Origin: Opitutaceae bacterium
GTDB lineage: Bacteria; Verrucomicrobiota; Verrucomicrobiia; Opitutales; Opitutaceae
NCBI GenBank assembly: GCA_947474995.1
Contig: CANJNJ010000020.1
Span: 11,036 to 43,035 of the forward strand
Direction of reading: 5' to 3'
DNA: 32,000 nt
Made by a program: the position numbers and the translations under genes
Part shown: positions 1 through 32,000 of the stretch, piece by piece
Numbering within the stretch: the stretch's first letter is position 1
How the letters are laid out: each line of letters opens with the position of its first letter
The notes under the pieces: generated by a model
The model's database searches: none
What the model saw: the letters and a program-made list of their open reading frames with translations, nothing else
Told to the model about the DNA's origin: nothing

Positions 1-77
1 AGGAAACGGAAGTCTGGGTAAAAACCAAAACCCCCGTCCTGGTGATCAAGACCGACAACGACATTCCCAAAGAGTGA
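1..77 (+). CDS. 3' end of an unidentified CDS that starts upstream of the window
   Basis: Frame 3 is open from the window edge to TGA at 75-77 (..ETEVWVKTKTPVLVIKTDNDIPKE*). It is too short to assign a family. Confidence 0.25.
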   Translation, partial: ETEVWVKTKTPVLVIKTDNDIPKE

Positions 78-99
78 TCCCGCGGGAAGCCCCTCGTCC

Positions 100-930
100 T
101 CAGGGCAGCGCCTTCAAGCGGACCTCAAAGATTTTTGGCCACCGCTTGCCGGTCACGAACAACCGATCGTTCGCCGCATCGTAAGCGAGACCATTGAGCA
201 CGTCGGTCTCCGGCCGCCGCTCCAGCAACGGCAGCAAACCGGCGAAATCAATCACGCCCCTCACCACCCCCGTGGCCGGGTCGATCCGCACGACCTCGTC
301 CGTCTGCCAGACGTTCGCAAAAACCTCCCCCTGGATATACTCAAGTTCATTCAACCGCTCCACCGGTTTGCCTTTCGCCGTGACCTCGATGGTCCGGTTT
401 ACGGCAAACGTCGCGGGATCGATGAATCGCAGCCGCGCGGTTCCGTCACTCATGATCAGCCACCGGCCGTCGGTGGTGAGGCCCCAGCCCTCGCCGGCAT
501 AGGTGAACTCCTTTTCCCGGCGGAAGGTGTCGGCATCGTAAACCAACGCCGTGCCGCTGTGCCAAGTAAGCTGAAAGGCCTGCGACCCGATGACGGCCAG
601 TCCCTCCGCGAAATGCTCGGCCGAAACGGAAACCTGTTTGAGCACCTTTCCCGTGCCCAACTCGACCTCCCGCAAGGTCGACTGCCCATTCAGGCCGGTG
701 CTCTCGACCAGGTTGCCATGGCGAAAAACCAATCCCTGCGTGAAAGCCAGCCGGTCGTGCGGCCAAGTCTTCACGACCTCGTAGCCATACCGCGACACCG
801 TCCGGGTATCGGCCGGGCTCGGCGGGACACTCGGGGCGTGCACCGAAGCGGGCCGGCTGCACGCACTCAGCGCGAGAAAGGCGACCAGGCGCAGTGCCCC
901 TCCCGCCGAAACCGGATTTGCGTTTTTCAC
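100..930 (-). CDS. Glutaminyl-peptide cyclotransferase (bacterial/plant beta-propeller type), probable lipoprotein
   Basis: 276 aa with a GTG start. The N-terminal signal has a lipobox-like LALSAC. Family-typical strings are YGYEVVKTWPHD..AFTQGL, ESTGLNGQS.LREVEL.TGKV, FAEGL, GEGWGLTTDG, LNELEY, VFANVWQTD, VLNGLAYD and VTGKRWP. Confidence 0.85.
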   Translation of the reverse strand: MKNANPVSAGGALRLVAFLALSACSRPASVHAPSVPPSPADTRTVSRYGYEVVKTWPHDRLAFTQGLVFRHGNLVESTGLNGQSTLREVELGTGKVLKQVSVSAEHFAEGLAVIGSQAFQLTWHSGTALVYDADTFRREKEFTYAGEGWGLTTDGRWLIMSDGTARLRFIDPATFAVNRTIEVTAKGKPVERLNELEYIQGEVFANVWQTDEVVRIDPATGVVRGVIDFAGLLPLLERRPETDVLNGLAYDAANDRLFVTGKRWPKIFEVRLKALP

Positions 931-937
931 AACGCCG

Positions 938-2119
938 TTGGGTAATGGCGGGGTAGATCCAACTCAACCTCTCTCTTCCGTGTCCGTTAAAAACACTCCG
1001 CCCCCGCTCCTGTACGCCGACACCGAGCGCAGCGCAGACGCGCTCTATTTTGGCCGGGTCGCCGTCCCCGACCCGTTCGTCGCGTTCGGACTGCGCGGAA
1101 AGAAATATGCGGTCGTGGGCGCCCTTGAATTCGGCCGCGTGCGCCGCACCTCGCAATTCGACGTCGTCCTTCCGCTCGAAAAGTACCTGCAGCGCGCCCG
1201 CGAGCTGTGGCCGCAGCGCAAACCCGGGGCCGCCGAGGTGATCTTCCTGCTCGCGAAGGATTTCAAGCAGTCGCGGTTCACCGTTCCCGATGATTTCCCG
1301 GCCGGCGTCTTCGACAAGCTCTTCGAACTCGGACTCGACCTTACGGTGGCCGAAGGGGCCCTTTTTCCGGAGCGCGAACTCAAGACGCCCGTCGAAGCCG
1401 CGGCCATTCGGGAAGGCAACCGCTGCAGCGCGCTCGGTTTCGCCGCCGCCGAACGGATCCTGTGCGCCAGCCGGGTGCGCGGCCGCAACCTCGTTTACCG
1501 GAGCAAGATTGTGACCAGCGAATCAGTCCGGTTTGCGATCGAAGTGGCCTGCCTCGAGGCGGGCGCCGTCGCCGCCCATACCATCGTCGCGGGAGGTGAT
1601 CAGGGTTGCGATCCCCACGAGCGCGGTTCGGGCCCCCTGCGCCCCCATGAACTCATCGTGGTCGACATTTTTCCCCGGCTGAGTGCCAGCGGGTATTTCG
1701 GGGACATGACCCGCACGTTCCTGCGCGGTCGCGCCAGCGATGCCCAGCGCGCCCTGGTCGCGGCCGTGCGGGCAGCCCAGCTGACCGCGCTCAAAACCAT
1801 CCGCGCCGGCGTGAACGGCCGCGAGGTCCACGGCAAAGTCGTCGAAGTCTTTACCGCCCGCGGTTACGAGACGAAACACACGGCCTCCGGTTCGGTGGGA
1901 TTTTTTCACGGCACGGGCCACGGTCTGGGCCTCGCGGTGCACGAACCGCCCCGGATGAGCGGCGCGGTCGACTATCGCCTGCGCAAGAATTCCGTCGTGA
2001 CGGTCGAGCCCGGACTTTATTATCCCGGTCTGGGCGGGTGTCGGATCGAGGACGTCGTGCAAGTGACGACCCGCGCCCCGAAGATGCTCTCACGCTACCA
2101 TTACAACTGGGAATTTTGA
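938..2119 (+). CDS. M24B family Xaa-Pro aminopeptidase/prolidase-like metallopeptidase
   Basis: C-terminal pita-bread motifs HGTGHGLGLAVHEPP and VEPGLYYPGLGGCRIEDVV, plus a creatinase-like N-domain. The ORF-track start at 938 is TTG, and an in-frame GTG at 980 is an alternative. The stop overlaps the next gene's ATG (TGATG at 2117-2121). Confidence 0.85.
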   Translation: MGNGGVDPTQPLSSVSVKNTPPPLLYADTERSADALYFGRVAVPDPFVAFGLRGKKYAVVGALEFGRVRRTSQFDVVLPLEKYLQRARELWPQRKPGAAEVIFLLAKDFKQSRFTVPDDFPAGVFDKLFELGLDLTVAEGALFPERELKTPVEAAAIREGNRCSALGFAAAERILCASRVRGRNLVYRSKIVTSESVRFAIEVACLEAGAVAAHTIVAGGDQGCDPHERGSGPLRPHELIVVDIFPRLSASGYFGDMTRTFLRGRASDAQRALVAAVRAAQLTALKTIRAGVNGREVHGKVVEVFTARGYETKHTASGSVGFFHGTGHGLGLAVHEPPRMSGAVDYRLRKNSVVTVEPGLYYPGLGGCRIEDVVQVTTRAPKMLSRYHYNWEF

Positions 2120-3096
2120 TGAAAGGCCTCGCCCCGCTCCTGCGAAAAATCTCCCGCTTGCGCATCCTCGTTGTCGGGGACGTGATGCTCGATCACTATA
2201 TTTGGGGCGACGCGACCCGCATTTCCCCGGAGGCACCGGTCCCGGTCATCGACATCGCCAAGGACACCTGGAGCGCCGGCGGTGCGGCCAACGTGGCCCT
2301 CAATATCGCCTCGCTCGGCGCGCGTTGCAGCGTCGTCGGTTTCATCGGTGACGACGAAGCGGGCGCGAAGCTCACGGAGATTCTGCACGAAAAGAAAATC
2401 GCCACGCTCCGCACTCCCGGGAACGCGACCACCATCGTCAAAACCCGCGTGCTCGTGCAGCACCAGCAACTTTGCCGGCTGGATCGCGAGGCGCCGCCCG
2501 CGGCCTATCAAATCACGGCCGCGCAAATCGAGTCGCTCCTGGCGCGGGCCATGGCGGATTGCGATGCCGTGATCCTCTCGGACTATGCCAAAGGCATCCT
2601 CACGGATGAGGTCATTGCCCGGATCACCAAGCTGGCTCAGGCCACCGGGAAGTTCATCGCCCTTGATCCCAAGCCCCGCCGAAAAATCGGATTTCACGGG
2701 CTCGACCTGATCACGCCCAACAAGCGTGAGTCGATGCAGCTGGCGGGCTTGGAGATTTCTCCCCAAACGCCTTTCCCCGCCCGCGCCGTCTGCGCCCGCT
2801 TACATGAACTCTACGGCACGAAGAATCTTGTCATCACCCTCGGCGAGGACGGCATGCTGCTCAGTTCCAACGGTCGGATTGTGAAGACGATTCCCACCGC
2901 CGCCCGTGAGGTCTTCGACGTCTCCGGCGCCGGCGACACCTCGCTGGCCGGACTTGTGCTGGCGCTGGTCGCGGGCGAAAACCTGGAAACCGCCGCGCTC
3001 TTCGCCAACGCCGCCGCCGGCGTGGTCGTCGGAAAAATCGGCACCGCGACCGTCACGCCCGCCGAACTCCAAGCCTACGTCGCGCGCGAATCATGA
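2119..3096 (+). CDS. hldA: D-glycero-beta-D-manno-heptose-7-phosphate kinase (stand-alone HldE/RfaE domain I, PfkB family)
   Basis: Trimmed to the ATG at 2119 (MKGLAPLL..). It closely resembles the E. coli HldE N-domain: ILVVGDVMLDHYIWGD..RISPEAPVPV, GGAANVALNIASLG, VSGAGDT and ANAAAGVVVGKIGTATV. There is no C-terminal adenylyltransferase domain. Confidence 0.85.
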   Translation: MKGLAPLLRKISRLRILVVGDVMLDHYIWGDATRISPEAPVPVIDIAKDTWSAGGAANVALNIASLGARCSVVGFIGDDEAGAKLTEILHEKKIATLRTPGNATTIVKTRVLVQHQQLCRLDREAPPAAYQITAAQIESLLARAMADCDAVILSDYAKGILTDEVIARITKLAQATGKFIALDPKPRRKIGFHGLDLITPNKRESMQLAGLEISPQTPFPARAVCARLHELYGTKNLVITLGEDGMLLSSNGRIVKTIPTAAREVFDVSGAGDTSLAGLVLALVAGENLETAALFANAAAGVVVGKIGTATVTPAELQAYVARES

Positions 3097-3623
3097 GCAA
3101 AGGGCTGTTTCTCGATCGCGACGGCACCCTCATCCTCGACAAACACTACCTCGCTGATCCCGCGGGCGTGGAACTGATCCCGGGAGTCGTCGACGGGTTG
3201 CGACGGGCCCGGTCGCTCGGGTACAAATTATTTCTGTTCACGAACCAGTCCGGCATCGGCCGCGGGCTGCATACGCTCGATGACGTCCTGCGCGTGAACG
3301 CGCGAATGGAAGAACTCCTCGGCCTGCCCCATCCGTTGTTTACCGACATTTGCATCGCCCCGGAGTCATCCGACCAGCCCCCAGTCTATCGCAAACCCTC
3401 GCCTCGCTTCATCGTGGAAACCATCGCCCGCCACTCGCTCGACCTGACGCAGTGCTGGATGGTCGGCGATCGCGAGGGCGACATTCAAGCCGGGCTCAAC
3501 GCAAAAATTGGCGCCGCCGCCGTTTGCACGGGAAAATACGACGCCGCCGGCTGGGCCACGCTTGCGCTCCCCGGGGTGCCCGTATTTCCCAGTTTCAGCG
3601 AATTCGCCGCAACATTGCGGTAG
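3093..3623 (+). CDS. gmhB: D-glycero-D-manno-heptose-1,7-bisphosphate phosphatase (HAD superfamily)
   Basis: HAD motifs LFLDRDGTL, FTNQSGIGRG, RKPSP and MVGDREGDIQAG. There is an ATGA start/stop overlap with the kinase gene at 3093-3096. Confidence 0.8.
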   Translation: MSKGLFLDRDGTLILDKHYLADPAGVELIPGVVDGLRRARSLGYKLFLFTNQSGIGRGLHTLDDVLRVNARMEELLGLPHPLFTDICIAPESSDQPPVYRKPSPRFIVETIARHSLDLTQCWMVGDREGDIQAGLNAKIGAAAVCTGKYDAAGWATLALPGVPVFPSFSEFAATLR

Positions 3624-3636
3624 ATTTGCCGGGGTC

Positions 3637-5055
3637 ATGAAAAATATTCTCCTCCGGTTCGCCGGCCTCGTCGGGCTCGCCGCCCGCCTCGTCGGCCAGG
3701 AAACCGATACGTTCGTTTCACTTCGGGCACCGGTCATCGCCCTGACTCACGCCCGCGTCATCGATGGCCGGGGCACGGCATCGCGCGACGATCAAACCAT
3801 CGTGATTCGCGACGGACGTATCGCCGATATTGGCCCCAGCGCGGCAACCTTCATCCCACCCGGCGCGCGAACCCTCGACCTCGCCGGCAAGACCGTGCTG
3901 CCCGGCTTGGTGATGCTGCACGAGCACCTCTTTATTTCGGCGCGCGCCGTCCCCTCGTTTCACGTCAATGAAATGGAGTTCTCCTTTCCACGGCTCTATC
4001 TCGCCTGCGGTCTGACCAGCATCCGCACTGGCGGGAGCATCGAACCCTACACCGATCTCGAGCTGAAATCCCGCATTGACGCCGGCACGATGCCTGGGCC
4101 GAAGCTCCACCTCACCGCTCCGTACCTCGAGGGCGTACCTTCCCCCATCACGCAACTGCACGCGGTCAGGAACCCCGATGACGCCGCCCGCCTGGTGAAC
4201 TTCTGGGCCGACAACGGCTTCACCTCCTTCAAGTGTTACCTGCATCTGCCGCAGGAGGCCATGCGGGCCGCCATCGTCGCGGCCCATCTGCACGGTCTCA
4301 AGGTCACCGGCCACATCGGCGCGGTCACTTATCGCGAGGCCGCCGAACTCGGTATCGATAACCTTGAGCATGGCTTTTTCGCCGCGACCGACTTTGTGCG
4401 CGGCAAGAAGGAAAACGAGTTGCCCAGCCCCGTGATCGTGGCCGCCAGCCAGGATGAACTCGACGTCAACGCACCGGAGGTTGCCTCGCTCATCTCCTTT
4501 CTCGTCGAAAAACACGTCGCGCTGACCTCGACGCTGCCGGTGTTCGAAGCGAGCGTACCGGGCCGCCCCCTTCTCTCCGCCCGCGAACTCGAGGCCTTCT
4601 CCGCGCCATCTCGCGACAGCTACCTGCGCACCTGGGCCCGCGTCAACGGACCCAACGATGGCCGCGCCGCCTCGATCTGGAAGAAAATGCTCATCCTTGA
4701 AAAGATGTTCTTTGCCGCCGGCGGCCTGCTCGTCGCTGGAACCGATCCGACCGGCTATGGCGCAACCATCGCCGGCCACGGCAGCCTGCGCGAGGTCGAG
4801 TTGCTCGTCGAAGCGGGGCTCACGCCGGTCCAGGCCATTCAGGTCGCCAGCTACAACGGCGCCCGCTGGTTGGGGGTGGAAAAAGCCGTCGGTAGCATCG
4901 AGGCAGGCAAAGCCGCCGATCTTTTCATCGTGGCCGGCGATCCGTCGAAGGACATCGCCGACATCCGAAAAATCGAGACGGTCTTCAAGGACGGCGTCGG
5001 TTACGATTCCCCGAAGCTGATCGACTCGGTCAAAGGCTGCGTCGGCATCCAATAG
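3637..5055 (+). CDS. Secreted metal-dependent amidohydrolase family protein (PF01979-like)
   Basis: Trimmed to the in-frame ATG at 3637 (MKNILLRFAGLVGLAARLVGQ, signal-peptide-like). Family features are ARVIDG..., IVIRDGRIADIG, VLPGLVMLHEHL (HxH) and C-terminal GSIEAGKAADL..V.GDP. The substrate is unknown. Confidence 0.75.
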   Translation: MKNILLRFAGLVGLAARLVGQETDTFVSLRAPVIALTHARVIDGRGTASRDDQTIVIRDGRIADIGPSAATFIPPGARTLDLAGKTVLPGLVMLHEHLFISARAVPSFHVNEMEFSFPRLYLACGLTSIRTGGSIEPYTDLELKSRIDAGTMPGPKLHLTAPYLEGVPSPITQLHAVRNPDDAARLVNFWADNGFTSFKCYLHLPQEAMRAAIVAAHLHGLKVTGHIGAVTYREAAELGIDNLEHGFFAATDFVRGKKENELPSPVIVAASQDELDVNAPEVASLISFLVEKHVALTSTLPVFEASVPGRPLLSARELEAFSAPSRDSYLRTWARVNGPNDGRAASIWKKMLILEKMFFAAGGLLVAGTDPTGYGATIAGHGSLREVELLVEAGLTPVQAIQVASYNGARWLGVEKAVGSIEAGKAADLFIVAGDPSKDIADIRKIETVFKDGVGYDSPKLIDSVKGCVGIQ

Positions 5056-5058
5056 CGC

Positions 5059-5892
5059 ATGCCCGAGCTCGCCGAGGTCGAATTTTTCCGCCGACGCTGG
5101 CATGAAGCCGCCGTCGGGGAGCGCGCGCTCAAGGTCCTGACCCACGACAAGAAAAGGCTGCTGCGCGAACTCAACCTGCAGGCTTTCCGGCGCGCCCTCA
5201 CCGGCGCGACCCTCCAATCGTCCGAAGCCGCCGCGAAGCAGATGCTCTTCCGCTTCAGCGGGAACGCCTGGCTCGGAATCCACCTCGGGATGAGCGGTGA
5301 ATTGAGCGTCACGCCACCGGATCACACCGCCGGGAAGCACGACCACTTGGTCCTCGTCACCAAGCGGCATGCCCTGGTCTTCACCGATCCCCGCATGTTC
5401 GGCCGAGTCGAATTCCATCTCGGCACGGAGGCGCCCCGCTGGTGGACCAAGATCGCACCGTCCATTCTTTCAGAAGCGTTCACGGTGGGAGCCGTGGCCG
5501 CTTTCCTGCAGCGCCGGGCCCGGGCGCCCATCAAGGCCGTCCTGCTCATGCAGGAACGTTTTCCCGGGATCGGCAATTGGATGGCGGACGAAATTCTCTG
5601 GCGTGCCTCCCTTCATCCGGCGCGACGCGCCGGTTCGCTCACCGCCGCGGAAACCCGCACGCTGTGGCGCGAATGCCGGCACGTTTGCCAACTCGCCCTC
5701 GGCACGATTGCCGGCCGGGGCCAGCGCCTGCCGCCCAATCTCAACGCGTTCATTCCGAAAACTTGGTTATTTTGGCACCGGTGGGAGGACGGCGGCCGCT
5801 GCCCGCGCACCAAGACGCCCCTCGCCCGCGCGGCCATCGGCGGCCGCACCACCTGCTGGTCCCCGGCCCGACAGAAGCTCCAACCACGATGA
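5059..5892 (+). CDS. mutM: Formamidopyrimidine-DNA glycosylase (Fpg/Nei family) with a partly degenerate C-terminal zinc finger
   Basis: N-terminal [16 protein letters not shown], and H2TH region [24 protein letters not shown]. The C-terminal [16 protein letters not shown] aligns to the E. coli CxxC..CxxC finger. Confidence 0.85.
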
Positions 5893-6656
5893 CGACCCCG
5901 GCCAGACAACGGCTCGACGAACTGCTGGTCGCCCGCGGCCTCGCGGTTTCCCGCGCCCAGGCGAAAGCGCTAATCATGAGCGGCCGCGTCCTGCGCGGCA
6001 CCGAGCGCCTCGACAAACCCGGCAAGGAGTTTCCCGTCGACGTGGCGCTCACGGTCGAGCAACCGCCGCGCTTTGTCAGCCGCGGCGGCGAGAAACTTTC
6101 GGCCGCGCTGGAAACCTTCTCCCTGGATCTGCGCGGCGCCCATGTGCTCGACGTCGGCGCGTCCACCGGTGGCTTCACGGACTGCTGCCTGCAAGCCGGC
6201 GCGACCGACGTCGTCTGCGTCGATGTCGGCCGGGCGCAGCTGCACGCGAAGCTCCGCGCCGATCCCCGCGTCACGAACCTCGAGAAAATCAACGCCCGCT
6301 TTCTGACGGCCAAGGACCTGCCCCGGACAGACTACGATATCGTCACCATGGATCTCTCGTTTATTTCCCTGAAGACGGTGCTGCCCGCCGTGTGGCCGCT
6401 GCTTCGCTCCGGGGGCACTCTCGTCGCGCTCGTGAAGCCGCAATTCGAAGCCGGCAAGGCGGAAGCCACCAAAGGGCGCGGGGTCATCCGCGACCCGGCG
6501 GTGCAGGAGGCCACGCTCGCGGCCGTGAGGAACTTTGCCCTCACAGACCTGGCCGGGGCCAGGCTCGTCGGCGCGATCGACTCGCCGATCACGGGCGCCG
6601 ATGGCAATCGGGAGTTCTTGCTCGGATTGCGGAAGGAAACCAAGGTGACGGCGTGA
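5889..6656 (+). CDS. tlyA: TlyA family rRNA 2'-O-ribose methyltransferase (S4 + FtsJ-like domains)
   Basis: Trimmed to the ATG at 5889, which overlaps the mutM stop as ATGA. Features are [27 protein letters not shown] (S4), VSRGGEKL and [20 protein letters not shown] (SAM site). Confidence 0.85.
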
Positions 6657-6684
6657 TTTTCCCCGCCCCTTCCGAGCCTTCTCG

Positions 6685-7524
6685 ATGAAGCCCATTCGCA
6701 AACTTGCGTTCGTCGTAAATGACGAAAAGGAAGGCGCCTTGGAGTTGGCCCGGGAGCTCGCCAAGATCGCGCAGGCATCCGGGGTGCACTGCAAGACGAC
6801 GATCCGCGCCCCACTACCGGCTGGTTTCTTGCGCGGCTACGATGCTTGTTGCGTCATTGGCGGCGACGGCACGCTGCTCGGCGTGGCGCGCGAGTCCGCA
6901 CACGAGAACGTCCCTATCATCGGCGTCAATCGCGGCAGCCTGGGGTTTCTCACCACCTTTTCGGCCGAAGAGGCGCGCACGCATTTTAGCGGATTGCTCG
7001 GGGGCGCTTTTCGGGTCGATTACCGCGCCATGCTCGACTGCTCGACCGGAGCCGGCGCCCACGATCTCGCGCTGAACGACGTCCTGCTGAAGGATGAAAT
7101 CAATTCCCGCCTCGTGCGCCTCGAAGTTTTCGCTGACGGCGAGCTGGTGACCGAATACACGTGCGACGGATTGATTTTCTCCACCCCGACGGGCTCCACG
7201 GCCTACAATCTTTCGGCCGGCGGCCCGATTCTGCATCCGTCAGCCGAAGTGATCGCGATGACCCCGATTTGCCCGCATACGCTGAGTAACCGCTCCATTA
7301 TTTTTCGGGACAATGTGCGACTGCGTGTCTTCAACCGCACGAAAGACTCGCGCCTGCTCGTGGCCATGGATGGTCAGCGCAATCTCAAGGTCAGCGCCCG
7401 TTCGCCCGTGGAAATCTCGATCGCCAAGCGCCGGTTGCCCCTCGCCCAGCGCCTCGACTATTCGCATTTTTCGGTGGTGCGGGCGAAACTGAAGTGGAGC
7501 GGCGGTTTCGTGGAAAAGAGTTAG
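6685..7524 (+). CDS. nadK: NAD(+) kinase
   Basis: Motifs GGDGTLLG, NRGSLGFLT and CDGLIFSTPTGSTAYNLSAGGPILHP. The tlyA-nadK adjacency is a widely conserved pairing. Confidence 0.9.
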   Translation: MKPIRKLAFVVNDEKEGALELARELAKIAQASGVHCKTTIRAPLPAGFLRGYDACCVIGGDGTLLGVARESAHENVPIIGVNRGSLGFLTTFSAEEARTHFSGLLGGAFRVDYRAMLDCSTGAGAHDLALNDVLLKDEINSRLVRLEVFADGELVTEYTCDGLIFSTPTGSTAYNLSAGGPILHPSAEVIAMTPICPHTLSNRSIIFRDNVRLRVFNRTKDSRLLVAMDGQRNLKVSARSPVEISIAKRRLPLAQRLDYSHFSVVRAKLKWSGGFVEKS

Positions 7525-7625
7525 CGACGGTTTTCGCCCTCGGGGTAGTCAGCGCTCAACCACGCGACTCGGAGACTCGCGCCACATCGCGCTGGGCTCC
7601 GACCGGCGTCGGCCGTCCGGATCCA

Positions 7626-8450
7626 TCACAACAAATTAATCAAGTCCGCGCGAATCGCATCGACGCGTTTATAGGCCGCCATTTCCGCGGGCATCCTCGC
7701 CAGGGCCCGGCGCAGTCCGCTACCCGCCGGCTCGCGGGCGAGTTCATCCAAGCGGCACAGCGCGATCCGAATGCCGAAGGCGATTCCGCCGGTCCGCGGC
7801 AGCGCCATCACGGCCTGCTCCTCGACGCGGAGCCACAGTCGGTCGAGCGCGACCGGCGCGCCGGGCGCAGGGATGCCACGGTCCGGATGAAGATTGCGTT
7901 CGTCCGTGGCGGCCAAACCCCAGTTGTCCCGCAAAAAAGCCACGCCCGGTTTCATCCGCGAGAGAAACTGGTGAATCGGCGCGGCCAGCGCGGAATTAAG
8001 CCCCGGCACCACGTCGTGAATGAAGTCCACCGTGTGCCCGATTTTTTCGGTGAGGGCCCACCCGGACGCGAAACACACCACGCCGCCCTGCAGCCGAAAA
8101 CGACCGCCCGCGTCCGGCGAGAGGAAAAGCACATCCGGCTCGAGCACGGCGCCCAGTTCGTGAATCGTCGGGCGCCACGGGGCGCTCCCGCGCGCATCAG
8201 CTTGCGCTGGCGGTCCGGCGACCGCGCTCTGGCGGATGGCCGCAAGGCTGCAAAATTCCTCCAGTAACGGCGCGGCTTCGGGCAAAAGTGCCGCATAGCA
8301 GGCCGGGGACGCTTCCAGCCATTTTCGCCGCTCAGCAAGTAATCCGCCGCCCGCATCCTGGGGCCGAAAAAAATCCTCCGGGGCGCCCCGGCGGAGGGTG
8401 AGGTGAAAACGGTAATCTCCGTCGGGAAAGAGATGCGCGTAGGCGCTCAC
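7626..8450 (-). CDS. DUF3445-family protein (heme-dependent oxidative N-demethylase alpha-subunit-like)
   Basis: 274 aa with a GTG start that overlaps the upstream M16 stop (GTGA at 8447-8450). From memory of the DUF3445 family pattern: FPDGDYRFHL.., LAERRKWL, and GGVVCFASGWALTEKIGHTVDFIHDVVPGLN...FL.RMKPGVAFLRDNWGL. This needs HMM confirmation. Confidence 0.6.
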   Translation of the reverse strand: MSAYAHLFPDGDYRFHLTLRRGAPEDFFRPQDAGGGLLAERRKWLEASPACYAALLPEAAPLLEEFCSLAAIRQSAVAGPPAQADARGSAPWRPTIHELGAVLEPDVLFLSPDAGGRFRLQGGVVCFASGWALTEKIGHTVDFIHDVVPGLNSALAAPIHQFLSRMKPGVAFLRDNWGLAATDERNLHPDRGIPAPGAPVALDRLWLRVEEQAVMALPRTGGIAFGIRIALCRLDELAREPAGSGLRRALARMPAEMAAYKRVDAIRADLINLL

Positions 8451-11017
8451 GGCCGCACCACGAGTTGCGTGCGCTGGGCCCGCGTAAAATAGCGGGAGGC
8501 AAAGGCCGCGAGATCAACAATGGTCACCGCGTCGATCCGGCCGTCATAGTTCTTCCAGTCGTTAATCGGCTGGCCCTGCAGGGCATTGAGGCCCGCGTGC
8601 ATGGCCCGCGCCGAGTTGGTCTGCAGGCTTTGCCGGCGACCCGCCTTCAGCCGCGCCTGACACCGCGTCAATTCCACTGCCTCGACCCCGCCGAACTGCA
8701 CCCGGGCGATCTCGGCATCGATCTCGCCCAGCACTTCCCCTTCCCGGCCGGGCTGGGTCCCCGCCATGAAATAAAACATGCCGGCATCGAGCCCGGTCAC
8801 GCGCGCCGACCGGACGAAATACGCGAGCCCCTTCTCCTCGCGCACGCGCTCAAAAAGTCGGGAAGCCATGCCGCTGAACAATTCATCCGCGACTTCGCCA
8901 ACATAGAAATCGGCCGCGTTGACCCGCGGGCCGGGGAACGCCTGGAGCACGACCGCCTGCTCGCGCGGTTGCTGCTCGATGAAGTCTCCGCCCTGAGCCG
9001 GCAAGTGAATGGCCGGATCGAGTTTCCGTCCGGTCGGCATTTTTCCCGCCGGAATGCGGGCGAGGAGCGCCTGCAATTTTGGGCCGAGCCGGCGCGGATC
9101 GAAATCGCCCGCGACGGCGAGCACGACGTTCGGGCCCACACACAGGCGGCGCCGCAGTTCCACGAGGTCGGTCGGCGCGAGGACTTTGACGCCGGCGAGA
9201 TTCCCATACGAATCGAGCGCCAGCGGATGCGCGCCAAAGAATTTTTCCCGCAGGCGTTTTCGCGCCAGCGTCACGACGTCGTCATCGTCCTGCTGTAGCG
9301 CGGCCACCTGCGCATCGCGTTCCAACGCAAATGTCGCCGCCTTGAAGGCCGGCGATAAAAGGGCCTCCCCAAGGACGGTCAGGGCCCGGTCGACGTCTGG
9401 CGGCAAGACTTCCACGGCAAGACCGAGGCTGTTGTTCCCCGAGAAGGGGCTGAAGGCTCCGCCCACTTCCTCGATGTACTGGGCCACGGCGGCGGCGCTG
9501 CGCGACCGCGTGTCCTTGGTCAACAGGGTGGCGAGCAACGCCGTCGACCCGCTCTTGCCGGGTTCCTCAAACCACGGACCGCCTTGCATCATCAACCGGA
9601 GATGCAGATTGGGCAGCCGTTGGTCCGGCTGCAGCAACAGGCGCGCGCCATTCGGCAGTTTGATTTCGGAAAACTCCGCCACCCCACTCGCCATCACTGC
9701 GGCCGGGGAAACCGCCGCCGCGGCCGCCGCCGGATTGATTGACACCGAGGTCAGGCGCGCGGGCAGCAGATATTTCTTCAGCGCCCGCTGGAGGGTGGCG
9801 GGCGTCACCGCACCGAGGTGCTCGAAATAGGTCTTGCTGTGATCGAGATCACCCACGACCACCTCGGCCACGCCCAGGCGCGACGCCTGCCCGCTCATCG
9901 TCTTGCGCGAATCGATCTCCGCCACCACCAGCTGGCGCATCGCCTTCTTCAATTGCATCACCGTGAATCCACGGTCAGCGCAGCGCGCGAGGCATTTTTC
10001 AATCGCCCTGACGGCCGCTTCCCGTTTCGCCGCGTCGCAGTTGAACGAAATGCAGAATAGCCCGCCCGTTCCCGGATTCCAACTCGAGGTATCGATGGCA
10101 TGAACGAGGCCCGCCTTTTCGCGAATCTCATGCCACAACACGGAGCTATCGCCGTGCCCCAGGATGGTCGCCAGCAGGTCGAGCCTGGGGGCGTCCTCGT
10201 GGGCCAGGCCCGGAATCGGCCAGGCCAGGACGGCCCGTGAAATCTCCACGTCTTCGAAGCGGTGCTCCGTGCGCGGAGCCAATTGCGCCGGTTCCTCCGG
10301 CACGTAGACCGGCGCGAGCCGCGTGCGCGCCGCGGCCCCAAAGTGCTGCATCACGGCCGCCTTGGTCGCCACGACGTCAAGGTCGCCGACGATCACGACC
10401 ACGAGGTTGTTGGGCACATAGCGCGCGCGATAATAGGCGACCAAATCCTCCCGGGTAACCACCGAAAAAACATCGCGGTGCCCGATGATGGGCTGGCGAT
10501 AGGGATGCTCCCGAAAAGCCGTGGAAAAAAGTGAATCCCAGAGCCGGTTGTCCGGCTCGTCCTTGGTCATCGCAATCTCACGCAGGATCACGTCTTTTTC
10601 CTTAATCACTTCCTCCGCCGGCAGCGTCGAGTGCAACACCGCGTCCGCCAGCAAATCGATCGCCACCGCCGTGTGCTCGCTCGGCAGATCGATATAATAG
10701 ACCGTCCGGTCAAAGGTCGTGTAGGCATTGATGTACCCGCCGTGGGCCTGGACGGTCGCACTGATATCGCGGCCCGCGCGGCGTTCCGTGCCCTTGAACA
10801 GCATGTGCTCCAGGTAATGCGAAAGTCCGGCCCCGAGGTGCGCCTGCTCGTGGATACTTCCTGTTTTGACCCACACCTGAACCGACGCGAGCGCGGCCGA
10901 AGCATCCCGTTTCAGGATGAGCGTCAGCCCATTCGGCAGCAACGTGCGCTCAACCCCTTCCTGCCAAAAAGGGTCCAACAGACGAAGATCGGCGGCGGTC
11001 GAAGAGGTTTTGCGCAT
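8447..11017 (-). CDS. Fused two-unit M16 (pitrilysin/insulinase) family zinc peptidase
   Basis: Trimmed to the ATG at 11017 (MRKTSST..), because the ORF-track start at 11065 is TTG. The first unit carries the inverted zinc motif HYLEHMLFKGT. The second, M16-like half starts around IKLPNGARLLLQPD and lacks the motif. No obvious signal peptide. Confidence 0.85.
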   Translation of the reverse strand: MRKTSSTAADLRLLDPFWQEGVERTLLPNGLTLILKRDASAALASVQVWVKTGSIHEQAHLGAGLSHYLEHMLFKGTERRAGRDISATVQAHGGYINAYTTFDRTVYYIDLPSEHTAVAIDLLADAVLHSTLPAEEVIKEKDVILREIAMTKDEPDNRLWDSLFSTAFREHPYRQPIIGHRDVFSVVTREDLVAYYRARYVPNNLVVVIVGDLDVVATKAAVMQHFGAAARTRLAPVYVPEEPAQLAPRTEHRFEDVEISRAVLAWPIPGLAHEDAPRLDLLATILGHGDSSVLWHEIREKAGLVHAIDTSSWNPGTGGLFCISFNCDAAKREAAVRAIEKCLARCADRGFTVMQLKKAMRQLVVAEIDSRKTMSGQASRLGVAEVVVGDLDHSKTYFEHLGAVTPATLQRALKKYLLPARLTSVSINPAAAAAAVSPAAVMASGVAEFSEIKLPNGARLLLQPDQRLPNLHLRLMMQGGPWFEEPGKSGSTALLATLLTKDTRSRSAAAVAQYIEEVGGAFSPFSGNNSLGLAVEVLPPDVDRALTVLGEALLSPAFKAATFALERDAQVAALQQDDDDVVTLARKRLREKFFGAHPLALDSYGNLAGVKVLAPTDLVELRRRLCVGPNVVLAVAGDFDPRRLGPKLQALLARIPAGKMPTGRKLDPAIHLPAQGGDFIEQQPREQAVVLQAFPGPRVNAADFYVGEVADELFSGMASRLFERVREEKGLAYFVRSARVTGLDAGMFYFMAGTQPGREGEVLGEIDAEIARVQFGGVEAVELTRCQARLKAGRRQSLQTNSARAMHAGLNALQGQPINDWKNYDGRIDAVTIVDLAAFASRYFTRAQRTQLVVRP

Positions 11018-11101
11018 GACAGTAGCAGCAATGAATCCCCGAGCGCCGCGAACGGGTCGATGCAAATTTGGCCCGCCGGGATTTCGGGCGGCCGCGCGAA
11101 C

Positions 11102-11539
11102 TCAAGTCGTGCCCACCGCTCCGGACGCCGACGCGCCGCGCGGGCGCTTCGCCGGCTGGAAGGGTTTTACGAACGCGTCGTCGAATTCAAAAATGTCCGC
11201 AAAATCCTCCCGCCGGTCGCTTTCGGTTTTAGAAAAGACGTTGTATTCGATCAGGTTGAAGACGATCTCGCCGAAATCACGGCACCGCCGGACGCCCCAG
11301 GCATTCAACACCGTCTTCGCCAGCGGTCCAAACTGCTCCAACGCGTAGGCCCGAAGACCCTCGAGTAATTCCGCGCCGCTGACGTGCCGCGACTTCTCGG
11401 TTCGGACGGCGTCCTTCTTGCGCAATTCCTTAACTTTTTGATCCAAACCCAGTCGCACAAAATCGTACGCCTTTCGGTCAAAACGGGGATCTTCTTTACA
11501 GATCAGGGTGACGACTTCGTTAAAATCGGGTTGTTGCAT
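11102..11539 (-). CDS. Conserved hypothetical protein resembling the Verrucomicrobia/Planctomycetes-restricted 'Minf_1886 family' (TIGR04138, from memory)
   Basis: Trimmed to the ATG at 11539 (MQQPDFNEV..), because the 11557 start is GTG. Family-like strings are HVSGAELLEGLRAYALEQFGPLAKTVLNAWGV...DFGEIVFNLIEYNVFSKTESDRREDF. The gene lies 84 bp upstream of the M16 gene on the same strand. Confidence 0.55.
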   Translation of the reverse strand: MQQPDFNEVVTLICKEDPRFDRKAYDFVRLGLDQKVKELRKKDAVRTEKSRHVSGAELLEGLRAYALEQFGPLAKTVLNAWGVRRCRDFGEIVFNLIEYNVFSKTESDRREDFADIFEFDDAFVKPFQPAKRPRGASASGAVGTT

Positions 11540-11667
11540 CGCGGAAACGTACCTCACTTTGCCCGCGTCGCTCCTGGGCGCAACTCTGGACGCGTACGAA
11601 CACAGACGTCCTTATCCGGCCAAATATTATCTGGAAAATTCGCCTAAGACGTCAAATAATTGCAAGA

Positions 11668-12198
11668 ATGATAGCCTCGACCCAAACTAATCATCCCCTA
11701 ACCGGCAATAGTAAGATCCCGGGAAAGACGCCGACGGCTATCGAGTTTTCGACGGCAAAATTAAAATTAGCGGGTCTCCGGATCACGCAACCGCGCCTCG
11801 CCATCCTCGCCACCCTGAGCAAGCGCGCCCAACCCACCAGTATTGAAAGTCTCCATGCCGACGTCGGCGTGGAAAAATGCGACCTCGTGACGGTCTACCG
11901 CTGCATGGCCGCCTTCGAGCAGATCGGTCTGGTCCGCCGTTCCTTTTTTCACAACGGCACCGCCCTCTACGAAATCAATCTCGGCCAGCCGACGCGTTAT
12001 CACGTGGTGTGCAAGAGTTCCAACCGGGTGGAAGAGTTGGACGCGCAAACCTCCGAGGAACTCCGGCACGCGATCGAAAGCGTCCAGGGAAAACTGCGGG
12101 CGCACGGCTATGCCGACGTCGGACACATCGTCGAGTTCTTCGGTGTCGCCCCCCAGCATAACCGAATCCCTGCCCCCGTTTCGCATCCGGTGCGCTAA
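11668..12198 (+). CDS. Fur-family transcriptional regulator homologue with most canonical metal ligands replaced
   Basis: Winged-helix region LKLAGLRITQPRLAILATL...LVTVYRCMAAFEQIGLV and dimerisation region YHVVCKSSNRVEEL...HIVEFFGVAPQ align to E. coli Fur. ATG start in an AT-rich divergent intergenic region. Confidence 0.7.
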   Translation: MIASTQTNHPLTGNSKIPGKTPTAIEFSTAKLKLAGLRITQPRLAILATLSKRAQPTSIESLHADVGVEKCDLVTVYRCMAAFEQIGLVRRSFFHNGTALYEINLGQPTRYHVVCKSSNRVEELDAQTSEELRHAIESVQGKLRAHGYADVGHIVEFFGVAPQHNRIPAPVSHPVR

Positions 12199-12228
12199 CC
12201 CGCCGGGACGCCAAGTCCCTTCTTCCCG

Positions 12229-12259
12229 GCGCGGGCCTTCGGCCCGCGCTTTTTTATTT
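12229..12259 (+). terminator. Rho-independent terminator downstream of the Fur-like gene
   Basis: Perfect 9-bp stem GCGCGGGCC (12229-12237), loop TTC, GGCCCGCGC (12241-12249), followed by TTTTTTATTT. Confidence 0.75.
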
Positions 12260-12328
12260 CCGCCGGCCGGCCCGTTGAAGCCGGCTTGCCAAATTGGCTC
12301 CGCCACCCGAGGTTCAGCCTTGCTCCCC

Positions 12329-13231
12329 ATGTCCTCTCCCATCTCCCGCCGCACCGCGCTGCGCTCCATGGCCGGAGTCGCCGCGCTCGCCACCCTCCCC
12401 CGTTTGCCGGCCGCTGACAACGCCACTCCCGTGTCCAAGAGCCCCGGCACCTTCGCCAACCATTCCGTGTGCAAGTGGTGCTACAAGGACATCCCGCTCG
12501 AACCGTTCGCCAAGGCGGCGAAGGAAATCGGCCTGGCTTCGATCGAACTGCTCGCGCCCGAGGATTTCCCCACGCTGCGAAAATACGGCCTCTCCTGCGC
12601 CATGGTCAGCAATCCCACCCTGCAAACTGCACCGGGCGTGACGATCGGCCATATTCCCAAGGCGTTCAACCGGCTCGAACACCACGACATTCTCACGGGA
12701 CTCTACGAAAAACGCATCGCCGAGGTGGCCGACGCCGGCTTTGAAAACCTGATTTGTTTTTCCGGCAATCGGGAAAAAATGGACGATCAACAGGGCCTGG
12801 AAAACTGTGTGGTCGGGCTAAAACGCCTCATGGCGGTCGCCGAAAAACGCCGCGTGACCATCTGCATGGAACTGCTGAATTCGAAGGTGAACCACAAGGA
12901 CTACATGTGCGATCGCACCGCCTGGGGCGTGGAGTTGGTCAAACGCGTCGGCTCCCCCCGGTTCAAGCTGCTCTACGACATCTACCACATGCAGATCATG
13001 GAGGGAGATGTCATCCGCACCATTCAGGAGAATCATCCCTACATCGGCCACTACCACACGGGAGGAAACCCCGGGCGCAACGAGATCGATGAAACGCAGG
13101 AAATAAATTACCCGGCGGTGATGCGCGCGATTGTGGCGACAGGTTTCAAGGGTTTCGTCGCCCAGGAATTCATCCCGAAACGCGATCCGCTGACCTCCCT
13201 GCGCCAGGCGGTGAAGATCTGTACGGTCTGA
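12329..13231 (+). CDS. Tat-exported xylose-isomerase-like TIM-barrel protein (hydroxypyruvate isomerase family)
   Basis: Trimmed to the ATG at 12329. The twin-arginine signal is MSSPISRRTALRSMAGVAALATL. Family features are NHSVCKWCY, GLASIELL, TICMELLN and the YDIYHMQIMEGD..HYHTGGNPGRNE pattern. Confidence 0.8.
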   Translation: MSSPISRRTALRSMAGVAALATLPRLPAADNATPVSKSPGTFANHSVCKWCYKDIPLEPFAKAAKEIGLASIELLAPEDFPTLRKYGLSCAMVSNPTLQTAPGVTIGHIPKAFNRLEHHDILTGLYEKRIAEVADAGFENLICFSGNREKMDDQQGLENCVVGLKRLMAVAEKRRVTICMELLNSKVNHKDYMCDRTAWGVELVKRVGSPRFKLLYDIYHMQIMEGDVIRTIQENHPYIGHYHTGGNPGRNEIDETQEINYPAVMRAIVATGFKGFVAQEFIPKRDPLTSLRQAVKICTV

Positions 13232-13248
13232 TCGGGCCAGGGCCGCCC

Positions 13249-13479
13249 ATGCCTCCCCGCTCGCTGTTTCTGGCCAGGGCCATTCGTTACGGCCTGCTCA
13301 GCGCAGGGTCGTCCGCCCTCATTTCCGGCGGGGTTAATCTTTACGCGGCGTTTCAGCTCATCGATTCGTCGGCGGAACAATCGCTCGGCCTCACCCGCCA
13401 GGAGGTCATCGCCTGGTGCTGCGCCTCGATCGTCGCCGGCGGACTCTTGTTGTTTTTGGGCATCCGCCGCAAAGCGTGA
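13249..13479 (+). CDS. Small hypothetical membrane protein (two predicted hydrophobic helices)
   Basis: 76-aa ATG ORF, 18 bp after the isomerase stop. Hydrophobic segments are YGLLSAGSSALISGGVNLYAAF and VIAWCCASIVAGGLLLFLGI. No recognisable family. Confidence 0.35.
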   Translation: MPPRSLFLARAIRYGLLSAGSSALISGGVNLYAAFQLIDSSAEQSLGLTRQEVIAWCCASIVAGGLLLFLGIRRKA

Positions 13480-13596
13480 ACCATTCTTCCGAAGCCGAAT
13501 CCGAGCCCTCACCGTCACGGACGCGAAACGGACTGGGCGCCAGCGTGTGCCTCGGCGTCGTTTCCGGCAGTGGGTTGGTCCCTTCTACCAACCTGC

Positions 13597-15048
13597 TCAC
13601 GGCGCCGCCAGCAGCCGCCGCAACGTCTCGTCAACGAGCTTGGGGTTGGCCTTGCCTTTGCCAACTTTCATCACCGGGCCTTTCAGCGCGTTGATCGCGC
13701 TGTCCTTGCCACTCTTGAATTCCGCCACGGCCTTCGCATTCCCGGCGATGGCGTCGCGACACCACTGCTCCAGTTCGCCGGCATCGGTGGGCGCGGCCTT
13801 CAGGCCCTTGCGCTCGGCGATGGCCTCGGGTTGGTCACCGCTGGAAAACATCTCGATGAAAATCTCCTTCGCCGCGTTCGTCAGCACGGCCCCAGAATCG
13901 ACCAGCTTAACGAGCGCCGCGATCTGCGCCGGACTGACCTTCGACTGCGCCAGCTCAAGCTTTGCGCTCCCCAATTCCCGCAAGAGATCGTTCGCGATCC
14001 AGTTTCCGACCGCCTGGGGTTTACCACTGAGTTTCGCGGCGGATTCAAAATAATCGGCCAAAGTCCGATCCCAAACCAGGACCGACGTCAGCGTGTAAGG
14101 CAGTTGATACTGCTCGACGAAACGCCGCTGCTTGTCGAACGGCAGTTCCGGACACTCGGCGCGCAGACGGGTCTTCCACGCCTCATCCACTTTGACCGGC
14201 ATCAAGTCCGGATCCGGGAAATAGCGGTAATCGTGAGCCATTTCCTTTGAGCGCAACGACTGCGAGGTTCCCGTCTGGCCATCATAATCACGCGTTTCCT
14301 GGACGAGCGTGCCGCCCCGCTCCACGACCGCGAGCTGCCGCTTGATCTCGTGGGCGATGCCATCGCGCACGAAGGAAATCGAGTTGAGATTCTTGAGCTC
14401 GACCTTGGTGCCAAGCGTCGTCTGACCCACCGGGCGAATGGAAATATTGGCATCACACCGGAGCTGCCCTTTCTCCATGTCGCAGTCGGAGATGCCGCCA
14501 TAAACCATGGCCGCCCGCAGTGACGTGAGATACGCGTAGGCCTCCTCCGCCGAGTGCATCGCCGGATCGGAAACAATTTCCATCAGCGGCGTGCCGGCCC
14601 GGTTGTAATCGACGAGCGAATCGGTCGCGCCGTGATTCAGCTTGCCGACGTCCTCTTCGAGATGGATGCGAGTCAGGGGGATTTTCTTGTGCTCGCCCAT
14701 CAGGTTGCGCGCCGGTCCCGGGAGTTCGATCTCGACGGAGCCGCCCAGGCAGAGCGGCTGATCGTACTGCGAAATCTGGTAGTTCTTCGGGGAGTCGGGA
14801 TAAAAATAGTTCTTCCGGTCCCATTTGCAGACGGGCGCAATCTGACAACCGAGGAGCAACCCCGCCTTGATGACCGCATCGAGCGCCGCCTTGTTCATGA
14901 CGGGCAGCGTGCCGGGCAGCGCGAGCACCACCGGGTCCGTTAACGTGTTGGGCTCATGACCGTAGCCCGCGGCCACACGCGTGAAAATCTTCGACCGCGT
15001 CTTGATTTGAACATGAACCTCGAGACCGATGACAACTTCGTAATTCAT
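13597..15048 (-). CDS. gatB: Asp-tRNA(Asn)/Glu-tRNA(Gln) amidotransferase subunit B
   Basis: Trimmed to the ATG at 15048 ([17 protein letters not shown]..), which overlaps the gatA stop by 1 nt. GatB is recognisable along the full length, including the C-terminal YqeY-like tail. Confidence 0.95.
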   Translation of the reverse strand: MNYEVVIGLEVHVQIKTRSKIFTRVAAGYGHEPNTLTDPVVLALPGTLPVMNKAALDAVIKAGLLLGCQIAPVCKWDRKNYFYPDSPKNYQISQYDQPLCLGGSVEIELPGPARNLMGEHKKIPLTRIHLEEDVGKLNHGATDSLVDYNRAGTPLMEIVSDPAMHSAEEAYAYLTSLRAAMVYGGISDCDMEKGQLRCDANISIRPVGQTTLGTKVELKNLNSISFVRDGIAHEIKRQLAVVERGGTLVQETRDYDGQTGTSQSLRSKEMAHDYRYFPDPDLMPVKVDEAWKTRLRAECPELPFDKQRRFVEQYQLPYTLTSVLVWDRTLADYFESAAKLSGKPQAVGNWIANDLLRELGSAKLELAQSKVSPAQIAALVKLVDSGAVLTNAAKEIFIEMFSSGDQPEAIAERKGLKAAPTDAGELEQWCRDAIAGNAKAVAEFKSGKDSAINALKGPVMKVGKGKANPKLVDETLRRLLAAP

Positions 15049-16508
15049 CAGAGATTCGGATGTCTGGCACTCCACTCGTGCGCTTTTTCATAAGCCTGCG
15101 CGATCGCGAGCAGGCCGGCCTCGTTGAAGGGTTGGCCGATGAGTTGCATGCCGATCGGCAACCCGCTTTTGGTAAACCCGCACGGCACGCTGATTCCCGG
15201 GAGACCCGCGAGATTCACGCCGATGGTATAGATATCGCACAGGTAAAGCGCGAGGGGATCGGTTTTCTCGCCGATCTTAAAGGCGGGAATCGGCGACGTG
15301 GGCGTAAGCAACGCGTCGACGTCGCGATAGGCGTTGAGAAAATCCTGGCGGATCAGCGTGCGGACTTTCTGCGCGCGGAGATAGTACGCGTCGTAGTAGC
15401 CGCTCGAAAGGACGTAGGTGCCGAGGATAATCCGGCGTTTGACCTCCGCCCCAAATCCTTCGGCCCGCGACTGGAAATAGAGGTCAACGACGTCCTTCGC
15501 ATTCTTCGCCCGGTGACCGTAGCGAATCCCGTCGTAGCGGGCGAGGTTCGAAGACGCCTCGGCCGTGGCGATGATGTAATAAGTATCGAGGCAATACTGC
15601 GTGTGCGGCAGCGACACCTCTTTGATTTCGCAGCCCTGCGCCCGATAAAACGCGATGGCCTTCTCGACCGCCGCGCCGATTTCCGGATCGAGCCCGGCGC
15701 CAAAGTACTCCTTCGGGATGCCCAGCCGCCACGGGCCCTGGCGCGCGCCGAGTTCGGCCCGATAATCGGGCACGTCGGCTTTGAACGACGTCGAATCCAA
15801 GGGATCGTGGCCGGCGATCGCACCCAGCACGATGGCGGCGTCCTCTACCGTTCGCGCAAACGGCCCGATCTGATCCAGCGAAGAGGCAAAGGCGATGAGA
15901 CCGTAACGCGAAACCAACCCATACGTCGGTTTGAGCCCGACGACTCCGCAGAACGCCGCCGGCTGGCGAATTGAACCACCCGTATCGGAGCCCAGCGTCG
16001 CCGTCGCTTCGCCCGCCGCCAGGGCCGCGGCGCTGCCACCCGACGAACCACCGGGCACGCGCGTCGGGTCCCACGGATTCCCCGTCGGATGAAAGGCGGA
16101 ATTCTCCGTCGACGAACCCATGGCGAACTCGTCGCAATTCAGCCGCCCCCACAGCACCGCCCCCGCCTGCTTGAGCTTGACCGTCACCGTCCCGTCGTAG
16201 GGCGAAACGAAGTTCGCGAGCATCTTGCTCGACGCCGTGAGCGGCTGGCCCGTCACCGCGATGACGTCCTTCAGCCCAATCGGAATTCCATCGAGCGCTC
16301 CCCTCGCCTGCCCGGCCGCCCGGCGGGCATCGGATTCGGCCGCCTGCGCCAACGCGTCGGCCTCATCAAACGAGTTAAACGCCTGCACCCGGCCCTCGAC
16401 CGCCTTGGTGCGCGCGATCACGGCCTTCGTCAGATCGACGGCAGAGTATTTTTTCGCGGCCAGCCCAGCCGCATGTTCCGCGATGGATTGAAAATAAAGT
16501 TCAGACAT
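15048..16508 (-). CDS. gatA: Glu-tRNA(Gln) amidotransferase subunit A (amidase signature family)
   Basis: Amidase signature [36 protein letters not shown]. Features are [12 protein letters not shown] and gatCAB gene order. Confidence 0.95.
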
Positions 16509-16584
16509 TGCAGGAGCGATGGGACTCGGATTGAGCGGCGGGGGTGATGGTGGCGATGCTCGCTACCCACTCCCCACCACTTCT

Positions 16585-16875
16585 TCATTCAATCACCTTT
16601 GGGACCACAACCATGTGGTCGCGGTGCGCCGGGGCGTTTTGCAACGCGCGGTCCACGGGCAATCCCGGCCGGGCGATATCCTCGGCCCAGACATTATCCA
16701 CCGCGAACGCGTGAGCGGTCGGCTCCACCTGGCTGACATCCAGTTTCCCCAACTGTTCGATATGGTGCAAAACGTCGCCGAGCTGCCGGGCGTATTCCGC
16801 CTTCTCTTCCAGCGTGAGCGCCAGTCGGGCGAGCTTGGCCACGTGATCGATATTCAGGTCGGTGGTTTGAGACAT
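16585..16875 (-). CDS. gatC: Glu-tRNA(Gln) amidotransferase subunit C
   Basis: Trimmed to the ATG at 16875 (MSQTTDLNIDHVAKLARLALTLEEK..). About 96 aa, directly upstream of gatA. Confidence 0.9.
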   Translation of the reverse strand: MSQTTDLNIDHVAKLARLALTLEEKAEYARQLGDVLHHIEQLGKLDVSQVEPTAHAFAVDNVWAEDIARPGLPVDRALQNAPAHRDHMVVVPKVIE

Positions 16876-16968
16876 GACTGAGTAAAGGGCGGGTTTATGC
16901 GAATCGCAGGTGCCGGAAGCAACGGGCAAAATCTGGCGTCGTGCAATCGTTCGAAATCACGCAGGAAG

Positions 16969-18159
16969 TTATGGCTTCAGGGCGTTTTCGACGGCCTGCT
17001 GGTACGCCCGGCGCATGACGGAGTCGTCCGCGTTAGGCAGCTCCGCCCGCTGGATCATAAAGACGTAGACCAACCCCCGCGTCGGATCAGCCCAGCTATT
17101 CGTGCCGTGGGCGCCGCCATGGCCAAACGACCCCGGCGTCAGCGTCGAGTTGGCCTCCATTTGCTTGGATGGCCCGACCACGTTGAAACCCAGCCCCCAC
17201 CCAATGCCCGGCCGCGTTACAAGGTCACCGGTTTGAATTCGGGTCATTTCAGCCACGGTTTCGACCTTGAGGATTCGGCGCCCGCCGGCTTCCCCGCCAT
17301 TGAGCATCATCTGGTAAAACTTTGCCACGTCCTCCGCCGTCGAGAAGAGCCCCGCTCCGCCGAGCGCCGGTCGCCCCCGATCGGCAATCGCTCCGCCGTA
17401 GAGGTACTTGATGACGACCTCCTCCAATTTTCCGGTCGCCGGATTTTTCCGGTAGTTGTGGGCGAAGCTCGTTTGCTGCTCCGGTGTCAGCCAGAATGCA
17501 GTGTGTTTCATCTGCAGCGGATCGAGCAGCCGTTTCTGCATGAACGTGCTGAAGGGTGTTCCGCTGACGACTTCGACCACGCGACCCAGCACATCGATCC
17601 CCGCCGTAGAATAACCCCAGCGGCTGCCCGGCGGAAAACGCAGCGGCTCGCGCGCGACCACCTTGCTCATTTCCGCCAGCGTCCAATGCGGGTCGGTCAC
17701 CACATACTCGCCCAGGCCACTCCGGTGGGTCAGCAGATCGCGCAGCGTGATCGGACGAGCCGGCTTCACCAACACGCGACGTTCGGGGGTCTGCTCGTCC
17801 ATCAGCCACTGCTGCTTGAATTCCGGCAGGTACTTCTCCACCGGGTCGTCAAAAGTGATTTTTCCGTCGTCCGCCAGCAGCGCCACGCACACCGCCGCCA
17901 TCGGTTTCGTCATCGATGCGATCCAAAAATAATCGTCGGGGCGCAGCTTCCGTCCCGTGGCCAGATCGCTTTGGCCCACCACCGAGAGGTGCAGCACCCG
18001 ATCTTTCGACGCCACAAGCATCACGGCGCCGGAGATTTCGCCCTGCTCCACGAACGGCCGAACGTGTTCGGACACACCCGCGAATTTGTCCGGCGCCGCC
18101 CCCAGGCGTCCGACCAAAAACGCCAGGGCGAAAAAGAAATGGGGTAAGCGGAATTTCAT
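16969..18159 (-). CDS. Secreted serine hydrolase, beta-lactamase/PBP4*-like family (PF00144)
   Basis: Signal peptide MKFRLPHFFFALAFLVGRLGAA. Has the SxxK motif (IASMTKP), YST in place of the YxN motif, and HGG (FGHGGAHGT). Confidence 0.85.
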   Translation of the reverse strand: MKFRLPHFFFALAFLVGRLGAAPDKFAGVSEHVRPFVEQGEISGAVMLVASKDRVLHLSVVGQSDLATGRKLRPDDYFWIASMTKPMAAVCVALLADDGKITFDDPVEKYLPEFKQQWLMDEQTPERRVLVKPARPITLRDLLTHRSGLGEYVVTDPHWTLAEMSKVVAREPLRFPPGSRWGYSTAGIDVLGRVVEVVSGTPFSTFMQKRLLDPLQMKHTAFWLTPEQQTSFAHNYRKNPATGKLEEVVIKYLYGGAIADRGRPALGGAGLFSTAEDVAKFYQMMLNGGEAGGRRILKVETVAEMTRIQTGDLVTRPGIGWGLGFNVVGPSKQMEANSTLTPGSFGHGGAHGTNSWADPTRGLVYVFMIQRAELPNADDSVMRRAYQQAVENALKP

Positions 18160-18255
18160 CGGTGTTAGCTAGCCCGCGGTCGATATGACGAAAAGGCTTA
18201 ATTCGCCCAGACCGTAGCGCCGGCCGGGAACGCGCAATAGAAATTGCGTTCCGCC

Positions 18256-20718
18256 CTACGCCCGCAGCGCAATGCTCCCGTCTGCCGTAATCGCCTGCCG
18301 AATCTTCGTGCAGACGGCATTGACCTCGTCGTCCGTCAAGGTCCGCTCGCTGGAACGGAACACGAGGCTGAAGGCCAGGCTCTTCTTCCCTTCCGGCAGT
18401 CCCTTCCCGTGATAAACGTCGAAGACGTTCACGGACTCAACCGCGAAGGACTTGCCGACCTCCGTCCGCGCCGCATTTTCCACGACTTTCTGCACGCCCG
18501 CCGCCGGCACCGCCAAATCGACCACCAGAGCAAAATCCCGCAAGGCCGCGGGAAATAGACTGAAGTCGGCGTAGCGCCGCCGCCCTGACACTGCAGCAAG
18601 GTTCTCCGGGAGGATGGCAAACAAACCCGCGTAGACTTTACCTTCGACCCCGACGCTTTTGACCATCGCCAGGTTCAAGAGGCCAAAGCGGGCCGTCCAG
18701 CCTTGCTCCAACTCTCCGGCCGAGGCCGCGTGCCCAACCTGCCAGCCGAGATACGACTCTTCCACTGGCTTCACGAAGCGCGCCGCGAGTTGAACGCCAG
18801 CCGCCACCGCGAGGGCTTCGACGTGATGCTTGACGGAATAAAAATCCGCCGGTTCCCGCCCGCGCCAGCTGCGCTCGCCAATCGGATCGGCAATGACGAA
18901 GCCGACCGCGGCACACTCCAGATTCTGGCCGTTGCGCTCGATGAAAATCCGGCCCGTCTCGCAGAGGCGGGAAACCGTCACGCCACGCGACTGGTTAAGC
19001 TTGAGCGACTCGAGCAGCCCGGTGATCAGCGTTGGCCGCAGATGCGATTGGTCCTCCACGAAAGGATTTTGCAGGGCGAGTTCCGCCGCGGCGGTCTGCG
19101 AAGTCCAGGTGGCGACCTCGGCGGCCGGTCGCAGCGTGAGATTGACGCACTCGTGGAAATCGTGACCGACGAGATAATCAGTCACCCGCCGATTGAACTG
19201 AACCACCGGATCGTCATCGCCCGGCAAGCCGGGGGACGAAACCACCGCGGCCGGAATCTTCTCCGTGCCAAAGAGCCGGAGCACCTCCTCCACGAGATCG
19301 ATCGGCCGGTCCAGGTCATCGCGCCAGCTGGGAATTTCCACGGTCCACGCCGTGCCGCGATGGTCCGAGGGCTCTTCGCGCGTCACCGCGAGTTCGAGGG
19401 CCTCGAACGCCGCGCGCATGTCCGCTTCGGGAATCTCAAAGCCGAGCTTCTCGCCGATGAAGCCATGGGTCACGACAATCTCCCGCTTCCACGGGACTTC
19501 GCCGCCCACCTGATAAGCCGGGCCGACCACGCTACCTCCGGCCGTTTCGATGATGAGATCGATGGCCCGATAAGCCGCCTCCAGCGAACTGTGCGGGTCC
19601 ACGCCGCGCTCGTACCGGTAAGAAGAATCGGACTGCAGTCCGAGCGCGCGCGAGGTCGAGCGAACCGACTGGCGCTTGAAGCATGCGCACTCGAGGACGA
19701 GGTCCGTCGTGTCGTCGCTGACGCCGGAATTTTCTCCGCCCATGATGCCCGCAATGACCACGGGCCGGCTCGCATCGGCAATCACCAGCATGCCGCTGTG
19801 CAAGGCCCGCTCCTTCCCGTCGAGCGAAGTGATTTTTTCGCCATCCAGCGCGCGCCGGACGATGATTTGGTGGCCGCCAAGCTTCCGGGCATCGAACGCG
19901 TGCAACGGCTGGCCGGTTTCCAGCATCACGTAGTTGCCGACGTCGACGACATTATTGATCGGCCGCAGCCCGACGGCCTTGAGCCGCTCTTGCATCCACG
20001 CCGGGCTCGGCCCGATCTTGATGCCGGTAATCACATGGGCGCTATACAGCGGACAGTCCTCCGGCGAATCGACCCGGACTCCCGCAAGGAGATCGGGCCG
20101 CTCCCCCGCCCCACTGGCGAAAGTGCCGTGGAAATTTTCCTGCGGATAAATCAGCGGAAGTTTGAACCAGGCCGAAAGCTCCCGCGCGATGCCCAGATGC
20201 GAAAGGCAATCGGGCCGGTTGGGCGTAATCTCGATGTCGAAAACCACGTCGCCCGGCGGTAGCGCCTCGTTCATCGGCAGACCGAGCGCCGGCTTGTGGG
20301 TGAGAATCAGCAGGCCGCTGTGCTCGCGGCCCATCCCGATTTCGTCCGGTGAGCACATCATGCCGTCGGAGAGCTGGCCGCGGATTTTCGACTGCTTGAT
20401 TTCGAAGTTACCCGGCAGGATCGCCCCCGGCAGCGCGACCAGCACCCGGTTGCCGGCGTCGCAATTGTTCGCGCCGCACACGATGGTCTTCACGCCGCCC
20501 GCCGGACCGATGTCCACGGTGCACACGGAAAGCTTGTCGGCGTTCGGGTGTTTGGCCCGCGTGAGGATTTCGCCCACGACGACATTCGTCAGTTGCGGTG
20601 CGCCGGTGCGAATCACCTGCTCGACTTCGAAACCCAGGAACGTGATCGCGCGGGTGATCTCGTCGACGGGAGCGTCGAGTTTGACATAGTCCTGAAGCCA
20701 GTTGAGGGAAATTTTCAT
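18256..20718 (-). CDS. pheT: Phenylalanine--tRNA ligase beta subunit
   Basis: MKISLNWLQDYV start, tRNA-binding domain, B3/4, B5 and FDX-ACB regions. 820 aa, 40 bp downstream of pheS. Confidence 0.95.
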   Translation of the reverse strand: MKISLNWLQDYVKLDAPVDEITRAITFLGFEVEQVIRTGAPQLTNVVVGEILTRAKHPNADKLSVCTVDIGPAGGVKTIVCGANNCDAGNRVLVALPGAILPGNFEIKQSKIRGQLSDGMMCSPDEIGMGREHSGLLILTHKPALGLPMNEALPPGDVVFDIEITPNRPDCLSHLGIARELSAWFKLPLIYPQENFHGTFASGAGERPDLLAGVRVDSPEDCPLYSAHVITGIKIGPSPAWMQERLKAVGLRPINNVVDVGNYVMLETGQPLHAFDARKLGGHQIIVRRALDGEKITSLDGKERALHSGMLVIADASRPVVIAGIMGGENSGVSDDTTDLVLECACFKRQSVRSTSRALGLQSDSSYRYERGVDPHSSLEAAYRAIDLIIETAGGSVVGPAYQVGGEVPWKREIVVTHGFIGEKLGFEIPEADMRAAFEALELAVTREEPSDHRGTAWTVEIPSWRDDLDRPIDLVEEVLRLFGTEKIPAAVVSSPGLPGDDDPVVQFNRRVTDYLVGHDFHECVNLTLRPAAEVATWTSQTAAAELALQNPFVEDQSHLRPTLITGLLESLKLNQSRGVTVSRLCETGRIFIERNGQNLECAAVGFVIADPIGERSWRGREPADFYSVKHHVEALAVAAGVQLAARFVKPVEESYLGWQVGHAASAGELEQGWTARFGLLNLAMVKSVGVEGKVYAGLFAILPENLAAVSGRRRYADFSLFPAALRDFALVVDLAVPAAGVQKVVENAARTEVGKSFAVESVNVFDVYHGKGLPEGKKSLAFSLVFRSSERTLTDDEVNAVCTKIRQAITADGSIALRA

Positions 20719-20758
20719 TCGATGCCTTGTCTACGATACTCGTGGTTTCGCCGCCCGC

Positions 20759-21802
20759 TCAGGCAAATTGTTTGAGGAACCGCAGGTCATTCTGATAAAA
20801 ATAGCGGATGTCATCGATGCCGTAGAGCAGCATCGCCAGGCGTTCGAGCCCCATGCCGAAAGCGTACCCGCTCCACACTTCGGGATCGTAGCCCACCGCC
20901 TCGAACACCGTCGGATCGACCATCCCGCAGCCGCCGATTTCGATCCATTCCTTCTTCACCTTGGGAAGGTGCTTCGCCGTGAGGTCGACCTCGAAGCTCG
21001 GCTCCGTGTAACCGAAGTAGTGCGGACGAAAACGGGTCTTCGTGTCGGAACCGAGCAGCGCCGCGAACACGTAGTCGAGCAACGCCTTCAAGTCGCGCAC
21101 CGTGACGTTGCGGTCGACGTAGAGACACTCGAGCTGGTGGAAATTTGCGCTGTGCGTGGCGTCGGTCGTATCGCGGCGATACACCCGCCCCGGTGACACA
21201 ATCCGAATGGGCGGCGGACCCTTGAGCATGGTGCGGATCTGCACCGATGAGGTATGAGTGCGGAGGAGATATTTCTCTCCGGGATTCATCCGTGACACGT
21301 TGCCGAAACGGGCCGCGGTGGGAAAATAGAACGTGTCCTGCGCGTCGCGCGCCGGGTGATCGGACGGCGTGTTGAGCGCGTCGAAGCAATAGTACTCGGT
21401 TTCAACTTCCGGCCCGTCTGCGACCGTGAAGCCCACCTTGCGGAGAATGCGGCACATTTCCTCGCGCACGAGCGTCAGCGGATGGCGCGTCCCCGGGCCG
21501 ATATCCGGCGAAGGCAACGTCACATCAACCGCGGGTCCGAGCTGCGCGGCCAATTCACCGGCGGCTATTTGCGCGAGCGCGGCGTCGAGTTGCGCCTGCA
21601 ACTTCACCTTCGCCTCGTTGATCAGCTTGCCGAGGGCCGGCCGCTGCTCTTTGGGCACCGCGCCCATCTGCTTCATGAAGGCCGTGAGTTCACCGTGCGG
21701 ACCGACATAGCGCGCCTTGGCCGCCTCAAACTCCGGACGGGTCTTGAGCGTCGGCAATTCGGCGGTGGCTTTGGCGAGAACGGCGGAAAGTTGGTCTTGC
21801 AT
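20759..21802 (-). CDS. pheS: Phenylalanine--tRNA ligase alpha subunit
   Basis: Class II aaRS motifs: HPARD.QDTFY, LLRTHTS.VQ, GRVYRRD, and GCGMV.P.V....GYD....GYAFGMGLERLAML. Confidence 0.95.
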   Translation of the reverse strand: MQDQLSAVLAKATAELPTLKTRPEFEAAKARYVGPHGELTAFMKQMGAVPKEQRPALGKLINEAKVKLQAQLDAALAQIAAGELAAQLGPAVDVTLPSPDIGPGTRHPLTLVREEMCRILRKVGFTVADGPEVETEYYCFDALNTPSDHPARDAQDTFYFPTAARFGNVSRMNPGEKYLLRTHTSSVQIRTMLKGPPPIRIVSPGRVYRRDTTDATHSANFHQLECLYVDRNVTVRDLKALLDYVFAALLGSDTKTRFRPHYFGYTEPSFEVDLTAKHLPKVKKEWIEIGGCGMVDPTVFEAVGYDPEVWSGYAFGMGLERLAMLLYGIDDIRYFYQNDLRFLKQFA

Positions 21803-21910
21803 GAAAAGGAGGACGATAAAGGGCGGACTGGTATCGTGCGCGGATTCTCAAACGTTCGCCAGTCTTTCGTCCACGATGACGACGAGAGGTCGAACGGGCG
21901 GAGGTAACGA

Positions 21911-21952
21911 CAAAAAAGAAGGACGGCATCCCACATTCGCGGGACCCGTCCT
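21911..21952 (-). terminator. Intrinsic terminator between rplT and pheS
   Basis: The minus-strand RNA is AGGACGGGUCCC-GCGAAUGU-GGGAUGCCGUCCU followed by UCUUUUUUG. That gives a 6-7 bp stem plus a 4 bp stem with a small internal loop. It lies about 50 nt after the rplT stop and about 110 nt before the pheS ATG. Confidence 0.65.
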
Positions 21953-22004
21953 CCGGCTATTCGAAACTGGCGACGAGCCCACGAGGGGGTCGCGTCGTTC
22001 GGAC

Positions 22005-22388
22005 TCAGGCCTTCTTCGCGGCGGCGGCCTTGGCGAGCAGCGCGTCCTGAGCTTTTTTGACCAGGCCAGTAAACGCCACTTCGTCGCGAATGGCGAGATC
22101 GCTCAGCACCTTGCGGTCGAGCTCGATTTTCGCGGCATGTAGGCCCTCGATAAACCGACTGTAACTGATGCCGGCGATGCGGCAGGCGGCGTTGAGGCGC
22201 ACGATCCAAAGAGAACGGCGATCGCCCTTCTTCTTCCTGCGGGCGGCATACGCGTATTGCCACGCGTGTTGAACGGCTTCTTTCGCGTAGCGGAAGAGCT
22301 TGGATTTGTTGCCGAAATAGCCTTTGGCGTATTTCAGCACTTTCTTGCGTCGCTTGCGCGACGCGGGAGCGTTAGTTGCACGAGCCAT
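22005..22388 (-). CDS. rplT: 50S ribosomal protein L20
   Basis: MARATNAPASRKRRKKVLKYAKGYFG..., RRDRR-like core KKGDRRSLWIVRLNAA. Confidence 0.95.
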   Translation of the reverse strand: MARATNAPASRKRRKKVLKYAKGYFGNKSKLFRYAKEAVQHAWQYAYAARRKKKGDRRSLWIVRLNAACRIAGISYSRFIEGLHAAKIELDRKVLSDLAIRDEVAFTGLVKKAQDALLAKAAAAKKA

Positions 22389-22477
22389 GTTGTGTGATAA
22401 TCCTTTTAGGTTAGTCGCTGGCGGGCCGGCTGTAACAATTCACCCGCCGAGCGAAGTTTAGGTTGAGCGTCGACCGA

Positions 22478-22672
22478 TTACAGGCCGAACGGGAGACAGC
22501 GCTTGAGCGCCGGCGCGTGGCCTTCAGCCACCAGCTTGTCGCGAGAGGCACGTCGCTTGGACTTCGTGCTTTTCGCGCCGAGGAGATGACGGAAACCGGG
22601 CGTGCGGCGGATGAGTTTGCCCGTGCCAGACAGTTTGAACCGCTTGGCGACAGACTTCTTGGTCTTTTGCAT
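22478..22672 (-). CDS. rpmI: 50S ribosomal protein L35
   Basis: MQKTKKSVAKRFKLSGTGKLIRR...H, 64 aa, directly upstream of rplT. Confidence 0.95.
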   Translation of the reverse strand: MQKTKKSVAKRFKLSGTGKLIRRTPGFRHLLGAKSTKSKRRASRDKLVAEGHAPALKRCLPFGL

Positions 22673-22787
22673 GGAGAGAGTGTTTAAAAACAGAGGTCCC
22701 GCCCCCGGTTGGCAAGGGAATTTTCACCCACAAACGCAATCCAGCCGGCAAAGGCTAGCGTTTTGGCGCCTGGAACGGACCGGAACC

Positions 22788-24188
22788 TCAAGCATGAACG
22801 TAAACCGCGACGCTCACGGCAATCATCGAAAGGACCGTCAGGGCGAGAAACAGCGGTAAAACGAACCGGAACCACTTGCCGTAGGAAATTTCCGCCGTCG
22901 CCAGATAGGCGAGCAACATGCCGGAGGTCGGGGCGAACATGTTAATCAGCCCGTTGCCGAGGATGTACGCGACTACAGTCGCCTGGCCGCCGACCCCGGA
23001 CATGCCTGCGATCGGCACGAGGATCGGCATGCTGACCGCCGCTTTGGCCGAACCCGATGGGATCAACAGGCCGAGGAACATCTCAATCAGAACGAGTGCC
23101 ATCCCCACGACGTAATGGGGCAAATGCGCCGCCCAGCCGGCGAGAAAGTTGACGATTGTGTCTAGAATAAGCCCATCCTGCAGGATGATTTCGACCCCCT
23201 TGGCCATGCCGACGAGGAATCCAGCGAGCACCATGCCCTTCATGCCATCGATCATGCTGTGCACGGCCCGCCTCGGACCGAGGCCTGCCACGGCGGCAAT
23301 CAGTCCGCCCATGAAAAGATAGTACGTGGCAAACTCGACGTCCTTCCATCCCCGCGCCGTGGCGCCGTAAATCAGCACGGCTACGGAAAAACCCAGGAGG
23401 GCGACGATGGTCCCGTGGCGCGCGGTCATCGGCGTGGAACTCATTGGCGGAGCCGCGGCTCCGACCGTCGGTGTCCGGGCAAACCGCATGACGTAAAAAA
23501 TTCCCGCCGCCATGAACACCACCCAGATTCCGAGGCGAAACGCGAGCCCGCTGAACACCGGCACCCCGGCGATCGGCTGCGCGACCATCAGGATCACCGG
23601 ATTGGCGACCGAGGCGATATAGCCAATTTTGGCGGAGACCGTCACGACCGCGAAGCCAAACATCGGTTCGAGCCCGAGCCGCTTCGAAAGCGCCAGGAAG
23701 ATCGGGATGATGAGAAGGTATTCCGAAATCAACCCGAGGAAGGTGCTGCCCGCCGAAATCGCGAGCATCAGGATTACCGTCAGGAGAGCCGTCTTCCCGC
23801 TTGTGAGGACCAGCAACCGCTCGATGGCAATTTCGACCGTGCCGGTGGCCCGCAGCACGCCAAACATTCCGCCCAGCGCGGCGATCATGAAAATCAGGCT
23901 CGCCGCCCGCACCATGCCCGGCGGCACCGACGTGAAGATGGCGGCAGGACTGGCGGGGTATGCCTCCACGTTACCGGGGGCCGGCGCATGGGGCAGCAGA
24001 CCCGCCGCGGAAATTTCCTTCGGCACCGTGGCGTAGGTGCCGGGCTTCACGAGGCCCTTGGCCGTGCGTTGAAAAATACCCGAGGGAATGGTCCACGTGA
24101 GCAGCGCGGCCGTCGCCAGCGCGACCAGCATCATCAGCACCGGATCCAGCGACCAGGCGCCGCGCGCCTTCGGGTTGGGGGCACTCAT
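22788..24188 (-). CDS. YfcC-family integral membrane transporter (DcuC/IT superfamily)
   Basis: Multi-TM protein. It closely resembles E. coli YfcC: LTWTIPSGIF, NPVILMVAQPIAGVPVFSGLAFRLGIWVVF and IPSGSAKAAVSMPILVPIAGMSGV..ATVVAY. The ATG overlaps the upstream gene's stop (ATGA at 24185-24188). Confidence 0.85.
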   Translation of the reverse strand: MSAPNPKARGAWSLDPVLMMLVALATAALLTWTIPSGIFQRTAKGLVKPGTYATVPKEISAAGLLPHAPAPGNVEAYPASPAAIFTSVPPGMVRAASLIFMIAALGGMFGVLRATGTVEIAIERLLVLTSGKTALLTVILMLAISAGSTFLGLISEYLLIIPIFLALSKRLGLEPMFGFAVVTVSAKIGYIASVANPVILMVAQPIAGVPVFSGLAFRLGIWVVFMAAGIFYVMRFARTPTVGAAAPPMSSTPMTARHGTIVALLGFSVAVLIYGATARGWKDVEFATYYLFMGGLIAAVAGLGPRRAVHSMIDGMKGMVLAGFLVGMAKGVEIILQDGLILDTIVNFLAGWAAHLPHYVVGMALVLIEMFLGLLIPSGSAKAAVSMPILVPIAGMSGVGGQATVVAYILGNGLINMFAPTSGMLLAYLATAEISYGKWFRFVLPLFLALTVLSMIAVSVAVYVHA

Positions 24189-25045
24189 GCGACGGCCTGC
24201 CGAGTCCGCTGGGCCATGGCATGGGCAAAGGCCGTGAGATCGGCCTGAACCTCGGCAAAGCCAGGGCCGCGTTGAAACGTCGCTTCGTTCATGTAGAGCG
24301 CGCGATTAAGTTCGATTTGGACGCTCGTCCGCCCTTGGGCCGGCTGGCCATGGGTCCGGATGATGTCGGCGCCGCGGTACGGATCGTTGATTTTCACGTG
24401 GTAGCCGAGCCGCGTAAAATAGTCCGCAACCCACGCCGTAAATTCCGGGGCCGCGGTCGCGCCCCCGCGATCGCTTATGACCAAATCAGGACGTGCCGCG
24501 CCGTCGTCGCGGTTCATCGCGTTGCCTCGCGACTTCATCGAGTGGCAGTTAAAGTGGTACACCACGCCATGGCGGCGCCAAGCGGAGTCGAGCGCGGACT
24601 GTAGGGCCTGGCGATAGGGCGTGTAGTACCGGTCGATACGCTTCCGCACCTCTGCGACGGAGAGCTTGCGGTGGTACATCGGCACGCCGGGCAACGCGAA
24701 GCGACGGATGAGTCCCATGCCGCGTCGGGCGTGTTCACTCAGTTCAATCGGGGTCGGCCACGCTGTTTCGAGCAGGTCGGGGTCGAGGTCGCTCACCGCC
24801 CGGTTCGCATCAATGTAGGCGCGGGGGAAACACGCGGCCAGCAGCGTCGCGCCGGCGGCTGGCACAAAGCCGAACAACTCGTCCACAAACGCATCCCACG
24901 TTGTGCAGATCTCCTCCCGCGACGCAATCGGGGCAAAATCCTCCGGGTATTCGATCGCGCTGTGAGGGGAATCAAAGACCAGTGGCGCTTGTGGCGCGCT
25001 CGGCGCCCGCAGGACGAACGGTGCCGGAGCATCGGAAGGTGACAT
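24185..25045 (-). CDS. N-formylglutamate amidohydrolase family protein (PF05013), cytoplasmic
   Basis: Features are FDSPHSAIEYP, YIDANR, YHFNCHSM, INDPYRGADI and SVQIELNRALYMNE. No signal peptide. Confidence 0.85.
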   Translation of the reverse strand: MSPSDAPAPFVLRAPSAPQAPLVFDSPHSAIEYPEDFAPIASREEICTTWDAFVDELFGFVPAAGATLLAACFPRAYIDANRAVSDLDPDLLETAWPTPIELSEHARRGMGLIRRFALPGVPMYHRKLSVAEVRKRIDRYYTPYRQALQSALDSAWRRHGVVYHFNCHSMKSRGNAMNRDDGAARPDLVISDRGGATAAPEFTAWVADYFTRLGYHVKINDPYRGADIIRTHGQPAQGRTSVQIELNRALYMNEATFQRGPGFAEVQADLTAFAHAMAQRTRQAVA

Positions 25046-25079
25046 CGGCGAGAGGGTCGCAGGAGGAGTGCCCGACGGA

Positions 25080-26507
25080 CTAGTCGCGGTAATTCAGTGC
25101 CGGCTGACGGTCGCCGAGCAGAGCCGAATAGATGAAGCCGGACCCGCGACGTTTCTCGAGTTCCGCCTTCGCGTTCGCGATGACACCGGGCGTGGTATAC
25201 AAATCGATGATCGTCCCGGCCATCGTCTTCGCCGCGACATTCATGCCCTTCAGGCCCAGCGTGGTCCCACTGCAGGCGGCGGCCTGCCAGCTGTGGCCGG
25301 GAGTTCCCGGCGCAAATGAAGCGGCGCGCAGGCCGACCGTGGGCACCGCCCAACTCACGTCGCCGATGTCGGTCGAACCACCGCCCTCTCGGGGCGGGCT
25401 CGCATTGAAGGGCTGCACGAGCGCCGCGGTTTCCGGTGCCCCCGCCGTCCCAATTACGGTCTGCCCGAGCTTCAACGCGAACGCCCGTTCCTCCGGCGTG
25501 TAGGTGACGCCGCCGACCGCGTTGAGATTTTCCTGCATGATCCGGCCGAGCACTTCGTTGGGCAGCAAATCATAGACGCCGCCCGTAATTTCCCATTCGA
25601 CCTTCGTGCCCGTCCCCAGCGCCGCGCCGGTCGCGGCCTTTTCCACGCGCTCCCAAACCGAGGCCACGATTTCGCGGTTGGGACTGCGCACATAATAGTA
25701 AACCTCGGCAAAAGCCGGCACCACATTTGGCGCCTCGCCGCCGTGTGTGATCACGTAGTGTATCCGGGTACTGTCGGGCACGTGCTCCCGCATCATGTTT
25801 ACCATGTGGTCCATCGCTTCCACGCCATCGAGGGCCGATCGCCCGCGCTCCGGCGACGCCGCGGCGTGCGACGCGAGACCGCGGAAACGAAACTTGCCCG
25901 ACTTGTTCGCCAGCGAGGGCATCATCGTGATGCCATTGCGATCGGCGGGATGCCAGTGGACGACGGCGTCGACATCCTTGAAAAGTCCGGCGCGAACCAG
26001 GTAAACCTTGCCCGATCCACCCTCTTCGGCCGGGGTGCCGTAGACCCGGATCGTGCCCTTTTGGCCCGTCGCCTTCATCCAGTCCTTCACGGCGACGGCG
26101 GACTCGGCCGAGGCAGTGCCAAATAAGTTATGGCCGCACGCATGGCCGGCCAGAACCCCCGCGCGCTCTTTTCTCTCCGGAATAGCCTCCTGTGAAACGC
26201 CGGGCAAAGCGTCAAATTCGGCGAGCACTCCGACGACGGGTGACCCGCTACCGTAAGTCGCCACAAACGCGGTCGGGATTCCGGCCACGCCAGCTTGGAC
26301 GGTAAACCCCTCTTTTCGGAGTTGCTCCTGCAGGAGCGCGGAACTCTTCACCTCGTGGTAACCCACCTCGGCATAGTTCCAAATCTTCATCGCGATGCCC
26401 TCGTAAACGGACTTGGTCTCGTCGATCCGCCGGAGCACATCCGGCTTGGAGGTTTGGGCGGCGACCGGCAGTAGGCTGGCGAGAAGGATGGGCAGCAGGC
26501 GTTTCAT
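25080..26507 (-). CDS. Secreted M20-family amidohydrolase, AbgB (p-aminobenzoyl-glutamate hydrolase subunit B)-like
   Basis: Trimmed to the ATG at 26507 (MKRLLPILLASLLPVAAQT, signal peptide), because the longer ORF would overlap the receptor gene. Features are AEFDALPG, GHACGHNLFG, GTPAEEGGSGK and GGSTDIGDVSW. Confidence 0.85.
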   Translation of the reverse strand: MKRLLPILLASLLPVAAQTSKPDVLRRIDETKSVYEGIAMKIWNYAEVGYHEVKSSALLQEQLRKEGFTVQAGVAGIPTAFVATYGSGSPVVGVLAEFDALPGVSQEAIPERKERAGVLAGHACGHNLFGTASAESAVAVKDWMKATGQKGTIRVYGTPAEEGGSGKVYLVRAGLFKDVDAVVHWHPADRNGITMMPSLANKSGKFRFRGLASHAAASPERGRSALDGVEAMDHMVNMMREHVPDSTRIHYVITHGGEAPNVVPAFAEVYYYVRSPNREIVASVWERVEKAATGAALGTGTKVEWEITGGVYDLLPNEVLGRIMQENLNAVGGVTYTPEERAFALKLGQTVIGTAGAPETAALVQPFNASPPREGGGSTDIGDVSWAVPTVGLRAASFAPGTPGHSWQAAACSGTTLGLKGMNVAAKTMAGTIIDLYTTPGVIANAKAELEKRRGSGFIYSALLGDRQPALNYRD

Positions 26508-26570
26508 TTTAGGAGGGTGAGCGATCGCGGGCCATCGGCCCGACCCAAGGGAGGAGAGCGCGTCCACGAA

Positions 26571-26596
26571 CGGCGGCCGGATGGAGCCGGCCGCCG
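26571..26596 (-). other. Perfect 10-bp GC hairpin in the receptor/M20 intergenic spacer
   Basis: CGGCGGCCGG (26571-26580), 6-nt loop, CCGGCCGCCG (26587-26596). It starts 7 nt after the receptor stop codon and has no U-tract. Confidence 0.4.
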
Positions 26597-26602
26597 ACGG
26601 GA

Positions 26603-29600
26603 CTAGAATTGCCGGGTAAGTTCCATGGACCAGATGCGACCCGGGAACAGCGTCGCATGCACCGACGTCGCGTAGCCGGCGGTGTCGGAGGTCAGGGGCG
26701 GCTCCTGATCGAACAGGTTGATTACGCCAACGCGGACCGAGGTGTTGCGCAGCCATTTCGACGCATCGCGATCGAAGCGATAGGCGATCGAGGCGTTGTA
26801 GCTGATGACATCGCGGACGATGTAGCGGTACGCGAAGCTGCCGCTGTCAAACTGCTTGGCGATGTACTTGGGCTCGCCGAGCTGCGTGTACACCGCGGCG
26901 CTCGTCGTCGCGGCAGAGTCGGCAAAAGCCCCGGTGTAATAGGCGCTGAGGTTGCTGCTCCAATTGTTCTTCCGCCAGTTCATCGTGGCGGTGCCGCGCC
27001 ACCGGGTGGTGCCGTCGATATCCAGCCGCTCCTGATTCGTGGGCGTGCCCCCCACGGGCGTCCGGATTTGGTAGGTGCTGATAAGATAGCTCCAATCGGT
27101 GCTGAGCGAAACCCGGCCGATGGGCAGCGTCGGCAGGAGATAGTTCACGCTGAAGTCGATGCCGTTGGCATAACCGCGGGCGAGATTTTCGTACGGCGCA
27201 CTGCGCGAGAAGACGGTGCCCACCGCCGCGACCTGCTGGGCCGCCGGGCGGGTGGAATTGTAGGTAGCGAAGGCCGCCAGTTCTTGAGCCGTCGGCGCAA
27301 AACGCACAATCGCGGGATCGCCCTTGTAGTTGGCCGTGCCGCTGCCGGCATCGATCTGGCCAACCGCCCGGCCGGCGGCCAGCTGGGACTGGGTGTAGGC
27401 ACGGAGGAGCACATTGTCCGAGTCGAGAATCTGGGTGTCCAAGCGCGAGCCCACGACGTCAGCCTGATCGATCTGCCAGTAATCCGCGGTCACCGACAGG
27501 CCCTTAACCCGGGGCACTTCGAGCACTAGGCCGGCACTCTTGCCGGTGGAGACAATCGGTTTCAGCTTCGTGTTGCCCGAGGTATAATTGCGCATCACGT
27601 ACGAGGCCGTCCCCAGGCTCTGCGAGAGATAGGGGTCCACGCGACCGGGCAGGCTGTCGACCGTGAACTGGTTGGGCGCGTAGAGCGTCGGCAGGTTGGG
27701 CGCGGCGAAACCGCGGTTGTAGGAGGCCCGCACCATCAACCCGCTGTAAGGGCGCCAGTTCAGACCAAATTTTGGCCGCGTCGTCGTGCCGAAATCACTG
27801 TAATTCTCATAGCGCGCCGAGGCCGTCAGCTCGAGGGAATGGAAACCCGGGATTTGTTTCTCGGGCATAATCACGGGGATGACGGACTCAACGTACGCGC
27901 TGTAGACATTGCGGTTGCCCGACGAGTCAGGCTTGGGTGAGGCGAGCACGTAGTCGTTGTCGTCCGGGTTCAATCCGGAGCCAGGGGGATTAACCCCGAC
28001 GTAGGGCGCGCGATGGTCAATGAACTGCTCGCGCCGAACCTCGGCGCCCGCGGCCAGCGTCACGGTGTTGCCCAAATAGTGGAACAGCGGACCGGACGTG
28101 CGGAAATCGAAGCTGGTGATGCCGCTGAAGCCTTCGCGCCGCCAGACCTGCACGAAGGTATCGAGGACACTCTTCGGATTCGTGTAGGGCTTGTCGGCGA
28201 CCACTGCATTGCCGGACACGCGGAAAGTGGAGCCGAAGGGATTGAAGGCGGTGGCATCCGTCCGCCGCAGCGCTGCCTGGAACAAGGATTCGCGAACCGC
28301 GCGGGGAGAAATGTCTGAGGTATAGGCCCGCGTATACAGCGCGCCACTTTCCCAGGTCCACTGATCAAAAACCTTGCCGCGCAGGCCCACGACTCCGCGA
28401 TAGACGCCAGAATTGACGTCGACGGCTTCGGCGCCGTTTTCGAGCAAGGACAAGGCGAGGAGCGTAATCGGCTGCGCCGTGCCGGTCAGGCGCGGAGTGC
28501 CGTCGGAGTTGGGGGCCCCCGTCGGAGAAAAAAAACGCGAACCGTACGGGTTGAAGGGATTATCCACCGACAGCGGCGCCAGTTGGTCGCCCGTCGGGGC
28601 GTTGAAATTGATCGGCTGCCGGAAAAGTCGCGTCTTCGCATGATAGAACGAAAGATCGGCGAACATCGTGATGCGATCGGTGAGGTCCACCTCGACGTTG
28701 TTGAACCAGTTGACGCGATCCGTCTTCGACTGGCCGATGGTCTGATATTCAGTGAGGTTGAAATAGAACTCGGGGTTGGCGGCGCGGGTGGGCGCCGCGG
28801 CCGTCAGGGCCAGGTTGCCATTGACCGGACGAAAATAGTTGGTGGCGGTACTCGCGCCGATCCGGAAGGTCGGATAAATGCCAATGGTGGCGCGGTCATC
28901 GAAGGCACTGCCGGGCACATTGAAGGGCGCCGGCGCCAGCGAGGAGTGATCCGCGTTCTTGGTCCGCGCCCGGTCCTTGTAGGGGATGGGCTCGCGTCGC
29001 AGGAAATCAACCGTGGTAAGCCAGCGGCCCTTGCCGGCGCCGAATTCACGTCCGTAGGTCAGGGTGCTTTGGTAACTCTGGCCCTCCCCGTGCTCCGGCA
29101 CGCCCATGCGGACGCGCAATTCGGTGCCGCGAAAATCCCTCCGCATGACATAGTTGATCACCCCGGCCACCGCGTCGGAGCCGTAGATGGCGGACGCACC
29201 GTCGCGCAACACGTCGATTCGCTCGATCCCTTGCGTGGGGAGCTGGTTGACATTCACCGAGAACGCCAGCTGGCCACCGTCGGGGGAAGTTACCGGATGG
29301 GGCGCTACCCGGCGGCCGTTGAGCAGCACGAGGGTGTTGCCCGTGCCAATGCCGCGCAGGTTGATGTTGGCGTTGTCGCCGCGCGAGTTGGCGCCGCCGT
29401 TCGTGGATTCATTCAGCGGGACGCTGGTGACCTGCGGCAGGGCGGTGAGGAGTTCGACTGGTGTGATGGCATTGCGGCTATCCATCATCTCCCGGTTGAA
29501 GACTGTGACCGGAAGGACTTTTTCAATCTCCATCCGCTTGATGTTCGAACCGGTGACGGTGAAGGCCTCGAGCTTGAGGGCTTCCTCCTTGCGTGCATCG

Positions 29601-29734
29601 GCCGCGGCGGCCGCGGCTGAAGCCGCTGGCGCCACCTGGGCAGATACGAACGGAACAACAATGAGCGCAGCGGCGAGCAACCCGGCCAGCGCGAGTCGAG
29701 TAGTGTTGGATTTGGTTTTCATAGCGATCGGCAT
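26603..29734 (-). CDS. TonB-dependent outer-membrane receptor
   Basis: 1043 aa. Signal peptide plus an Ala-rich linker, and a plug region (LEAFTVTGSNIKR, ITPVELLTALPQV, INLRGIG...TLVLLNGRR). It has a long beta-barrel with a C-terminal aromatic residue (..MELTRQF). An alternative start is the ATG at 29722. Confidence 0.9.
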   Translation of the reverse strand: MPIAMKTKSNTTRLALAGLLAAALIVVPFVSAQVAPAASAAAAAADARKEEALKLEAFTVTGSNIKRMEIEKVLPVTVFNREMMDSRNAITPVELLTALPQVTSVPLNESTNGGANSRGDNANINLRGIGTGNTLVLLNGRRVAPHPVTSPDGGQLAFSVNVNQLPTQGIERIDVLRDGASAIYGSDAVAGVINYVMRRDFRGTELRVRMGVPEHGEGQSYQSTLTYGREFGAGKGRWLTTVDFLRREPIPYKDRARTKNADHSSLAPAPFNVPGSAFDDRATIGIYPTFRIGASTATNYFRPVNGNLALTAAAPTRAANPEFYFNLTEYQTIGQSKTDRVNWFNNVEVDLTDRITMFADLSFYHAKTRLFRQPINFNAPTGDQLAPLSVDNPFNPYGSRFFSPTGAPNSDGTPRLTGTAQPITLLALSLLENGAEAVDVNSGVYRGVVGLRGKVFDQWTWESGALYTRAYTSDISPRAVRESLFQAALRRTDATAFNPFGSTFRVSGNAVVADKPYTNPKSVLDTFVQVWRREGFSGITSFDFRTSGPLFHYLGNTVTLAAGAEVRREQFIDHRAPYVGVNPPGSGLNPDDNDYVLASPKPDSSGNRNVYSAYVESVIPVIMPEKQIPGFHSLELTASARYENYSDFGTTTRPKFGLNWRPYSGLMVRASYNRGFAAPNLPTLYAPNQFTVDSLPGRVDPYLSQSLGTASYVMRNYTSGNTKLKPIVSTGKSAGLVLEVPRVKGLSVTADYWQIDQADVVGSRLDTQILDSDNVLLRAYTQSQLAAGRAVGQIDAGSGTANYKGDPAIVRFAPTAQELAAFATYNSTRPAAQQVAAVGTVFSRSAPYENLARGYANGIDFSVNYLLPTLPIGRVSLSTDWSYLISTYQIRTPVGGTPTNQERLDIDGTTRWRGTATMNWRKNNWSSNLSAYYTGAFADSAATTSAAVYTQLGEPKYIAKQFDSGSFAYRYIVRDVISYNASIAYRFDRDASKWLRNTSVRVGVINLFDQEPPLTSDTAGYATSVHATLFPGRIWSMELTRQF

Positions 29735-30012
29735 CGTGGGATGGGAATCAGGTCAATTAGCTGGGGGCAGAGAACGAAGTGAATTGGGTCAGGATTTTTT
29801 TCGCCGCACGGCCACGTTAGTCCGGTGCGAAAAGGGGTACTGGAGTCGCGCGCGTCACTTTTGCCATTCGCCCCACCTGCGACCGCACTTCGGCTTCATC
29901 CCATTGCGCAGTACCGGAGCATCCGGCGGCAACGCTCTTGATGATGGAGGAGCCTGCATGGTTCATCGCAAGATCCAGAAGCGGGAGCGACCGAACACAA
30001 AGGAAAAGGCCG

Positions 30013-30043
30013 CAACTAGAGTTGATTCTTACAACACAAGTTG
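30013..30043. promoter_or_regulatory. Two tandem CAAC-N4-GTTG palindromes upstream of the regulator gene (candidate operator)
   Basis: CAACTAGAGTTG (30013-30024) and CAACACAAGTTG (30032-30043), centres 19 bp apart. They sit in a locally AT-richer stretch 14 bp before the ATG at 30057. Confidence 0.3.
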
Positions 30044-30056
30044 CAGGCTCTCGCCA

Positions 30057-31535
30057 ATGGCCCGCGCGACACTGCTTACCTTTGTCAGCTACCGGGATCC
30101 CTACCAGACGGACAACCACGAGGACGGAAAGCTCAAGGGCCCCGTCCTGACGGTTCTCGACGAGCGAAAGTTCGACCGGGTCGTCCTCTTTTCCCGCCCC
30201 CACCGGCGCGATCAGGTCGAACGAACCCGGCTCGCGCTCCGGGAGTCGCATCCCAGGCTGGCCGTCGAGATCCACGAACTCGCGATCGCCGATTCCACCT
30301 ACCACCCTGGGATCCTCGCCGTCCTGCGCCCCGCCCTCGCCAAAATCCGGCGGGCCCAGCCGGATGACGAGTACTCCATTTCATTGCTCTCCGGCACGCC
30401 GGAGATTCACGCCTGCTGGGTGCTCATCGCCGTCGCGGGCGAATTCCCCGCCCGGCTCCTCAACTACCGGCGTACAGTACACAACGGACTCGCGGGGCCG
30501 CGCTTGTTGCGCGAGCTCGACTGGAGTCATCCTCTCGCCGCGATCAAACCGGAGACCCTGGCCTTGCTTTCGACGCGCCGCGACCGCTGGGATGACATCG
30601 AGCAGCAGGGCCCAGCCGGCAATATGCCGCGCCACTATTTCATTCGGCGTTCGCTGGAGCAGGCCGTGCAACTCAGCCGCCACACGACCCCGTTGCTGAT
30701 CCAGGGTGAGCCTGGCACCCAAAAGCACCTCATGGCCGCCTTGGTCCACCAGTTGGGAGCACGCCATACCGGGCCTTTGGTCATCTTTAACTGCGCCACG
30801 CTGCCGAACGATTTGTTTGAAGCCGCATTTTTCGGCGAAGCGGGAGACGAAGCCGGCGGCAAGCTGCGCCAGGCGGACGGCGGCACGCTCACGCTCATCA
30901 AAATCCAGCATGTGCCGCCGCCGGTCCTCGCCCGCCTGTTCAAGGCCTCCGACGATGGCTACTATTATGGTGCGGGTTCGCGCGTGCCGGTGAAGACGAG
31001 CGTGCGGCTGATCGGCACGACGGACCGCAATCTGGAAGAGGAGGTTCGCCTCGGGCAATTCCCCGCGGATATCTGGCGGAGGCTCCAGGCCAGCATGGTC
31101 CGGCTGCCCCCCCTGCGCGAACGCCCGGGCGACGCCGCGCGGCTCGCCCGGGAAGAATTGGAGCGTCTCAATCGTACGCTGCCGCGACCGAAGCGCTTTT
31201 CCCCGGGCGCTCTCGCCAAGCTGGAGAGCCATGCGTGGCCCAGCAACGTCAGCGAACTGCGCCGGGTGATCGAACAAGCCGTCGTCAACGCCGAGCAAAC
31301 CGTGATTCAGCCCGGAGACATCGACCTCGATCTTTCGGTGAACCTGACCAACACGTTTGCCAGCGCGGTGCCTCGCATCCGCGAGGGATTCTCCATGGAG
31401 GAATACCTGCGCACCATCAAGCACAGCCTCGTGCAAAGCGTCCTGCGCAAGACCCGCGGCAATCAGAGCGAGGCGGCTCGCCTGCTCGGAGTCAGCCCGC
31501 AGGCGGTCAGCAAGCTGCTCAAGAACTCCCGCTAG
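30057..31535 (+). CDS. RtcR-like transcriptional regulator: RtcR/CARF-like N-domain + degenerate AAA+ sigma54-activator module + Fis-type HTH
   Basis: The N-domain aligns to E. coli RtcR: EYSISLLSGTPEIHACWVLIAVAGEFPARLLN versus DYLIHITTGTHVAQICWFLLAEARYLPARLIQ. Central module: PLLIQGEPGTQKH, NCATLP, ADGGTLTLIKI, RLIGTT, LPPLRERPGD, WPSNVSEL. C-terminal HTH: GNQSEAARLLGVSPQAVSKLLKN. An alternative start is the ATG at 29958, which has GGAGG 8 nt upstream but is followed by 33 rare-codon-rich residues. The ORF-track start at 29187 overlaps the receptor gene and is rejected. Confidence 0.8.
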   Translation: MARATLLTFVSYRDPYQTDNHEDGKLKGPVLTVLDERKFDRVVLFSRPHRRDQVERTRLALRESHPRLAVEIHELAIADSTYHPGILAVLRPALAKIRRAQPDDEYSISLLSGTPEIHACWVLIAVAGEFPARLLNYRRTVHNGLAGPRLLRELDWSHPLAAIKPETLALLSTRRDRWDDIEQQGPAGNMPRHYFIRRSLEQAVQLSRHTTPLLIQGEPGTQKHLMAALVHQLGARHTGPLVIFNCATLPNDLFEAAFFGEAGDEAGGKLRQADGGTLTLIKIQHVPPPVLARLFKASDDGYYYGAGSRVPVKTSVRLIGTTDRNLEEEVRLGQFPADIWRRLQASMVRLPPLRERPGDAARLAREELERLNRTLPRPKRFSPGALAKLESHAWPSNVSELRRVIEQAVVNAEQTVIQPGDIDLDLSVNLTNTFASAVPRIREGFSMEEYLRTIKHSLVQSVLRKTRGNQSEAARLLGVSPQAVSKLLKNSR

Positions 31536-31654
31536 CTCTCCGAGCTCCGATGTGGCACGGCAAAAAAAACTGCTGATAGTTCTGGGTTCGCCGCATGCGG
31601 TCGCCACTGATTCGAACGGCACGGGCCTGCACGCGGTAACCGCAGTGATCCCCC

Positions 31655-32000
31655 TCAGGCATTAAGTTTGAGTTCGGCGAGGAGCGCATCGAATAGCGGA
31701 TGGCCCTTCAAGGCCTCTAGGTCGGGATCCTGCTCGATCCATTCGGCATCGCGATAGCCATGAGTCACGGCCTGCCGTAGGGCCTGCAAAGCGTCGCGCT
31801 TGCGCTTGGAGAGCGCAAGGCTGCACGCGAGATTGTAGTGGGCGGTGGCGTTGTCGGGCTGAAGCTTAACGAGGCGGCGATCCATCCTGAGCCCATCAGC
31901 GATCCGCCCCTGCCGGGTGTACAAGCCGCCGAGGATTTCCACGACGTCGGCATAATTTGGCACGCGGTGCAAAACCGATTCGAAAAAGCGAATATCGAAT
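31655..32000 (-). CDS. TPR-repeat protein, C-terminal part (continues beyond the window edge)
   Basis: TPR-like AHYNLACSLALSKRKRDALQALRQAV and terminal DPDLEALKGHPLFDALL. The ORF-track start at 31972 is TTG, and the frame stays open to position 32000. Confidence 0.55.
   Translation of the reverse strand, partial: FDIRFFESVLHRVPNYADVVEILGGLYTRQGRIADGLRMDRRLVKLQPDNATAHYNLACSLALSKRKRDALQALRQAVTHGYRDAEWIEQDPDLEALKGHPLFDALLAELKLNA

What the first reader, a model, noticed from the sequence alone, without database searches (positions are those of the whole stretch)
22788..29734. Four-gene TonB-dependent uptake plus two-compartment amide-hydrolysis operon of unknown substrate
Seen directly, four same-strand genes:
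- TonB-dependent receptor.
- AbgB-like M20 hydrolase with a signal peptide, 95 bp after the receptor.
- N-formylglutamate-amidohydrolase-family enzyme with no signal peptide, 34 bp further on.
- YfcC-family inner-membrane transporter, joined by an ATGA overlap.

Established knowledge:
- AbgB homologues cleave aminoacyl or p-aminobenzoyl-glutamate-type amides, normally together with AbgA and AbgT.
- FGase-family enzymes deacylate N-formyl or N-acyl amino acids.
- YfcC is a poorly characterised carrier.

Inference:
- The layout suggests outer-membrane import of a large N-blocked peptide or an amino-acid conjugate.
- The next steps would be periplasmic trimming, inner-membrane transport of the product, and cytoplasmic deacylation.
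- I know of no characterised pathway with this combination, in which AbgB lacks AbgA/AbgT and is secreted, and FGase is coupled to YfcC.
- The degenerate RtcR-like regulator is divergent from it.
Basis: partly seen in the sequence, partly recalled or inferred. Interest (0 to 1): 0.6.

Follow-up and report, generated by a model that had tools for sequence, protein, structure and literature searches.

The report
TonB-linked amide uptake and hydrolysis operon
This is a real, conserved four-gene operon that imports an unidentified amide-type nutrient, probably one ending in glutamate, and cleaves it in two compartments; it joins two recurrent gene modules and occurs almost only in bacteria that cannot make folate.

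Summary
**Observation: confirmed.** The four minus-strand genes are there:
- TonB-dependent receptor (26603-29734)
- secreted AbgB-type M20D amidohydrolase (25080-26507)
- cytoplasmic FGase-family enzyme (24185-25045)
- YfcC/DcuC-type carrier (22788-24188)

The gaps are 95 nt, 34 nt and an ATGA overlap.

- In 76 of 80 loci across four phyla, this FGase subfamily is followed by an AbgT or a YfcC transporter.
- The nearest Opitutaceae loci have the same layout with a true AbgT where YfcC sits here. Some also share the downstream rplT-pheST. This is an in-place transporter swap.
- The receptor plus secreted M20D also recurs without FGase, so the operon joins two modules.
- The slot between receptor and FGase varies: M20D, M14, GGT plus an alpha/beta hydrolase, or nothing.
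- A divergent CARF-type regulator and a CAAC-N4-GTTG operator travel with the operon.

**Roles excluded.** It is not histidine catabolism. It is not E. coli-style p-aminobenzoyl-glutamate salvage, because the genome lacks urocanase and folP/folK/folB.

**Best reading (about 0.45).** Uptake and stepwise hydrolysis of an N-acyl- or gamma-glutamyl-glutamate-type amide.

**Unexpected.** All 34 FGase-positive Verrucomicrobiota records lack dihydropteroate synthase, so a folate-salvage role stays open (about 0.2).

The scan had already noted the AbgT variant in another genome (e1-3730472).

The parts
30057..31535 (+). Divergent regulator with an RtcR/CARF-like N-terminal domain, a degenerate sigma-54 AAA+ core (GEPGTQK Walker A, no GAFTGA) and a Fis-type HTH.
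   Evidence: Pfam and NCBIfam and translation. Orthologues at 61-73% identity sit next to the receptor...FGase operon in 13 loci, 12 of them divergent from it and one (L017) on the operon's strand.
29735..30056 (.). Divergent control region. It holds two CAAC-N4-GTTG palindromes, at 30032-30043 and 30013-30024, just upstream of the regulator start.
   Evidence: Sequence read. The same palindrome occurs in the regulator-operon spacer of 8 of 12 loci and almost nowhere else in them; only L020 has one further copy. No sigma-54 promoter stands out and no riboswitch was found.
26603..29734 (-). TonB-dependent outer-membrane receptor, 1043 aa, with a signal peptide, a Plug domain, a beta-barrel and a C-terminal Phe.
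   Evidence: Orthologues at 55-72% identity always lie beside or near an M20D orthologue (L001, L008, L041, L098, L107, L114).
26508..26602 (-). 95-nt spacer with a GC-rich hairpin and no U-tract. It may be a transcript-stabilising element or a partial terminator.
   Evidence: Sequence read. The terminator scan found nothing there. Function not tested.
25080..26507 (-). Secreted AbgB-type M20D amidohydrolase, 475 aa, with a Sec-type signal peptide.
   Evidence: TIGR01891 above its cut-off. It is 40% identical over its full length to E. coli AbgB (E 2e-106) and 26% identical to AbgA. The signal peptide is conserved in all 13 orthologues. PDB relatives are HmrA, PM20D2 and 3io1, deposited as an aminobenzoyl-glutamate utilization protein.
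24185..25045 (-). Cytoplasmic FGase-family (PF05013) zinc-amidohydrolase-fold enzyme, 286 aa. It belongs to the 2q7s subfamily and is not HutG.
   Evidence: PF05013 at 5e-66. TIGR02017 (hutG) scores 90 bits against a cut-off of 279. PDB 2q7s matches at 2e-69. The AlphaFold model has pLDDT 91.5 and TM 0.92 to 2q7s. There are 68 invariant columns in an alignment of 21 sequences.
22788..24188 (-). DcuC/YfcC-family inner-membrane carrier, 466 aa. Its start overlaps the FGase stop, which suggests translational coupling. It stands where AbgT stands in sister loci.
   Evidence: PF03606 at 2.5e-64, with only a sub-threshold AbgT match (22.6 bits against a cut-off of 27). ATGA overlap read. It has 11 hydrophobic segments. 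The two close orthologues in the family sample both lie directly next to FGase. The genome has no AbgT gene.

Best explanation
This is a regulated nutrient-acquisition operon built from two recurrent modules.

**Module A.** A TonB-dependent receptor takes a scarce or bulky amide-type compound across the outer membrane. A secreted AbgB-type M20D amidohydrolase trims it in the periplasm.

**Module B.** A YfcC-type secondary carrier imports the small product. This carrier does the job that AbgT does in sister loci. A translationally coupled, cytoplasmic FGase-family zinc amidohydrolase then splits the product.

**Likely substrate.** The characterised relatives AbgT, AbgAB, HutG, the poly-gamma-glutamate (PGA) hydrolases, AstE and GGT all handle amides of glutamate. 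The most likely substrate class is therefore an N-acyl-, peptidyl- or gamma-glutamyl-glutamate ('X-Glu'), with glutamate as an end product.

**Control.** The divergent CARF-type regulator, whose ATPase core is degenerate, probably controls the operon through the CAAC-N4-GTTG operator.

**Shown here:** gene content, compartments, conservation, the modular build and the AbgT/YfcC swap.

**Inferred:** direction of transport, order of steps, substrate class and regulation.
For: **Families and compartments:**

**FGase is followed by a transporter.**
- The follower is AbgT in 36 loci and YfcC in 40, of 80 loci from Verrucomicrobiota, Gemmatimonadota, Acidobacteriota and Burkholderiales.
- In Burkholderiales the unit is porin, then divergently FGase-IclR-YfcC, with flanks that differ by genus.

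**AbgT and YfcC are interchangeable in place.**
- The window's FGase is sister to that of L001, which is linked to AbgT (SH-aLRT 95). It lies inside an AbgT-linked Opitutaceae clade.
- L001, L041, L010 and the window all continue into rplT-pheST.
- The own genome has no AbgT.
- Both close YfcC orthologues in 100 family genomes lie next to FGase.

**Variable periplasmic slot.**
- It holds M20D in 14 loci, M14 in 2, or an alpha/beta hydrolase plus GGT.
- A PGA_cap gene lies upstream of the receptor in 7-8 loci.
- The M20D, M14, GGT and PGA_cap products carry signal peptides and the alpha/beta hydrolase a signal anchor.
- The GGT passes its equivalog cut-off.

**Fold.** After FGase-family entries, the nearest solved folds are phage poly-gamma-glutamate hydrolases, then M14 enzymes, MpaA and AstE.

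**Regulation.** The operator palindrome is conserved in 8 of 12 regulator-operon spacers.
Against: - No biochemical datum exists for this FGase subfamily, for this M20D clade or for any YfcC of this clade. No paper linking them was found.
- The glutamate theme rests on family names and on accessory genes that are present in only some loci.
- The closest solved M20D relatives have other specificities: PM20D2 is an Xaa-Arg dipeptidase, and the substrate of HmrA is unknown.
- NCBIfam labels YfcC a putative basic amino-acid antiporter. It labels the AbgT subfamily an efflux transporter. The direction of transport and the ligand are therefore not settled.
- M20D orthologues mostly occur without FGase. 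The two enzymes need not act on one pathway.
- Co-transcription is inferred from spacing only. The promoter and terminator scans were uninformative.
Confidence: 0.45

Rival explanations
1. **Folate salvage in a bacterium that cannot make folate.** The receptor would import pteroyl-(poly)glutamates. The periplasmic enzymes (AbgB-type M20D here; GGT, M14 or PGA_cap elsewhere) would shorten the gamma-glutamyl tail. YfcC or AbgT would carry the folate across the inner membrane. The FGase-like enzyme would convert the imported vitamer, for example by removing a formyl group or a further glutamate.
For: **The own genome looks like a folate salvager.**
- It lacks folP, folK and folB (tblastn).
- It keeps folC and DHFR.
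- Contig C118 runs uninterrupted upstream of folC without folB-folK, so an assembly gap does not explain the loss.

**Within-genus contrast.** The two same-genus genomes have folP-folB-folK-folC and lack the operon.

**DHPS (dihydropteroate synthase, FolP) counts.**
- All 6 FGase-positive genomes in the family sample lack it, as do all 28 FGase-positive Verrucomicrobiota reached through loci. The family background is 54 of 101 with it.
- In Gemmatimonadota, 8 of 11 FGase-positive genomes lack it, against 11 of 81 in a phylum sample.

**Family precedent.** AbgT and AbgB are the folate-catabolite families (PMC7057599).
Against: - Burkholderiales (6 of 6), the two Acidobacteriota genomes and the record titled Bifidobacteriaceae (L057) carry FGase plus a transporter and do have DHPS.
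- Only 6 of 47 DHPS-less family genomes have FGase, so it cannot be the general folate route.
- No folate gene lies in any of the 98 loci examined, and there is no THF riboswitch.
- Hydrolysing the glutamate off folate would destroy the vitamin.
- DHPS loss is largely clade-wide. The association rests on few independent contrasts, with one clean within-genus case.
- 5-formyl-THF cycloligase is missing in FGase-positive and FGase-negative Opitutaceae alike, so it gives no discrimination.
Confidence: 0.2
2. **Generic oligopeptide or N-blocked peptide scavenging.** The receptor imports peptides, M20D trims them, the carrier imports a blocked amino acid or dipeptide, and FGase deacylates it. There would be no special role for glutamate.
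For: - A POT di/tripeptide permease lies divergent to M20D-FGase-AbgT in four loci.
- An S9-like alpha/beta hydrolase lies in L010.
- M20D enzymes are broad aminoacylases or dipeptidases.
Against: - Accessory enzymes that recur are gamma-glutamyl or Glu-related, namely GGT, PGA_cap and M14.
- AbgT's only proven import substrate is an N-aroyl-glutamate.
- No deformylase or acyl-peptide hydrolase recurs in these loci.
Confidence: 0.2
3. **Scavenging of peptidoglycan stem-peptide fragments** (L-Ala-gamma-D-Glu-mDAP and the like) released from dead cells.
For: - The fold search recovers MpaA and Csd4, which are gamma-D-Glu-mDAP peptidases, among the relatives of the FGase model.
- M14 and GGT neighbours are present.
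- Opitutaceae carry many TonB-linked scavenging loci.
Against: - No murein-recycling genes (ampG, ldcA, epimerase, mpl) were seen in any locus.
- The structural matches are weak (TM about 0.37).
- This is a special case of the X-Glu reading rather than a separate mechanism.
Confidence: 0.08
4. **The classical roles of the named families.** Either FGase is HutG of histidine catabolism, or the cluster is an E. coli-type Abg system that salvages p-aminobenzoyl-glutamate for folate synthesis.
For: - PF05013 membership.
- 40% identity to AbgB.
- AbgT is present in sister loci.
Against: - The hutG equivalog model scores 90 bits against a cut-off of 279.
- No urocanase was found in the 96%-complete genome.
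- There is no DHPS to use p-aminobenzoate.
- AbgB is exported here, and neither AbgA nor AbgR lies in the locus.
Confidence: 0.03

Closest known systems
E. coli abgABT (p-aminobenzoyl-glutamate uptake and hydrolysis)
   Same: - The M20D is a full-length AbgB homologue at 40% identity.
- Sister loci carry an AbgT that is 41% identical to E. coli AbgT.
- The logic is the same: a transporter paired with an amide hydrolase that releases glutamate.
   Different: - AbgB here is secreted and has no AbgA partner.
- An FGase-family enzyme is the cytoplasmic hydrolase.
- A TonB-dependent receptor is added.
- In this window AbgT is replaced by YfcC.
- The regulator is a CARF-type bEBP relative, not LysR-type AbgR.
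- The genome lacks DHPS, so the E. coli salvage role is impossible.
HutG N-formylglutamate amidohydrolase (histidine utilisation)
   Same: - Same Pfam family (PF05013) and fold.
- The active-site columns are conserved across the subfamily.
   Different: - The score is far below the hutG equivalog cut-off.
- No urocanase is present in the genome.
- The gene is always coupled to a transporter, not to hut genes.
PDB 2q7s (Ralstonia eutropha JMP134 'N-formylglutamate amidohydrolase', structural genomics)
   Same: - It is the closest solved relative (E 2e-69; TM 0.92; 45% identity).
- The best Burkholderiales loci carry the porin/FGase/IclR/YfcC unit.
   Different: - The PDB search returned nothing beyond the depositors' name for 2q7s. 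As far as I know, no substrate has been reported for it.
- I did not check the gene context of 2q7s itself.
TonB-dependent nutrient utilisation loci (SusC/D-type PULs, BtuB-type vitamin uptake)
   Same: - An outer-membrane TonB-dependent receptor is co-encoded with periplasmic hydrolases, an inner-membrane carrier and a dedicated regulator.
- The enzyme slot varies between loci.
   Different: - No SusD-like family was matched among the neighbouring ORFs that were scanned.
- The receptor is far below the SusC/RagA and BtuB cut-offs.
- The enzymes are amidohydrolases, not glycosidases.
Poly-gamma-glutamate hydrolases PghP/PghL (YndL) and GGT/CapD-type gamma-glutamyl enzymes
   Same: - They are the next-nearest solved folds to the FGase model after FGase-family entries.
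- GGT and PGA_cap genes recur in sister loci.
   Different: - The structural similarity is weak (TM 0.36-0.41).
- This window itself holds no GGT or PGA_cap gene.
- No poly-gamma-glutamate depolymerase of the PgdS type was seen.

Membership tests
TonB-dependent receptor | N-terminal Plug domain plus a C-terminal 22-strand beta-barrel domain | tested here: met
   PF07715 at 2.4e-19 and PF00593 at 1e-22, both above their cut-offs.
TonB-dependent receptor | Signal peptide and a C-terminal aromatic residue typical of outer-membrane proteins | tested here: met
   A hydrophobic N-terminal segment spans residues 14-32, and the C-terminus reads ...ELTRQF.
TonB-dependent receptor | Functional TonB box | tested here: inconclusive
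   A candidate, LEAFTVTG, lies ahead of the plug. It was judged by eye only.
AbgB / M20D amidohydrolase | Match to the M20D 'amidohydrolase' subfamily model above its cut-off, with a dimerisation domain | tested here: met
   TIGR01891 scores 249 bits against a cut-off of 154. PF07687 and PF01546 also match.
AbgB / M20D amidohydrolase | Full-length similarity to E. coli AbgB, including the metal-site motifs | tested here: met
   40% identity over 459 columns, E 2e-106. GHxCGHN and EEGGSGK are conserved.
E. coli-type Abg system | AbgA partner subunit encoded alongside AbgB | tested here: not met
   There is no second M20 gene in the locus. The own genome gives only one match to this M20D at E<=1e-60.
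E. coli-type Abg system | Cytoplasmic hydrolase | tested here: not met
   The signal peptide is conserved in all 13 orthologues and absent from E. coli AbgB.
E. coli-type Abg system | AbgT-family transporter | tested here: not met
   The window carrier scores 22.6 bits on PF03806 against a cut-off of 27, and the genome has no AbgT. Sister loci do meet this feature.
E. coli-type Abg system | Host can use released p-aminobenzoate, that is, it has dihydropteroate synthase | tested here: not met
   TIGR01496 gives no match. The only PF00809 hit is of the MetH type. tblastn with the congener's FolP finds nothing.
HutG (N-formylglutamate deformylase) | Score above the hutG equivalog cut-off | tested here: not met
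   TIGR02017 scores 90 bits against a cut-off of 279.
HutG (N-formylglutamate deformylase) | Histidine-utilisation pathway present (urocanase) | tested here: not met
   PF01175 was not found in the 96%-complete genome.
FGase family (PF05013) | Pfam domain over its full length and the corresponding fold | tested here: met
   223 bits over positions 2-219 of 219. The model has TM 0.92 to 2q7s.
YfcC (E. coli orthologue group) | Score above the NF008611 equivalog cut-off | tested here: not met
   185 bits against a cut-off of 500. It is a member of the DcuC/YfcC Pfam family (218 bits) but not an E. coli YfcC orthologue.
SusC/SusD-type polysaccharide utilisation locus | SusC/RagA-type receptor with an adjacent SusD | tested here: not met
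   TIGR04056 scores 30 bits against a cut-off of 368. The gene after the receptor is the M20D.

The most novel reading that the evidence does not exclude
The FGase plus AbgT/YfcC pair would be part of a so far undescribed folate (pteroyl-gamma-glutamate) salvage route of Gram-negative bacteria that have lost folP, folK and folB. In Opitutaceae the pair is extended by a TonB-dependent receptor and interchangeable periplasmic gamma-glutamyl or Glu-releasing hydrolases. This would give the first outer-membrane-to-cytoplasm folate uptake path. It would also assign functions to the 2q7s-type FGase subfamily and to a YfcC clade.
Probability: 0.2. Interest if true: 0.85.

Novelty: new variant of a known kind. 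Interest (0 to 1): 0.6.

Why it matters
**Three protein groups would gain a function.**
- The 2q7s-type FGase subfamily has had a solved structure since 2007; the tools returned no assigned activity for it.
- The YfcC carriers are poorly characterised.
- The secreted AbgB-type hydrolases have no known substrate.

All three are tied here into one conserved, testable pathway. The in-place AbgT/YfcC exchange gives a concrete functional hypothesis for a YfcC clade.

**A genetically tractable route exists.** Burkholderia, Paraburkholderia, Ralstonia and Pandoraea carry a minimal four-gene version (porin, FGase, IclR, YfcC). The substrate could be found there by genetics and then transferred to the uncultured Opitutaceae.

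**The folate link, if it holds.** The operon would then explain how Gram-negative folate auxotrophs obtain the vitamin. About half of the sampled Opitutaceae appear to be such auxotrophs.

Tried and rejected
**Tools and searches that gave nothing.**
Contexts came from the search for related loci, the genome search and the fetch from genomes instead.
- Literature searches for FGase with AbgT, YfcC or PF05013, and for poly-gamma-glutamate with TonB, found nothing relevant.
- A bare 'YfcC' search returned only a fungal culture-collection acronym.
- One DHPS search was wasted because I set too strict an E-value. It was repeated.

**Regulatory signals.**
- Sigma-54 promoter search: matches were no more than chance and none lay upstream of the operon.
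- Sigma-70 promoter and terminator scans gave no signal above shuffles.
- Rfam found no riboswitch or leader.

**Functional ideas rejected.**
- HutG role rejected.
- p-Aminobenzoyl-glutamate salvage for folate synthesis rejected.

**Folate-related checks that did not discriminate.**
- Neither folC nor DHFR lies next to FGase or M20D in 98 loci.
- BT1 folate-transporter hits are weak and present in all genomes.
- 5-formyl-THF cycloligase is absent whether or not FGase is present.

**Other.**
- Synteny with the congener G007 beyond rpmI was inconclusive.
- Flanking genes in Gemmatimonadota loci are housekeeping genes (ffh, rpsP, rimM, trmD, rnhB) and say nothing about function.

Full report
**1. 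Observation**

| Gene | Coordinates | Evidence |
|---|---|---|
| TonB-dependent receptor | 26603-29734 | Plug and barrel domains |
| M20D amidohydrolase | 25080-26507 | TIGR01891, 249 bits against a cut-off of 154 |
| FGase-family protein | 24185-25045 | PF05013, 5e-66 |
| DcuC/YfcC-family carrier | 22788-24188 | PF03606, 2.5e-64 |

- The junctions are 95 nt, 34 nt and an ATGA overlap.
- The long ORF that begins at 26756 is not the M20D gene. Homology begins at the Met at 26507.
- The divergent regulator starts at 30057, not at the upstream ATG of the overlapping ORF.

**2. Compartments**

- The M20D begins MKRLLPILLASLLPVAAQ. This is a 20-residue extension relative to E. coli AbgB, which is cytoplasmic.
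- All 13 orthologues in related loci carry an equivalent extension: basic start, hydrophobic run, then A-x-A/Q. It lies just before the conserved mature start.
- FGase has no hydrophobic N-terminus. The carrier has 11 hydrophobic segments. The receptor has a signal peptide and a terminal Phe.

**3. What the enzymes are**

*M20D.*
- It is a true AbgB homologue, 40% identical over its full length (E 2e-106) with conserved metal-site motifs.
- It is only 26% identical to AbgA.

*FGase-family protein.*
- It belongs to the subfamily of PDB 2q7s (E 2e-69).
- The AlphaFold model has pLDDT 91.5 and TM 0.92 to 2q7s.
- It scores far below the hutG equivalog cut-off (90 against 279 bits).
- After FGase-family entries, the next solved folds are phage poly-gamma-glutamate hydrolases (3a9l, 5onj), then M14 carboxypeptidases, MpaA and AstE. 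The similarity is weak.

*Carrier.*
- It is a DcuC/YfcC-family member but not an E. coli YfcC orthologue (185 against 500 bits).
- It gives only a sub-threshold AbgT match.

**4. Conservation: module B (FGase plus transporter)**

An alignment of FGase homologues retrieved 80 loci from species-representative genomes. I clustered all their ORFs and labelled the clusters with Pfam.

- FGase is followed on the same strand by a true AbgT (PF03806, about 600 bits) in 36 loci. These come from Opitutaceae and other Verrucomicrobiota, Gemmatimonadota and Acidobacteriota.
- It is followed by a YfcC-type carrier in 40 loci. These are the Burkholderiales, two Verrucomicrobiota loci (L010, L033) and the window itself.
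- In most Burkholderiales loci the unit is a divergent porin, then FGase-IclR-YfcC (porin and IclR each in about 35-38 of 39). The flanks differ by genus, so it behaves as a self-contained cassette.
- In Gemmatimonadota the FGase-AbgT pair sits among housekeeping genes.

**5. The AbgT/YfcC swap**

- On an FGase tree the window's protein is sister to that of L001 (SH-aLRT 95). L001 carries AbgT. Both lie inside an Opitutaceae clade that is otherwise AbgT-linked (quick tree).
- L001, L041, L010 and the window all continue downstream into rplT-pheS-pheT.
- The window's genome has no AbgT gene at all.
- In a 100-genome sample of the family, the only two close YfcC orthologues (73-75% identity) lie directly next to FGase.
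- YfcC is therefore a positional, and presumably functional, replacement for AbgT.
I found that version independently.

**6. Module A and the variable slot**

- M20D orthologues occur in 12 of 100 family genomes. FGase occurs in only 5.
- Fetched contexts show receptor-M20D, receptor-M20D-M20D or receptor-receptor-M20D without FGase (L100, L101, L103, L107, L114).
- Receptor orthologues at 55-72% identity always have an M20D beside or near them.
- In loci that have FGase, the position between receptor and FGase varies:
  - M20D in 14 loci;
  - a 933-aa M14 carboxypeptidase (L018, L111);
  - an alpha/beta hydrolase plus gamma-glutamyltransferase (L010);
  - nothing.
- A PGA_cap-family gene lies ahead of the receptor in 7-8 loci.
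- A POT peptide permease lies divergent to M20D-FGase-AbgT in four loci.
- These accessory enzymes have signal peptides or a signal anchor.
- The operon is thus one member of a modular family of TonB-linked amide-utilisation loci.

**7. Regulation**

- Orthologues of the RtcR/CARF-like regulator (61-73% identity) lie next to the receptor operon in 13 loci. In 12 of them they are divergent from it, and in L017 they are on the operon's strand.
- A CAAC-N4-GTTG palindrome lies in the regulator-operon spacer of 8 of 12 loci. It occurs almost nowhere else in those roughly 20-kb loci; only L020 has one further copy. This agrees with the earlier notes e1-3802403 and e1-3802405.
- No sigma-54 promoter and no riboswitch was found.
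- Co-transcription of the four genes is inferred only from spacing and the start/stop overlap.

**8. Distribution**

- The module is patchy: 5 of 100 family genomes have FGase.
- The two same-genus genomes lack the whole operon. Their synteny stops right after rpmI.
- Even so, L001, L041 and L010 are as close to the window by PheS/PheT identity as the 'same-genus' genomes are.

**9. Roles excluded**

- *HutG of histidine catabolism.* The equivalog score is too low, the genome has no urocanase, and the gene context is wrong.
- *E. coli-type salvage of p-aminobenzoyl-glutamate.* AbgT's role in E. coli is described in PMC7057599. It cannot apply here for four reasons:
  - The genome has no dihydropteroate synthase (DHPS, the folP product): TIGR01496 gives no hit, and the only Pterin_bind hit is of the MetH type.
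  - It has no HPPK.
  - tblastn with the congener's FolP, FolB and FolK finds nothing.
  - folC and DHFR are present, and contig C118 is continuous upstream of folC without folB-folK. The loss is therefore real and not an assembly gap.

**10. The folate association**

DHPS presence in FGase-positive genomes and in background samples:

| Group | With DHPS |
|---|---|
| Family sample, all genomes | 54 of 101 |
| Family sample, FGase-positive | 0 of 6 |
| FGase-positive Verrucomicrobiota reached through loci | 0 of 28 |
| Gemmatimonadota phylum sample | 70 of 81 |
| Gemmatimonadota, FGase-positive | 3 of 11 |
| Burkholderiales, FGase-positive | 6 of 6 |
| Acidobacteriota, FGase-positive | 2 of 2 |
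| Record titled Bifidobacteriaceae (L057), FGase-positive | 1 of 1 |

- The two Verrucomicrobiota rows overlap in at least two genomes. L010 lies in G008 and L033 in G014.
- The 70 of 81 includes one unpublished genome, G204. Without it the count is 69 of 80.
- DHPS status is mostly uniform within genera. The number of independent contrasts is therefore small. The window's own genus gives the one clean case.
- Only 6 of 47 DHPS-less family genomes carry FGase.
- No folate gene is linked to any locus.
- I treat this as a real but unexplained association. It keeps a folate-salvage reading alive at about 0.2.

**11. Most likely mechanism**

*Shown.*
- An outer-membrane receptor, a periplasmic AbgB-type hydrolase, an inner-membrane carrier that stands in for AbgT, and a cytoplasmic FGase-fold hydrolase coupled to that carrier.
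- All of these sit under a co-conserved regulator and operator.

*Inferred.*
- Transport is import, in the order receptor, periplasmic trimming, carrier, cytoplasmic hydrolysis.
- The substrate class is an amide of glutamate. The characterised relatives all act on such amides:
  - AbgT and AbgAB on N-aroyl-Glu;
  - HutG on N-formyl-Glu;
  - AstE on N-succinyl-Glu;
  - PghP and GGT on gamma-glutamyl bonds.
- The porin-based Burkholderiales version implies that the FGase substrate itself is small.

I put this reading at about 0.45. Generic or N-blocked peptide use is at 0.2, folate salvage at 0.2, murein-peptide scavenging at 0.08, and the classical roles at 0.03.

**12. Novelty**

- No paper in the searchable library links the FGase family with AbgT or YfcC.
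- The system is best described as a new variant of known kinds: an Abg-like transporter-hydrolase pair embedded in a TonB-dependent utilisation locus.
- It could assign functions to three poorly understood protein groups.

Noticed in passing
own genome: contigs C118 (end) and C107 (start), C19:23288-27563, C114:2463-2939: The window's genome lacks folP, folK and folB but keeps folC and DHFR. The folC gene is split across the C118/C107 contig ends. The genome is therefore a predicted folate auxotroph with salvage capacity. About half of the sampled family (47 of 101 genomes) also lacks DHPS.
   Followed up: yes
L098:8102-9067, L105:6631-8763, L050:5690-6778 (also L080, L039): Class-A beta-lactamase-family genes and a penicillin-amidase gene lie next to M20D orthologues (L098, L105). 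They also lie upstream of FGase-AbgT in three Gemmatimonadota loci, together with an amidohydrolase; a P450 (all three) and an SDR (L050, L080) lie there too. A link to beta-lactam or acyl-amide catabolism was not explored.
   Followed up: no
window 30013-30043: Two CAAC-N4-GTTG palindromes lie just upstream of the regulator. The same motif is present in 8 of 12 orthologous regulator-operon spacers and almost nowhere else in those loci; only L020 has one further copy.
   Followed up: yes
L001:3938-5104 and 6-7 other loci: A secreted PGA_cap (CapA-like) protein is encoded between the regulator and the receptor. Its best NCBIfam hit is the lasso-peptide Trp epimerase MslH, far below the cut-off. 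The L010 alpha/beta hydrolase weakly resembles lasso-peptide isopeptidase.
   Followed up: partly
8 Opitutaceae genomes (G000, G007, G067, G008, G014, G015, G019, G076), 2 other Verrucomicrobiota genomes (G101, G124) and 3 Gemmatimonadota genomes: 5-formyl-THF cyclo-ligase (PF01812) was found in none of these genomes, with or without FGase. It was found in the Burkholderia control.
   Followed up: partly
window 22389-22787 and 18256-22388: rpmI-rplT-pheS-pheT directly follows the operon. The same junction exists in L001, L041 and L010. In the two same-genus genomes, synteny ends right after rpmI and the operon is missing.
   Followed up: partly
window 26508-26602: A GC-rich hairpin without a U-tract lies right after the receptor stop codon. 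It may set the ratio of receptor to downstream transcripts.
   Followed up: no
L100, L101 (G091, G008): Tandemly duplicated secreted M20D genes lie downstream of a TonB-dependent receptor, in loci without FGase.
   Followed up: no

Follow-up and report, generated by a model that had tools for sequence, protein, structure and literature searches.

CARF sensors are usually associated with CRISPR, RNA-repair or restriction systems. In Csa3, which binds cA4 and regulates cas genes, the sensor is joined directly to a DNA-binding domain (a wHTH, with no AAA+ module) for ligand-dependent control of transcription. The order CARF-AAA+-HTH is found in RtcR, the activator of the rtcBA RNA-repair operon, in which oligomerisation of the AAA+ module is gated by the CARF domain (PMC7790460), and also in CARF-NtrC-like regulators of R-M/defence islands (Makarova et al. 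2014, PMC4012209). In addition, atypical EBPs that act independently of sigma-54 are a known class (PMC6158489; 10.1101/2023.06.06.543975), including VpsR, which has no GAFTGA and works at sigma-70 promoters (PMC6158489), and the NtrC proteins of Caulobacter and R. capsulatus, which are likewise devoid of GAFTGA and act at sigma-70 promoters (10.1101/2023.06.06.543975).

The gene described here, whose product will be referred to as the regulator, is located in a stretch of 32,000 nucleotides from an Opitutaceae bacterium (the window); the analysis covered this window and flanks of 20 kb. The regulator has the domain order of RtcR, but it is only 27% identical to that protein and lacks the ATPase and sigma-54 motifs, rtcA/rtcB nearby and a conserved sigma-54 promoter. 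The kinship with RtcR proposed in the initial annotation holds for the N-terminal domain, which is of RtcR type, but the nearest intact relatives of the protein (34-39% identity) are the CARF-NtrC-like regulators of R-M/defence islands and not RtcR proper. These share its domain order and have nearly the same pocket motifs (F.G..DPY; SGTP[QE][MI]HACW); however, they retain GETGTGKE, GAFTGA, LFLDE, FREDL and NVR[ED]L, which the clade of the regulator does not, and they adjoin type I R-M, GmrSD, Mrr or WYL genes, whereas this clade is found in a nutrient-uptake context. Like Csa3, the regulator combines a CARF sensor directly with a DNA-binding domain, which would make transcription depend on a ligand, although this domain is a Fis-type HTH accompanied by a pseudo-AAA+ module and, unlike with Csa3, no CRISPR context was seen at the locus.

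In common with the atypical EBPs (VpsR, TyrR, PhhR, HupR, HsfA, NtrX and the NtrC proteins of R. capsulatus and Caulobacter), the regulator has a bEBP AAA+ module and a C-terminal HTH, and its GAFTGA loop is likewise lost or shortened. What is left of the L1 loop (FGEAGDEAGGK) resembles the NtrX-type 'EG.EG---GxxK' (10.1101/2023.06.06.543975), and, like that of VpsR, its Walker B departs from the consensus (PMC6158489). The features that define an atypical EBP, i.e. a bEBP AAA+ module with an HTH, loss of GAFTGA and a non-consensus ATP site (PMC6158489), are all present, and by analogy with this class the regulator would be expected to act at sigma-70 promoters or by repression. It differs from the other members in its sensor (CARF, as opposed to receiver, ACT/PAS or REC), in a fuller degeneration, which affects the Walker A Gly, the Walker B Asp-Glu, sensor I, one R-finger and sensor II, and in its predicted target, a TonB-dependent uptake and hydrolase locus. 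No account of a CARF domain with a degenerate AAA+ module or of a link between CARF and TonB was found in the literature, nor was anything found on sigma-54 in Opitutaceae. Since the class itself is already known, what is new is a CARF-sensing variant of it, a narrower novelty than the initial annotation implied.

Layout of the gene and the CARF sensor domain

The features of the locus are listed in Table 1. The start codon at 30057 is backed by an N-terminus (M-x-R-x-T-L-L-T-F-V) shared by 22 orthologous loci. An upstream start at 29958, used in the public annotation (P0001, 525 aa), was rejected because the orthologues all begin at MxRxTLLTFV and because the added coding stretch would cross conserved DNA palindromes.

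Table 1. Features of the regulator locus (positions in the window).
Feature	Position	Strand	Remarks
DcuC/YfcC-family inner-membrane carrier	22788..24188	-	PF03606 218 bits; YfcC-like 185 bits
FGase-family (N-formylglutamate amidohydrolase-like) hydrolase	24185..25045	-	PF05013 223 bits
M20 amidohydrolase	25080..26756	-	TIGR01891 249 bits, cut-off 154
TonB-dependent receptor (TBDR)	26603..29734	-	plug and beta-barrel domains; divergent from regulator
Third conserved element, [GA]CAAA-N-AAT type, here ACACAAAGGAAAAGG	29995..30009		column conservation in anchored alignment
Middle putative operator dyad CGCAAC-TAGA-GTTGAT	30011..30026		3 bp from proximal dyad (16-3-16)
Proximal putative operator dyad TACAAC-ACAA-GTTGCA	30030..30045		begins 27 bp upstream of start codon
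Regulator gene	30057..31535	+	492 aa plus stop; CARF, pseudo-AAA+, Fis-type HTH
CARF sensor domain, aa 1-165	30057..30551	+	Pfam RtcR, AF2, Foldseek
CARF pocket motif FVSYRDPY	30081-30104	+
CARF pocket motif SGTPEIHACW	30390-30419	+
Inter-domain linker, aa 166-195	30552..30641	+	low model confidence, conserved sequence
Pseudo-AAA+ module, aa 196-430, bEBP fold and AAA lid	30642..31346	+	PF00158, PF25601, Foldseek
Walker A remnant GEPGTQKH (canonical GESGTGKE)	30705..30728	+	near-invariant GEPGTQK in clade
L1 loop remnant FFGEAGDEAGGKL	30828..30866	+	GAFTGA deleted; 7 residues shorter
Walker B remnant GGTLTLIKI (canonical GGTLFLDEI)	30879..30905	+	Asp-Glu to Ile-Lys
Sensor I region IGTTDRNL (canonical AATNRDL)	31011..31034	+	ATN to TTD
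R-finger region FPADIWRRL (canonical FRxDLxxRL)	31059..31085	+	first Arg to Pro, second kept
Sensor II region PSNVSEL (canonical NVREL)	31239..31259	+	Arg to Ser
Fis-type HTH	31395..31529	+	PF02954 (HTH_8) 29.2 bits; model shows three helices

The match of the N-terminal domain to Pfam RtcR (PF06956, aa 35-137) is borderline, with 23.2 bits against a cut-off of 23.1, and that to Csm6_CARF falls below threshold; precomputed PF06956 matches exist for most orthologues. A separate model of this domain was needed, since AAA+ matches swamp the full-length Foldseek search and make it uninformative in this respect. The AF2 model of aa 1-162 has a pLDDT of 91.6, and the best 50 PDB matches found with it in Foldseek are CARF proteins in all cases (50/50), among them Csm6, Cam1, Can2, Csx1, Card1 and Csa3, with E values of 4e-7 to 2e-3 and TMq of 0.66-0.71. 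The structure prediction thus confirms, independently of the Pfam match, the true CARF fold of RtcR type that the initial annotation had recognised. The alignment of its signature with E. coli RtcR was reproduced by BLASTP (SGTPEIHACWVLIAVAGEFPARLL / TGTHVAQICWFLLAEARYLPARLI; E 1e-24 for the 27% identity given above), and the Fis-type HTH, with its HTH_8 match and modelled helices, is intact as claimed.

In the putative pocket, D14-P15 after beta-1 and S112-G-T-P-x-x-H118-A-C-W after beta-4 show no or almost no variation across the clade and the intact relatives, the latter also keeping D14, P15, G113, A119 and W121. The K/R after strand 4 is absent from the RtcR family (PMC4012209), and the regulator is no different. 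Mutated ligand-contact residues of the RtcR CARF domain, sought for comparison of the pockets, were not found in the text of PMC7790460. As for the remaining parts of the protein, the HTH stretch NQSEAARLLGV.PQAVSK is almost invariant among clade members, and the linker, with a pLDDT below 50 over aa 169-188 in the predicted model, shows a mean pairwise identity of 0.67 and an omega of 0-0.2.

The pseudo-AAA+ module and its conservation

The module matches Sigma54_activat (PF00158) over aa 196-346 with 100 bits (cut-off 20.2) and AAA_lid_14 (PF25601) with 55 bits, and its fold gives a TMt of about 0.85 to NtrC1, PspF and FlrC in Foldseek, where the best full-length structural match is NtrX, an atypical EBP. 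Our impression was that 100 bits may be low for a sigma-54 activator.

Alignments to NifA, ZraR and NtrC1 and to 120 homologues bore out the changes in Walker A, GAFTGA, Walker B, FRxDLxxRL and NVREL previously read from the sequence. Walker A retains its Lys, while the Gly preceding it is replaced by Gln; the shortened L1 loop is common to all clade members, and [IL]K is fixed throughout the clade at the Walker B position. The same replacement residues are found in about 75 orthologues with identities as low as 46%, from Opitutaceae and their relatives within Verrucomicrobiota, as a recurring set formed by GEPGTQK, the short L1 loop, GGTLVL[IL]K, TTD, FP..WRRL and SNVSEL. The motifs are intact in relatives at 39% identity or less, and three proteins (P0069, P0073 and P0121) are intermediates in motif loss. 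Given that every catalytic and sigma-54-coupling motif has been replaced, and that the replacements are fixed clade-wide, the loss of ATPase activity and sigma-54 coupling has the best support that sequence data can give, in line with the earlier proposal that the protein probably neither hydrolyses ATP nor remodels sigma-54 holoenzyme. Retention of the Walker A lysine and of the second arginine means that the module may still bind a nucleotide without hydrolysis.

Loss of nearly all catalytic motifs could also mark a non-functional, decaying remnant of an RtcR-like gene, as could the low full-length score with NF038308, the NCBIfam RtcR equivalog (185.8 bits, below the curated cut-off of 650). 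This explanation is extremely improbable: full-length intact ORFs are present in more than 70 cluster representatives, the AF2 models are confident, identical replacement residues have been fixed, and dN/dS (omega) is about 0.1, with values of 0.02-0.18 in CARF, linker, AAA+ and HTH. A pseudogene was rejected on account of dN/dS and motif fixation. New invariant residues, Q222, K282 and S398, are found in the AAA+ module. Judging from the fixation of the same replacements and from these omega values, the motif loss is selectively maintained and is not decay. The term 'catalytically decayed' used in the initial annotation is therefore misleading, the AAA+ module being under strong purifying selection.

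Neighbouring genes and candidate operators

The TBDR gene is the probable first target of the regulator, and the likely function of the operon is the import and hydrolysis of a substrate of N-acyl, gamma-glutamyl or peptide-like nature. The M20 ORF is listed too long at its 5' end (tblastn matches start at aa 69-106), and its true start is probably near 26450. The TBDR adjoins the regulator in most orthologous loci, and in about 16 of 22 genome loci the regulator is found beside the TBDR, with or without M20, plus the FGase-family gene, as established for L001-L022 by comparison solely with the window's own proteins for a TBDR/hydrolase operon beside the gene. The FGase-family hydrolase is kept in 16 loci and in L033, where the DcuC/YfcC carrier is found as well; a PGA_cap gene is inserted in seven loci. 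The set formed by the TonB receptor, CapA-like, M20, FGase and DcuC/YfcC genes persists, reordered, in a subclade of around 50% identity. The rtcA/rtcB family is absent from the 20 window ORFs scanned against Pfam and from the called neighbour genes with Pfam labels in L031-L033. The neighbours are thus those that had been described, a TonB-dependent uptake and hydrolase operon and not rtcA/rtcB, and among the orthologues the degenerate motifs are conserved and the TonB-receptor neighbourhood is kept through rearrangements.

A conserved double dyad of the type TGCAAC-N4-GTTGCA (2 x 16 bp, 19 bp apart; window 30011-30045) precedes the regulator gene. Its 16-3-16 spacing is conserved among orthologous loci, and the dyads are still present in the subclade of around 50% identity; the third conserved element in Table 1 may be either a half-site or part of a promoter. 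When up to two mismatches were allowed, 19 matches to the dyad fell in the 120 bp preceding the regulator gene (23 loci) and seven in the remaining ~375 kb. Extra copies precede a PGA_cap-TBDR-M20-FGase operon in L009 (by 26 bp), PGA_cap in L031 (by 46 bp) and an FGase-DcuC-PGA_cap operon in L033 (by 49 bp), the dyads being found 26-49 bp upstream of the start codons of both the regulator gene and presumed target operons that are separately transcribed. From this co-occurrence we infer that the regulator binds the candidate dyads.

Dyads assigned by co-occurrence might nevertheless serve another transcription factor, the adjacency of regulator and TBDR being inherited order with no regulatory link. 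All the loci come from one bacterial lineage, so that part of the synteny could indeed be inherited gene order, and in the window ~277 bp separate the dyads from the TBDR start codon, more than in most loci, which makes direct control of this TBDR promoter less clear. We consider this improbable, however, as no second regulator gene is conserved across these loci and the dyads follow the regulator gene through rearrangements, down to 50% identity, and recur upstream of relocated target operons.

The arrangement of the dyads also bears on the sigma factor involved. A weighted scan for TGGCACG-N4-TTGCW gave no conserved sigma-54 promoter match in the intergenic region of the window or in 13 orthologous ones, the matches obtained being weak ones of the GG-N10-GC type. 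The best candidate in 29735-30056 (TGGCA-N7-CGC at 29866, minus strand; TGGCAAAAGTGACGCG) was rejected as a weak GG-N10-GC match that is not conserved, which agrees with the absence of a TGGCAC-N5-TTGC promoter reported in the initial annotation. The dyad itself, having TTGCA in common with such promoters, was rejected as one as well, because AC, GC, TC or GT and not GG occupy positions 2-3, its halves are symmetrically conserved and it is present in two tandem copies. With most intergenic regions spanning only 100-180 bp and dyads 26-49 bp from start codons, there is no space for an enhancer plus a sigma-54 promoter, and the geometry would fit a repressor or a sigma-70 regulator but not a sigma-54 enhancer. 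Neither a sigma-70 -35/-10 pair nor a terminator was found in 29600-30200 with scan rules that do not cover Verrucomicrobiota promoters, and no RNA family was detected by an Rfam scan of the whole window, so that the long TBDR leader contains no riboswitch of a known family.

A role in sigma-54-dependent transcription might still persist, either as residual activity or in mixed rings with an intact bEBP, which the regulator would modulate or poison as one of the subunits. Neither the AAA+ fold nor the lid is disrupted and both are conserved, the Walker A lysine is still present together with one arginine, intact GAFTGA-bearing CARF-bEBP relatives occur in Verrucomicrobiota (L023, another MAG), and the 'TTGCA' of the dyad resembles the sigma-54 consensus. 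This is nonetheless very improbable, considering that GAFTGA is deleted and the Walker B Asp-Glu is replaced by Ile-Lys in all members, that the dyad is symmetric and has no obligatory GG at -24, that no conserved TGGCAC-N5-TTGC motif was found and that the intergenic regions are too short for UAS and promoter with looping.

Proposed mode of action and implications

With moderate confidence, we consider the regulator a transcription factor specific to the lineage of Opitutaceae and their Verrucomicrobiota relatives, in which a CARF-sensing sigma-54 activator has been turned into an ATPase-dead, sigma-54-independent atypical EBP that controls the uptake/hydrolase operon via the dyads. HTH dimers would occupy both dyads, the pseudo-AAA+ module would serve only as an oligomerisation and allosteric scaffold, and a ligand at the CARF dimer would shift the oligomer state or the occupancy of DNA, by analogy with the CARF domain of RtcR; the regulator would in this way control not only its own promoter but also one or more sigma-70-type promoters of the uptake/hydrolase operon. 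The double dyad and its distance from the start codons support what had previously been suggested, namely a ligand-gated DNA binder of sigma-70 or repressor type.

With respect to the sign of regulation, the position of the operators at 26-49 bp from start codons favours a repressor. A ligand-relieved repressor that is also an autorepressor has about an even chance of being correct and is favoured over a class-II-type sigma-70 activator, which is possible, and over a dual role, which is rather doubtful. As an activator, the regulator would resemble VpsR or R. capsulatus NtrC in depending on sigma-70, with the ligand-bound form recruiting sigma-70 RNA polymerase to the divergent promoters or stabilising it there. 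Activation of sigma-70 promoters is indeed known from several characterised members of the class that have no GAFTGA (PMC6158489; 10.1101/2023.06.06.543975), the paired dyads resemble NtrC-type tandem sites, and in many loci the TBDR start codon follows the dyads at 100-130 bp, a distance that would suit class I/II activation; however, a dyad at 26-49 bp is more likely to lie over the core promoter.

The CARF pocket has hardly changed with respect to the R-M/defence-island relatives, and this could suggest, tentatively, that the domain still senses a nucleotide-type stress or infection signal (oligoadenylate, 2',3'-cyclic phosphate RNA end) and switches the TonB-receptor locus with neither ATP nor sigma-54. 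TonB receptors are common phage receptors. Alternatively, the CARF domain may now respond to a metabolite of the imported substrate that is not a nucleotide, a class of CARF ligand of which, to our knowledge, none has been described so far.

If the preferred reading, an atypical EBP acting through the dyads, is correct, the clade would have turned a sigma-54 motor fully into a passive transcription factor gated by a ligand, a conversion maintained by selection, and the three intermediates mentioned above, which the databases still contain, would provide a natural series for how bEBPs leave the sigma-54 system. With its predicted operator and compact regulon, the system lends itself to direct tests in Opitutaceae that can be cultured. 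A CARF sensor in control of a locus for nutrient uptake would widen the possible uses of CARF signalling and, should the signal be of the nucleotide type, a defence-type second-messenger sensor would be coupled to outer-membrane uptake.

Domain architecture and AAA+ motifs of the regulator

The regulator gene encodes a protein whose domain matches, AAA+ motifs and genomic features are listed in the table. Its top NCBIfam model was the RtcR equivalog (186 bits, cut-off 650), and BLASTP against E. coli K-12 RtcR (27% identity, E 1e-24) recovered the alignment of SGTPEIHACWVLIAVAGEFPARLL to E. coli TGTHVAQICWFLLAEARYLPARLI proposed in the initial annotation. The AlphaFold2 model of the whole protein (alignment of 64 sequences) had a mean pLDDT of 83 and disordered stretches only in the linker (aa 169-188) and at aa 427-437. 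Foldseek searches of the PDB with this model returned bEBP AAA+ domains (TMt ~0.85 to NtrC1, PspF and FlrC); the best full-length match was the atypical EBP NtrX, and VpsR was also among the matches. Residues 1-162 modelled alone (pLDDT 91.6) form a genuine CARF fold, since the 50 best PDB matches were all CARF proteins (E from 4e-7, TMq 0.66-0.71), including Csm6, Cam1, Can2, Csx1, Card1, Csa3 and ring nucleases. The conserved CARF loops are D14-P15 after strand 1 and S112-G-T-P-E-I-H-A-C-W after strand 4. These matches, together with PF06956 and the RtcR alignment, bear out the RtcR/CARF-type sensor initially described, and the Fis-type HTH is intact, as reported. Alignments to the solved bEBPs NifA, ZraR and NtrC1 and to 120 homologues reproduced each of the AAA+ motif changes noted at first, qualified by two residues: Walker A keeps its lysine, and the R-finger region its second arginine.

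Features of the regulator, its gene region and the homologous loci compared
Feature	Location	Strand	Details
Regulator gene	30057-31535	+	492 aa
Sigma54_activat	aa 196-346		100 bits (Pfam)
AAA_lid_14			55 bits (Pfam)
HTH_8			29 bits (Pfam)
RtcR PF06956			23.2 bits, cut-off 23.1 (Pfam)
Csm6_CARF			match below threshold (Pfam)
Walker A			GEPGTQKH (canonical GESGTGKE)
L1 loop			FGEAGDEAGGK, 7 residues shorter, without GAFTGA (canonical with GAFTGA)
Walker B			LTLIK (canonical LFLDE)
Sensor I			TTD (canonical ATN)
R-finger region			FPADIWRRL (canonical FRxDLxxRL)
Sensor II			NVSEL (canonical NVREL)
TonB-dependent receptor (TBDR)	26603-29734	-	divergent from regulator gene
M20 amidohydrolase	25080-26756 (listed ORF)	-	TIGR01891, 249 bits
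FGase-family amidohydrolase		-	divergent from regulator gene
DcuC/YfcC-type carrier		-	then pheS and pheT
First dyad	30011-30026		T[AG]CAAC-N4-[GA]TTGAT; CGCAACTAGAGTTGAT
Second dyad	30030-30045		T[GA]CAAC-N4-GTTGCA; TACAACACAAGTTGCA
Third conserved element	29995-30009		just 5' of dyads, equivalent in L001-L022; [GA]CAAA-N2-4-AAT
16-3-16 pair	L009 11581-11616		26 bp upstream of PGA_cap-TBDR-M20-FGase
Dyad pair	L031 4615-4649		46 bp upstream of PGA_cap
Dyad	L033 13801-13816		49 bp upstream of FGase-DcuC-PGA_cap
Perfect palindrome	18233-18248		CGCAAT-AGAA-ATTGCG
Beta-lactamase-family serine hydrolase	16969-18159	-	start at 18159
P0086/P0085 genes	L025 8001-9509; L028 8001-9488; L029 2776-4263		intact motifs
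P0101 gene	L026 6778-7806		intact CARF-bEBP, Spirochaetia MAG
CARF-bEBP gene	L023 1677-2849		GETGTGK, GAFTGA, LDE; Verrucomicrobiota MAG

Fixation of the replaced motifs

A search of 5.8 billion proteins yielded ~75 cluster representatives at 46-81% identity to the regulator, the named ones being Opitutaceae, Opitutus or Horticoccus, and all of them carry GEPGTQK[HQT], the short L1 loop, GGTLVL[IL]K, TTD, FP..WRRL and SN[VIL]SEL. The clade is narrow, as only three clusters remain in a library clustered at 50% identity. Every motif is intact in relatives at <=39% identity, and three intermediates (P0069, P0073 and P0121) retain Walker A (GEPGTGK) and FREDL, with GAFTGA gone, ED or KD in Walker B and TEL in sensor II. 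In close orthologue pairs dN/dS (Nei-Gojobori) was 0.02-0.18 in all four segments (CARF, linker, AAA+ and HTH), each with a mean pairwise identity of 0.65-0.71; the AAA+ module is thus kept by selection for something besides ATP hydrolysis. The motifs are thus replaced, as the expression "catalytically decayed" in the initial annotation implied, but in a fixed state under purifying selection rather than by decay.

A few unrelated members of the wider CARF-bEBP family show partial losses of independent origin. Homologues in the wider CARF-AAA+-HTH family whose sequences differ from the clade (P0147, P0159, P0213, P0229, P0239, P0259 and P0263) show multiple losses affecting GAFTGA, Walker A or Walker B, and the family may therefore have escaped from sigma-54 several separate times.

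Conserved neighbourhood and putative operator

TonB-dependent uptake and hydrolase genes, and not rtcA/rtcB, had been noted beside the regulator gene, and Pfam searches of 20 window ORFs agreed, with no match to the rtcA/rtcB families. Scanning one genome per species gave 22 orthologous loci, all from Opitutaceae, Opitutia or Verrucomicrobiota: the regulator gene adjoins the TBDR gene with or without M20, plus FGase, in ~16 of them, the rest being short contigs. A CapA/PGA_cap-family gene related to MslH epimerase is inserted between regulator and TBDR genes in seven loci, and one locus carries an M14 carboxypeptidase. In L009 a PGA_cap-TBDR-M20-FGase operon lies downstream of the regulator gene on the same strand; in a deeper, ~50%-identity subclade the regulator and a TBDR gene once more have divergent orientations, with PGA_cap nearby, and L033, from this subclade, has a PGA_cap-DcuC-FGase operon on the regulator gene's other side. 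That the association outlasts rearrangement argues for a functional link, and, judged by their family names, the operon enzymes may serve to take up and hydrolyse a compound of N-acyl, gamma-glutamyl or peptide-like type.

As listed, the M20 ORF shares ~150 bp with the end of the TBDR gene; its true start is probably near 26450, since matches to orthologues start at aa 69-106. The window (63% G+C) has many long antisense ORFs that are artefacts. Positions 100-16508 encode enzymes with housekeeping or peptide-related roles (glutaminyl cyclase, M24 peptidase, PfkB kinase, HAD hydrolase, NAD kinase, a pair of M16 peptidases, GatB and an amidase); the ORFs scanned in this part included neither rtcA/rtcB nor cas or sigma-54 genes.

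A ~55-bp block immediately 5' of the regulator gene is common to all loci and contains two 16-bp dyads, 3 bp apart, with a third element upstream of them; this element shows no clear dyad or recognisable promoter hexamer (opposite strand ATT..TTTTG[CT]). Allowing <=2 mismatches, TGCAACNNNNGTTGCA matched 19 times in the 120 bp 5' of the regulator gene across 23 loci and only 7 times in the remaining ~375 kb. The evidence for an operator is comparative, because the dyad count in the window alone is within chance expectation. The ~50%-identity subclade keeps the block (TACAACTTTGGTTGTA), and extra copies occur where target genes have separate transcription (L009, L031 and L033), the conserved sequence co-occurring with both regulator gene and targets. 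The dyad resembles the sites known from NtrC enhancers and would fit a dimeric Fis-type HTH. The public gene call P0001 (525 aa, identical protein) begins 33 codons upstream (29958-30056), a start that was rejected because it would translate the conserved operator and the N-termini of orthologues favour the ATG at 30057; a mechanical ORF list takes the frame back as far as 29187. The palindrome, located between the pheT stop and the start of the serine hydrolase gene, resembles the dyads in general type and could be either an additional regulon site or a coincidence.

TTGCA is common to the dyad and the -12 element, but the dyad was rejected as a sigma-54 promoter, being symmetric and without the obligatory GG. 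In a weighted scan, neither the window nor 13 orthologous intergenic regions showed a conserved -24/-12 promoter, in line with the initial reading of the divergent region. Orthologous intergenic regions are mostly 100-180 bp, and only 26-49 bp separate the operators from start codons; an upstream activator site, DNA loop, -24/-12 promoter and leader do not fit into this space. Fixed motif replacement and this lack of a conserved promoter support the predicted loss of ATPase and sigma-54 function. The window's own divergent region (29735-30056) is 322 bp, about twice most orthologous ones; its extra ~150 bp beside the TBDR gene, within 29735-30010, gave no Rfam match, promoter-like or terminator-like site or conserved motif.

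Proposed mode of action and relation to known regulators

We propose that HTH dimers would occupy the two dyads, with oligomerisation and allostery through the pseudo-AAA+ module without ATP turnover; a ligand at the CARF dimer would change oligomer state or DNA occupancy, and thereby control the regulator's own promoter and sigma-70-type promoters of the uptake/hydrolase genes. RtcR itself is triggered to oligomerise when a ligand binds its CARF domain (PMC7790460). The conserved operator and its position are consistent with the ligand-gated, sigma-70-type or repressor-type DNA binder suggested initially. Ligand-relieved repression, to which we would give about an even chance, is favoured by operator position over activation of sigma-70 promoters, which is less likely, and over a dual role.

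"Atypical EBPs" that act independently of sigma-54 form an established class (TyrR, PhhR, HupR, HsfA, NtrX and VpsR; PMC6158489), R. capsulatus and Caulobacter NtrC being further examples (10.1101/2023.06.06.543975). The regulator has the sequence features defining this class and would be expected to work like its members. Its failed equivalog score, lack of ATPase/sigma-54 motifs and lack of rtcBA context show that it is not RtcR. The intact proteins most closely related to it are the CARF-NtrC-like ones that Makarova et al. (2014) noted beside restriction-modification (R-M) systems (PMC4012209), and the neighbours of these relatives (type I R-M, GmrSD, Mrr, WYL) give the same context; the RtcR kinship initially put forward holds for the CARF type and not for the closest relatives. 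The P0086/P0085 genes lie immediately upstream of type I R-M genes (HsdR/M/S), matching the R-M-linked RtcR-like family of that study. Their surroundings are defence islands or mobile elements, given the nearby GmrSD, Mrr, HTH_17 gene, resolvase and AAA_15 ATPases. Near both the P0101 gene and the L023 gene lies a regulator gene of the WYL or WYL-WCX type, the L023 gene adjoining a WYL-WCX gene; CARF and WYL regulators are known to co-occur.

Sigma-54 independence of EBP homologues in general is already known. Full-text literature searches, of incomplete coverage, gave no account of a CARF-sensing atypical EBP or a link to a TonB-dependent locus. Overall, the initial observation was confirmed and its interpretation supported, with "decayed", the RtcR kinship and the breadth of novelty amended. 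In this clade a clear evolutionary series can be followed from a motor to a passive switch, and a CARF sensor has an unexpected job.
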